Positions 1 through 32,240 of a stretch of DNA of 32,240 nucleotides are shown here, in pieces (the stretch's first letter is position 1; every line of letters starts with the position of its first letter). Both the position numbers and the translations under genes were made by a program. The DNA is taken from assembly GCF_009914725.1 (NCBI RefSeq), contig NZ_JAAAWJ010000020.1, positions 1-32,240 of the forward strand, given 5' to 3'. The notes under the pieces are model-generated. The model was not told where the DNA came from, did no database searches, and was given only the letters and a program-made list of their open reading frames with translations. Source of the stretch: Methanogenium sp. MK-MG (lineage in GTDB: Archaea > Halobacteriota > Methanomicrobia > Methanomicrobiales > Methanomicrobiaceae).

Positions 1-310
1 GAGCCATAATAACCTCAAAGAATCCGTCATTCAGGATTCCTTACATATATCTCGGGTTTTTATAGGTTAAAGTACTTTTGGGGTTGTGTCCCAGCCTGTT
101 ATTCCTTTTTTCATTTTCATTTTATCATCTCTTTACTTTTTACGGCAGGCAGACCAATCCCCCCCCATTTTCAGGAAGAATCAGATCCACCGAAAAATCA
201 TTTCACTTCATCATACATAACCTCTTCAGGCCAAATCGTCTAAATAGAAATACCCATTTAGATGATGTGGCCAGAACAGCAATATACCATAAATTTATAA
301 TCTCATAGTC

Positions 311-772
311 ATGGCAGGAAAGAGTTCATTTTTACTGGCAGTCCTTCTCCTTGCGGCACTGTTCATTGCACCTGCAACAGCGGGCGATGTGATGGAAAAA
401 GTTGAGACGGGTGATATTATCGTCATACCTTCGGTTGACGAGTACAATCCCGATCTTTCAGGTTCAAAAGTACAAAACCAGATCACCCAGGGAGAGATGA
501 TCGTCCATTCAAGGTACGTTTGGCCCTTTACGTCAAAAATTGACGTTACATTGACCTGGGATGAACACTTTGGAGATCTTGAATTGTATGTATATAAACC
601 GGGTGACAACTTTGTCGGACACTACACTGACCTGTACGATAGTTCGGTAAAGGACGGCGTGATTGACATTGACATAAAACCGTCCTCAGGCTTTCTTCCC
701 ATGGGTGACTGGGAACTCAGGGTATATGGGAGAGAGGTTTTTGGATCATCTGTCAGTTACTCATTGTTGTAA
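311..772 (+). CDS. Secreted protein consisting of an N-terminal signal peptide and a pre-peptidase C-terminal (PPC)-like domain
   Basis: N-terminus MAGKSSFLLAVLLLAALFIAPATAG is a classic signal peptide. The rest (TLTWDEHFGDLELYVYKPGDNFVGHY...GDWELRVYGREVFGSSVSYSL) follows the PPC-domain pattern (W..DLDLyly.p.G...........G.y.l.V.gy.g...Y.l). Confidence 0.5.
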   Translation: MAGKSSFLLAVLLLAALFIAPATAGDVMEKVETGDIIVIPSVDEYNPDLSGSKVQNQITQGEMIVHSRYVWPFTSKIDVTLTWDEHFGDLELYVYKPGDNFVGHYTDLYDSSVKDGVIDIDIKPSSGFLPMGDWELRVYGREVFGSSVSYSLL

Positions 773-812
773 TACCGGCAAACTAAATACCTCGTTTTTT
801 ATATAATATATT

Positions 813-1553
813 ATGGATCTGAAAGGGACAATCATTACAATTGTATGTATTGTGATCATTGCCTATGCCAATCAGGCTTCAGTACACTCAAATATTATTG
901 TCACACCAAGTGCAGACCCACCGGATCTTACCAGAGAAGATGTGGTGTATGTTGTCGAATGGTGGGAACTTCCGTTAAAATCTCATATCACCTCATTTAT
1001 TGCAATAAATATCCCGATTCTAATACCGTTCGGCAGTCTCCTCGCAATACTATCAGGTGCTTTTCTCGGTGTTCGTCAGATTGAAAAGAAAACTATTCTG
1101 GAGAATGAACGGAGAACAAAAATTTATGAGGAAATACAGAAAAATCCCGGCATAATAGCAACCGAAATGGAGACGGTAACCGGAATTAACCGCAGTTCCC
1201 TGCGGCACCATCTGGAAATCCTGGAACGGGAAGGGATCATCATTTCCCAAAAAATAACGAAACAACGGCATTACTTTGAAAATCACCATAAATACAGCCC
1301 TGAATGCCAGCTCGCCATGTCTGTTCTGGACGGTGAGACCACCCGTGATATTTTTGGATATATAACTGCACATCCCGGCTGCACGAAAAAAGATATCTCG
1401 GAATATACAAAAGTATCCGGACCCACAATATCATGGCACATTGATAAACTCCGTTCCGGCAATCTTGTACATATTGAGAAAGAGAAGAATTACAATCATT
1501 ATTTTCCAGAGGAGACGGCGGAATTTTTTGTACATACGAACTCCGTCGGATAG
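813..1553 (+). CDS. Membrane-anchored transcriptional regulator with two tandem winged-helix (ArsR/TrmB-like) domains
   Basis: Two hydrophobic helices (TIITIVCIVIIAYA; ITSFIAINIPILIPFGSLLAILSGAFLGV) are followed by two wHTH-like segments (IYEEIQKNPGIIATEMETVTGINRSSLRHHLEILEREGII; DIFGYITAHPGCTKKDISEYTKVSGPTISWHIDKLRSGNLV). The start lies 40 bp after the upstream gene stop with a TATA-like run in between, so it is probably co-transcribed. Confidence 0.55.
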   Translation: MDLKGTIITIVCIVIIAYANQASVHSNIIVTPSADPPDLTREDVVYVVEWWELPLKSHITSFIAINIPILIPFGSLLAILSGAFLGVRQIEKKTILENERRTKIYEEIQKNPGIIATEMETVTGINRSSLRHHLEILEREGIIISQKITKQRHYFENHHKYSPECQLAMSVLDGETTRDIFGYITAHPGCTKKDISEYTKVSGPTISWHIDKLRSGNLVHIEKEKNYNHYFPEETAEFFVHTNSVG

Positions 1554-2754
1554 GAGAGGGTGAATATCTTCCCATTATATGACTCAGTTAGTGACTGAAG
1601 ACAGATGCACCAATCTGATGAAAACTCCACCGGGTTCATATTCCAGATGACGGACACAGGATGTGCCGTTCGTTATCCCGGTAACGGCGGTGCAGTATAC
1701 TCGTCATCGGGGCAAATGCCCGGCATCTGGTTAAGCAACGCTTAAATAACCCCCAAAAAGGGCCTGTACTCCGGAAAACGCGTCCACACAGAAGCCCGGA
1801 GAGGGCCTTTCTCAGCCGGAGACGACATGCACATCCTCTCAAAATATTCGCCAATAGCGACCCCTTATTAGTCCGCAATAAATCTTCATTTTAGCAAATA
1901 ACAGGTATTACAGCCGTCATTTCCCGGCAGTAAAAAAGAGCAGAAAATACGTCCATTCCACCCCCCAATTCCCCAAAACAGGGGGTAAAAAACAGAGAGT
2001 CCGACACCGTGGGGTCAAAGAGGGTGAGCAGAGGGTTACTAAAAAAGGATTGATGTGTCAGTACAGGATTTTAGATTTCCATCCTCTTCTGTTGACATTA
2101 CTACAATTACTCTGGAATCGCTCCGCACTTCCAGCCATCATGAATCGTTCCACCAGACACGGGTAATCACCGTCTTCCCGTGCCGCTTATCTGTTCCCTT
2201 TCACCACGCAGACTTTTTCTTTATGCCATCTGCCATCCCCTCTGTTTCTGTGCATAAAACAATCGTGCACAGGAGATTCTCTCCATGAAAGAGAACGAAG
2301 AAATCGAAAAAACGAAACAAAAACCGGCCTGAATTCCCGCCCTGACCAGCCATCAGTGCGTGTCCGGGAGAATCGAATCGCAGAAGGAAGATCACGGCTG
2401 GTGATGCCGAACAGGGAGGTGCGGACATGCGACCCGCAGCGCTGACAGGAGAGGGCAGCCCCACCACAAAATCCTGCGCCAACAGTGGGATGTCGGGAAC
2501 TGCCGATGAACGGTCGGCGGCAAAAAATATAAACACCACGGCTGCTGCAGGGAAGAGCATCAGGGCCGGGCCTGTTCCCCTCTGCCTCATCCCGCGGACG
2601 CTCTCGTCAGAGATTCACGCACACGGTGGGGATATAATCCGGGATCGTAATCAAACGAACCGGGCAGCACGTCTATGCGATCACGCTGACCTACCATCAT
2701 GGCCAAACCCATTCATTACCTATTTATTTCCACCCGTGTACTGAACTTCTAACA

Positions 2755-3591
2755 ATGAAAAATACCGAAAATAAGAGAACCAATATACCCGTAATTCTGG
2801 CACTCCTCCTCATCGCAGGATTAGCAATAATAGCCGTCCACCCAACCCTCGCAGCCACTCCCGGCCTCACCGCCGTCCCCGCTGAACTGAATGTCACCAA
2901 AGCCATTGCAACGATGGACGCGGCATTCGATGAAGGCAACTGGCCGCGGGCCGCTGCGTATGCAGAACTGATCACCCGGAATGCTGAGAAAGATGAGATT
3001 GATGAGACAGACGATCCTGTGCCAGCCGATGTCTGGTGCAAATGGGGATACTCCCTCAGGAAGATGGGAAAGTATGACGAGGCACTGGCTGCGGCATCCG
3101 TTGCTGTTGAGAAAGATCCTGACAATGTCGCGGCATACCTGAACCGTGGATATACCTACCTGGCGCTCAGCGATTACCATAATGCACGAATGGATGCGGA
3201 AGCTGCCCTCAAACTCGAATCGGGTAACGCCAGTGCATACAATATCATCGCATCAGGCCTCCTGGGAGAAGGCGACCCGAAAAATGCCCTGGTTGCCGCT
3301 GACACCGCTCTCATCCTCAGGCCCGATCACATCAATTACCTCAATACCAAGGGCATGATACTCATACAACTGGGAAAGTATTCGGATGCCGTCTTCATAC
3401 TCACCAAGGCAACGGAATCACAGGACGCATATATCGCCCCCTACCCTGATGCAATACCTCCCGAAGAAAACCTGAAGACCGCCCAGAGACTCTATGATGA
3501 AAACAAAGCACCCGATGCCCTGATCATCATTGCCGCCGTAGTGATTCTTGCAATAGGGGCTGGCGCCATATTCCTGCAGAGAAAGAAATAA
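2755..3591 (+). CDS. TPR-repeat protein with N-terminal signal/anchor and C-terminal transmembrane helix
   Basis: N-terminal hydrophobic segment IPVILALLLIAGLAIIAV. Several 34-aa TPR-like units (W..kG..l..lGkYdEAl.a...A.e.dP.n..ay..rG) follow. The C-terminus ends with ALIIIAAVVILAIGAGAIFLQRKK. Confidence 0.6.
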   Translation: MKNTENKRTNIPVILALLLIAGLAIIAVHPTLAATPGLTAVPAELNVTKAIATMDAAFDEGNWPRAAAYAELITRNAEKDEIDETDDPVPADVWCKWGYSLRKMGKYDEALAAASVAVEKDPDNVAAYLNRGYTYLALSDYHNARMDAEAALKLESGNASAYNIIASGLLGEGDPKNALVAADTALILRPDHINYLNTKGMILIQLGKYSDAVFILTKATESQDAYIAPYPDAIPPEENLKTAQRLYDENKAPDALIIIAAVVILAIGAGAIFLQRKK

Positions 3592-3642
3592 GAGAATAGG
3601 GGATCAAAGAGGGGGGAATAAGAGAGGAGGAGATCAGAACAG

Positions 3643-4218
3643 ATGCTTCACTTCGAGAAAAAAGGCATCCGGATACTGGGAATCGCAGAGAGCTACCGCG
3701 GACGGGAACAGTCCCTCGTCTGTGGTATTGTCATGCGGCGGGACAGAATCATCGACGGCTGCACCTTCTCACATGCCACCGTCGGAGGCATGGACGCAAC
3801 AGACGCCGTCCTTGCCATATGGAACCGCCTTGCACGGGACGACATACAGGCCATCATGCTGGGTGGCACGGTCATCTCCTGGTTTAATGTCATCAACATC
3901 ATGCAGCTGCACCAACAGACAGGGCTTCCGGTCATATCGGTCACATATGAAGATTCACCCGGCCTTGAAGATGACATCAGCCACCACTTCCCCGGAGATG
4001 AGGAAAGACTTGCAGCATACCTCTCCTTAGGAAAAAGAAAGACCTGCCAGCTCTCAACAGGTGAGACCGTATATCTTCGTGCAGAAGGCATCTCCCTTGC
4101 AGATGCCGTCCATGCCTGCAATATCTTTACCGCTCAGGGAAAAATACCCGAACCCGTGCGTGTGGCACGTATCATTGCACGGGGTCTTCTGCCGGAAGAC
4201 CCCGACAGAGCGGATTAA
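3643..4218 (+). CDS. UPF0215 / DUF99 family protein (archaeal)
   Basis: MLHFEKKGIRILGIAESYRGREQSLVCGIVMRRDRIIDG...AIMLGGTVISWFNVINI...GLPVISV matches the conserved N-terminal core of archaeal UPF0215 proteins (..GIRVVGIDDSPF......LVGVVMRG...IDGV....ITVDG.D.T..I......AIMLDGIT..GFNIVDI.....TGLPVIVV), recalled from memory. Confidence 0.6.
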   Translation: MLHFEKKGIRILGIAESYRGREQSLVCGIVMRRDRIIDGCTFSHATVGGMDATDAVLAIWNRLARDDIQAIMLGGTVISWFNVINIMQLHQQTGLPVISVTYEDSPGLEDDISHHFPGDEERLAAYLSLGKRKTCQLSTGETVYLRAEGISLADAVHACNIFTAQGKIPEPVRVARIIARGLLPEDPDRAD

Positions 4219-4730
4219 AACTCAATACCCCTGCGGGCCCGCACACCGGCCGCATAGTAATGTTTTATCTTTTTCATCTCCGTGACAAGATCGGCTGCCT
4301 CAATTAATTCAGGTGGTGCATACCTTCCGGTGCAGATCACATCAACATGAGGAGCCCTGCCGGTGAGAGCGGCCATCACATCTGAGAGTTCAAATAGCCC
4401 GTAGTAGAGTGCCACGTTGATCTCATCCAGGACGACAAGGTCATACTCACCCGACCGGAGTATTTCAGCACAGACATCCAGCCCTTCTCTGGCAGCGATG
4501 ATGTCACTCTCTTCCGGCTGCCCCTCGATAAACCGCCCCTCCCCGTACTGTACAATAGTAAATTCCGGGAAATGCGACGGAAGAGAGAGCTCCCCTGTCT
4601 GCACCCCCTTGATGAACTGAGCGAAATACACCCGGTATCCGGCAACAAGAGACCGGACACTAACACCAAGAGCCGCCGTTGTCTTTCCTTTACCCTCTCC
4701 CGTGTAGACCTGAATATATCCCTGTTTCAT
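4215..4730 (-). CDS. cobA: Cob(I)yrinic acid a,c-diamide / cob(I)alamin adenosyltransferase (CobA/CobO/BtuR family)
   Basis: MKQGYIQVYTGEGKGKTTAALGVSVRSLVAGYRVYFAQFIKG...DLVVLDEINVALYYGL...ICTGRYAPPELIEAADLVTEMKKIKH carries the P-loop GEGKGKTTAA and the typical CobA/BtuR architecture. Its stop overlaps the convergent DUF99 gene stop by 4 nt. Confidence 0.85.
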   Translation of the reverse strand: MKQGYIQVYTGEGKGKTTAALGVSVRSLVAGYRVYFAQFIKGVQTGELSLPSHFPEFTIVQYGEGRFIEGQPEESDIIAAREGLDVCAEILRSGEYDLVVLDEINVALYYGLFELSDVMAALTGRAPHVDVICTGRYAPPELIEAADLVTEMKKIKHYYAAGVRARRGIEF

Positions 4731-4804
4731 GCGTTAATTTTCTCTTAATCTCCTATGTCAAAAGCATTTCCGGTATGATACCACACAGGCATACACAAAA
4801 AAAG

Positions 4805-4948
4805 TTCAGAATATATTATACACATGCTTTTCCAGGGCTTCCCTGTCACGTTCAAGATCCCTGAGCAGGTCGTCCCGGACAGTTTCATATATGGTCCCAT
4901 CATCCGCCAGATGCCGGACGATATCCTCTTCCCTCATAATAAGGGTCA
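4805..4948 (-). CDS. Small ORF (47 aa) MTLIMREEDIVRHLADDGTIYETVRDDLLRDLERDREALEKHVYNIF; hypothetical
   Basis: Manually translated, below the ORF-track threshold, coordinates approximate. Charged helical composition. No homolog recognised. Confidence 0.15.
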
Positions 4949-5047
4949 TACGCAGGTAGTCAGATCAGAGACAGGGCAATACCCCCGCACAGACGATCCC
5001 TGTGTGCAATCAGTTGCATTATGTCTTTCTTTCAGCAAAGCCCGGAG

Positions 5048-5245
5048 TCAACTATTTTTTTTCCTGTGCATGTATGCTCGGTCTGCAACATCGAGTGCAC
5101 TATATACAATAACCAGAACAACTACGGTCGCAAAGAAACCGGCAATCCCGTCACCAGAATAATTCCGGGCAACATTCCCTGCGATCATTCCGGCACCAAC
5201 AGAAACCAGAAGTTTTACACATTCAATTCTGTCGAGCCTGACCAT
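5048..5245 (-). CDS. Small hypothetical membrane protein (65 aa, two predicted TM helices)
   Basis: Two hydrophobic stretches: LLVSVGAGMIAGNVA and IAGFFATVVVLVIVYSAL. No recognisable family. Overlapping plus-strand ORFs look non-coding. Confidence 0.25.
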   Translation of the reverse strand: MVRLDRIECVKLLVSVGAGMIAGNVARNYSGDGIAGFFATVVVLVIVYSALDVADRAYMHRKKNS

Positions 5246-5437
5246 ATGTATCAGTTCTCTCTGTTATCAGAAGTGCATTTCTCTTCGGGCACACACTTTG
5301 TGCCCGGTATAAATGCTTCAGAAATTTCATTGCCATCAGCAGCGGAAGGAACCGCACAAAAAAACACAGATCTTACGAAAAAAGCGGGCAGGAAGCCCAC
5401 GACTTTAGCCGTGGGCAGTTGACGGCAGGTATATATG

Positions 5438-5482
5438 TTAACGGCGTTAATTATATAATATGCAAGCCATTAACAGCGTTAA
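5438..5482. promoter_or_regulatory. Two copies of a 13-bp palindrome TTAACrGCGTTAA flanking the TATA-like box and start of the small wHTH regulator gene (candidate autoregulatory operator)
   Basis: TTAACGGCGTTAA (perfect palindrome), then TTATATAATATG, then about 10 nt further TTAACAGCGTTAA (one mismatch). Coordinates approximate. Confidence 0.45.
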
Positions 5483-5726
5483 CAAAGTGCGGCTCCCCCC
5501 ATCTTCCCAGCGGGTATTGGCTCTTCTGAAGGACGGACAGGCAAGGACATTCAAGCAGGTGACGCAGGAAATAGATATTTCACCACGAACGGTCAGGTAT
5601 GCAATAAAAAAACTAAAAGAGAGCGGACTTATCATCGAGAAATTCAACTTCAGAGACGCCCGTCAGGTTCTCTATCAGATCAAGGACGTACTGACTTCTG
5701 AAGAAACGCAGAAGGCAACTGCATGA
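5460..5726 (+). CDS. Small winged-helix transcriptional regulator (MarR/TrmB-like wHTH)
   Basis: 88 aa. SQRVLALLKDGQARTFKQVTQEIDISPRTVRYAIKKLKESGLI is a canonical wHTH. The start sits directly behind a TATA-like box and is flanked by two copies of a 13-bp palindrome (see regulatory feature). Its stop overlaps the next gene start (ATGA). Confidence 0.6.
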   Translation: MQAINSVNKVRLPPSSQRVLALLKDGQARTFKQVTQEIDISPRTVRYAIKKLKESGLIIEKFNFRDARQVLYQIKDVLTSEETQKATA

Positions 5727-6037
5727 AGCAGCCGTCCTGTGACATTTTGATTTGTGATGAGATGGTACGTCTGTATCTGCCACAGATACGGGCCGAAGTC
5801 GTATCCAGAATGGTAATCCAGAGAGGACTTACCCAGAAATGCGTTGCAGGATATATGGGCCTGACCCCTGCTGCCGTATCCCAGTATGTCAGCAGAAAAC
5901 GCGGATGCAAATGCATCGAAATATCAGAGGATCTTAATGCAGTAATTGACCGGTGGGCCTGGTCACTCATCAACGGTGACAGCAGTGTTACCATCTGTGA
6001 CATATGCAGATGCGTCCGGAGAGAACTTAAAGAATAA
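5723..6037 (+). CDS. Putative HTH DNA-binding protein with C-terminal Cys-rich (CxC...CxxCxC) motif
   Basis: 104 aa. Predicted HTH at RGLTQKCVAGYMGLTPAAVSQYVSRKRG. The C-terminus carries CKC and CDICRC, suggesting metal binding. Translationally coupled to the upstream regulator. Confidence 0.45.
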   Translation: MKQPSCDILICDEMVRLYLPQIRAEVVSRMVIQRGLTQKCVAGYMGLTPAAVSQYVSRKRGCKCIEISEDLNAVIDRWAWSLINGDSSVTICDICRCVRRELKE

Positions 6038-6164
6038 AGGTCCTTTTGACGACAATTATCCACTCAGGACATAACTGAATTCTGCAGCAAAAACACGATC
6101 AGACTCTTTTAAAAATAAGATTACAGACAAACAACACACCCGTCCGGTAATCGAATTAAATATC

Positions 6165-7010
6165 TTGTTTAACAATACACCTCTGAACATGAAGGACAAG
6201 TCTGCTGTAATATACACTGACGGCGCCTCGCGCGGGAATCCGGGAAGATCAGCGTGGGCCTACATTATACTGAATAATGGAATAATCGAAACAAGGAATT
6301 CAGGGTACTGTGCATATGCAACAAACAATCAGGCCGAATATTACGCAGTGATACATGCACTCTCAGATGCAGAAGAGCAGGGGTTCAGAAATATTCTTCT
6401 CTACTCCGACAGTCAGCTGATTATTCGTCAGCTCAGAGGTGAATACAAGGTCAGAGATCGCTGCCTGAGAGACCTGTATATGAAAACAATTGCAATCGTC
6501 AAAAAATTTGATTCGGTCTCTTTTGAAAATGTGCCGCGCTCAAATAAAAACATCAGCATCGCTGACAGGATGTGCAATGAGACGCTTGACAGGATGCAAA
6601 AGAGCGATACAACACCATTTGACGAAGATATCGTCAGCATACCAGAAATAAAGCTCAAACCTGTAGGAATTGTCAGATCACCCTATACAACGCCTGGTGA
6701 TGCACCCCGGCAGGGACAGCTTTCGGATCAGTTATCTGAGATTCATATATTCCCGGAATACAGGGATGCATTATACACAATTGAGCAATGCAGACAACTC
6801 GTTGTTCTCTGCTGGTTTGACAGGGCAGAACGTTCATTGCTCAGGGCAACACCACCGGGACAGACTGGAGAACGGGGTGTCTTTTCCATCAGGTCACCGG
6901 GACGCCCGAACCCCATTGCCCTTGAACTGGTCGATCTCGTTCAGATCAGTGGAACGGTCTTAACCGTCCGTGGACTGGATGCAATCGATAATACCCCGTT
7001 CTGGATATAA
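6165..7010 (+). CDS. Fusion protein: N-terminal type-1 RNase H (archaeal RNase HI-like) + C-terminal TsaA/YaeB (TrmO N-terminal, UPF0066)-like domain
   Basis: N-terminal domain: AVIYTDGASRGNPGRSAWAYII...NNQAEYYAVIHAL...LLYSDSQLIIRQLRGEYKV...FENVPRSNKNISIADRMCNE carries the RNase H catalytic motifs (DG..GNPG; E; D..l; D at the end). C-terminal domain: KPVGIVRSPYTTPGDAPRQGQL...IHIFPEYRDALYTIEQCRQLVVLCWFD...GVFSIRSPGRPNPIALELVDLVQISGTVLTVRGLDAIDNTPFWI aligns well with E. coli YaeB/TrmO residues 8-125 (IGVIRSPY...PRQPGL...RPNPIGMSLVEL...L.GLDLVDGTPV). Confidence 0.7.
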   Translation: MFNNTPLNMKDKSAVIYTDGASRGNPGRSAWAYIILNNGIIETRNSGYCAYATNNQAEYYAVIHALSDAEEQGFRNILLYSDSQLIIRQLRGEYKVRDRCLRDLYMKTIAIVKKFDSVSFENVPRSNKNISIADRMCNETLDRMQKSDTTPFDEDIVSIPEIKLKPVGIVRSPYTTPGDAPRQGQLSDQLSEIHIFPEYRDALYTIEQCRQLVVLCWFDRAERSLLRATPPGQTGERGVFSIRSPGRPNPIALELVDLVQISGTVLTVRGLDAIDNTPFWI

Positions 7011-7191
7011 AACCCTTCATCAACCCTGACAGGGTTCGGAATACAAAAACAGAATAAACCCGTGATGTTTCAGACATCATTTTAATGACAAAAAAATAAG
7101 CAAATATATCAGTCTGAGTATTGAGAACATATATAGATTTATGCAGGTCGAATGAAAGAAAATCATTCATGAATACAGTAAGGAGAATATT

Positions 7192-8088
7192 ATGACAGAA
7201 AATACCGAAAATTCAGAACAGGCATGCGATGGAAACTGTTCATCATGCGCAACCGCGTCCACGTGTACGGATCCAGAGAAGAAGACCAGTGGCATACAGC
7301 GGGTAGAGATCAGTGTAAAGCACATCATTCTCGTTCTTTCAGGCAAGGGAGGAGTTGGAAAGAGCACTGTCGCAACAAATCTCGCCATGTCACTTGCCAA
7401 TAAGGGATATGACACAGGGATTGTTGATCTTGACATTCACGGACCAAACATCCCTAAGATGCTGGGTATTGAAGACAAACGCCTTGAATCACGTGACGGA
7501 AAAACGATTGAACCAGTACGCCTCACAGGAAAACTCGGTGTCGTCTCAATGGCCTTTTTACTCCCGGACACCTCCAGCCCGGTTGTCTGGCGCGGTCCAA
7601 TGAAATTTACCGCAATCAAACAGTTCCTGGAAGATGTGAACTGGGGGGATATGGAATATCTCATCGTTGACCTCCCGCCCGGTACCGGTGATGAGGCACT
7701 TGCTATTGCACAGCTCGCGCCCAATATTGATGGTGCGGTCATTGTCACAACCCCACAGGATGTTGCCGTGATGGATTCGACAAAGGCTGTTAAATTCATT
7801 CAACAGCTTGATCTGCGTGTCATCGGTATCATTGAAAACATGAGCGGGATGGTCTGTCCGCACTGTGGTGATGAAATTGACCTCTTTGGAAAGGGAGGAG
7901 GCAAAAAAGCTGCAGAGGAACTGAAAGTACCGTACCTCGGTTCAATACCAATCGATCCTGAAATGCGCAAGGCAGGCGATGAGGGTCGGCCATTCATTCT
8001 CAGAAAAGCAGGGGATGAACAGCATCAGGCAACATGGGAAAAAGTTGATGCGGTAATGGACAACATTCTCAAAGAACTGAAAGAGTAA
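7192..8088 (+). CDS. Mrp/NBP35/ApbC-family Fe-S cluster carrier ATPase
   Basis: N-terminal Cys-rich stretch CDGNCSSCATASTC, deviant Walker A GKGGVGKST, ParA/MinD fold, and conserved CPHC (MVCPHCGDE). An AGGAGA Shine-Dalgarno sits 7 nt upstream of the ATG. Confidence 0.85.
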   Translation: MTENTENSEQACDGNCSSCATASTCTDPEKKTSGIQRVEISVKHIILVLSGKGGVGKSTVATNLAMSLANKGYDTGIVDLDIHGPNIPKMLGIEDKRLESRDGKTIEPVRLTGKLGVVSMAFLLPDTSSPVVWRGPMKFTAIKQFLEDVNWGDMEYLIVDLPPGTGDEALAIAQLAPNIDGAVIVTTPQDVAVMDSTKAVKFIQQLDLRVIGIIENMSGMVCPHCGDEIDLFGKGGGKKAAEELKVPYLGSIPIDPEMRKAGDEGRPFILRKAGDEQHQATWEKVDAVMDNILKELKE

Positions 8089-8092
8089 TACA

Positions 8093-8108
8093 TTTTTTTC
8101 TTTTTTTC
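8093..8108 (+). terminator. Oligo-T archaeal intrinsic terminator candidate downstream of Mrp gene
   Basis: TTTTTTCTTTTTTT run begins 5 nt after the stop codon. Confidence 0.4.
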
Positions 8109-8180
8109 CCCTGACACTGCAATGCGGATATTTATCAATATCAGAAACCAATAGCACCGTCAACAAAGGAGTAATATTTC

Positions 8181-8489
8181 ATGGACTATATCGGGATCAT
8201 TTCCGGAAATGGCGAGGTACTTGACATATACCAGATGATTATACCCTGTCTTGAAAATATTGAGATATTGCCCCAGTCAATTGAACCAATATACTATAAA
8301 GCCATTAAACTGGAAGGAGATGGACTGGACCATTTCCGATTCGGACTCGTGCGCCTTCAGGTGTATGCAGATATACACCGGTATGAAGACAGCGATGAGA
8401 TGCAGAAGATAAAGTATGCTGCACAGATCCTTGAAAAAATAATATTTGGGAATCTTATGCTTGAGACAGAAGCATTTGCATCAGAATGA
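8181..8489 (+). CDS. Hypothetical protein (102 aa)
   Basis: Good Shine-Dalgarno (AAAGGAGT) 8 nt upstream of the ATG. No recognisable domain. Possibly co-transcribed after the Mrp terminator candidate. Confidence 0.45.
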   Translation: MDYIGIISGNGEVLDIYQMIIPCLENIEILPQSIEPIYYKAIKLEGDGLDHFRFGLVRLQVYADIHRYEDSDEMQKIKYAAQILEKIIFGNLMLETEAFASE

Positions 8490-8576
8490 TCTTTCAGTTA
8501 AATATTCCCTCCTTTTTGAAGAACCGTCTCTTTTTTATCTGGTAACGGACGGTTAACCGGCACACTCCCGGGGGAT

Positions 8577-8660
8577 ATGATGTCATCATGGAAATGCAGC
8601 ATATGTGGATACATCTACAGTGAATCTGGAATAAAATGGCCAAACCATTTTATAAGATGA
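8577..8660 (+). pseudogene. Truncated rubredoxin-like ORF (27 codons: MMSSWKCSICGYIYSESGIKWPNHFIR)
   Basis: WKCSICGYIY matches the first CxxCG knuckle of rubredoxins (YVCTVCGYIYD). The reading frame ends before the second CPxCG knuckle. Coordinates manually derived. Confidence 0.2.
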
Positions 8661-8819
8661 CCTGAATCACTATATATTTACAATATCCTCCATCATTCAT
8701 TTTATATGGCCAAAGTTAATAAAGTAACAATCATAGACATAATAGTCAGGTTACCGTATCTTTGATGCATAAACCCATTCCTTTTTCCATTGACCCATAT
8801 CTAAAAATCAGGTGAACAG

Positions 8820-9938
8820 ATGACGCATACCAGATACATAACAAAAATTGATGACATAAAAGAAATCTCAGAAGATGATGCCGAAAAACTCAGACAGGTT
8901 GAAGAAATGTTTCCATTCAGGGCAAGTGAATATTACCTCTCACTCATTGACTGGGCAGACATAAATGACCCGATACGACGTATCATTTTTCCGGAACAGG
9001 ATGAACTTGACAAATGGGGAGAACTTGATCCATCAACTGAAAGCAGTAATACGGTACTTCCCGGTGTCCAGCATAAATATGGTCCGACCGCATTACTGCT
9101 GGTGAGTGAGGTCTGTGGCGGGATATGCAGATTCTGTTTCAGGAAACGTATCTTTATGGATGCAGAGTCAGAGTCAGAGATGATAAAAAATCTTCCTGAA
9201 AATATTGAATATATAAAAAATCATCCTGAGATCTCAAATATTCTGATGACCGGCGGAGATCCCCTGATGCTGGCAACATCAAAACTGGAACCGATTATCC
9301 AACAGTTACGGGAGATTGAACACGTAAAAATCATCAGAATCGGAAGCAAGATGCCTGCATATGATCCATACCGCATCACAGGTGACCCTGCCCTCCTCGA
9401 AATGATTGAAAAATACAGCACAAAAGACAAGCGTATTTACATAATGACACAGTTCAACCACCCGAGGGAACTGACAGAAGCCGCAGTAGAAGCAATTGAT
9501 CTTCTGACAAAAGCAGGTGCAAAACCAACAAACCAGACACCAATACTCCGTGGGATAAATGATGACCCCGATGTGCTCGGAGAACTCCTGAGTAAACTTG
9601 CAGCTATCGGTGTTTCACCATACTACATCTTCCAGTGCAGGCCCACAACAGGCAACCAGCATTTCTCCGTTCCGGTTGAAGAAGCATACCGAATAATTGA
9701 ACAGGCTAAAATAAACTGCTCCGGGCTGGCCAAGAGAGTGAAATATGTTATGTCCCATAAATCCGGTAAAATTGAGATCATTGCGACAGACAACAAATAT
9801 ACATACATGAAATATCACCAGGCAGAGAATAAAAACAATATTGGAAAACTGATGGTCTTTAACAAAAACCCGGATGCAAAATGGCTTGAAGATTATGGAG
9901 ATCCTGTTTCAGAATCTATGCCGGATTACCAAAAATAA
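8820..9938 (+). CDS. KamA-family radical SAM protein (lysine 2,3-aminomutase-like)
   Basis: CxxxCxxC radical-SAM motif CGGICRFCFRKR preceded by the KamA-type N-terminal region (YYLSLIDWADINDPIRRIIFPEQDEL). A GGTGA Shine-Dalgarno sits 5 nt upstream. At 372 aa it is shorter than canonical AblA/KamA (about 420-440 aa). Confidence 0.8.
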   Translation: MTHTRYITKIDDIKEISEDDAEKLRQVEEMFPFRASEYYLSLIDWADINDPIRRIIFPEQDELDKWGELDPSTESSNTVLPGVQHKYGPTALLLVSEVCGGICRFCFRKRIFMDAESESEMIKNLPENIEYIKNHPEISNILMTGGDPLMLATSKLEPIIQQLREIEHVKIIRIGSKMPAYDPYRITGDPALLEMIEKYSTKDKRIYIMTQFNHPRELTEAAVEAIDLLTKAGAKPTNQTPILRGINDDPDVLGELLSKLAAIGVSPYYIFQCRPTTGNQHFSVPVEEAYRIIEQAKINCSGLAKRVKYVMSHKSGKIEIIATDNKYTYMKYHQAENKNNIGKLMVFNKNPDAKWLEDYGDPVSESMPDYQK

Positions 9939-10005
9939 TCGTATTTTATTGTGTCTGTCTCACATAGAGTTCATCAGGGCAGATTAACTTAAAAAAATAT
10001 AGTTT

Positions 10006-10653
10006 TCACCTGAAGTAGACGCCCACATCACGCATGCTGTTGTATTTTGCGATGTTAATCACAAGCGGGGTTATTGCTTCCACTGTTGCTGAAACTGCAA
10101 GGGGTCCTGCATCAAGGGCCTCTAATTCAGATATGGAGTTCACCAGTTCCATAACGATTTTTTTACCCTCTTCATCATCACCACAGACACAAACAGAATA
10201 ATCCAGTATTTCTGACATCTGGCTCCATTGTTTTGCCGGAATATTGTTAAATGCGGAGATTACTTTTGAATCCGGCAGTATCTTCTGGAGTTGCATAGCA
10301 GCAGATCCTTCTTCAGGAGGTGCATACCTGAAGTGATCCTTTCTTTCCATCGGATTCATCAGGCTGACAACAAGTTTTCCTTCAAGCCCGGTTAATGAGT
10401 CAATCGTAATCTGTAACGTTTCCAAAGGAATTGAGAAAACAATAATGTCAGAATTGTCAACAACCCCCTGGTTCGTTGAGGATGTAAGATTAAAGGGAAG
10501 ATTAAGTTCTCTCAGACACTGACAACATGCATCACATGACAAAGTGGCCTTCTCTTCTTTCCGGGAACCGATGATCACCTCATGGTTTTGTGAAAGACGT
10601 AAGGCCATTCCTTTTCCAATATCACCAGTACCTCCAATAATACCAACTTTCAT
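10006..10653 (-). CDS. fno: F420H2:NADP+ oxidoreductase (Fno/NpdG family)
   Basis: MKVGIIGGTGDIGKGMALRLSQNHEVIIGSRKEEKA... shows a Rossmann GxGxxG and the length and pattern typical of archaeal Fno. It is convergent with the KamA gene over a T-rich spacer. Confidence 0.8.
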   Translation of the reverse strand: MKVGIIGGTGDIGKGMALRLSQNHEVIIGSRKEEKATLSCDACCQCLRELNLPFNLTSSTNQGVVDNSDIIVFSIPLETLQITIDSLTGLEGKLVVSLMNPMERKDHFRYAPPEEGSAAMQLQKILPDSKVISAFNNIPAKQWSQMSEILDYSVCVCGDDEEGKKIVMELVNSISELEALDAGPLAVSATVEAITPLVINIAKYNSMRDVGVYFR

Positions 10654-10805
10654 ACATCTTTTATAACATATTCAGATATACTAATTTCGATACAATATTT
10701 ATGGCCAAATTATAAGTCCGGTCATTTACCACATCATCTGTACATCCCTTAAGTGCATAATTTTTTAAAACGTCAAATGAATCAAAATATTCCAGAAGTT
10801 ATAAG

Positions 10806-12053
10806 ATGCAAAAAAACAACCCTTTCGAAATGGCACAGGAACAACTTTATGCATGTGCCAAATTACTGGATCTGGAAGATGATGTTGTAAGGATGCTTGA
10901 AAATCCCATGCAACAGGTTCAGGTATCTGTTCCGGTAAAGATGGATGACGGAACGACGAACGTGTTCCAGGGATTCAGGGTAATGTACAACAATGTACTT
11001 GGCCCTGCGAAAGGTGGCATCCGTTTCCACCCTGAAGAAACAGTCGATACAGTGAGAGCACTTGCTGCCTGGATGACATGGAAATGTGCACTGCTTGACC
11101 TGCCACTCGGAGGCGGTAAGGGCGGTATTATCTGCAATACAAAAGAACTCTCAGAAGGAGAACTTGAACGCCTGAGCCGCTCATATATCGACCGTATCTG
11201 GAAATTCATCGGTCCCGATGTTGATGTCCTGGCACCTGATGTATATACCACCCCGCAGATCATGGTCTGGATGATGGATGAATACTCAAAATTATCCGGA
11301 AAAAACCAGTTCGGCGTCCTTACAGGCAAGCCGATCATAGCAGGCGGTTCAGCCGGTCGTGGCGATGCGACTGCAATGGGTGGCATGTACACCATTCGTG
11401 AGGCATCAAAAGAACTGGGCATTGATCTTTCAAAAACAACCATAGCAATCCAGGGATTTGGAAATGTAGGTTCATCTGTTGCAACACTGTCACAGGAATT
11501 CTTTGGTGCAACAGTTGTGGCTGTCAGTGACTCGAAAGGCGGTGTCTACAACCCGGACGGCCTTAACATCCAAGAAGTAATAAAACACAAGGCAGAGACC
11601 AAATCTGTCATCAATGCTCCAAATACCCAGACTATCACCAACAACGAAGTTCTTGAGCTTGATGTTGACATAATTATCCCGGCTGCGCTTGAAAATGCAA
11701 TTACAAAAGATAATGCAGGAAATATTAAAGCAAAAATCCTTGCAGAACTTGCAAATGGTCCGACAACGCCTGAAGCGGATGAAATCCTGTACAATAACGG
11801 AGTGCATGTCATACCCGACTTCCTCTGCAATGCAGGCGGAGTGACAGCATCATACTTCGAGATGGTCCAGAACATGTACATGTATTACTGGACTGCTGAG
11901 GAAGTGTATGAACGCCTCGACAAGAAGATGACCAAGGCATACCATGAAGTGCTCTATGCATCAAAGAACCACAATGTAAACATGCGTATGGGAGCATACG
12001 CTGTTGCAGTAACCCGTGTTGTTGATGCAATGAAACTCCGTGGCTGGATCTAA
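10806..12053 (+). CDS. gdhA: Glutamate dehydrogenase (NAD(P)+), GdhA family
   Basis: Diagnostic GDH motifs LLDLPLGGGKGGI (catalytic Lys region) and dinucleotide-binding IQGFGNVGS. 415 aa is typical of hexameric GDH. Confidence 0.9.
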   Translation: MQKNNPFEMAQEQLYACAKLLDLEDDVVRMLENPMQQVQVSVPVKMDDGTTNVFQGFRVMYNNVLGPAKGGIRFHPEETVDTVRALAAWMTWKCALLDLPLGGGKGGIICNTKELSEGELERLSRSYIDRIWKFIGPDVDVLAPDVYTTPQIMVWMMDEYSKLSGKNQFGVLTGKPIIAGGSAGRGDATAMGGMYTIREASKELGIDLSKTTIAIQGFGNVGSSVATLSQEFFGATVVAVSDSKGGVYNPDGLNIQEVIKHKAETKSVINAPNTQTITNNEVLELDVDIIIPAALENAITKDNAGNIKAKILAELANGPTTPEADEILYNNGVHVIPDFLCNAGGVTASYFEMVQNMYMYYWTAEEVYERLDKKMTKAYHEVLYASKNHNVNMRMGAYAVAVTRVVDAMKLRGWI

Positions 12054-12074
12054 ACCCATCATACCATACACCAA

Positions 12075-12086
12075 TTTTTTAAAAAA
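12075..12086 (+). terminator. Oligo-T terminator candidate after gdhA
   Basis: TTTTTTAAAAAA about 20 nt after the stop codon. Confidence 0.35.
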
Positions 12087-12313
12087 TCTGTTATCTGAAC
12101 GATAACGGATTCACCTATACCTTTCCACTGCACCCACACCATCGATTCAGTTTAGCAGACATTCTTCTAATTAGTCAACATAGTAGTATGCAGTAATTTT
12201 CAAACAGAAAATGCATACCACCGGGAACACCCCGCATGGTTGCCTGAAAAATCAGTGTAGAGAAAACCGGTGTTATAACCACACACAAAAAAATGAAAAA
12301 ACGTGAATAATCT

Positions 12314-14167
12314 ATGTTCCTTCCAACGACCAAAAAAGAGATGAAGCAGCGCAACTGGGATCAGTGCGATGTAGTCATTGTTACACCGGATGCCTACGTT
12401 GACCACCCCTCATTTGCCATGGCTACTCTCAGCAGAATGCTTGAATCCAAAGGATACCGGGTCGGCATTATATCCCAGCCAAAATGGAGAGACCCGGAAT
12501 CGTTCCTTGCATTAGGAGTGCCAAAGATCGCTTTTGCCGTCTCCGGCGGAGCGATGGACTCCATGGTGATGAACTATACTGCATCGAAAATCCCCCGCGG
12601 TGATGATGCATACTGCGAAAAAGGAGTGCCATATTTCTCACAAAAAGGAGACGGGAAAAGATACCGTATCCGGCCTGACAGAACAATCAATGTCTACACC
12701 AACCAGATCAAAAGTGTCTGTCGTGAAGTGCCCATCATTATCGGCGGTATTGAAGCCTCGATGCGAAGAATTGCGCACTATGACTGGTGGTCAGATTCGG
12801 TGAGGAGAAGCATCCTCTTTGATGCAAAGGCCGACATCCTGATATACGGCATGGGTGAATACCCTCTCGTCGACTGTATACGGGCCTTGTCAGATGGACA
12901 GAGCCCGGAGACAATGGAGATACCGGGGACAGCAGTCATCAGAAAATCCGCTGAAGGCGTCCCGAAAGCAATTACGCTTCCCTCATTTGCCGACGTGAGA
13001 GACAAGGAGAGATCATTTAAGATAGCATTTGCCCTGTTTTACAAAAACCGTGATCTCAATCCCCTGATACAGCCACAGGACACCCGTCACCTTGTTCAGT
13101 TCCCCCGGAGACTGCTGACGCAGGAAGAACTGGATGCCATCTACGCGCTTCCGTTTGAACGTGCACCCCATCCGCAGTACACCGACATCCCGGCATTCCG
13201 GATGATAGAGAATTCCATCACGTCGCACCGGGGCTGCTACGGGCGATGTTCATTCTGCTCCATTACCGCACACCAGGGCCCGGAGATTGTGTCCCGCAGC
13301 AAACAATCCGTTCTGAAGGAAATCAAAAAGATCGCAGCAAAACCCAAATTTTCCGGCACGATTACGGATATCGGAGGCCCTTCGGCAAATATGTACGCCT
13401 CATCCTGTCACATAAGAGGGTGCCGTGACCACAACTGCCTAAAGGAAGAGAAGGCCTGCAAAAATCTCGTTTCAGGAACAAAGGAATATCTTAAGCTCCT
13501 GAATGAGGCCAGAAGTATCAAGGGCGTAAAACATGTATTCATCAGTTCAGGGCTCCGGTTTGACCCGGCACTCATGGATGATGAACTCATCCGTGCGTGT
13601 ATCAAATACCACACACCCGGAAGAATGAAGGTTGCGCCGGAATCAGGCAGCGCACGGGTGCTGAACCTGATGGGCAAACCATCCCCTGAGGTATTTGCAG
13701 ACTTTCTGAAACGGGCCCGGAATATATCCACAAAAGAGGGTATTCCGCTGAAAGTAAATCCATATATCATCGCCGGGCATCCGGGTGAAGAAAAAGCGGA
13801 AACAGAGGAGACCATCGAGTTTCTCAATAAAAATAGTTTATATGAAAACCAGATTCAAATGTTTACCCCGACTCCCCTGACCCGCTCTACGGCGATGTAT
13901 TATCTGGGATATGATCCCATTACCGAAGAGATTACGCCTGCAGAACATGATGTAAAACGTCTGGAAGAAAGAAAACTCCAGATCATCGACCGGGACATCA
14001 ACAAAAAGAGGCTGAGTGCAAGGGAACAGAGCGCAAAAAAAGAGATCCGCAGCAAGTATCCGAATGCAGTCAGATCCACAAAGAGCATGCCATCCCTGAT
14101 GAAAAAAAGAACCGTGGATGAGAAGACCCCTGCACGATCAAAACCGGCAAAAAAACCCAGACGTTAG
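12314..14167 (+). CDS. YgiQ-family radical SAM protein (UPF0313)
   Basis: The N-terminus aligns with E. coli YgiQ: [31 protein letters not shown]...GFRVGIIAQPDW against [28 protein letters not shown]...[12 protein letters not shown]. Radical-SAM cluster motif CYGRCSFCS. Lys/Arg-rich C-terminal tail. Confidence 0.8.
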   Translation: [617 protein letters not shown]

Positions 14168-14363
14168 GTGAGATCTTCAGACATACGGGAACATAATCAT
14201 ACAACCCAATGATCGCCTGTTACCGGGCGATCATTGGCAATGCTGAACGGTTTCGTTTCCCCCCTCACTATTTTTTCCATTTCCTGATTTAATGAAACGA
14301 AAAGAAAAATCCCGTTTTATTGTCTTCATTACGCAAATATCCATTCCATCAACATAATACGAA

Positions 14364-14377
14364 GGAAGGAAATTTCC
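14364..14377. promoter_or_regulatory. GGAA-N6-TTCC palindrome (NrpR-type nitrogen operator consensus) in the promoter region of the glutamate synthase operon
   Basis: Sequence GGAAGGAAATTTCC lies about 130 bp upstream of the GATase start, in a 330-bp AT-rich intergenic region. Coordinates approximate. An 8-specified-base motif could occur by chance about 0.5 times in 32 kb. Confidence 0.3.
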
Positions 14378-14502
14378 ATCGATCATATGATAAAGCTATG
14401 GTATTATTTAGGATCGATCACATACAGTAGAGAGCAACCAAATCCCGGTCGGAAAAAGTTTAAATCAGATCCCACAGATCTCTAAAAAAATATGTGATAA
14501 CA

Positions 14503-15549
14503 ATGTGCGGAATAATCAGCGTCATTAACAGAAAGAAAAATCCAATGGATGGCAGAGCAGTCAGAGAAGCACTCTCCATAATGAATGAAAGGGGTAATGG
14601 CGAAGGGGCAGGATATGCTGTCTATGGAGCATTCCCGGAATTTGCGGATTACTATGCTATCCACGTATTTTATGATGATTTAATCGGGCCAAAAACAGCG
14701 GTTGAAGAAGAACTGGACAAACTGGGCACCATAACGCATGATGAAGAAATTCCAACGTTTGAACAACCCAACCTGAAAAAACGGCACATACCGTGGAGAT
14801 ATTTCTTTAAACCAAATGTCTCAGCTCTCGGTACAACGGCATCCGAAGAAGACATCTTGGTCTACCTGATGAAAAAGGTCAATACCACCATTCCCGGGGC
14901 ACTCATCTACTCCACCGGCAAAAATATTGCCATATTCAAGGCGGCTGGCTGGCCGGAGGAGGTGGCCGATTTCTATCGCATTCAGAATTATGAAGGATAT
15001 ATCTGGCTCGCCCACAACCGCTACCCGACCAATACCGCAGGCTGGTGGGGAGGTGCCCACCCGTTTAATCTGCTCGACTGGAGTGTCGTACATAACGGTG
15101 AAATCACATCATACGGGACAAACAAACGCTATCTGGAGAGCTTTGGTTACGTATGCACCATGCATACCGATACAGAAGTGGTCGCATACTTAACCGACCT
15201 CCTCCAGAGACAGCACAAACTTCCGGCAGAACTGGCGTTCAAAGCACTTGCACCCCCGTTCTGGGATGATATTGACAGAATGCCTGAAAAGGAACGGACA
15301 TTCAATACCGCTCTGAGAATGACATACAGCCCCGCCATGATGAACGGGCCGTTTGCCATTGTTGTGGCAAACTCAGCAGGCATTGCAGGAATTACTGACA
15401 GAATCAAACTCCGTCCACTTGTCGCTGCAGAAGCAGGGGACTGCCTGTATCTGTCAAGTGAAGAGGCGGCCATCCGTGTGATGGAACCATCCCCCGACCG
15501 AATCTGGATGCCACGCGCCGGAGAACCGGTCATCGGGAGGATACAATAA
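14503..15549 (+). CDS. Archaeal glutamate synthase, glutamine amidotransferase (class II, Ntn) subunit/domain
   Basis: The ORF-track start (GTG, 14494) gives MITMCGI. Class-II amidotransferases need Cys as residue 1 after Met removal, so the real start is almost certainly the ATG giving MCGIISV (14503). The stop overlaps the next gene start (TAATG). Confidence 0.85.
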   Translation: MCGIISVINRKKNPMDGRAVREALSIMNERGNGEGAGYAVYGAFPEFADYYAIHVFYDDLIGPKTAVEEELDKLGTITHDEEIPTFEQPNLKKRHIPWRYFFKPNVSALGTTASEEDILVYLMKKVNTTIPGALIYSTGKNIAIFKAAGWPEEVADFYRIQNYEGYIWLAHNRYPTNTAGWWGGAHPFNLLDWSVVHNGEITSYGTNKRYLESFGYVCTMHTDTEVVAYLTDLLQRQHKLPAELAFKALAPPFWDDIDRMPEKERTFNTALRMTYSPAMMNGPFAIVVANSAGIAGITDRIKLRPLVAAEAGDCLYLSSEEAAIRVMEPSPDRIWMPRAGEPVIGRIQ

Positions 15550-17066
15550 TGCCCGTCGGAAGCGTTCCCCCCAAGTATAAAGTAACAATTGATATGGATC
15601 TCTGCATGCTCTGTGAGCGTTGCATTGAAAACTGCCCCTACGGAACGTTCCGCCGTGAAGGCAGCAAGATCCAGATTATTTCACGTGCATGCACCGGTTG
15701 CCACCGCTGTATCGCCATGTGCCCGCGTGACGCAATCAGCCTTGAAGAGAAACCAGTCGATTACCGCTCACACCCGGTATGGTCAAGAGAGGCCCGCGAA
15801 GCCATCTATACGCAGGCACAATCGGGGAAAATTATCCTGACCGGAATGGGAAATACCCTCGATGTACCACAAATCTTTGACCGTCTCCTTCTTGATGCCT
15901 GCCAGGTCACAAATCCATCCATCGACCCGCTCCGCGAACCAATAGAACTCAGAACATATATCGGGAAAAAGCCCCGCAAGATTGAAATCAAAAAGACATC
16001 TGAGGGAGATACAGACCTTGTTACAGAACTGGCACCAAACCTGAAGTGTGAAACACCCATTATGATAGGGCACATGAGTTATGGTGCCATATCCCTCAAC
16101 GCCCAGCTTTCAATGGCACGCGGTGCATCTGAAGTGGGAACATTTATGGGCACAGGAGAAGGCGGACTGCACAAATCCCTGTACCCCTACCAAAAAAACA
16201 TGATTGTCCAGATAGCATCCGGCCGTTTTGGTGTTGACATCGATTATCTCGAACGTGGTGCGGCAATTGAAATTAAAATAGGACAGGGAGCAAAACCGGG
16301 AATCGGCGGTCACCTTCCTGGAGAAAAAGTAGACGAAGAAGTCTCAAAGACACGAATGATTCCGCTCTACAGTGATGCCATCAGCCCCGCTCCCCACCAT
16401 GACATCTATTCCATCGAGGACTTGTCCCAGCTCGTCCGAAGCCTGAAGGAGGCAACGGAATGGAAGAAACCCGTATTTGTAAAGATTGCGGCAGTCCACA
16501 ATGTCGCGGCCATTGCTGCAGGCATTGCACGATCATCTGCCGATGCCGTCGTCATTGACGGGTTCCGCGGAGGTACAGGTTCAGCACCCCGCGTATTCCG
16601 CGACCATGTCGGGATACCCATTGAAGCGGCCATCGCTGCCGTTGATGCAAAACTCAACGAACAGGGCATCAGGAATGAAGTATCAGTCATTGCATCAGGC
16701 GGTATCCGTGACAGTGCTGACGTGACAAAAGCCATCGCACTCGGTGCGGATTCAGTCTATATCGGTACAGCTGCACTGGTGTCCCTTGGATGCCGGGTAT
16801 GCGGGAGCTGTTACCGTGGTCTCTGTCCATGGGGCATTGCGACACAGCGCGAAGACCTCACCGCACGGATTGACCCTGACATCATGTATAAAAACGTGTC
16901 AAACCTGATACACGGCTGGACGCTTGAAATATCAGAACTGATGGGTGCTGCAGGCATTAACTCCATTGAAAGCCTGCGCGGAAACCGTGACCGCCTCAGG
17001 GGCTACATGCTTGATGAAAACATCCTCTCGGTCCTTGACGTGAAGACCGTCGGAGCTGATGCATGA
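15549..17066 (+). CDS. gltB: Archaeal glutamate synthase FMN-binding core (GltB central domain) with N-terminal 2x[4Fe-4S] ferredoxin domain
   Basis: Two CxxCxxCxxxCP motifs (CMLCERCIENCP, CTGCHRCIAMCP). A TIM-barrel FMN/3Fe-4S GltS core follows (GAISLNAQLSMARGA...IKIGQGAKPGIGGHLPG...SPAPHHDIYSIEDL) with a C-terminal Cys cluster CRVCGSC...C. It is translationally coupled to both neighbours. Confidence 0.9.
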   Translation: MPVGSVPPKYKVTIDMDLCMLCERCIENCPYGTFRREGSKIQIISRACTGCHRCIAMCPRDAISLEEKPVDYRSHPVWSREAREAIYTQAQSGKIILTGMGNTLDVPQIFDRLLLDACQVTNPSIDPLREPIELRTYIGKKPRKIEIKKTSEGDTDLVTELAPNLKCETPIMIGHMSYGAISLNAQLSMARGASEVGTFMGTGEGGLHKSLYPYQKNMIVQIASGRFGVDIDYLERGAAIEIKIGQGAKPGIGGHLPGEKVDEEVSKTRMIPLYSDAISPAPHHDIYSIEDLSQLVRSLKEATEWKKPVFVKIAAVHNVAAIAAGIARSSADAVVIDGFRGGTGSAPRVFRDHVGIPIEAAIAAVDAKLNEQGIRNEVSVIASGGIRDSADVTKAIALGADSVYIGTAALVSLGCRVCGSCYRGLCPWGIATQREDLTARIDPDIMYKNVSNLIHGWTLEISELMGAAGINSIESLRGNRDRLRGYMLDENILSVLDVKTVGADA

Positions 17067-17812
17067 TGGAAAAGACCCGGACAATCGATGCAAAAGGCAT
17101 GCACTACACCCCCCTCAACAAGGAGATACGTGCAGCAGTAAAGGATGGTATAACAGAAATAATTCTTGATCATATCAATGGCCAGCGGTTTATCGGAGAC
17201 GGCCTCCGTGGCGAGGATGTACGCATCATCATCAATGGCGTGCCCGGCGGTGACCTCTGCATGTTTATGTCAGGCCCGACCTGTATTGTGCATGCAAACG
17301 CCGAACACGCTCCCGGAAACACCATGGACAGCGGTACAATTTACATCCACGGAACCGCAGGCGATGCGGTTGCCCATTCCATGCGTGGCGGAGAGGTGTA
17401 TGTGCGTGACAGCATCGGATACCGTGGCGGCATCCACATGAAGGAGTATAAGGATAAATGTCCGGTCGTTGTCGTAGGCGAATATGCCCGGGCATTTCTG
17501 GGAGAGTATATGGCCGGAGGTATTATCATTGTCCTTGGACGTGGGAAGCAGCCCCCTGTTGATGAACGGGGAGTGGGAACAGGCATCCACGGGGGGGAAC
17601 TCTACATACGGGGAGAGGTGCCCGACCACCTCCTGGGCATCGGTGCAGAGAAAAAACCCTTTACGGAAGCTGACCGACAAAAAATCCGGCCGTATATTGA
17701 AAAATACTGTAGGGAGTTTGGTGTGGATGAGCCGGAACTGTTCAGTGATGAGTATGTACATATCGGGCCTTCCAGTGCCCGGCCGTTTGCAGGAAAATAT
17801 TGCTGGGAGTGA
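17063..17812 (+). CDS. Archaeal glutamate synthase GXGXG-motif (GltB C-terminal beta-helix) subunit
   Basis: Repeated G-x-G motifs (IHGTAGDAVAHSMRGGEVYVRDSIGYRGG...GEYMAGGIIIVLG) typical of the GltS alpha-subunit C-terminal domain and FwdC-like fold. Its ATG overlaps the stop of the FMN subunit. Confidence 0.85.
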   Translation: MMEKTRTIDAKGMHYTPLNKEIRAAVKDGITEIILDHINGQRFIGDGLRGEDVRIIINGVPGGDLCMFMSGPTCIVHANAEHAPGNTMDSGTIYIHGTAGDAVAHSMRGGEVYVRDSIGYRGGIHMKEYKDKCPVVVVGEYARAFLGEYMAGGIIIVLGRGKQPPVDERGVGTGIHGGELYIRGEVPDHLLGIGAEKKPFTEADRQKIRPYIEKYCREFGVDEPELFSDEYVHIGPSSARPFAGKYCWE

Positions 17813-17820
17813 GAAATAAA

Positions 17821-18858
17821 ATGCCAGAGAAAAATTATGAGAACCTGAAAGAAGAGGTCTGGGACACAGGCATCTGTTCAGGGTGTGGTGCCTGCGTTGC
17901 TGTCTGCCCGGCAGACGCCATCATATTCACCCATGATGAAAACGGAGACTCCCCCGTCCAGACAGGTTATTGCAAGGAAGTAACAGACAGTGTGCCATGC
18001 GGGGCGTGTTACGCCGTCTGCCCGCGAACCGCGACGCAAGATAAATTCCGGGTGGAAAAGACCGGTCTGGGCGAATACAGAGATATCTTTGCTGCCCACG
18101 CGGGATTTGCGGTAGAGAAACGACAGAGCGGTGGCGCAGTAACGGCAATTCTGGTAAACGCCCTTGAGGAAGGACTCATTGATGCAGTAGTAACCGTGAC
18201 CGCAGACCCGTGGACACAGAGACCGCAGTCAGTTGTGATCACACAGACGGAGGCATTGGTCGCAACGGCAGGCAGCAGATATGCCTGGTGGGTGCCCACT
18301 CTGGCAGCGCTGAAATCCGCGGTGATTACACAGAAGATGGAACATATCGCCATCGTCGGCGTTCCCTGTGCCGTCTCTGCAGCGCGGATGATGAAGACGT
18401 CAGACCATGACCTGCTCAGACCTTTCGGCAGAGCCATTCGCCTGATCGTCGGGCTCTTCTGTACGGAAACATTCGACTATGAGATGCTCATCAGGGATAA
18501 AATAATGCGTGAGCTGGCAATTGAGCCCTGGCAGATATCAACACTGGATGTGCGGGGTAAACTGATCATCGAATGCACAGACAATACAGTCAGAGAAATA
18601 CCCCTGCCTGACCTTGAAGACTGCGTGCGAAGAGGATGCCAGGCATGCGGGGATTTGACCGCAGTTGATGCTGACATATCTGCAGGTTCAGTCGGAAGCC
18701 CGGACGGCGAAACGACCCTCATCGTCAGGACTCCTGCAGGAGTTGGATTTATTGATCATGCACTACAGACCGAAAGACTGATCATTGAAACAGATGCATG
18801 CAGTCTTGATGGCATCATACATCTGTCACAGAAAAAATCAGAACGAATCCACAAATAA
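17821..18858 (+). CDS. Coenzyme F420 hydrogenase/dehydrogenase beta-subunit family protein (FrhB/FpoF-like) with N-terminal 4Fe-4S ferredoxin motif; probable F420H2 input module for glutamate synthase
   Basis: The ORF-track start (TTG, 17800) overlaps the upstream gene. The ATG at 17821 (MPEKNY...), 9 nt after the upstream stop with GGAGTGA about 8 nt ahead, is the likelier start. Motifs CSGCGACVAVCP and CGACYAVCP, then the FrhB N- and C-domains (IFAAHAGFAVEKRQSGGAVTAIL...VGVPCAVSAARMM...GLFCTETF). Confidence 0.8.
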   Translation: MPEKNYENLKEEVWDTGICSGCGACVAVCPADAIIFTHDENGDSPVQTGYCKEVTDSVPCGACYAVCPRTATQDKFRVEKTGLGEYRDIFAAHAGFAVEKRQSGGAVTAILVNALEEGLIDAVVTVTADPWTQRPQSVVITQTEALVATAGSRYAWWVPTLAALKSAVITQKMEHIAIVGVPCAVSAARMMKTSDHDLLRPFGRAIRLIVGLFCTETFDYEMLIRDKIMRELAIEPWQISTLDVRGKLIIECTDNTVREIPLPDLEDCVRRGCQACGDLTAVDADISAGSVGSPDGETTLIVRTPAGVGFIDHALQTERLIIETDACSLDGIIHLSQKKSERIHK

Positions 18859-18968
18859 TCTGTTTTGTATGAGAATCCAAATTAAGAAATACATATTTTT
18901 CCGGACGATGAAATTATACAGTATCATACTATGGATTACCCCGTATCAACCAGAGGTCTGACGATACT

Positions 18969-19715
18969 ATGGAACAACTAAAATTTGTCAATCATCGCAT
19001 CGATGAATATGCCCTTCAGGTAACATACGATCCGGCAACCGACAGCGGCAAAGTGATCTTTAATCTCACCCTGATTAAAGAGGAAGACCGCAGTTATGCG
19101 GTTGATATCATTCACCAGTCCCATAAAGCGGGCATCTGCGTCAGTGACCGTATGCTCATCGCTGACGCGGGTGAACAGATTGGGGAGAGGACAATACCAA
19201 AGGGATACTGCGGCATTGTAACGATGTGCAGCATCACCCTCGATGCAATACTGCTGAGAAACGGCATTCCGATCAATCCCATTGGCGGAGGTCTGCTGGA
19301 GATCAAAGATCACGTGCCCCGCAGGTTTACCTCTCTGATACGCTACGATGCAACAACCATCGATCCGACGCAGGTGATGATCGACCATGGCTCCACCGGC
19401 ATCAGCGGAGTTATTCAGTTTGGGAAAGGCAGCATCCTTGCAAATATACGGGAATCACATATGGAGGCAGAACCGCTCCTCTTTGAAATTCTGGACCTGT
19501 TTGGAACGGTGGGCTTTACCGGCATTCTGGACGTGGGTAGTCCAAACAGATCCATGTTTGGCGTCCCCGTCACAACGAACTATCAGGGCATTGTGATGAT
19601 CGGTGGAGCAAATCCGGTGGCGGCATTTATCGAATCGGGAAGGTGGGCGGAGACGACCGCGATGAAGGGGCTGATTCCGGTGTCAAGGCTGGTTCACATC
19701 GACGATATTGAGTAG
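18969..19715 (+). CDS. Conserved hypothetical protein (248 aa), encoded immediately downstream of the glutamate synthase genes
   Basis: No motif recognised with certainty. Soluble, Gly-rich core (NPIGGGLLEI, HGSTGISGVIQFGKGS). From genomic context only, an NrpR-type regulatory domain (DUF128) or a GOGAT accessory role are possibilities. Confidence 0.4.
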   Translation: MEQLKFVNHRIDEYALQVTYDPATDSGKVIFNLTLIKEEDRSYAVDIIHQSHKAGICVSDRMLIADAGEQIGERTIPKGYCGIVTMCSITLDAILLRNGIPINPIGGGLLEIKDHVPRRFTSLIRYDATTIDPTQVMIDHGSTGISGVIQFGKGSILANIRESHMEAEPLLFEILDLFGTVGFTGILDVGSPNRSMFGVPVTTNYQGIVMIGGANPVAAFIESGRWAETTAMKGLIPVSRLVHIDDIE

Positions 19716-19719
19716 ATGG

Positions 19720-19725
19720 TTTTTT
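19720..19725 (+). terminator. Oligo-T terminator candidate after the 18969-19715 gene
   Basis: TTTTTT 5 nt after the stop. The downstream gene is convergent. Confidence 0.3.
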
Positions 19726-19872
19726 GCGAGGATTCCATCTCTCCTTGCTCCGGTTTTGGCGCATACTGCGACAAAACAGGGTAAAATCCAGACATCAGAA
19801 AAATGGGATCACTGACAATCTAAAAATTCCCAATTCTGGAAACTATTATTTCATCTAAAAAAATATCCATGA

Positions 19873-21957
19873 TTATTTGATAATATATTCATTCTGCCAC
19901 ATATCAATCATTGATGACCACAACCGTTCAACCCGCTCATAGGTTTCTTCGCCATCCTCAAGCATCTCAACAGCACGGATATTTTTGCTTAACATTGTAT
20001 GGACGCGTTCGGGTGCAGACGCCTTATCAAAAAGGTCATCCAACGCCCGCATCTTATCCAGAAGCAGATCATATTTCCGCTGACTACAGCACTGATCGAT
20101 ATCACGGATATGGGTGAATGCATGCAGGAGAACACGCGTCGTATTGGGATCAAAGGATCGTTTCAGAACATTTTCAGTCAGGCTTTCCGCATTTTCCGGA
20201 TTTGTTGTCAGGGCTGTCTTATAGTTCTGCACATCACAGGCAAAGGTAAACTGTTTCTCTGGAATTTCAATGGATTCAAAACCCTCAGCAACAAATCGCC
20301 CGGCAATTCTTAGATCAGTATTGCAGGCCTTTGAATAGATTTTGATGTAGAGTCTCAGTGAACCATCACGCGGAATGACAACACCGTCATGACGGGAAAA
20401 ACCAAAGTGGAATGACTTCACCCAGGGTTTTTCTATATCGATAGAATCATCCACGCTCACATAGGTGTCCCTGTTTTCAATAACGATCTCAGAAATCCCC
20501 GCAGCCTTACCCATCTCAAGGGAAATCCCCCATTCGTCAACGGGCTTGTCCAGACAGTTTTTGAGGCAAATAACATACCAGTACGAGGAAGGATCATGGG
20601 TCAGGATCCACTGCTGCACATTCGGTAAATTGCGCTTCGAGGAGAGGAGGAAACCGGTCGTTACCGGATCGAAGATTGTGCGTACTATAAGGAGAGATTC
20701 ATCCATATTGGAATGAAGAACCTTTCTTTCATCGGGGGAAGATCTTTCTGATGAAAACCCACGGGATATTTTTTCAGAAATCTCAGCCTTTAATTGTTGA
20801 GCCCTGCTATTGTCTGGATCCAATTCAAGTGTTTTTGCACAGCAGGTTTGAGCCTCTTCGTATCGTTGCAGACTAAAAAGGATCTTTCCTTTATTATACC
20901 ATAGATCCACTTCATCAGGATCAAGCTTGATAGCCTGATAATATGCATCAAGCGCCTCATCAAATTCATCTAGACTAAAAAAGGCATCTCCTTTATGCTT
21001 CCAGAAACGTGAGTCAGTAGGATCAAGATCAATCGCATGGCAATAAGCATCAAGTGCATCATCATATCGCTGCAAAAAACACATGAAGAAATTTCCTTTC
21101 GTATCCCATCGATCAGCATTATTTGGATCAAGAGTGATCATATGATCATAAGCATCAAGTAACTCATCATATCGCTCTAATTCTAACAGAGCAAGTCCCT
21201 TGTGAGCCCATATATCCACGTCATTAGGATCCAATTTAATCGCCAGGTCATATGTTTCGAGCCCCTCATCATATCGACCCAATTCACATAGAGTAGAGCC
21301 CTTGTTAGCCCATGTATTCATTTCATTAGGATCAAGAACGATCGCATGGTTATAGGCATCAAGTGCCTCATCGTATCTACCTAGAGTCTGCAGGGCAAAT
21401 CCTCTGTTAGCCCATAGATTCGCATCATTAGGATCAAAATCAATTGCACATTGATAGGCATCAAGCGCTTTATCAAATTGTTCTAAATCATAATAGACAT
21501 GTCCTCTGCAAATCCATTTCTCCGCATCATCAGGATCAATCTCAATTGCCTGAGTATATGCTTCAAGTGCCTCATCATATCGTTGAAGCTCAGACAGTGC
21601 AATTCCAATATTTTGCCATGCAGTTGCATTATCGGGATCAATCTCTGTGGCCTGATCATATGCTTCGAGGGCCTCTTCATATAGTTCCAGTCCAGTCAGA
21701 GCATTTCCTCTGCAAATCCATTTCTCCGCATCTTCAGGATCGAGCTCAATCGCCTGATCATATGCTTCGAGGGCTTCTTCATATAGTTCCAGTCCAGTCA
21801 GAGCATTTCCTCTGCAAATCCATTTCTCCGCATCTTCAGGATCGAGCTCAATCGCCTGATTAAATGCTTCAAGTGCCTCATCATATCGTTGAAGCTCATA
21901 CAGATCATCACCTTTGCCAATCCACTTTTTTGCTTTTATTGCCCCTAAAAATCCCAT
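19873..21957 (-). CDS. TPR-repeat protein (about 11 N-terminal TPR units) with about 310-aa C-terminal domain of unknown function; last gene of the Vps4-like operon
   Basis: N-terminal half is built of 34-aa units (ELYEEALEAYDQAIELDPEDAEKWICRGNALTGL and variants); two units are 100% identical. The C-terminal 310 aa are non-repetitive with no recognised domain. The ATG overlaps the stop of the upstream AAA ATPase (TAATG). Confidence 0.8.
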   Translation of the reverse strand: MGFLGAIKAKKWIGKGDDLYELQRYDEALEAFNQAIELDPEDAEKWICRGNALTGLELYEEALEAYDQAIELDPEDAEKWICRGNALTGLELYEEALEAYDQATEIDPDNATAWQNIGIALSELQRYDEALEAYTQAIEIDPDDAEKWICRGHVYYDLEQFDKALDAYQCAIDFDPNDANLWANRGFALQTLGRYDEALDAYNHAIVLDPNEMNTWANKGSTLCELGRYDEGLETYDLAIKLDPNDVDIWAHKGLALLELERYDELLDAYDHMITLDPNNADRWDTKGNFFMCFLQRYDDALDAYCHAIDLDPTDSRFWKHKGDAFFSLDEFDEALDAYYQAIKLDPDEVDLWYNKGKILFSLQRYEEAQTCCAKTLELDPDNSRAQQLKAEISEKISRGFSSERSSPDERKVLHSNMDESLLIVRTIFDPVTTGFLLSSKRNLPNVQQWILTHDPSSYWYVICLKNCLDKPVDEWGISLEMGKAAGISEIVIENRDTYVSVDDSIDIEKPWVKSFHFGFSRHDGVVIPRDGSLRLYIKIYSKACNTDLRIAGRFVAEGFESIEIPEKQFTFACDVQNYKTALTTNPENAESLTENVLKRSFDPNTTRVLLHAFTHIRDIDQCCSQRKYDLLLDKMRALDDLFDKASAPERVHTMLSKNIRAVEMLEDGEETYERVERLWSSMIDMWQNEYIIK
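21658..21861. repeat. Two near-perfect tandem copies of a 102-bp unit (one TPR repeat) inside the TPR gene; further diverged copies extend about 21490-21900
   Basis: Unit ATATGCTTCGAGGGC(C/T)TCTTCATATAGTTCCAGTCCAGTCAGAGCATTTCCTCTGCAAATCCATTTCTCCGCATCTTCAGGATCGAGCTCAATCGCCTGATC is repeated head-to-tail with a single mismatch. Confidence 0.8.
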
Positions 21958-23192
21958 TAAAATCCAGCCTCTCCATATTCATTATTCCAATTCATATAAC
22001 GCTCAAGATCCTCTTTTCGCACCGGTGACCGTATCTTCTCAAATGCCTCGTCAAAATCAGTGGCACAGAGATCTCTTGTCAAAAGCACCCGCTCTTTGAG
22101 TTCATCAAACGGAAGGTCTGCAAGCTCATCCATACGGGGATTCTCCTCATGAATCATCGTCCATATCGCCTGCTGGCAGAGATTCTGAACGTCTCTGCCC
22201 GAATACAACTGTTCCACACAACATTCTGCAAGGGCAGCAGCATCAAGCTGAACAGTTCCAAGACCTACCGTATGGAGCCGGATGATAGCCTCACACGACA
22301 CAGCATCCGGAAGCGTCACATAAATCCGCCGGGGGAACCGTGAGAGAACCGCCGGGTCAAGATCCCATGGCGTGTTTGTCGCTGCCATGGTGAGAAGAAG
22401 CCGATCGGCCTTTTTATCCTGCAGGCCATCCATCTCTGTAAGAAGTGAGGAGAGAAGTTTCCGCGTAGCTTCACTCGTGCCCTCTCCTCTGGCAGAACCC
22501 AGAGCATCAAACTCGTCGATAAAAACAATGGACGGAGCCTCACTTCGGGCAGAGTCATAGAGCGAGGCAACCAGTTTTGATGACTCTCCAAAATACTTTG
22601 AGAGGACACGGTCAGCCTTCACATCATAGAACGTGGCATGCAGGCTTCCTGCCGCTGCGGCAGCAATCATCGTCTTTCCCGTTCCGGGCGGGCCAAAAAG
22701 AAGAATTCCTTTCCATGGCCGGATGGCGTCCGGTTTTTTCAGACCAGAAATCACTACGGTCTCTTTTACCAGACGTTTCACTTCATCCAGACCACCAATA
22801 TCATCCCACCGGACGGATGAGGACGATATCAGGGACGATGCATCAAAGGAACCATCCGTTTCATCCGGAGACACACGATTTTCTGGATTTTGCCTAGGTT
22901 TTACGCCGGGTTTCTGTCCGGATGTCTGTCGGGAATTGTGTGCTGATGAACTCCCCCTTTTTTCTGCTGAAACAGGTATTTCTCCCGATGCAATGGCACC
23001 CCACCTCTCTGCATCAGAGAGATATTTTTTCCGCAAAGAAGGCATCTGCTCAGCAAGCTGACGGCTCAGAACAGCACAGGCATGCGCTTTTTCACGAACA
23101 GTTGCATTGTCATTTTTCCCTCTTGCTGTCTGAAACTCCTGTATCGTTTTTTTCAGTTCTGTTGCAAGAAATCCACTGAGATCCACGGTCAT
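21957..23192 (-). CDS. Vps4/katanin/spastin-clade ('meiotic clade') AAA+ ATPase with MIT-like N-terminal helical domain and Vps4-type C-terminal helix
   Basis: Walker A GPPGTGKT and Walker B IVFIDEFDAL. The second region of homology ATNTPWDLDPAVLSRFPRRIYVTLP matches Vps4 [25 protein letters not shown]. The C-terminal DLERYMNWNNEYGEAGF matches the Vps4 C-terminal helix motif (DL.KY..W...FG.EG). An about 75-aa alpha-helical N-terminus is followed by a Ser/Pro/basic linker, as in MIT-linker-AAA proteins. GTGATGAT Shine-Dalgarno. Confidence 0.85.
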   Translation of the reverse strand: MTVDLSGFLATELKKTIQEFQTARGKNDNATVREKAHACAVLSRQLAEQMPSLRKKYLSDAERWGAIASGEIPVSAEKRGSSSAHNSRQTSGQKPGVKPRQNPENRVSPDETDGSFDASSLISSSSVRWDDIGGLDEVKRLVKETVVISGLKKPDAIRPWKGILLFGPPGTGKTMIAAAAAGSLHATFYDVKADRVLSKYFGESSKLVASLYDSARSEAPSIVFIDEFDALGSARGEGTSEATRKLLSSLLTEMDGLQDKKADRLLLTMAATNTPWDLDPAVLSRFPRRIYVTLPDAVSCEAIIRLHTVGLGTVQLDAAALAECCVEQLYSGRDVQNLCQQAIWTMIHEENPRMDELADLPFDELKERVLLTRDLCATDFDEAFEKIRSPVRKEDLERYMNWNNEYGEAGF

Positions 23193-23200
23193 ATCATCAC

Positions 23201-25072
23201 TTATTCCATTGTTTTGACAAGGATCATTTCCTTCGATATTTCTGCCATATTCTCAAATTCCTCTGGAATTCCCTCAATTTCCTGCTTGAGATAATATTCA
23301 AGAATGCCCCTCTGTTTCTGCACATCAGACAGAATTGACCCTGAGACCAAATGTTCCAGATGAACAACCGATTTACAAGCATTTTGGAGCTCATTCCGGT
23401 GTAACTCATCTACATACCCTTTTGCGATAAAATACGCCGTCTGATAATCACTTTTTGACGACTGTGTGGGAACGGGACGTGATGAATCAAATTTTTTCAG
23501 AACATCACCAGCGATACCACCAATGGAGCGTTGTTTCCAATTTTTCTCATTGTGATAAAAGACATGGACTTTGTGCTGATCGTTGTAGCAGGTTTTCAGC
23601 AGATCTTTTGCTCCATTCCGGGTGAATGTCTTAGAAAGACCTGCATCAACCCACCTTCCGATAGCCCAGACTGAAGCCCCCCGTACACGATTTCTTTTGG
23701 AACCAATACCAGTAATGAGAATCCGTTCCAAATCCTTGTTCTCAAGAAAAGATTTGTCAGTAACTGTTGAAAGTTCACCAATGATTGAAATTGCTGCCTT
23801 GCGAATTTCAGGGTTTCTGCTTTGAGCACATAGCTTAAGATCGGTAATCAGCATATCAATTTCGCACAGGCTGTTCGAATATCCACGGCTTGCTACAGAC
23901 CAAAGGGCCCACAGATTTTTTTCCCGAACAGAAGTTTCTCCATCCATGATATGACGGGCAAGTGCCACAATCCCGTTTTCGCGGACAAGTGGTTCGGGGC
24001 TTGCATAGAAGGAGACTTTATCCAGAGCAAAAGCGGCCATTTCACGAACTTCTGCATTAGGATCATCTAACAGTCTGATGCAGGGACTAACCATACCTGT
24101 CTCAGCTACATGTATACCCTGCCCGGACTCTGCAAGAACTGCCAGCGACCATGCTGCCGCACTTCGTACATCCTCCGACGGGTCATGAAGACAATCAACA
24201 AGACGGCATAATATTTCTGATTCAGCCACCTCATGTGAGTAGCTATTGCAGGCAAGGTTTCCAAGAGCCCACAAAATATTCTGTCGCACATCTGGAACCG
24301 GATCCTGCAGTGAGCGTTCAAACAGTGAAAACGGTCTTTGTCTGATAATCTGGCCTGCAAGATTATTTTTCACACAACGATCCAACGAATCTGATGCATC
24401 TGCCCGTTCCTGATTTGTTCCTGTTGAAAGGAGATGCATAAAATGTGCAATATCAACCTGATCTGGAGCGACATAAATCCGGCAATTCAGTTTTTTGTGG
24501 TTTAAAGAATCCTGAATTTCAGTCGAATCCAAATGTGTAAGCGAAAGGGCCTTATCATACCTTTTAAGGGCGTCATTGTACGAGCCACGATCAGAGAAGA
24601 TGTCCCCTTCCAGAATATCAGGGAATACAAAAGACGGACGCATTTGTATCACTTCTTCGGCCAAGCGGAACGCCTGGTCTTTCTTACCAGTTTCGTACAG
24701 GCAGTGTGCTTTTCCGTTGAGAGCCCAGGGATGCCTTTTTATCTTAATTGCCCGGTTATATTCAGTAAGGGCCTTTGGAATTAATTTTTGTTTGAAAAAA
24801 ATGTCACCTTTCCCAATATGGGGAAAAGGGTAGGAAGATTTGTCAAGAAAAATGGCATGATCATAACACTTTATTGCCTCCTCATATCGGCCAAGCCTCC
24901 GGAGTGAACTCCCCTTCCAATTCCATGCTACATACGATTGTGGATCAAATGTTATTGCTTTTTCAAAGAATTTTAATGCATCACGATATTGCCCGGATTT
25001 GTATTGTGAATGGCCCTTGTCCATATTGTTTTGATATTTTGAATGAGTATCCGTCTTCTTAAAAAACATCAC
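23201..25072 (-). CDS. TPR + HEAT (PBS-lyase type) repeat protein
   Basis: N-terminal TPR units (YRDALKFFEKAITFDPQSYVAWNWKGSSLRRLGRYEEAIKCYDHAIFLD...). Central HEAT-like repeats follow with recurring D/NPxxxVRxxAxxALG pattern (PDVRQNILWALGNL, PSEDVRSAAAWSLAVL, PNAEVREMAAFALDKV, TSVREKNLWALWSV, NPEIRKAAISIIGEL, RNRVRGASVWAIGRW). Its stop lies 8 nt before the AAA ATPase start. Confidence 0.75.
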   Translation of the reverse strand: MMFFKKTDTHSKYQNNMDKGHSQYKSGQYRDALKFFEKAITFDPQSYVAWNWKGSSLRRLGRYEEAIKCYDHAIFLDKSSYPFPHIGKGDIFFKQKLIPKALTEYNRAIKIKRHPWALNGKAHCLYETGKKDQAFRLAEEVIQMRPSFVFPDILEGDIFSDRGSYNDALKRYDKALSLTHLDSTEIQDSLNHKKLNCRIYVAPDQVDIAHFMHLLSTGTNQERADASDSLDRCVKNNLAGQIIRQRPFSLFERSLQDPVPDVRQNILWALGNLACNSYSHEVAESEILCRLVDCLHDPSEDVRSAAAWSLAVLAESGQGIHVAETGMVSPCIRLLDDPNAEVREMAAFALDKVSFYASPEPLVRENGIVALARHIMDGETSVREKNLWALWSVASRGYSNSLCEIDMLITDLKLCAQSRNPEIRKAAISIIGELSTVTDKSFLENKDLERILITGIGSKRNRVRGASVWAIGRWVDAGLSKTFTRNGAKDLLKTCYNDQHKVHVFYHNEKNWKQRSIGGIAGDVLKKFDSSRPVPTQSSKSDYQTAYFIAKGYVDELHRNELQNACKSVVHLEHLVSGSILSDVQKQRGILEYYLKQEIEGIPEEFENMAEISKEMILVKTME

Positions 25073-25587
25073 ACACCCCCCAGAAACACCTTAAGTTCCT
25101 CATCAATCCGTCCTGCCACAAACGAAACCACATCACCAAAACCACTTACATAGATTGTTACCTTCGTCTTACCTGAATCTTTTCCCCATACCAGGCCAAT
25201 TTCTGCCTGACCTTTCCGGGTATATGCAGTATAGGATTCCACGCCATCACGGGTGCCCTCGATACTGGCATTTATTTTATTCAGGATGTATCGCAAAAAC
25301 TGCCGGACTGTTTCGCACTCCATCCCTGTTTCATACTGCAGTGTTTGTGAAATCTCCTCTACTTCCGGAGCACATTCTTCTGCAGTGTACATACGCACAC
25401 TCTCGGTGCCCCTGTCCAGTCGTGCATAGAGATCATGCAAAAAATCTTCAATACCATCATCACTGACCCGGATGACAACACCTTTCTCTTTGCGCACGTC
25501 TTTTTTGCTTTTCCAGCGGTCAATGGTGGCATCAATCCGTTTGCGTTCGGCATCAGAGTGATAATCCACAACAAGGAGATATTCCAT
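25069..25587 (-). CDS. Hypothetical protein (172 aa), first gene of the TPR/HEAT-Vps4-like operon
   Basis: ATGA start/stop overlap with the downstream TPR/HEAT gene. A TATA-like element sits about 30 bp upstream, suggesting a leaderless transcript. No recognised domain. A superficial Cas2-like N-terminus (LLVVDY..D..RR) was not supported further. Confidence 0.45.
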   Translation of the reverse strand: MEYLLVVDYHSDAERKRIDATIDRWKSKKDVRKEKGVVIRVSDDGIEDFLHDLYARLDRGTESVRMYTAEECAPEVEEISQTLQYETGMECETVRQFLRYILNKINASIEGTRDGVESYTAYTRKGQAEIGLVWGKDSGKTKVTIYVSGFGDVVSFVAGRIDEELKVFLGGV

Positions 25588-25612
25588 TCCTGTTGAATCT
25601 GTATGAACTCTG

Positions 25613-25700
25613 CCCTATAAAATATTGCCTCCATGACGGAGTATCGCAAAATGCCCCCAAACAATATCCTCCATTTTGGAGGTACCTTTATTATGGATCA
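25613..25700. promoter_or_regulatory. Divergent promoter region with two TGGAGG-N4-TATA elements (one per direction), repeated AATAT-N1-2-CCTCCAT motif and a CCTCCA-TTT-TGGAGG palindrome
   Basis: Minus-strand reading gives ATGGAGGCAATATTTTATAGG about 30 bp before the operon ATG. Plus-strand reading gives CCTCCATTTTGGAGGTACCTTTATTATGG about 35-50 bp before the Snf7-like gene ATG. Coordinates approximate. Confidence 0.4.
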
Positions 25701-25727
25701 GAGATTATAATCGATCAGTGAAGTAAG

Positions 25728-26330
25728 ATGGGAATTATAGACCGATTTCGAAGAAACCCAATTGGAAAATTAAAAATCTCTGAACTGCAGGAAGAAGAAT
25801 TCAAGCTGAAAAGCCGTATCAATCGACTTCGCAAAGAAATTGACCGGATTGAACGCGACAAAAAGGAAAAATTTGGAGAAGGTGTTGGAGCGGATCTCAT
25901 TAAAAAGAAGATGCTGGCACAGGAACTCAAGCAGATGGACATGGCGGCCAAACTCAAAATTCGCAACTTTATATCATTGCACAAGCAGTATATGTTCATC
26001 TCGAATCTTGTAGTGATCAAGAAATATCAGCGTGACCTCCAGAAGACACAGGTTTGGGAAAAGATTCAGGGAATTTCACCTGATGCTTTTGAAAGTTCAC
26101 TTATTCAGGTAAACCTTGCAGGCAAAGGATTCGAAAACGTTGTTGATGACCTGAACCAGATCTTCACGCTGGACATTGCAGATTCAGACAATGATCTTGA
26201 TGAATCCGAAAAGCAGATGTTTGAAATCTGGAGCAGTGTTGAGACAGGATCTCTTGACCTTGAAGAAGCAGGCGGACTCTTCTCCGTAGAAAAGGACCTT
26301 GAGAAGGCCATTGCAGAATCTGATAATTAA
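25728..26330 (+). CDS. ESCRT-III/Snf7-like protein (PspA/ESCRT-III superfamily), paralog 1
   Basis: 200 aa, predicted all-helical. Basic N-terminal half, acidic C-terminal half. MGIIDRFRRNP start. ADLIKKKMLAQELKQMD corresponds to the Snf7-family ALKRKKRYEKQLAQID helix. KKYQRDLQKTQVWEKIQGISPDAFESSL corresponds to AKAMKAAHDNMDIDKVDELMQDI. The acidic tail DIADSDNDLDESE corresponds to EEFDEDELMAELEE. Comparison is from memory of CHMP4/Snf7 and PspA sequences. Confidence 0.55.
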   Translation: MGIIDRFRRNPIGKLKISELQEEEFKLKSRINRLRKEIDRIERDKKEKFGEGVGADLIKKKMLAQELKQMDMAAKLKIRNFISLHKQYMFISNLVVIKKYQRDLQKTQVWEKIQGISPDAFESSLIQVNLAGKGFENVVDDLNQIFTLDIADSDNDLDESEKQMFEIWSSVETGSLDLEEAGGLFSVEKDLEKAIAESDN

Positions 26331-26348
26331 TTACAGGAGTGTCCGACA

Positions 26349-26951
26349 ATGAGTATCTTTTCCAGACTCCATGCAAGAAATCCTTTAGATTCGATGAAAC
26401 TGGGGGATCTAAGGAAGGCAGAAGCACAATTACGATATCAGATTCAGACTACCCTGAATGACAGATCAGCGATGGAGGAGCAGATTACTCTACTCTTTTC
26501 CGAGTCTCTGGCTATCGCTGATGATGTGGGAACAGCCATCTGTGCCATGCGGATACAGGCAATTTCAGAATCCTGGCAGTTAAAAGCCCAGACCTGTCTG
26601 AACCTTGAGCGGGATTTACAGGTGCTTTCGAATATGATTGCAATTAAAGAACAGGAGAAAACTCTTCAGCGCTCCGGTGTCTGGAAAAAGCTACAGAACA
26701 TTGACCCGGATACCCTGGAAGAATGGTTGGCAAAATCAAGTATCAGTACTGCAGGTCAAAGGGCCTTGGTAAACGAACTTTCTGAGATTACTTCTGAACA
26801 TATTTCGCAGTCCGGAACAGGTTCAGTTGATGAATCATACATCAGGTCTCTGATTTCTGAGATGCGGACGGGGAGTCTGTCTTCAGATTCTGCAGGTACA
26901 AAATTGTTCAGCAATTTGTCCTCAGAACAACTGGATGGATCATCCCATTGA
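26349..26951 (+). CDS. ESCRT-III/Snf7-like protein (PspA/ESCRT-III superfamily), diverged paralog 2
   Basis: Same length (200 aa) and organisation as the upstream gene. Shared blocks VWEKIQGISPDAFE/VWKKLQNIDPDTLEE, TGSLDLEEAGGLFS/TGSLSSDSAGTKLFS. N-terminus MSIFSRLHA resembles PspA/Vipp1 MGIFSRF. Starts 19 nt after paralog 1 with a GGAG Shine-Dalgarno. Confidence 0.45.
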   Translation: MSIFSRLHARNPLDSMKLGDLRKAEAQLRYQIQTTLNDRSAMEEQITLLFSESLAIADDVGTAICAMRIQAISESWQLKAQTCLNLERDLQVLSNMIAIKEQEKTLQRSGVWKKLQNIDPDTLEEWLAKSSISTAGQRALVNELSEITSEHISQSGTGSVDESYIRSLISEMRTGSLSSDSAGTKLFSNLSSEQLDGSSH

Positions 26952-27210
26952 GGGAGATAAACAGAACAGATATTATAGTTTGTTATGGCAACATTCAGAT
27001 GAAAAAAAGGGTATGGTAATATAATTGATGTGCATCTGACCAATTCGGAATACATGCCCATTTATTATCCTTATTTTCAATACAGCGGCAATTATGAAGA
27101 TTCAATCAGCGCGAATCCTATCTTTACGGTGATTGGCCCTCAAAACCTGAAAAACAAACTGATACCGGGTCTGGAGAAAGGTATATCTAATAGTATGAAG
27201 TGGTGAAAAA

Positions 27211-29124
27211 ATGGGTTTTTTTGGTAAGAAAAGTGACAATGACATCCCGGCAAACAGGTCTGCCGAAGGATACAGAAGAGAGAAAACATGCCCGAAGTGT
27301 GGAACAACCCTTGAAGAAGATGTTAAATTCTGTCCTCACTGTGGAGCAAAAGTTGCGGACTTTACCTGCAACAAATGTGGAGCTTCTGTTCCAGCGGATG
27401 CAAAGTTCTGTCCCGGGTGTGGGTATGATGCACGGACATCCCGGCTTGGTAAACTGGTAGGGTCAAATCAGGAAGATTTCTCACGGAACCGTGAGTGGAT
27501 ACGAAAACCAGAGGATTTTGCCAGCCGGTTCGAAATTGAGGACCTACGCGGCATTCTCAAAAAAACGGTTACTGTTGCCGAAGGAACCCGTGCTCTGCTC
27601 TTCCAGGGCGGGGCATTTGTAGGTGATCTCAGACCCGGACATTATAATATTGGAAAATTTCTTGAGACTCATCTGCCACTGAACCTTGATGACCGTGCAT
27701 CCGTTGTGCTTGTTGACGATGGTATTATTGCCATTGATTTCTCCCTTAACAGGACACAGGTCCGCACTGCTGATTCAATCCCGGTCGGCATCAGTGGCAC
27801 GCTGACGCTCAGAAACACTGACTCAAAGAAATTCATCGACAATCTCCTGAAAGGAAAGAGCCGGATTCTTCTGAGTGATCTTCAGAATGATCTCACCTAT
27901 GACATTCAAAGCGTGGTTCATGCAACGCTAAGCAGGTACACCATGGATGAACTCTATGGGAATCTCTCAGTCAAGCAGGAGATTGAGCAGCAGGTTCAGA
28001 CACATGTTGCTCCGACACTGAACACTTACGGCTTTTCCGTAGAGCACCTCAGGTTTGTCCGGTGTGATGAAACAGACTGGAAAGACATCATTGAGAAACG
28101 TGGCACACGGACGAAAAAAGTCGCCGGGGCGGAGCTTGATATCGACACCGAGCAAAAAATCAGGCAACTCCTCTCAAATGACAGAATCAATAAACTTTCA
28201 ACCGAAGACACCGTTGAAGCCTATGTTCACGAGCTTGCAAAGGTTGGAATAATCCGCACCAATGATATCCAGGACCTGAAAATAGAACTTAACAATAACC
28301 GGGACGACAAGGAATACATCCGCTCTCTCGTCAGGGATAAGGCCCGGCAGATGCACCGCCATGAAACTGCTGATGCAGAGCTTGATCATACTTTGAGTCA
28401 GGATGATCGACAGCAGGCTCACGAAATAAAAACTGACGATGCACAAAGAGAGCACGGAGAAAAGTGGGCAGAACGTGAACATGCCCGTGATGTCAAAGAG
28501 ATGGAGAGTCTCATCGGCATCAAAAAGCAGATGAGTGAGGCAAAACTTCAGAAGCAGACCGGCGAGCAGGGACTCCAGCACAGAGACCTGGAAAAAGAGG
28601 CTGAGATTGAAGGGATTAAGCTCTCACAACGTACCAATGCGTCAGCTGAAGCACTCCTCACCATGACAGAGGGAAAGACGGCTGAACACCTGACTGAACT
28701 GGAGAAGATGAAACGTGCAGCTGTTTTGGATGCAGATCAGATTGTTGCACTCTACGCAAAAGACCCGGTTGCCGCTGCTGAGGCAATGAAACAGAAGTTT
28801 GGTTCAGCTGAAATGGAAAAAATGCACGCGGCCCGCCTTGGAGATCAGCAGGCATTCATGGAGATGATGCAGAAGAATTTCGGTGAGAATTCTGATCGTA
28901 TGGTCGATGTGATGAATCAGGCCCTTGGTGCAATGGGCAGCACGGCAACAGCACGAGGCAGTGCCCATCAGGCACAGGGTTCAACTGTCGTTGCCGGTGG
29001 AGGTATTGGCCAGCCGGTTATCGTGAACCCGGTGCAAAATGAAAATACACGGGCATGTCCTGAATGTGGAGCTGAGAACAACGCATCGGCAGGATTTTGC
29101 AAGGAATGCGGCCAGAAACTTTGA
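27211..29124 (+). CDS. Zinc-ribbon / SPFH (band-7, flotillin-like) / coiled-coil / zinc-ribbon protein
   Basis: N-terminal double zinc ribbon (CPKCGTTLEEDVKFCPHCG; CNKCGASVPADAKFCPGCG). SPFH-like core (VTVAEGTRALLFQGGAFVGDLRPGHYNI...VVLVDDGIIAIDFSLNRTQVRTADSIPVGISGTLTLRNTD...). Long E/K/Q/A-rich helical region as in flotillins/YqiK. C-terminal zinc ribbon CPECGAENNASAGFCKECG. Confidence 0.55.
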   Translation: MGFFGKKSDNDIPANRSAEGYRREKTCPKCGTTLEEDVKFCPHCGAKVADFTCNKCGASVPADAKFCPGCGYDARTSRLGKLVGSNQEDFSRNREWIRKPEDFASRFEIEDLRGILKKTVTVAEGTRALLFQGGAFVGDLRPGHYNIGKFLETHLPLNLDDRASVVLVDDGIIAIDFSLNRTQVRTADSIPVGISGTLTLRNTDSKKFIDNLLKGKSRILLSDLQNDLTYDIQSVVHATLSRYTMDELYGNLSVKQEIEQQVQTHVAPTLNTYGFSVEHLRFVRCDETDWKDIIEKRGTRTKKVAGAELDIDTEQKIRQLLSNDRINKLSTEDTVEAYVHELAKVGIIRTNDIQDLKIELNNNRDDKEYIRSLVRDKARQMHRHETADAELDHTLSQDDRQQAHEIKTDDAQREHGEKWAEREHARDVKEMESLIGIKKQMSEAKLQKQTGEQGLQHRDLEKEAEIEGIKLSQRTNASAEALLTMTEGKTAEHLTELEKMKRAAVLDADQIVALYAKDPVAAAEAMKQKFGSAEMEKMHAARLGDQQAFMEMMQKNFGENSDRMVDVMNQALGAMGSTATARGSAHQAQGSTVVAGGGIGQPVIVNPVQNENTRACPECGAENNASAGFCKECGQKL

Positions 29125-29208
29125 TGAGGGGGAATACTGTATGCAAACCCCCCACTTTATTCAGTATGTTCAGGTCACGCCATTTGAATATGAGGTCGTC
29201 TGATAGCC

Positions 29209-30117
29209 ATGTTTGGAGATGGAGACCTTACCTGTATTGAAAATCTGCTGAAACCGGCAGAGATCATCATTGACAGTGGCACCGGAATTTCAAGAAGATC
29301 GTATGAGGAAAGAGTCAGACTCTGGAATGAAGTTCGCAGTAACTATTCACGGTTTGAAAACCGTGAGTGTGGATCTTTTGACAAAACGCTTGACCTGCAC
29401 TTCCGTTCAAAGTTTGAGGCATCCCTTCTCACTCTTGCAACAAGTTTTCGCAGAAACAGAGAAGATCCTGTTGAAGCCAACACCTTCACTGAAGACGAAC
29501 TGTTGCTGTATGAACTCATTGAACGGTATCACGTTCTCCCTTCAAAGAAGGAACTGATGACCGTTCTTCTCTCAGGTGAAGGGAAAGGATCTGAATTTTT
29601 GAATGTGCACTACCGCTACATCGATGGTATGATACTAGATGCCTGCAAACGGCCCGGTGCTGCCAATCCATATCTTCTCCATTTTCTGAAGAGCAGATGG
29701 AACAAATATGACAAACGCCTGCAGGATGTTGTAACAAGTGCCATCGAAAATAACGGTCTCCGATGGTTTGTCACATTTATCGGGGATGGAAACAAGCGTG
29801 CAGAGCAGATAGTCTACAACATATCCGGAGGTTCAGTGAATCTTGGCAACGGTGTGCAGGTTGTTGACAGTATCCTGAGTCGTGCCGGGATTACCAATGA
29901 AAATGCCAGTGATTCAATTTTCCCGAGTGAAAGGAAAGGTTCACCGGGTGGCGTACAGGTGCAGGACAGTGTGGTAAACAGGTCGACATTTGGAGATACT
30001 GGCAATGGAGATGCCCGGACAAAGAGTTCCGAAAGATTTTGTGCGGCATGTGGAACCAGGTTACCTGATGGTGCACAGTTTTGCACTGATTGTGGTAACC
30101 GCGTGGAATTCGAATGA
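29209..30117 (+). CDS. Hypothetical protein with C-terminal zinc-ribbon (CAACGTRLPDGAQFCTDCGNRV)
   Basis: 302 aa. No recognised N-terminal domain. The C-terminal C-x2-CG-x7-FC-x2-CG ribbon is the same type as in the upstream SPFH protein. Confidence 0.45.
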   Translation: MFGDGDLTCIENLLKPAEIIIDSGTGISRRSYEERVRLWNEVRSNYSRFENRECGSFDKTLDLHFRSKFEASLLTLATSFRRNREDPVEANTFTEDELLLYELIERYHVLPSKKELMTVLLSGEGKGSEFLNVHYRYIDGMILDACKRPGAANPYLLHFLKSRWNKYDKRLQDVVTSAIENNGLRWFVTFIGDGNKRAEQIVYNISGGSVNLGNGVQVVDSILSRAGITNENASDSIFPSERKGSPGGVQVQDSVVNRSTFGDTGNGDARTKSSERFCAACGTRLPDGAQFCTDCGNRVEFE

Positions 30118-30476
30118 ATATTCATATGCTTATGCCTGTCAGACATACCCTTCACATAATTGCAATACATAATCTCTGCCCATATAGGACAAGTATGTGG
30201 TTCAGATATTGCTGATATGATGCGACAATGACCACAATCCCACTTCGGAAATATGATACTATCAGATTGATGAGCAATACGGTCTGAATATTTAAATGAA
30301 TGTGAAATCGGTGAATTACTCAAAGGGAAACAGACGATTACAGAGATCTATGAAGATGTTTATACGTGGGCACGAGGCAGATCAGCATAGACTCTTTTTT
30401 TCAGTTTTTGTCTGAAAGAAACTCACCAAAAAATCATCCGGATTGGTAAAGGGATTAGTAAATAGGGGAATAAATA

Positions 30477-32153
30477 TTGATGTCTGCTAAAAAATCAGTT
30501 TTGATAGGATTGTTGATTCTATTCATATCGAGTTTCGTCGGTGTGGCTGCGGCATACGATGGATATGAATATCTAACGGAGTGGGGGTCTTTCGGTGCAG
30601 ATAGTAGGGAATTTTATAACCCATTTGGCATTGACATTGACAGTTCAGGTAATGTTTACGTTGTTGACAACTTTAACAACCGTGTCCAAAAATTCACATC
30701 AGAAGGTACATATCTCACAATGTGGGGAACCGAAGGAACGGCCAATGGAATGTTTTCTTCACCATTCGATGTTGCCATTGATGATTCTGGTAACGTCTAT
30801 GTTGCCGATTCAAAAAATAACCGCATTCAGAAGTTTACCTCTAAGGGCACATTTCTCACAAAATGGGGATCAAAAGGTTCAGCTAATGATGAATTTTCAA
30901 GTCCATGCAGTGTTGCCGTTGACGGTTCAGGTAATGTTTATGTTGTTGACTTCGGTAATTCCTGCATCAAGAAATTCACGTCTATTGGAATGTATCTCAC
31001 AAAGTGGGGATCTGTTGGTAAAGACAAGGAGGATTTTCATAGTCCATGCAGTGTTGCTGTTGACGGTTCAGGTAATGTCTATGTTGTTGACTCCGGAAAT
31101 AACTGCATTAAAAAGTTCACTTCCGAAGGCACGTATCTCACTCAGTGGGGATCTTTTGGTTTAGGTAATGGAGAATTTCATAGTCCATACGGTGTTGCTG
31201 TTGACCATTCAGGTAATGTTTACGTTGCTGACTCTGGTAACGACCGCATCCAGAAATTCACCTCTAACGGAGAATATATCACATCGTGGGGATCAGAAGG
31301 ATTAGGCAATGGGGAATTTTCGTTACCATCTGGTGTTGCGATTGATAATTTAAATAACATCTACATTACTGACTCCAATAATAACCGCATCCAGAAATTC
31401 GAAAAGTCAATTGCACCCCCAATTACCACTACCAGTAGTGAGCTTCTTTCTTTCTCCATGCAGGATCCAATCCTGTTGGTCATACCGATAGCAATTATTG
31501 TAACAATCCTTGCTGACGTGATACTTATCAGAAGAAAGAGAAATCTTCAAAAGAAGAGGAAAGGAAACATTTGCGGAACAAAAAAGCCAAATCCCAAAAT
31601 GCAAAATGAATCCGACAAAAATTGGGGAACAGCTGACACACCCAATAAAAACCAAAAAGCTATGATCCATTCTCCGGTAATGTCAGAAGATGAATTATAT
31701 CTCAAATCACCGTCAGATGATGTCACATCAAAGATGATTCAGATTAAAATATCTCTCAAAAACAAACAATTTATCAGAGGCAAAGAAATGCCTCTTTCCC
31801 TGGTTATGAAGAATACAGGGACAGTCGCTTTAGAGAATATTCACCTGAAAATATCTGGTGAATTTGAGATTATTGAGAAACAACAATTCCACCTTTATTC
31901 AAAAGAGTCCAGAGAGATATCTCATCTGATCCGACCTGTGCGTTCAGGGGATTTCTCATTGACTGCTACGATTTCTGCAACCTTTGCGGGAATCCGTAGA
32001 TATGAGGATGTACAACATCTGGAAATATCGGTGACTGACCCCCCTGAGAAACGGAAGGTTCCTGTCCCTGAAAAAAATAATGTGAATCTCACTACTATAA
32101 CATCACCAGCGGGTAAAGAATTCCCTCCATTATTACTGAACACAGTACTTTAA
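30477..32153 (+). CDS. NHL-repeat (six-bladed beta-propeller) surface protein with signal peptide, C-terminal TM helix and a C-terminal Ig/CARDB-like domain
   Basis: Signal peptide MMSAKKSVLIGLLILFISSFVGVAAA. Six about 47-aa repeats of the NHL type (SPFGIDIDSSGNVYVVDNFNNRVQKFTSEGTYLTMWG; the repeats are also visible at DNA level, 30600-31400). TM helix ILLVIPIAIIVTILADVILI is followed by RRKRNLQKKRKG. The C-terminal beta-rich segment resembles CARDB/DUF11. Confidence 0.7.
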   Translation: MMSAKKSVLIGLLILFISSFVGVAAAYDGYEYLTEWGSFGADSREFYNPFGIDIDSSGNVYVVDNFNNRVQKFTSEGTYLTMWGTEGTANGMFSSPFDVAIDDSGNVYVADSKNNRIQKFTSKGTFLTKWGSKGSANDEFSSPCSVAVDGSGNVYVVDFGNSCIKKFTSIGMYLTKWGSVGKDKEDFHSPCSVAVDGSGNVYVVDSGNNCIKKFTSEGTYLTQWGSFGLGNGEFHSPYGVAVDHSGNVYVADSGNDRIQKFTSNGEYITSWGSEGLGNGEFSLPSGVAIDNLNNIYITDSNNNRIQKFEKSIAPPITTTSSELLSFSMQDPILLVIPIAIIVTILADVILIRRKRNLQKKRKGNICGTKKPNPKMQNESDKNWGTADTPNKNQKAMIHSPVMSEDELYLKSPSDDVTSKMIQIKISLKNKQFIRGKEMPLSLVMKNTGTVALENIHLKISGEFEIIEKQQFHLYSKESREISHLIRPVRSGDFSLTATISATFAGIRRYEDVQHLEISVTDPPEKRKVPVPEKNNVNLTTITSPAGKEFPPLLLNTVL

Positions 32154-32240
32154 AATCCGGCAGACCCTTTCTCTCAGACTCACCCCTCAATACCAATCTA
32201 AAATGCCTGCTATGCGAGTATTTTACCTAAATTCTCCCAT

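Follow-up and report, generated by a model that had tools for sequence, protein, structure and literature searches.

An RNase H-TrmO_N fusion gene restricted to lineages of the Methanomicrobiales

Among the genes carried by the window (the whole stretch of 32,240 nucleotides from Methanogenium sp. MK-MG that was analyzed), one raises two questions. A sequence-only reading had recognized in it an N-terminal RNase HI signature joined to a C-terminal TsaA/YaeB-like half, had feared that a frameshift might have joined two separate genes, and had suggested a coupled activity on RNA/DNA hybrids or tRNA. It must be asked, then, whether the fusion is real and whether its two halves work together.

One gene with two domains

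The features that bear on these questions all lie on the forward (+) strand:

6154..6163, +, conserved TATA-like box AATTAAATAT, about 30 nt 5' of ATG 6189, a putative archaeal promoter
6189..7010, +, fusion open reading frame as sequenced, 273 aa (ORF list and Pfam/NCBIfam)
6198..6593, +, type-1 RNase H domain of the archaeal Halo/Sto type without basic protrusion, aa 4-135 (Pfam)
6219-6221, 6336-6338, 6408-6410 and 6564-6566, +, DEDD residues D11, E50, D74 and D126 (ortholog alignment)
6594..6656, +, inter-domain linker, aa 136-156
6657..6998, +, TrmO_N/UPF0066 (AF_0241-type) SAM-binding beta-barrel, aa 157-270 (Pfam TrmO_N), with the predicted AdoMet ligands Q175, R235 and D264 present
6994..6999, +, site of a 1-nt deletion, with a single G lost after G6998 (CCCCG^T; alignment with three orthologous loci)
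6998..7057, +, displaced intact C-terminal tail VLDIKPFINPDRVRNTKTE and its stop codon in the next frame, holding the DIKP motif

The reading frame is unbroken from either TTG 6165 or ATG 6189 to 7010, and its product is identical (100%) to P0001, a protein annotated as 'TrmO' in Methanogenium sp. MK-MG. From N- to C-terminus it consists of type-1 RNase H, a linker of variable sequence and the TrmO_N/UPF0066 beta-barrel. Over aa 4-128, Pfam matches to both RVT_3 (E 7.8e-16, 58.6 bits) and RNase_H (E 3e-14, 53.8 bits) exceed their cut-offs, and TrmO_N (PF01980) is matched over aa 171-270 (E 2.4e-24, 86 bits). The NCBIfam equivalog TIGR00104 ('tRNA_TsaA') scores 129.1 bits against a cut-off of 93.25, and the scores for RnaseHI_Halo (106.7) and RNAseHI_Thmprot (83.9) fall below their equivalog cut-offs of 300 and 140; judged by these archaeal RNase HI models, the RNase H half is a member at the family level only. 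The open reading frame, the domain matches and the conserved orthologs described below together bear out the fusion of RNase H and TsaA/TrmO-like domains in a single gene.

Three details of the earlier description need correction, one of which, the 3' end at 7010, is taken up with the deletion below. Translation had been taken to start at TTG 6165, but it starts at ATG 6189; most of the orthologs read begin with MKD or MKE (P0004 is an ortholog called from a start further upstream). The TTG lies two bases past the TATA-like box and within a conserved block, CGAATTAAATATCTT (6152-6166), that is nearly invariant across four orthologous upstream regions that otherwise diverge. If this box serves as a promoter, as its sequence and position about 30 nt before ATG 6189 suggest, then the leader would be very short or absent. 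Furthermore, the motifs quoted as RPNPIG and DGTP in the TrmO-like half read RPNPIA and DNTP in the window.

In close relatives, an HTH gene and a 104-aa gene are syntenic upstream, and an Mrp/NUBPL-type ATPase gene and a 102-aa gene are syntenic downstream. Synteny of RNase H and Mrp is also present at locus L004, which carries an RNase H without TrmO_N, and thus the neighborhood is uninformative on barrel function.

Fused, split and unlinked forms

The fused architecture is found in 49 protein clusters (39-84% identity) from many independent assemblies, representing the Methanogenium, Methanocalculus and Methanocorpusculum lineages. When 1.84 billion representatives were searched, no fused clusters at the 50%-identity level emerged apart from P0013, P0036, P0240, P0241 and P0244, the five top-scoring two-domain candidates, each confirmed with Pfam. 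Outside the Methanomicrobiales, the Pfam-checked matches with multiple stretches proved to be tandem RNase H domains (some with SAP) or tandem TrmO_N domains. One bathyarchaeotal candidate (L050) was likewise rejected as a fusion, since its RNase H is followed by an unassigned C-terminal region that is not TrmO_N. A literature search revealed no published account linking TrmO, RNase H and a fusion, and no publication on the fusion was found among those on UPF0066, TsaA, TrmO or YaeB, in agreement with the earlier impression that it had not been described.

Whether orthologs in relatives are fused or split has a mixed answer: the 49 clusters are fused, Methanoculleus, Methanofollis and MAG201 have two genes, and elsewhere in the Methanomicrobiales the halves are unlinked or occur singly. 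In an HMM scan of 85 loci, L006-L020 are fused, L001-3 and L021-29 are adjacent but split, and every remaining locus, those of Methanolinea, Methanospirillum and Methanoregulaceae among them, carries RNase H alone. In Methanoculleus a gap of 2 nt separates the genes for the two halves; in M. taiwanensis, for example, RNase H occupies 5561-5998 and TrmO_N 6001-6456, with a GGAGGA-rich stretch preceding the second ATG. A Cas4-like gene lies between the two halves in Methanofollis, MAG201 has the halves as separate genes, and in Methanoregulaceae they are unlinked, with the TrmO_N ortholog located elsewhere. In neighbor-joining trees the RNase H and TrmO_N domains co-diverge, which fits either one early fusion and two to three fissions or an adjacent pair and three to four fusions.

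A frameshift or mis-assembly that merged two genes in this contig would be easy to imagine, given that the nearest split relatives have a spacer of just 2 nt and that the contig does carry one indel within the fusion gene. This indel, however, sits at the 3' end, away from the junction. NCBI, ENA, JGI and Logan assemblies all contributed fused clusters, some of them from complete chromosomes of ~1.6 to 1.8 Mb, and every cluster has an in-frame linker of 14-36 aa at the junction. The ortholog and assembly evidence already refutes an artefact, whose probability is vanishingly small, and the feared frameshift between two genes does not exist. The linker itself is poorly conserved among the 49 fused orthologs (mean pairwise identity of 17%) but is always in frame. 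An internal start producing a separate TrmO_N protein was also considered and rejected, because the linker contains no conserved Met or start: a Met occurs there in 11 of the 49 orthologs, at positions that are not conserved.

The nuclease half, the barrel half and a 3' deletion

The RNase HI signature noted earlier is confirmed by the RVT_3 and RNase_H matches and by the conservation of the catalytic residues. D11, E50, D74 and D126 show no variation in alignments of 31 and of 49 fused orthologs, nor do the N46-N47 pair and R117, and T45 is kept in at least 90% of the sequences. The TNN and SDS motifs are conserved as well; we take these to be substrate-contact motifs that match T43/N45 and S71 of the E. 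coli enzyme, and the invariant arginine of the VPR motif, R117, is presumably the counterpart of Arg118 in Sto-RNase HI. The half scores 75.6 bits to the Halobacterium RNase H1 structure 4E19, on which an AF2 model of the ortholog P0003 superimposes with a TM of 0.94 and an rmsd of 0.9 Å.

In the barrel half, P0003 matches AF_0241 (PDB 2NV4) with 146 bits (E 1.3e-41), ungapped over 124 residues, and in Foldseek the two share 53% identity across 129 aligned columns with a TM of 0.78. The AdoMet ligands of AF_0241 are Q22, R82, D111 and K122 (PMC4132733), which the alignment maps to Q175, R235, D264 and K275. Across orthologs R235 is invariant, Q175 and K275 are kept in at least 90%, and at position 264 most aligned sequences have Asp and several from the Methanocorpusculum lineage have Glu. 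The motif formed by D273, I274, K275 and P276 (DIKP) is kept in at least 90% of the 49 orthologs.

The window copy lacks this last element. Three orthologous loci read ACCCCGGTTCTGG, whereas the window reads ACCCC-GTTCTGG, and this one-base deletion shifts the frame to a premature stop at 7008-7010, so that the last 19 residues, including the DIKP lysine, are replaced by FWI. K275 is thus absent from the open reading frame as sequenced; the shifted frame still encodes it, and there the displaced tail supplies the equivalent of AF_0241 K122 and E. coli TrmO K136. The stop codon of this tail aligns with that of locus L090, and the repaired product would have 289 aa, the length of P0003. Programmed frameshifting at 6994-6999 was rejected, given that ACC CCG TTC is no slippery heptamer and that the tail is in frame in 30 of 30 aligned orthologs; the sequence argues instead in favor of a mutation or, alternatively, a sequencing error. 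As sequenced, the copy lacks its last beta-strand and an essential lysine, and its barrel half is probably inactive; its RNase H half is intact.

The NCBI name 'TrmO' is explained by the TIGR00104 score, which lies above the cut-off (129 against 93 bits) but is no test of function. A genuine tRNA m6t6A37 methyltransferase with an added RNase H domain would agree with this score and with the AdoMet ligands kept in orthologs. In E. coli, though, m6t6A formation needs a C-terminal domain with a DPRxxY motif, mutation of which abolishes the modification, as does the K136A substitution (PMC4132733). No TrmO_C/DPRxxY domain was found in the fusion open reading frame with Pfam, and orthologs terminate within about 15 residues past DIKP (most of them 8-13 residues). 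No archaeal YaeB has the DPRxxY domain, m6t6A was undetected in archaeal tRNA, and a different target has been suggested for the archaeal proteins (PMC4132733); the isobaric nucleoside of Methanosarcina acetivorans has been identified as hn6A and not m6t6A (PMC10702137). The copy as sequenced also lacks the essential lysine. A true TrmO is therefore very unlikely, and without the C-terminal domain that this reaction needs, the barrel probably does not act on t6A37. Of the sequence-only reading, then, the TsaA/YaeB-like character of the C-terminal half stands on its TrmO_N matches, and its identity as a tRNA m6t6A methyltransferase is doubtful. The same case illustrates two annotation problems: the 'TrmO' name spreads to proteins without a domain needed for that activity, and it omits the RNase H half altogether.

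The remark that stand-alone TsaA-like proteins are common in methanogens is correct, with seven paralogs in Methanoculleus marisnigri (Kimura 2014). Archaeal YaeB/TrmO_N proteins bind AdoMet, are highly conserved and have multiplied in methanogens, yet the m6t6A that they are supposed to make has not been seen in archaea. A nucleic-acid substrate is the one testable lead that conserved linkage to RNase H, by fusion or adjacency, provides, and natural fused, split and truncated variants are available for comparison.

Tethered or coupled enzymes, and comparison with known systems

The explanation that we consider best, at somewhat better than even probability, is a lineage-restricted bifunctional polypeptide in which two largely autonomous enzymes became tethered when a pair of translationally coupled genes fused, with mycobacterial RNase HI-CobC as a precedent. 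Its N-terminal half would be a working type-1 RNase H that depends on metal ions and belongs to the archaeal Halobacterium/Sulfolobus type, and its C-terminal half a class VIII AdoMet-binding beta-barrel of the AF_0241 type, consisting of TrmO_N only. The origin would lie in adjacent, apparently translationally coupled genes, which are still 2 nt apart in Methanoculleus, and a small indel would suffice to fuse or split the pair. The domains would work largely autonomously with a disordered linker as tether, and the barrel may make the protein a dimer with two RNase H heads.

A coupled enzyme is the main competitor to this view. Here the SAM-dependent barrel, having no RNA-binding domain of its own, would depend on the RNase H fold to bind nucleic acid or to find its target, and the protein as a whole would modify, and possibly cleave, duplex RNA or RNA:DNA hybrids (e.g., tRNA, primers or R-loops). 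Three or more families of the Methanomicrobiales retain the linkage, and the trees of the two domains agree. Bacterial TrmO cannot do without an additional C-terminal domain, for which tRNA binding has been proposed and which is absent from the archaeal homologs (PMC4132733). The related RNase HI of Sulfolobus tokodaii cleaves dsRNA as well (PMC9719913), and next to the gene for the KEOPS subunit Cgi121 lies an independent RNase H-YrdC fusion. Against these points, the DEDD residues are invariant, whereas their loss would be expected in a pure binding module, and close relatives get by with the two halves split, separated or alone. Short and highly variable in sequence, the linker is also predicted to be disordered (pLDDT <50 for residues 141-154, pTM 0.54 for the whole AF2 model), the AF2 prediction contains no confident inter-domain packing, and no solved structure was found to span both halves in the structure comparison. 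Both families also fuse with unrelated partners: the same RNase HI subfamily is joined elsewhere to CobC, NUDIX and YrdC, and TrmO_N to FmdE and DUF4198, which are unrelated to RNA. A YrdC HMM run over 93 loci matched only L088 and L089, two copies of the one RNase H-YrdC fusion, so the link between RNase HI and t6A is weak, and a general neighborhood of RNase HI with t6A genes was rejected. The coupled RNA/DNA-hybrid or tRNA processing proposed earlier thus finds no support, and we regard a coupled enzyme as possible but rather unlikely.

Several observations nevertheless sit uneasily with two merely tethered enzymes. Fused or adjacent, the two domains have stayed linked through divergence at the family level (39-45% identity), and purifying selection acts on both. 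This goes beyond what a passing accident would leave, and its cause may be a common substrate or joint regulation. Archaeal TrmO_N proteins lack an RNA-binding domain, and an RNase H fold could supply one. In addition, the same RNase HI subfamily was fused independently to the t6A-pathway enzyme YrdC/TsaC beside Cgi121 and TrmO_N belongs to a t6A methyltransferase family, a suggestive coincidence. A bolder idea, which we judge quite unlikely, is that A37/t6A enzymes have, on at least two separate occasions, taken up the compact archaeal RNase HI fold in order to dock on duplex RNA or tRNA, namely TrmO_N in the Methanomicrobiales and TsaC/YrdC in a Nitrososphaerota clade. If true, it would give a first handle on the substrate of archaeal YaeB/TrmO_N proteins, with tRNA or the RNA in RNA:DNA hybrids as the nucleic-acid target. 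If the domains are independent, as we consider more likely, this would be another drift-fixed fusion of co-transcribed genes with limited wider consequence.

Known systems provide useful parallels for each half. The RNase HI enzymes of Halobacterium sp. NRC-1 (4E19) and S. tokodaii (2EHG/3ALY; TM of 0.86 between 3ALY and the RNase H half) are likewise compact, keep DEDD, and lack the basic protrusion and the catalytic His. The Halobacterium enzyme has an N-terminal extension that the fusion protein lacks, and the fusion protein differs from these archaeal type-1 RNases H by its added C-terminal SAM-binding barrel. AF_0241 of Archaeoglobus fulgidus, a class VIII AdoMet-binding beta-barrel, also lacks the TrmO C-terminal domain but is a stand-alone protein of 147 aa, whereas RNase H and a linker precede the barrel in the fusion protein; the equivalent of its K122 has been lost from the window open reading frame by the frameshift. 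Solved TrmO_N homologs are homodimers in which the lysine of the partner subunit completes each AdoMet site. E. coli and human TrmO (YaeB, TRMO) share the PF01980 N-terminal barrel and its AdoMet-binding residues (Q25, R92, D125 and K136 in E. coli), but the extra domain of the E. coli protein is C-terminal and carries DPRxxY, whereas that of the fusion protein is N-terminal and a nuclease.

Two other fusions resemble the architecture as a whole. The RNase H-YrdC/TsaC proteins of the Nitrososphaerota clade (P0118, P0121-P0127) have the same N-terminal RNase HI subfamily with invariant DEDD and are confined to a narrow clade of only eight clusters, in which the gene adjoins Cgi121 and ribosomal protein genes. 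Their partner belongs to a family linked to t6A37 but has the threonylcarbamoyl-AMP synthase fold rather than TrmO_N. Mycobacterial RnhC (Rv2228c/MSMEG_4305) also places an RVT_3-type RNase HI at the N-terminus of a two-enzyme polypeptide, and its RNase H domain (3HST; 68.5 bits, TM of 0.92) is among the closest solved relatives. The host is bacterial rather than archaeal, and the partner, a CobC acid phosphatase of the histidine-phosphatase fold, is unrelated to the TrmO_N barrel. In that protein the domains are functionally dissociated in vivo and the linker is variable, and its authors put the fixation of the fusion down to drift (PMC7466739). As in the fusion protein described here, a variable linker and a lineage-restricted distribution go together in the mycobacterial case.

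Occurrence and start of the fusion gene

The sequence-only reading proposed that a type-1 RNase H domain is covalently joined to a TsaA/YaeB (TrmO-like) domain. This observation is correct, since Pfam and NCBIfam models match both domains, far beyond chance, within one reading frame:

6165 (TTG) or 6189 (ATG) to 7010, + strand: fusion ORF, single and uninterrupted in the ORF list

Residues 4-128 of the window protein match RVT_3 (E 7.8e-16) and RNase_H (E 3e-14), and residues 171-270 match TrmO_N (E 2.4e-24), with TrmO_C absent from the Pfam scan. The protein passes the NCBIfam model TIGR00104 'tRNA_TsaA' (129 bits, cut-off 93) and is matched by archaeal RNase HI models at scores below their equivalog cut-offs. 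It is identical to a Methanogenium sp. MK-MG protein on the 32,240-nt contig that NCBI names TrmO, and databases list the fusion protein only under this automatic name.

Both domains occur together in 49 clusters defined at 90% identity (P0001-P0050 minus P0022; NCBI, ENA, JGI and Logan assemblies), with identity down to 39%. When one genome per species was scanned, fused genes were present in Methanogenium-like, Methanomicrobiaceae, Methanocalculus and Methanocorpusculaceae lineages, and complete chromosomes of about 1.7-1.8 Mb are among the genomes that carry them. A two-domain search covering 1.84 billion 50%-identity representatives yielded only five fused clusters (P0013, P0036, P0240, P0241 and P0244), which were the five top-scoring candidates and were confirmed with Pfam; the other multi-stretch matches checked were tandem RNase H or tandem TrmO_N proteins. 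The fusion is real and conserved, yet lineage-restricted. Literature searches, whether for TrmO, RNase H and fusion together or by four family names, found no paper on it, in keeping with the earlier impression that none had been described. Overall, two familiar domains are joined here in a new way, within a limited section of a single archaeal order.

The TTG at 6165, originally taken as the start, does not hold up. In most orthologs read, the protein opens with MKD/MKE... where the window has ATG 6189; P0004 is called from an upstream start. Furthermore, a CGAATTAAATATCTT block (window 6152-6166), about 30 nt upstream of ATG 6189, is nearly invariant across four orthologous upstream regions that otherwise diverge. 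This block is a putative archaeal TATA box, from which a transcript with little or no leader would start. The TTG lies within the block, two bases past the TATA-like box, and therefore the gene start is placed at 6189.

Active sites and structure of the two halves

The four catalytic acids of RNase H (DEDD: D11, E50, D74 and D126) are invariant in the 49 fused proteins, as are N46-N47 of the TNN motif, R117, the RPNP motif and R235. Thr45, Q175 and the DIKP motif (D273, I274, K275 and P276) are each conserved in at least 90%. The N-terminal half is the compact archaeal RNase HI subtype, which has neither the basic protrusion nor the catalytic histidine (PMC9719913). The invariance of its catalytic and substrate-contact motifs predicts an active RNase H.

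The intact ortholog P0003 aligns without gaps to AF_0241 of Archaeoglobus fulgidus (PDB 2NV4; phmmer, 146 bits, E 1.3e-41). In this alignment the AdoMet ligands of AF_0241, Q22, R82, D111 and K122 (Kimura et al. 2014, PMC4132733), map onto Q175, R235, D264 and K275 of the fusion protein; the E. coli counterparts are Q25, R92, D125 and K136 (PMC4132733). Each AdoMet site of AF_0241 is entered by K122 of the partner subunit, and in E. coli no m6t6A is formed once K136 is changed to alanine (K136A; PMC4132733). The barrel half represents the AF_0241 type of class VIII AdoMet-binding domain. The TrmO_N domain of the TrmO-like assignment stands (Pfam, TIGR00104); identity as TrmO is doubtful. E. 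coli TrmO requires a DPRxxY C-terminal domain that no archaeal homolog has (PMC4132733) and that is likewise missing here, and no archaeal tRNA has been reported to contain m6t6A (PMC4132733). For these reasons the name TrmO is not justified. The discoverers of TrmO suggest another methylation target for archaeal YaeB (PMC4132733), and the isobaric nucleoside of Methanosarcina acetivorans is hn6A (PMC10702137).

An AlphaFold2 model of P0003, built from the 49-sequence alignment (mean pLDDT 80, pTM 0.54), gives a confident RNase H domain, a moderately confident barrel and a disordered linker (pLDDT <50 at residues 141-154). The low-confidence barrel loops may be those that dimerization and SAM binding order in crystals. 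Foldseek against the PDB returned 4E19 (TM 0.94, rmsd 0.9 Å), 3HST (0.92) and 3ALY (0.86) for the N-terminal half and 2NV4 (TM 0.78) for the C-terminal half, with no entry spanning both. Among the 49 proteins, mean pairwise identity is 53% for RNase H, 59% for the barrel and 17% for the linker, which is 14-36 residues long. An internal start near residue 150, as expected of two separate genes, is not conserved: only 11 of the 49 linkers contain a methionine anywhere.

The 3' end of the window copy

The window protein has 273 residues, and its orthologs have 276-315 (mostly 277-298). A DNA alignment places ACCCC-GTTCTGG of the window against ACCCCGGTTCTGG in three orthologous loci, with one G absent after G6998:

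6994-7057, + strand: displaced tail and deletion site; the 1-nt deletion truncates TrmO_N and leaves the DIKP lysine tail in the next frame

The annotated product ends in DNTPFWI*, and VLDIKPFINPDRVRNTKTE* can be read in the next frame from 6998, its stop aligning with the stop in L090, the closest long contig. In the P0003 model, the last predicted beta-strand comprises residues 270-276. With the tail shifted out of frame, and the lysine essential as judged by E. coli K136A, the window copy as sequenced lacks both this strand and that lysine. No decay is seen in the displaced tail, and at least eight neighboring genes have exactly the same length as in L090. Either the deletion arose very recently or it reflects a sequencing error, the two being about equally probable. 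The 273-aa NCBI protein carries no flag for the disruption. A frameshift joining two genes had been feared; the one in the window lies at the 3' end, not at the junction.

Independence or coupling of the two domains

Orthologs in relatives are both fused and split: the pair is fused in the 49 clusters, split in Methanoculleus, Methanofollis and MAG201, and either unlinked or represented by one half alone in further Methanomicrobiales. The RNase H gene of Methanoculleus taiwanensis (145 aa) stops at 5998 and its TrmO_N gene (151 aa), preceded by a GGAGGA-rich stretch, begins at 6001; seven further Methanoculleus-type loci show the same arrangement. The two domains are about 180 nt apart in separate frames in MAG201. 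In Methanofollis they are separated by a Cas4-like PD-(D/E)xK gene (L022:2840-3409 in one MAG; Pfam Cas_Cas4, PDDEXK_1); in that MAG its stop overlaps the TrmO_N start. The Methanomicrobiales MAG locus L004 has an Mrp-type ATPase directly after RNase H and no barrel gene. No TrmO_N was found within 4 kb of RNase HI in Methanolinea, Methanospirillum, Methanoregulaceae, DPANN, Asgard or bacterial loci, and the orthologous barrel gene of Methanoregulaceae adjoins the V-ATPase operon. Rough NJ trees, one for each domain, agree broadly with one another and with the organism clades, and thus the pair has been co-inherited for a long time. These trees are compatible with either a fused or an adjacent ancestral state.

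Several neighboring features were also recorded. Directly upstream of the fusion (window 5460-6037) are overlapping genes for an 88-aa winged-helix HTH protein and a 104-aa protein without a Pfam family, a conserved pair that keeps its place in L090-L093, the closest relatives. Downstream (7192-8489) lie genes for a 298-aa P-loop ATPase of the Mrp/NUBPL iron-transfer type and for a 102-aa protein without a family; across Methanomicrobiales the order RNase H, Mrp, ~100-aa gene is conserved, also where TrmO_N is lacking (L004). Elsewhere in the window, an Endo_dU (PF01949) gene (+) and a cobA/BtuR corrinoid adenosyltransferase gene (-) converge with a 4-nt overlap of their 3' ends (3643-4730), and two + strand ORFs of 200 aa each, adjacent at 25728-26330 and 26349-26951 (25728-26951 overall), form an apparent tandem duplicate.

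Both families have other partners: RNase H is joined to NUDIX or YrdC, and TrmO_N to FmdE plus a zinc finger or to DUF4198. One such fusion, to YrdC/TsaC (threonylcarbamoyl-AMP synthase), has an invariant DEDD and occurs in eight Nitrososphaerota clusters (P0118, P0121-P0127; 55-100% identity):

L088:6001-7047, also L089:371-1417: RNase HI-YrdC fusion gene

This gene adjoins that of the KEOPS subunit Cgi121, near ribosomal-protein and KsgA-type (RrnaAD) rRNA methyltransferase genes. The same RNase HI subfamily is also fused to NUDIX or present as two or three tandem copies (P0171; P0248, P0252; P0243, P0245, P0247, P0255, P0256, P0260), P0248 and P0252 being triple-copy proteins with an N-terminal SAP domain. 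AF_0241-like TrmO_N domains are found with FmdE and a DksA/TraR-type zinc finger, with DUF4198, or as tandem duplicates (P0259, P0316, P0242, P0272), which suggests that some archaeal TrmO_N paralogs have targets other than RNA.

The sequence-only reading also hinted at coupled RNA/DNA-hybrid or tRNA processing. In a coupled enzyme, the RNase H fold would supply nucleic-acid binding to a barrel without its own RNA-binding domain. The long-retained linkage, the ability of a related archaeal RNase HI to act on dsRNA (PMC9719913) and the independent fusion of the same subfamily to YrdC/TsaC, beside Cgi121, all fit such coupling, but the YrdC fusion is limited to one small clade and no other RNase HI locus among 93 has a YrdC neighbor; we consider coupling rather unlikely. 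The evidence leans towards independent halves, and we give a modest preference to a single chain that carries two autonomous enzymes. Its nuclease site is preserved, the linker, disordered in the model, is hypervariable, close relatives manage with partners that are separate, further apart or missing, and a 2-nt spacer makes fusion or fission trivial. Barrel-mediated dimerization would then make the RNase H bivalent. For the function of archaeal TrmO_N proteins, the fusion offers a modest lead that can be tested. Autonomy is further favored by the varied fusion partners of both families (PMC2954224) and by the nearest precedent, mycobacterial RNase HI-CobC, whose domains are functionally dissociated and whose fusion its authors attribute to drift (PMC7466739).

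Follow-up and report, generated by a model that had tools for sequence, protein, structure and literature searches.

A Vps4-type AAA ATPase of Methanogenium sp. MK-MG and its probable place in a euryarchaeal ESCRT-like system

ESCRT-like gene clusters were described in Euryarchaeota by Makarova, Tobiasson, Wolf, Koonin et al. (mBio 2024, PMC10936438). Their 'Main' clade, which includes the Methanomicrobiales, comprises a Vps4 ATPase (arCOG01307), Snf7-family proteins (arCOG09747 and arCOG09749), arCOG08177 and arCOG09748, often accompanied by a Ser/Thr kinase and a PP2C phosphatase. Table S2 of that survey annotates the locus of Methanosarcina sp. MTP4 with Vps4 (WP_048177845), arCOG09749 (WP_048177847), arCOG09747 (WP_048177848, 'Snf7 family protein'), arCOG08177 (WP_048177849) and arCOG09748 (WP_048177850), and a T. 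zilligii protein is also given as Vps4 (Tables S1 and S2). For the arCOG08177 proteins the literature gives an inactivated Cas2-like domain together with a TBP-fold/DUF3568 domain, and for the 'Meth_adaptin' ESCRT clade the 2024 survey counts among the components SPFH proteins that contain a coiled coil and a Zn ribbon (PMC10936438).

The window analyzed here is a contig of 32,240 nucleotides from Methanogenium sp. MK-MG, in which two gene series diverge from a 140-bp intergenic region. One strand carries, in this order, genes for arCOG08177, a TPR/HEAT protein, Vps4 and a TPR protein; the opposite strand carries two Snf7-family genes, an SPFH/Zn-ribbon gene and an arCOG09748-like gene. The window shares Vps4, both Snf7-family paralogs and arCOG08177 with the Main clade system, in the same relative arrangement as in Methanosarcina sp. 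MTP4, whose locus (L003) coincided coordinate for coordinate with its Table S2 entry. It differs in that large TPR/HEAT and TPR-plus-C-terminal-domain genes are inserted in the Vps4 operon, a Zn-ribbon/SPFH protein is added, the arCOG09748 relative is short, and the 32-kb contig contains neither kinase nor phosphatase. The ATPase belongs to a system already known since 2024, and we consider it highly probable that it is the Vps4-type AAA ATPase of the Main clade.

The ATPase gene was confirmed at 21957..23192 on the minus strand. It encodes a protein of 411 residues with a single AAA module and a Vps4_C terminal helix, 100% identical to a Methanogenium sp. MK-MG protein. Pfam assigned AAA to aa 163-293 (127 bits) and Vps4_C to aa 364-407, the latter with 29.5 bits where the gathering score is 21.3. 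The arCOG01307-type family shows 52-87% identity along the whole protein in Methanomicrobiales, Methanosarcina, Archaeoglobus, Thermococcus and Methanomassiliicoccales; the published Vps4 proteins of Methanosarcina sp. MTP4 and T. zilligii were 53% and 52% identical to the ATPase, respectively, both over the full length. In a BLASTP comparison yeast Vps4 (query matching PDB 5uie_A at 437/437 positions) was 33% identical over the AAA module and C-terminal helix (aa 114-410 versus 117-436, E 5e-54), and the alignment extended to the C-terminal ends, which read FGQEG in yeast and YGEAG in the ATPase. The first-pass annotation had proposed a Vps4-like AAA ATPase, and this was borne out by the Vps4_C match, the second region of homology (SRH) without PG insertion and the orthology to the published Vps4 set: the protein is a genuine Vps4-type ATPase of a methanogen. 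A phylogeny of the AAA domain had also been suggested; in a rough neighbor-joining tree the ATPase family and yeast Vps4 were split from the D1 and D2 domains of Asgard Cdc48 in 98 of 100 bootstraps. A close relative (Methanocalculus) and the orthologs from Methanosarcina MTP4 and Methanoplanus limicola stand one after another in the order of the published Vps4 tree (PMC10936438).

The catalytic and substrate-contact motifs lie in the AAA large subdomain (22305..22832, minus strand, aa 121-296). Walker A (G167-T174), Walker B (D226-E227), sensor-1 (N273), pore loop 1 (K199-Y200-F201), pore loop 2 (RGEGTSEATRK) and the SRH (S284-R285-F286-P287-R288-R289) were invariant in the family alignment. 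Pore loop 2 is nearly identical to that of eukaryotic Vps4 (RGEGxSEAxR), and pore loop 1 is aromatic-hydrophobic in both, KYF in the ATPase versus KWM. As in eukaryotic Vps4 the SRH lacks the PG insertion, leaving a two-residue gap relative to the RPGRF of Cdc48/VAT. The SRH had been called nearly identical to that of Vps4. The quoted peptides are indeed present, but the likeness fails at a functional position: the first SRH arginine of yeast Vps4, Arg288, aligns with Ser284, which was invariant in 16 of 16 family members, and Arg289 aligns with Arg285.

The lid, a small helical subdomain, occupies 21960..22304 (minus strand, aa 297-411) together with the additional C-terminal helix. Compared to yeast Vps4 the ATPase shows ca. 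27 gap positions where the Vta1-binding β-domain is inserted. The C-terminal helix had been considered specific for Vps4; the peptide is present and matched Vps4_C, but a PDB search with the last 115 residues at E ≤ 0.01 returned only katanin, fidgetin-like 1 and spastin, and Vps4 was not among the matches at this threshold. Because of these matches the helix, with its YxxWNxxFG-type motif, marks the whole meiotic clade, and for the C-terminal module of the ATPase Vps4 is more distant than katanin, spastin and fidgetin.

At the other end of the protein an AlphaFold2 model computed from 41 sequences predicted three helices (residues 5-25, 29-49 and 51-69, pLDDT 80), forming an MIT-like bundle (22983..23192, minus strand, aa 1-70). 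The best compact Foldseek match was the MIT domain of S. solfataricus Vps4 (2v6y; TM 0.70, rmsd 1.7 Å, E 2.7, not significant). Pfam MIT was found in none of the 41 N-termini of the family, differing in this respect from eukaryotic Vps4, and searching the PDB with an N-terminal profile found nothing. The bundle is followed by a low-complexity linker (22833..22982, minus strand, aa 71-120), the only poorly aligned and length-variable stretch of the family alignment. The proposed MIT-linker-AAA architecture is supported by the predicted fold and its statistically not significant superposition on the Sulfolobus domain, although an MIT domain was not detected by sequence. In this organization the ATPase resembles crenarchaeal CdvC (Sulfolobus Vps4), which has an MIT-like bundle, a linker, a single AAA module and a C-terminal helix, likewise lacks a long β-domain, and is also encoded next to ESCRT-III-type genes.

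The two Snf7-family genes lie 140 bp upstream of the ATPase operon and are divergent from it. The first (25728..26330, plus strand, 200 aa, arCOG09747 type) encodes a protein 52% identical to WP_048177848 (L003, 8110-8721), and the second (26349..26951, plus strand, 200 aa, arCOG09749 type) encodes a paralog 29% identical to WP_048177847 (L003, 8791-9390); the two are 28% identical to each other. Such a pair of ca. 200-aa paralogs adjoins Vps4 in all eight loci with enough flanking sequence, a set that covers Methanogenium, Methanoplanus, a Methanoculleus-like contig, Methanosarcina, Thermococcus and metagenomes. These conserved partners of the ATPase were missed in the first-pass annotation. 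Fold and profile tests gave weak indications of the Snf7 assignment. In the AlphaFold2 model of the arCOG09747-type protein helices 17-52 and 57-105 form a long hairpin, after which come shorter helices, and ESCRT-III, CdvB and Vipp1 structures were frequent among its top 50 Foldseek matches, with E-values near 1 and none significant. A joint profile of both paralog families had S. islandicus CdvB as its best natural PDB match (E 0.056). Pfam Snf7 matched none of 15 members, and hhalign of the 200-aa family against an approximate sequence of yeast Snf7 was negative. Both proteins have flexible acidic C-terminal tails, that of the arCOG09747 type closing with a short, conserved amphipathic helix (LSxEKDIEKxLE). 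The proteins lack the winged helix of the crenarchaeal Cdv system, and no CdvA was found here.

The first gene of the ATPase operon (25069..25587, minus strand) encodes a 172-aa protein of the arCOG08177 type. Its full-length identity to the products of the genes occupying this place in L001, L003 (WP_048177849), L004, L085 and L087 is 39-89%; it had no Pfam match, and an ortholog was confirmed in six of the eight loci with a Snf7 pair beside Vps4. On the plus strand, the 637-aa protein encoded at 27211..29124 has a Zn-ribbon, SPFH/Band_7, coiled-coil, Zn-ribbon organization (Pfam Zn_Ribbon_1, DZR, Band_7), with orthologs of 58-73% identity in L001, L085 and L087. The same three loci encode orthologs (294-333 aa) of the short arCOG09748 relative (29209..30117, plus strand). 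Its N-terminal helical domain of about 190 aa is 33-36% identical over 190-200 residues to the N-termini of WP_048177850 (L003, 5078-7024) and the L004 protein at 2254-3993; it carries a C-terminal Zn ribbon (Zn_Ribbon_1, aa 277-298), and no winged-helix domain was detected.

The ATPase gene is flanked by two large repeat-protein genes on the same strand. Upstream lies that of a 623-aa protein with N-terminal TPR and HEAT/ARM repeats (23201..25072; Pfam TPR_1 and HEAT), and downstream that of a 694-aa protein with about 11 TPR repeats and, at the C-terminus, a 300-aa non-TPR domain that had no family match (19873..21957; Pfam TPR). The first-pass annotation took these proteins, as adaptors or substrates, for obligate partners that replace canonical ESCRT components, a proposal we now regard as unlikely. 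Its argument from stop/start overlaps holds for the ATPase and the downstream TPR gene (TAATG), but the TPR/HEAT stop codon TAA is separated from the ATPase ATG by an 8-nt spacer, and the other overlap involves the next gene pair upstream, the 172-aa and TPR/HEAT genes, and reads GTGA/TGATG rather than ATGA. The packing is nevertheless tight, and TPR/HEAT orthologs lie directly upstream of Vps4 in L085 (61%, full length), L087 (48%, full length) and L086 (65%, truncated by the contig end). Methanosarcina MTP4 has small TPR genes flanking Vps4, and the published neighborhoods of Methanocaldococcus, Methanotorris and Halomicrobium also hold TPR and HEAT genes (PMC10936438). Against the proposal, the Snf7-family pair and arCOG08177 adjoin the ATPase, so that nothing is replaced, and the 2024 survey did not flag TPR genes as system components (PMC10936438). 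The TPR/HEAT-AAA-TPR arrangement recurs to a limited extent: orthologs of the TPR/HEAT protein are limited to four Methanomicrobiales loci and were not seen in six others examined, L001, L004, L088, L089 and L090 among them; the loci without it include those of Methanoplanus endosymbiosus, whose ATPase is 67% identical, and Thermococcus. The downstream TPR protein is conserved in three loci; its full-length ortholog in L087 (38%) lies at the opposite cluster end, and in L085 it is split, a 192-aa gene just downstream of Vps4 being 80% identical to aa 502-692. Loci without TPR/HEAT genes refute an obligate and replacing role. Since both proteins are missing from Methanoplanus, Thermococcus and three other loci, they are plausibly lineage-specific accessories, seen only in some Methanomicrobiales among the loci examined, and not ESCRT-III replacements.

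Two other explanations concern the ATPase itself. A katanin/spastin/fidgetin-like enzyme severing a cytoskeletal polymer (FtsZ, CetZ or tubulin-like) instead of acting on ESCRT-III would agree with the C-terminal matches described above and with katanin p60 being the best single-domain PDB match (188 bits, aa 123-409), spastin and fidgetin-like 1 also scoring at the top. N-terminal MIT-type bundles occur in katanin and spastin as well. We consider this very improbable since none of the ten neighborhoods examined contained a cytoskeletal gene, the constant neighbors being the Snf7-family pair, and since orthologs of the ATPase fall within the published Vps4 tree (PMC10936438). A further difference from katanin p60, spastin and fidgetin-like 1 is the prokaryotic host. 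Even less credit is due to a generic protein unfoldase or proteasome activator beside repeat proteins by chance, which would follow from its NCBI designation, '26S protease regulatory subunit'. The NCBIfam models for CDC48, CdvC and PAN scored alike (185, 175 and 172 bits), all far under their cut-offs (650 for CdvC), and in the trimmed core identity to Asgard Cdc48 D2 (36.7%) equaled that to yeast Vps4 (36.4%). However, the ATPase has neither a coiled-coil/OB N-domain nor a C-terminal HbYX motif (it ends in GEAGF), it possesses Vps4_C and an SRH without PG insertion, and its gene cluster is conserved across orders.

For the Vps4-type ATPase of an ESCRT-like system, a mechanism can be proposed by analogy to established Vps4 and CdvC. 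The ATPase would form a hexamer, its MIT-like bundle docking on the acidic tails of both Snf7-family proteins. The two pore loops would then thread Snf7 subunits in an ATP-dependent manner, and Snf7 co-polymers at the membrane would thereby be remodeled or disassembled. A scaffold or adaptor role, bringing cargo or regulators to the ATPase, is probable for the TPR/HEAT and TPR-plus-C-terminal-domain proteins. Division in Methanomicrobiales is FtsZ-based, which makes a role in cytokinesis unlikely, unlike for crenarchaeal Cdv, and vesicle formation, protein sorting or membrane repair the likely output. The same was inferred in the 2024 paper (PMC10936438). Against the ESCRT-like reading stands an unpublished result cited in a review: T. 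kodakarensis has three Vps4 homologs, and vesicle production was unchanged whichever of them was disrupted (PMC10117752).

The last gene before the contig end (30477..32153, plus strand) encodes an NHL β-propeller protein (Pfam NHL, six repeats), whose membership of the cluster is uncertain. In other loci β-propellers are fused to the Ser/Thr kinases of the cluster.

The ATPase gene occupies positions 21957-23192 of the minus strand and encodes a protein of 411 amino acids in which all peptides quoted in the first-pass annotation were found. The protein is 100% identical to a Methanogenium sp. MK-MG protein that NCBI names '26S protease regulatory subunit'; this public name looks misleading, as does 'Cell division protein FtsH' for the homolog in Methanosarcina sp. 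MTP4. Pfam recognized a single AAA module (127 bits, aa 163-293) and a Vps4_C domain at aa 364-407 (29.5 bits, with a gathering score of 21.3). Conservation of the family extends along the whole protein, N-terminus included, with 52-87% identity, and the family ranges over Methanomicrobiales, Methanosarcina, Archaeoglobus, Thermococcus and Methanomassiliicoccales. Invariant in the family alignment are the Walker A motif (G167-T174), the Walker B residues D226-E227, sensor-1 N273, pore loop 1 (K199-Y200-F201-G202), the segment S284-R285-F286-P287-R288-R289, and Y399, W402 and G407 of the terminal helix. The linker (aa 71-120) is of low complexity and varies in length across the family.

A two-residue 'PG' insertion in the SRH (RPGRF) is found in Cdc48, PAN and FtsH, and its deletion is typical of the meiotic clade of AAA proteins. 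The SRH of the ATPase is without this insertion, as seen in the HMMER alignment to VAT (avl..srf vs LLraGRF), and it aligns gaplessly with RRRF of yeast Vps4. With the yeast Vps4 reference sequence, which matches PDB entry 5uie_A at 437/437 positions, BLASTP gave 33% identity over aa 114-410 of the ATPase (E 5e-54), and pore loop 2 is nearly identical in the two proteins. The best single-domain matches in the PDB were to katanin p60 (188 bits, vs 155 bits for VAT D2). The terminal helix had been taken as specific for Vps4; a Vps4_C domain is indeed present, but in the PDB the last 115 residues found no matches other than katanin, fidgetin-like 1 and spastin, and the helix therefore marks the meiotic clade as a whole. 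A phylogeny of the AAA domain had been proposed as a check. In a rough neighbor-joining tree, yeast Vps4 stood with the family and with the single-domain proteins nearest to it, apart from Asgard Cdc48 D1/D2, in 98 of 100 bootstraps; with these sequences the tree bears on the split from Cdc48 only.

The lid of eukaryotic Vps4 carries a β-domain insert that binds Vta1/LIP5. This insert is missing in the ATPase, where the alignment leaves a gap of some 27 positions against residues 355-400 of yeast Vps4, and for this reason we did not file the protein as a eukaryotic-type Vps4. Paired SRH arginines (R288/R289 in yeast) are a functional hallmark of Vps4 and are not a published criterion of membership. 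Arg285 of the ATPase matches Arg289, and opposite Arg288 stands Ser284, which is invariant in 16 family members. Over its full length the ATPase shares 53% identity with WP_048177845 of Methanosarcina sp. MTP4, the published coordinates of which (760920-762170) match the MTP4 locus used here, and it is 52% identical to the Vps4 of T. zilligii. It is thus orthologous to proteins of the published Vps4 set and tree (arCOG01307). A search of representative proteins was dominated by multi-domain AAA proteins with additive scores; the nearest single-domain relatives among the representatives have Vps4_C and lack a Pfam MIT match. Among the matches listed, a contig scan (full-length family alignment, generic Walker A peptide) returned only unrelated AAA genes at ≤42% identity. 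The search of representatives also gave a 599-aa relative (P0254) that is 52% identical to the ATPase over aa 112-408, has Vps4_C and carries a DisA-type diadenylate cyclase (DAC) domain as a C-terminal fusion. To our knowledge, fusion of a Vps4-like AAA module to a c-di-AMP synthase is unusual.

For the N-terminus, AF2 modeling with 41 sequences predicted a three-helix bundle (helices 5-25, 29-49 and 51-69, pLDDT 80). Together with the low-complexity linker this is compatible with the suggested MIT-linker-AAA architecture, but the MIT domain itself escaped detection: none of the 41 members matched Pfam MIT at E ≤ 10, and a profile search of the PDB with the ATPase N-terminus found no MIT. When targets of comparable size are considered, the bundle superposed best on the S. 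solfataricus MIT domain of a Vps4-like ATPase (2v6y; TM 0.70/0.72, rmsd 1.7 Å, E 2.7), and a second S. solfataricus MIT structure (2w2u) gave a TM of 0.63. The E-values of these structural matches are 1-3, and other three-helix bundles, among them those of the ribosomal protein S20 type, reached a TM of about 0.6. The predicted fold is compatible with MIT, and the bundle is a putative MIT domain. A Pfam MIT score of 27.2 bits, just below the cut-off of 30, was obtained for aa 121-139 of the TPR protein (19873-21957, minus strand); this is curious because its gene adjoins that of Vps4, and the most likely reason is that MIT helices and TPR helices look alike in general.

The genes that constantly accompany the ATPase were identified by BLASTP comparison of eight complete and two cut contexts. 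They are a Snf7-family pair (25728-26330 and 26349-26951, plus strand), a gene of the arCOG08177 type (25069-25587, minus strand) and a relative of arCOG09748 (29209-30117, plus strand), and not the repeat proteins. The paralogous pair of ca. 200-aa proteins adjoins Vps4 in 8/8 loci with enough flank. In the loci of Methanoplanus endosymbiosus, Methanosarcina sp. MTP4 and T. zilligii, the counterparts of the first protein are 47-75% and those of the second 26-39% identical; the MTP4 genes in question, to which identities are 52% and 29%, are annotated as arCOG09747 and arCOG09749. The first protein has the public name 'chromosome assembly protein', which looks misleading.

Neither ca. 200-aa protein matched a Pfam family at E ≤ 0.01, none of 15 members matched Pfam Snf7 or PspA_IM30 at E ≤ 10, and hhalign of the family against an approximate yeast Snf7 sequence was negative. 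Membership in ESCRT-III/Snf7 therefore rests on the arCOG annotation and the fold. A profile of both paralog families found S. islandicus CdvB as its best natural match in the PDB, at a borderline E-value of 0.056. In the AF2 model of the first protein (helices 17-52, 57-105, 118-150, 157-173 and 187-199) the first two helices form a long hairpin, with pLDDT 85-91, that leads into shorter helices and an acidic, flexible tail. Of the 50 best Foldseek matches of this model, about 18 were ESCRT-III, CdvB, CHMP or Vipp1 structures, none of them significant. The model shows the architecture of ESCRT-III, about 200 aa with an α1-α2/3 hairpin, shorter α4 and α5 helices and an acidic tail.

The arCOG08177-type protein (172 aa) is 39-89% identical to its counterparts in other loci and shows 42% full-length identity to WP_048177849, an arCOG08177 protein. 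In the literature arCOG08177 is described as an inactivated Cas2-like domain joined to a TBP-fold/DUF3568 domain, and arCOG09748 as having a C-terminal winged helix (PMC10936438). Pfam detected neither the Cas2-like nor the TBP-fold/DUF3568 domain in the window protein, and the claim about its fold therefore rests on the HHpred results of Makarova et al. 2024. Only the N-terminal ca. 190 residues of the 29209-30117 product are homologous to arCOG09748 proteins (36% identity to MTP4, 33% to T. zilligii), and Pfam found a Zn ribbon and no winged helix at its C-terminus. This short type of ca. 300 aa, with an N-terminal helical domain and a Zn ribbon, recurs in the M. endosymbiosus locus (L001 15851-16852) and in two other loci of Methanomicrobiales type (L085 204-1121, L087 2500-3384). 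The 580-650-aa forms of Methanosarcina and Thermococcus, in contrast, have a coiled coil, a central domain and a winged helix, all absent from the short form.

The short arCOG09748 type co-occurs with a Zn-ribbon/SPFH/coiled-coil protein (27211-29124, plus strand) that is common to the Methanomicrobiales loci and may take over part of the missing arCOG09748 role. An SPFH-type Zn-ribbon/coiled-coil protein is also a component of the 'Meth_adaptin' ESCRT clade (PMC10936438). Many of the compared loci carry Ser/Thr kinases and PP2C phosphatases (the M. endosymbiosus, MTP4 and T. zilligii loci, L088 and L090); the window has none, and the contig ends 87 bp past the last cluster gene. TIR genes lie beside two of the homologous Vps4/Snf7 loci (L089 7154-8473, 15561-18170 and 18273-19193; L090 2557-3267) and comprise a TIR-methyltransferase fusion, a TIR with LRR, a ThsB-like TIR and a TIR_2; one of them sits between cluster kinases on a Methanomassiliicoccales contig. 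Furthermore, contigs binned as Paludibacter, Bacteroidales and Cloacimonetes (P0070, P0080, P0195, P0197) encode a Vps4 (55-56% identity) or a Snf7-family protein (70-71%). For the Paludibacter bin both proteins come with a longest contig of 5,765 bp, which suggests one shared contig. Most likely these are mis-binned methanogen contigs; transfer to bacteria is the less likely explanation.

Makarova et al. described this gene arrangement in 2024 for euryarchaeal ESCRT systems of the 'Main' clade (mBio, PMC10936438), which consist of Vps4 (arCOG01307), Snf7-family proteins, arCOG08177 and arCOG09748, often with kinases and phosphatases; the link to a membrane Ser/Thr kinase and a PP2C phosphatase is frequent and not universal. 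The clade was reported in Thermococcales, Methanococcales, Methanomicrobiales, Halobacteriales and other archaea, and Vps4/CdvC was recognized by an N-terminal MIT domain and by ESCRT component genes nearby (PMC10936438). The window has such a neighborhood, with orthologs of arCOG09747, arCOG09749 and arCOG08177 within 4 kb of the ATPase. The MTP4 locus (L003), which we fetched independently, is listed in Table S2 of PMC10936438 with coordinates that correspond one to one: its annotations are Vps4 (WP_048177845) at 10001-11251, arCOG09749 at 8791-9390, arCOG09747 at 8110-8721, arCOG08177 at 7183-7716 and arCOG09748 at 5078-7024. In the order of the Table S1 tree, Methanocalculus, Methanosarcina MTP4, Methanoplanus limicola, Methanocorpusculum and the Thermococcales stand side by side (PMC10936438), and the closest named relatives of the window proteins are from Methanocalculus and Methanoplanus. 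The ESCRT system is therefore already known, and the window adds a further member.

Orthologs of the 623-aa TPR/HEAT protein (23201-25072, minus strand) are encoded directly upstream of Vps4 in three other loci of Methanomicrobiales type, over the full length in L085 (61% identity) and L087 (48%) and for the C-terminal part in L086 (65%), where the contig end cuts the gene. L087 encodes an ortholog (38%) of the 694-aa TPR protein, with its unassigned C-terminal domain of 300 aa, at the opposite end of the cluster. The L085 counterpart is split, and the 192-aa product of a gene immediately after Vps4 is 80% identical to aa 502-692. No orthologs of either large repeat protein were found in the loci of M. 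endosymbiosus and T. zilligii or in L088, L089 and L090. Similarity in Methanosarcina MTP4 is at the level of TPR repeats only and involves three TPR genes flanking Vps4, a small pair (113 and 116 aa) and one of 352 aa, which the 2024 tables list without flagging them as system components (PMC10936438). The repeat proteins are thus recurrent accessories, found in this comparison in four loci of Methanomicrobiales, and they add modestly to what has been published on the system. The first-pass observation was confirmed and its interpretation borne out in part: the reading as a Vps4-like ATPase is supported, but the idea that TPR/HEAT proteins replace the canonical ESCRT partners is unsupported, with the Snf7 pair present in all eight loci with enough flank and orthologs of the repeat proteins not found in several.

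The stop codon of the ATPase gene and the start codon of the TPR gene that follows it overlap in TAATG. An overlap had also been claimed for the TPR/HEAT gene, but this gene ends 8 nt before the ATG of the ATPase; the second overlap lies one gene further upstream, between the 172-aa gene and the TPR/HEAT gene (GTGA/TGATG). It is conceivable, if rather doubtful, that part of the Methanomicrobiales has a distinct ESCRT variant, undescribed in the 2024 survey, in which the repeat proteins are true Vps4 cofactors or cargo adaptors. The gene of a conserved TPR-HEAT scaffold would then lie between those of arCOG08177 and Vps4 and overlap or almost touch each of them, the TPR protein with its 300-aa C-terminal domain and the Zn-ribbon/SPFH protein would join the cluster, the arCOG09748 component would have lost its winged helix, and the repeat proteins would do the work of Vta1/LIP5 or of ESCRT-0/I-type adaptors. 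The TPR gene has arrays of 102-bp (34-aa) repeats at 21498-21890 (3.9 copies, 78% match) and 21013-21437 (4.1 copies, 67%). These include two adjacent near-identical TPR units, each with ELDPEDAEKWICRGNALTGLELYEEALEAYDQA, which points to a recent internal duplication.

The analysis shows the domain architecture, the invariance of the catalytic and pore residues, the layout of the operon and the gene partners that are conserved with it; for the mechanism we draw on the biochemistry of Vps4/CdvC. By analogy, the ATPase would form a hexamer, dock via its MIT-like bundle onto the C-terminal tails of both Snf7-family proteins, thread these proteins through its pore and thereby remodel membrane-bound Snf7 co-polymers. 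Because Methanomicrobiales divide with FtsZ, the system is likely to serve the formation of vesicles, the sorting of proteins or the repair of membranes. Two features deviate from Vps4: only one of the SRH arginines is retained, and the lid resembles that of katanin. A katanin-like severing enzyme was considered, but none of the ten neighborhoods read has a cytoskeletal gene whose product it could act on. A proteasome activator, the other function considered, needs an OB/coiled-coil N-domain and an HbYX motif, both of which are absent from the ATPase. A role in anti-phage defense was rejected, because the matches in PADLOC were all generic, to AAA proteins (IetA, TRIP13) and to repeats.

Euryarchaeal ESCRT-like systems, which occur in organisms that divide with FtsZ, are known solely from comparative genomics. 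Some reviews still credit Euryarchaeota, Thermococcales for example, with Vps4 homologs and no ESCRT-III. One of these reviews mentions an unpublished result: knockouts of Vps4 homologs in T. kodakarensis left vesicle production unaffected (PMC10117752). The window locus is a clean and compact Methanomicrobiales example of an ESCRT-like cluster. It corrects the public names of the ATPase and the Snf7-family protein, and it offers the recurrent TPR/HEAT scaffold and the TPR protein with its C-terminal domain as candidate Vps4 cofactors within Methanomicrobiales. The current picture of ESCRT evolution is unchanged by it.

A scan of the window for bacterial promoters and terminators performed no better than on shuffled sequences, and such bacterial models are inapplicable to archaea. 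Upstream of the cluster, positions 10806-19715 hold a nitrogen-assimilation block with a glutamate dehydrogenase gene (10806-12053), ORFs that by eye look glutamate-synthase-like (14494-18858) and a gene for an NrpR-type nitrogen regulator (18969-19715); this block is probably unrelated to the ESCRT cluster.

What the first reader, a model, noticed from the sequence alone, without database searches (positions are those of the whole stretch)
25728..26951. Two tandem ESCRT-III/Snf7-like paralogs (PspA/ESCRT-III superfamily)
Both are 200 aa and all-helical. N-termini are MG(I/S)I..RF-like and basic, C-termini acidic. Paralog 1 has the lysine-rich helix ADLIKKKMLAQELKQMD resembling the Snf7-family ALKRKKRYEKQLAQID helix, and a downstream block matching the Snf7 alpha3-alpha4 region. 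ESCRT-III systems characteristically use several paralogs, and two paralogs next to a Vps4-like ATPase fit a minimal ESCRT-III machine. The N-termini also resemble PspA (MGIFSRF), so assignment within the superfamily (Snf7 versus PspA/Vipp1) is open.
Basis: partly seen in the sequence, partly recalled or inferred. Interest (0 to 1): 0.75.

Follow-up and report, generated by a model that had tools for sequence, protein, structure and literature searches.

The report
Two tandem archaeal ESCRT-III (Snf7-like) genes

Summary
Both ORFs are real: 25728-26330 and 26349-26951, + strand, 200 aa each. The window is a Methanogenium sp. MK-MG contig. The two proteins are paralogs (28% identity, E 1e-22) and about 79% helical in AlphaFold2 models, with a long alpha1/alpha2-3 hairpin followed by short helices. 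Neither hits Pfam Snf7 or PspA directly.

The wider family (213 representatives at 50% identity) links to bona fide Snf7/CHMP proteins by profile-profile comparison: probability 83%, E 9e-6, 137 colinear columns. Reversed and shuffled controls score far lower, and PspA/Vipp1 scores at background. The best natural PDB sequence hit is CdvB.

The Methanoplanus limicola ortholog of paralog 1 (66% identity) is listed as arCOG09747 "Snf7 family protein" in Makarova et al. 2024 (mBio). Its neighbour, the paralog 2 type, is listed as arCOG09749 with the same name. Both are components of that paper's "Main" euryarchaeal ESCRT clade.

Synteny is conserved across Methanomicrobiales: Vps4-like ATPase, a large adaptor and arCOG08177 on one strand, the two Snf7 paralogs on the other. 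A zinc-ribbon SPFH protein often follows.

Verdict: interpretation supported and resolved towards Snf7 rather than PspA. This is a new member of a known kind. Function is still untested experimentally.

The parts
25728..26330 (+). Paralog 1: ESCRT-III (Snf7-like) protein of the arCOG09747 type, 200 aa. It has a basic hairpin core and an acidic C-terminal part.
   Evidence: ORF. It is 66% identical to M. limicola WP_004077840, which is listed as arCOG09747 'Snf7 family protein'. AF2 gives a hairpin, H17-52 and H57-105, plus short helices. The subfamily profile against Snf7 gives probability 60.7%, score 35.4, 154 columns. Net charge is +13 for residues 1-110 and -18 for 111-200.
26349..26951 (+). 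Paralog 2: fast-evolving ESCRT-III-like protein of the arCOG09749 type, 200 aa. Its hairpin is not basic in this genome.
   Evidence: ORF. It is a paralog of the first gene, E 1e-22. It is 29% identical (E 2e-21) to the gene downstream of WP_004077840 in M. limicola. That gene is P0193, which scores par2-like (81.9 vs 38.9 bits). Its identity with WP_004077839 (arCOG09749) is inferred from adjacency, not checked by accession. AF2 pLDDT is 79.5, with H18-53 and H59-109. The top Foldseek hit is the Asgard ESCRT-IIIB filament, E 0.053. The subfamily profile against Snf7 is weak: 13.8%, score 27.9, against controls of at most 17.7.
25588..25727 (.). 140-bp divergent intergenic region between the arCOG08177-like gene (- strand) and paralog 1 (+ strand). 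It contains A/T-rich TATA-like boxes facing both ways.
   Evidence: Read directly from the sequence: ctataaaatatt at about 25615-25626, and tttattatgg and agattataat at about 25689-25712. Promoter function is inferred, not tested.
25069..25587 (-). arCOG08177-type ESCRT accessory protein. The literature describes an inactivated Cas2-like N-terminal domain and a TBP-fold DUF3568 domain.
   Evidence: It is 44% identical (E 1e-53) to the M. limicola gene in the same position. I take that gene to be WP_048145794 (arCOG08177) from its position and length; its accession was not looked up. The N-terminal motif YLLVVDYHSDAERKRID matches the published arCOG08177 alignment. There is no Pfam hit.
23201..25072 (-). 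623-aa TPR + HEAT/ARM repeat protein. It occupies the slot that holds arCOG09748 in other Main-clade loci, and its end overlaps the upstream gene by 4 nt.
   Evidence: Pfam TPR_1 4e-26 and HEAT 8e-26. BLASTP finds no similarity to M. limicola arCOG09748. It is conserved at 48-76% identity over its full length in L003, L004, L005 and L008; L006 has a partial match of 34% over 373 aa running to the locus end.
21957..23192 (-). Vps4-like single-domain AAA+ ATPase, 411 aa, with a helical N-terminal domain of about 70 aa.
   Evidence: Pfam AAA 8e-37 and Vps4_C 29.5 bits (cut-off 21.3). NCBIfam CdvC 175 bits, below its cut-off of 650. It is 51% identical to the M. limicola gene in the same position, taken from position and domain content to be WP_004077847, listed as Vps4 in the 'Main' clade. 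The MIT test was inconclusive.
27211..29124 (+). 637-aa protein with two N-terminal zinc ribbons, an SPFH/Band-7 domain, a long charged helical region and a C-terminal zinc ribbon.
   Evidence: Pfam Zn_Ribbon_1 1e-19, DZR and Band_7 6.5e-12. It is present downstream of the two paralogs in 7 of 10 related loci: L003-L006, L008, L009 and L011.
29209..30117 (+). 302-aa protein. Its N-terminal domain is homologous to the N-terminal helical domain of arCOG09748, and it carries a C-terminal zinc ribbon.
   Evidence: It is 30% identical over 176 aa (E 7e-23) to the N-terminus of the M. limicola 528-aa protein, taken to be WP_004077845 (arCOG09748). Pfam Zn_Ribbon_1 at residues 277-298.
19873..21957 (-). 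694-aa TPR protein. Its start overlaps the stop of the ATPase gene by 1 nt, so it is probably the last gene of the minus-strand operon. Membership of the system is uncertain.
   Evidence: Pfam TPR_1 4e-91. Relatives occur near the locus in L003, L004 and L008, but in variable positions.

Best explanation
The two genes encode the two ESCRT-III (Snf7-branch) subunits of the 'Main-clade' euryarchaeal ESCRT system: an arCOG09747-type and an arCOG09749-type protein. They are transcribed as a pair, divergently from an operon that encodes an arCOG08177 adaptor, a TPR/HEAT scaffold and a Vps4-like AAA+ ATPase. The proposed mechanism is inferred from what is established for ESCRT-III in eukaryotes and Sulfolobales. 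Paralog 1 opens from an autoinhibited state in which the acidic C-terminal part folds back on the basic hairpin. It binds the cytoplasmic face of the membrane through its hydrophobic-basic N-terminal motif (MGIIDRFRRNP) and its basic alpha1-alpha3 hairpin, and polymerises into curved filaments. Paralog 2 has the same fold but no basic face in this genome and diverges two to three times faster. It most likely co-polymerises on or caps the paralog 1 filament. The Vps4-like hexamer then extracts subunits and drives filament remodelling and membrane constriction or scission. The accessory proteins (arCOG08177, TPR/HEAT, the zinc-ribbon SPFH protein, the arCOG09748-N/zinc-ribbon protein) probably choose the membrane site or the cargo. 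Methanomicrobiales are FtsZ-dividing archaea by established knowledge, which this window does not show. The likely role is therefore vesicle budding, protein sorting or membrane repair rather than cytokinesis. What is shown here: paralogy, fold class, profile-level homology to Snf7, orthology to published arCOGs, and conserved synteny. What is inferred: polymerisation, membrane binding, the division of labour between the paralogs, the interaction with the ATPase, and the cellular role.
Against: Neither protein hits Pfam Snf7, NCBIfam or any PDB sequence significantly on its own. The narrow Methanomicrobiales-only profile does not reach Snf7 (probability 4%). Paralog 2's subfamily alone gives only 13.8%. 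Structure searches are not discriminating, because long helical hairpins from SMC, prefoldin and designed bundles score as well and no Foldseek hit reaches E<=0.001. There is no canonical MIM1 or MIM2 in either C-terminus. The ATPase N-terminus does not match MIT profiles: probability 2%, with the reversed control scoring higher. No experiment exists for any member of this clade.
Confidence: 0.82

Rival explanations
1. They belong to the PspA/Vipp1/IM30 branch of the ESCRT-III superfamily. That would make them stress-induced membrane-repair proteins that act without a dedicated Vps4, as in bacteria and in archaeal PspA acquired by horizontal transfer.
Against: hhalign against validated PspA and Vipp1 is at background: probability 0.3-0.9%, score 14-18, short non-colinear segments. 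Snf7 gives 83% and score 40.9. There is no Pfam PspA_IM30 hit at E<=1. The genes sit in conserved synteny with a Vps4_C-bearing ATPase, which defines the archaeal ESCRT-III branch.
Confidence: 0.06
2. They are generic coiled-coil or helical-hairpin proteins unrelated to ESCRT-III. Examples would be SMC-like 'chromosome assembly' factors, as NCBI names paralog 1, or CdvA/steadiness-box-like adaptors. On this reading the Snf7 signal is compositional.
Against: The hhalign match to Snf7 is colinear over 137 columns and far above the reversed and column-shuffled templates, which keep composition. The only natural PDB sequence hit is CdvB. A 200-aa protein has no SMC head or hinge. Charge asymmetry, the N-terminal motif and linkage to a Vps4-type ATPase are all specific to ESCRT-III.
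Confidence: 0.07
3. The cluster is an anti-virus defence or stress module, in which the AAA+ ATPase with TPR/HEAT sensors acts as an effector and the two helical proteins are membrane-disrupting effectors rather than remodelling machinery.
For: The ATPase matches the PADLOC IetA models (best E 2.6e-33) and TRIP13 models and NCBIfam IteA. TPR and HEAT proteins are frequent in defence loci. Neighbours are variable downstream, for example a NERD-UvrD-Cas4 nuclease in M. limicola.
Against: The PADLOC and IteA matches cover only the generic AAA core and fall far below the NCBIfam cut-off (113 vs 510 bits). Neither paralog nor arCOG08177, the SPFH protein or the zinc-ribbon protein hits any PADLOC model. 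The core is vertically conserved across an order, with up to 99% identity for paralog 1, which is unlike mobile defence islands.
Confidence: 0.05

Closest known systems
arCOG09747 and arCOG09749 'Snf7 family proteins' of the 'Main' euryarchaeal ESCRT clade (Makarova et al. 2024, mBio, PMC10936438). Examples: Methanoplanus limicola WP_004077840/WP_004077839; Thermococcus gammatolerans WP_048811155/WP_015858599.
   Same: Both are tandem pairs of roughly 200-aa helical proteins. Paralog 1 is 66% identical to WP_004077840. Paralog 2 is 29% identical (E 2e-21) to the M. limicola downstream gene and scores with that subfamily. The partners match: a Vps4 of arCOG01307 (51% identity) and arCOG08177 (44% identity).
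   Different: In this genome and its closest relatives the arCOG09748 winged-helix protein is missing from its usual slot, which holds a TPR+HEAT protein instead. The arCOG09748 N-domain is found on a separate zinc-ribbon protein. A zinc-ribbon SPFH protein follows the pair; the paper's main text mentions SPFH only for the Meth_adaptin clade. No serine/threonine kinase or phosphatase is seen in the window.
Eukaryotic Snf7/CHMP4 and other CHMPs (Pfam PF03357)
   Same: The helix order alpha0-alpha5 is shared, as are a hydrophobic-basic N-terminal motif, a lysine-rich alpha2, an 'MDIDKVDELM'-like alpha4 block, a basic core with an acidic tail, and a partnership with a Vps4-type ATPase.
   Different: Sequence identity is about 15%. 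There is no direct Pfam hit, no MIM1 or MIM2 motif, and a conserved C-terminal W-x2-VE-x-G...EAE...S-[IV]-E-K motif stands in their place. No ESCRT-0/I/II or ubiquitin parts are present.
Crenarchaeal CdvB/CdvB1/CdvB2 with CdvC (Sulfolobus cell-division ESCRT-III)
   Same: CdvB (9s9j) is the best natural PDB sequence hit (E 0.009). CdvB and CdvB2 are among the fold hits. Several paralogs work with one Vps4-like ATPase.
   Different: There is no CdvA, no C-terminal winged helix on the ESCRT-III protein and no proline-rich MIM2. The host lineage is FtsZ-based (established knowledge), so a role in division is unlikely.
Bacterial PspA/Vipp1 with the SPFH partner YdjI
   Same: Both belong to the same superfamily fold, have similar N-terminal amphipathic motifs, and have an SPFH-domain gene as neighbour.
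   Different: Profile comparison is at background level. The ESCRT-III genes here are coupled to a Vps4-like ATPase, which PspA systems lack.

Membership tests
Euryarchaeal Main-clade ESCRT-III (arCOG09747 / arCOG09749) | Orthology to listed members of the two arCOGs | tested here: met
   Paralog 1 is 66% identical to P0099 = WP_004077840 (arCOG09747). Paralog 2 matches the M. limicola downstream gene (P0193) at E 2e-21, and both score as the par2 subfamily. Equating that gene with WP_004077839 (arCOG09749) rests on adjacency, not on an accession look-up.
Euryarchaeal Main-clade ESCRT-III (arCOG09747 / arCOG09749) | Gene neighbourhood with Vps4 (arCOG01307), arCOG08177 and arCOG09748 | tested here: inconclusive
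   Vps4 and arCOG08177 are present and syntenic. Full-length arCOG09748 is absent from its slot: a TPR/HEAT protein sits there, and only the arCOG09748 N-domain is found, on the 302-aa zinc-ribbon protein.
ESCRT-III / Snf7 (Pfam PF03357) | Direct match to the Pfam Snf7 model at its gathering score | tested here: not met
   Neither paralog hits Snf7 at E<=1. Only 3 of 114 family members reach E<=0.01, best 2.5e-4. This is a limit on the model's reach, not a structural criterion.
ESCRT-III / Snf7 (Pfam PF03357) | Profile-level homology, colinear over the alpha0-alpha4 core, above composition-matched controls | tested here: met
   hhalign gives probability 83%, E 9e-6, score 40.9 over 137 columns. 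The reversed template scores 24.3 and shuffles score at most 16. Support is moderate, not decisive. For paralog 2's subfamily alone it is only 13.8%.
ESCRT-III / Snf7 (Pfam PF03357) | Fold: a long alpha1/alpha2-3 hairpin followed by shorter alpha4-alpha6 helices | tested here: met
   AF2 gives H17-52 and H57-105 plus four short helices for paralog 1, and H18-53 and H59-109 plus short helices for paralog 2. Fold searches agree but are not specific.
ESCRT-III / Snf7 (Pfam PF03357) | Basic membrane-binding core and acidic autoinhibitory C-terminal part | tested here: inconclusive
   Met for paralog 1 (+13 / -18) and for most members of both subfamilies. Not met for this genome's paralog 2 (-1 / -6).
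ESCRT-III / Snf7 (Pfam PF03357) | C-terminal MIM1 or MIM2 motif that binds the Vps4 MIT domain | tested here: not met
   No strict or relaxed MIM1, no proline-rich MIM2, and only two prolines per protein, both far from the C-terminus. Only a half-MIM1-like EKDLEKAI at residues 188-195 of paralog 1.
ESCRT-III / Snf7 (Pfam PF03357) | Polymerisation on membranes and Vps4-driven disassembly | not testable with these tools
   This needs purified proteins with liposomes and EM, or in vivo imaging.
PspA / Vipp1 / IM30 (Pfam PF04012) | Sequence or profile match to PspA_IM30 | tested here: not met
   No Pfam hit. hhalign against validated PspA and Vipp1 gives probability 0.3-0.9%, score 14-18.
Vps4 / CdvC ATPase (the neighbour at 21957-23192) | Single AAA+ domain with a C-terminal Vps4_C helix | tested here: met
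   AAA 127 bits. Vps4_C 29.5 bits, against a cut-off of 21.3. It is 51% identical to the M. limicola gene in the same position, taken to be the Vps4 listed in PMC10936438.
Vps4 / CdvC ATPase (the neighbour at 21957-23192) | N-terminal MIT domain | tested here: inconclusive
   No Pfam MIT hit at E<=10 for residues 1-120. hhalign of ten N-termini against five validated MIT domains gives probability 2%, with the reversed control higher. The region looks like three helices by eye, but no structure model was made.

The most novel reading that the evidence does not exclude
In the Methanogenium/Methanoculleus/Methanocalculus lineage the Main-clade ESCRT system may have been rebuilt into a distinct architecture. 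A TPR+HEAT scaffold replaces the winged-helix protein arCOG09748. The arCOG09748 N-domain has moved onto a zinc-ribbon protein. A zinc-ribbon SPFH (flotillin-like) protein has become a fixed downstream partner of the two ESCRT-III genes. Paralog 2 has lost its basic membrane face and would act only as a co-polymer or cap. Together this would be an archaeal ESCRT-III-flotillin module, analogous to bacterial PspA-YdjI but driven by Vps4.
Probability: 0.3. Interest if true: 0.5.

Novelty: new member of a known kind. Interest (0 to 1): 0.27.

Why it matters
Euryarchaeal ESCRT systems that sit alongside FtsZ have been described by comparative genomics, but I found no experimental study of them. Their function is open: vesicles, protein sorting or membrane repair. 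This locus adds a clean, compact example from a methanogen. It has two sharply asymmetric ESCRT-III paralogs, one conserved and basic, the other fast-evolving and non-basic. It also has a conserved SPFH neighbour, which makes a good test case for how a two-subunit ESCRT-III machine divides labour. The finding also shows that the NCBI name 'chromosome assembly protein' for paralog 1 and its orthologs is probably wrong. As a discovery it is incremental, because the family and its context are already published.

Tried and rejected
- Direct searches gave nothing significant. This covers Pfam, NCBIfam and PDB sequences for each paralog and the Methanomicrobiales-only profile A1 against Snf7 (probability 4%). 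Only the broad family profile reached Snf7.
- The third word-indexed homolog search, run with the alignment, returned essentially the same close homologs and added little.
With A1 it returned only nine Methanomicrobiales loci, so neighbourhoods in Thermococcales or Methanococcales could not be inspected directly. I relied on the paper's Table S2 for those.
- The afdb50 library was unavailable.
- The MIT test on the ATPase N-terminus failed its own control.
- The MIM1/MIM2 regex searches were negative.
- The defence-system reading was checked with PADLOC. Only the generic AAA core matched.
- phmmer of the ATPase against the PDB is dominated by double-AAA Cdc48/p97, because two domains add their scores. 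It is not informative for Vps4 versus Cdc48.
Full report
**1. Observation.**
They are 18 nt apart, and an AGGAG lies about 11 nt upstream of the second ATG. That spacing fits co-transcription.

Paralog 1 is 100% identical to WP_165076279 of Methanogenium sp. MK-MG, and paralog 2 is WP_165076280. The window is therefore a contig of a methanogen of the order Methanomicrobiales.

The genes are not chance ORFs. Paralog 1 has 310 homologs at E<=1e-3. An exhaustive profile search finds 213 cluster representatives at 50% identity. The two proteins are paralogs: 28% identity over 190 residues, E 1e-22.

- ADLIKKKMLAQELKQMD lies at residues 55-71 of paralog 1.
- Paralog 1 has a strongly basic N-terminal half (residues 1-110, net +13) and an acidic C-terminal part (residues 111-200, net -18).
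- Paralog 2 does not share this asymmetry (-1 and -6). Most members of both subfamilies elsewhere do.

**2. Direct database tests.**
Neither protein matches any Pfam or NCBIfam model at a meaningful level. Neither matches any PDB sequence significantly. The only suggestive hit is S. islandicus CdvB at E 1.7. A refutation criterion of 'no significant profile hit' would be met if one stopped here.

**3. Fold.**
AlphaFold2 was run with 24-sequence alignments and gave all-helical models for both proteins.
- Paralog 1: mean pLDDT 71.6, helices 17-52 and 57-105 forming a long hairpin, then helices 109-114, 118-130, 136-147, 157-173, 178-184 and 187-199.
- Paralog 2: mean pLDDT 79.5, the same topology.

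This is the ESCRT-III helix order. A long hairpin is not a specific fold, however.
- Foldseek finds no hit at E<=0.001. Most of the top natural hits for both models are nevertheless ESCRT-III superfamily filaments: CHMP1B, Asgard ESCRT-IIIB, CdvB, CHMP2A-CHMP3, Snf7 core and Vipp1. The best is Asgard ESCRT-IIIB for paralog 2, E 0.053.

I treat the fold evidence as consistent but not decisive.

**4. Profile-level homology.**
I aligned 112 full-length representatives from the exhaustive search with the two window proteins (alignment A2). Three results follow from it.
- Scanning every member against Pfam makes Snf7 the family hit by most members. That is still only 3 of 114, best E 2.5e-4.
- The A2 profile against all PDB sequences returns CdvB (9s9j) as the best and only natural hit. 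E is 0.009, over the alpha1-alpha2 hairpin.
I then verified them with Pfam: Snf7 at 60-198 bits, PspA_IM30 at 166-242 bits.

hhalign of the family against the Snf7 set gave the following:

| Template | Probability | E-value | Score |
|---|---|---|---|
| Snf7/CHMP set (137 colinear columns) | 76.7-83% | 2e-5 to 9e-6 | 40-41 |
| Same template, reversed | 4.7-6.7% | 0.005-0.009 | 24 |
| Same template, 30 column shuffles | not recorded | not recorded | at most 14-16 |
| PspA/Vipp1 set | 0.8-0.9% | 0.06-0.07 | 18 |

The alignment pairs four segments:
- the N-terminal DRF-RRN motif with CHMP4B GKLFG;
- alpha1 with alpha1;
- the G-x-G/lysine-rich alpha2 with KNKRAALQALKRKKRYEKQLAQ;
- ISPDAFESSLIQV with MDIDKVDELMQDI.

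Split by subfamily, the paralog 1 type alone gives 60.7% (score 35.4, 154 columns). The paralog 2 type alone gives only 13.8% (score 27.9, 133 colinear columns, controls at most 17.7).

The family therefore sits on the Snf7 side of the superfamily, not the PspA side. Statistical support is moderate for paralog 1. For paralog 2, support comes mainly through its clear paralogy to paralog 1.

**5. Literature.**
Makarova et al. 2024 (mBio, PMC10936438) describe five euryarchaeal Vps4 clades. The largest, 'Main', covers Thermococcales, Methanococcales, Methanomicrobiales and Halobacteriales. Besides Vps4 and ESCRT-III, it always encodes arCOG09748 (a protein of about 600 aa with a C-terminal winged helix) and arCOG08177 (inactivated Cas2-like domain plus DUF3568/TBP fold).

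Their Table S1 lists these Methanoplanus limicola proteins:

| Accession | Assignment |
|---|---|
| WP_004077840 | arCOG09747, 'Snf7 family protein' |
| WP_004077839 | arCOG09749, 'Snf7 family protein' |
| WP_004077845 | arCOG09748 |
| WP_048145794 | arCOG08177 |
| WP_004077847 | Vps4 |

WP_004077840 is my P0099, which is 66% identical to paralog 1. In Thermococcus gammatolerans the two Snf7 arCOGs are also adjacent tandem genes of about 200 aa. The tandem pair is thus a published hallmark of this system. A 2025 review states that archaeal ESCRT-III homologs characteristically occur with Vps4, and that separate PspA genes entered Methanotecta by horizontal transfer (PMC7619361).

**6. Context in the window and in relatives.**
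In M. limicola (L001) the gene order is as follows:
- minus strand: Vps4, a 528-aa protein, a 180-aa protein;
- plus strand: the 203-aa arCOG09747 gene, then a 194-aa gene.

I equate the 528-aa, 180-aa, 194-aa and Vps4 genes with the Table S1 accessions from position and length. Only P0099 was checked by accession.

The window has the same layout. The window proteins match their M. limicola counterparts as follows:
- ATPase: 51% identity.
- 172-aa protein: 44% identity, E 1e-53.
- Paralog 2: 29% identity to the 194-aa protein, E 2e-21.

HMMs built separately from the two paralog groups split the wider family into a large paralog 1-like set and a smaller paralog 2-like set. The latter includes the M. 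limicola 194-aa protein.

Across nine further Methanomicrobiales loci the core is conserved, and paralog 2 diverges much faster than paralog 1:

| Locus | Paralog 1 identity | Paralog 2 identity |
|---|---|---|
| L003 | 98.5% | 90.5% |
| L005 | 88% | 61% |
| L008 | 76% | 39% |
| L001 | 66% | 30% |

In Methanocorpusculum loci the second position holds a helical ORF of 181-183 aa that is too diverged for tblastn.

On the minus strand the 172-aa, 623-aa, 411-aa and 694-aa genes overlap or abut (25069-25072 and 21957), which suggests one operon. The 140-bp divergent intergenic region carries A/T-rich TATA-like boxes in both orientations. Promoter function is inferred.

**7. Departures from the published Main-clade architecture.**
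- The protein next to arCOG08177 is a TPR+HEAT repeat protein. BLASTP finds no similarity to M. limicola arCOG09748.
- The N-terminal roughly 175 residues of arCOG09748 match the 302-aa protein at 29209-30117 instead: 30% identity, E 7e-23. That protein ends in a zinc ribbon.
- A 637-aa protein with zinc ribbons, an SPFH/Band-7 domain and a long charged helical region follows the two paralogs. This holds here and in 7 of 10 related loci. The paper's main text mentions SPFH only for its Meth_adaptin clade. The stored copy of Table S2 is truncated, so I could not check whether the authors recorded this for Methanomicrobiales.

**8. Tests of the proposed MIT-MIM link.**
- The ATPase has AAA plus Vps4_C, the latter at 29.5 bits against a cut-off of 21.3.
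- Its N-terminal 120 residues hit no Pfam model at E<=10.
- hhalign of ten orthologous N-termini against five Pfam-validated MIT domains gives 2% probability, and the reversed control scores higher. This test is inconclusive.
- Neither paralog has a MIM1 or MIM2 motif. Each has only two prolines, both far from the C-terminus.
- The paralog 1 subfamily carries a conserved C-terminal W-x2-VE-x-G-x-L...EAE...S-[IV]-E-K-x-[LI]-E-K motif instead. It is a candidate interaction element, untested.

**9. Alternatives.**
- PspA/Vipp1: rejected at the profile level.
- Generic coiled coil or 'chromosome assembly protein' (the NCBI name): unlikely, given the controls, the charge pattern and the Vps4 linkage.
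- Defence system: PADLOC matches only the AAA core of the ATPase and nothing else in the cluster.
- The rest of the window is housekeeping: glutamate synthase subunits, NrpR, glutamate dehydrogenase, radical SAM enzymes and a corrinoid adenosyltransferase.

**10. Verdict.**
The open question is resolved towards Snf7-type ESCRT-III. The proteins are members of arCOG09747 and arCOG09749 of the Main euryarchaeal ESCRT system, which makes this a new member of a known kind.

The mechanism proposed here has three steps:
- membrane-bound co-polymerisation of a basic subunit and a non-basic subunit;
- remodelling by the Vps4-like ATPase;
- targeting by the arCOG08177, TPR/HEAT, SPFH and zinc-ribbon proteins.

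The role is more likely vesicle formation, protein sorting or membrane repair than division. All of this is inferred from characterised ESCRT-III systems and has not been tested for any member of this clade.

Noticed in passing
window 29209-30117 (+) and 23201-25072 (-): The 302-aa zinc-ribbon protein carries the N-terminal helical domain of arCOG09748 (30% identity over 176 aa, E 7e-23, to the M. limicola 528-aa protein). The usual arCOG09748 slot next to arCOG08177 holds a TPR+HEAT repeat protein with no BLASTP similarity to arCOG09748. This looks like a domain reshuffle of the Main-clade ESCRT accessory proteins.
   Followed up: partly
window 27211-29124 (+); L003-L006, L008, L009, L011: A zinc-ribbon + SPFH/Band-7 + charged-helix + zinc-ribbon protein follows the two ESCRT-III genes in 7 of 10 Methanomicrobiales loci. 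It is absent in M. limicola and L007. The 2024 paper's main text links SPFH only to its Meth_adaptin clade.
   Followed up: partly
window 26349-26951 (+) compared with 25728-26330 (+): Divergence is strongly asymmetric. Across the same loci paralog 1 stays 65-99% identical while paralog 2 drops to 30-90%. This genome's paralog 2 has also lost the basic charge of the hairpin (net -1, against a subfamily median of +5).
   Followed up: partly
window 25728-26330 (+): NCBI and UniRef name paralog 1 and many of its orthologs 'chromosome assembly protein'. Nothing found here supports that name. It is probably a coiled-coil artefact of automatic annotation.
   Followed up: partly
L003 and L004 (contigs CAVXFW010000013.1 and CAVXFW010000002.1): One metagenome-assembled genome (MFD02416.bin.2.146) carries two complete copies of the whole locus on different contigs. 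Their identity to the window differs (ATPase 87% vs 65%, TPR/HEAT protein 76% vs 61%). The cause is either a duplicated system or a mixed-strain bin.
   Followed up: no
L009 (JALNXT010000016.1); proteins P0075, P0077, P0029: Loci or proteins about 70% identical to the Methanocorpusculum versions are labelled Cloacimonadota, Paludibacter or Methanomethylophilaceae in their source records. These are most likely binning contaminants rather than horizontal transfer to bacteria.
   Followed up: no
window 21957-23192 (-), residues 1-75 of the protein: The N-terminal helical domain of the Vps4-like ATPase is conserved among orthologs (DLSGFL...KYLSDAE+W) but shows no sequence-detectable MIT signature. 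It may be a divergent MIT domain or a different three-helix module.
   Followed up: partly
window 25069-25072 and 21957: The minus-strand genes overlap: 4 nt between the 172-aa and 623-aa genes, and 1 nt between the ATPase gene and the 694-aa TPR gene. This suggests a translationally coupled four-gene operon.
   Followed up: no
window 6165-7010 (+): This 281-aa ORF combines an RNase H-like domain (RVT_3/RNase_H, residues 12-136) with a TrmO N-terminal domain (residues 179-278), an unusual pairing. It is unrelated to the finding.
   Followed up: no
window 10806-19715: A nitrogen-assimilation neighbourhood lies just upstream of the ESCRT locus: glutamate dehydrogenase, split archaeal glutamate synthase subunits (GATase_2, Glu_synthase, GXGXG), an F420-type FrhB/FdhB-like protein, and the NrpR repressor. 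This is ordinary housekeeping context.
   Followed up: no
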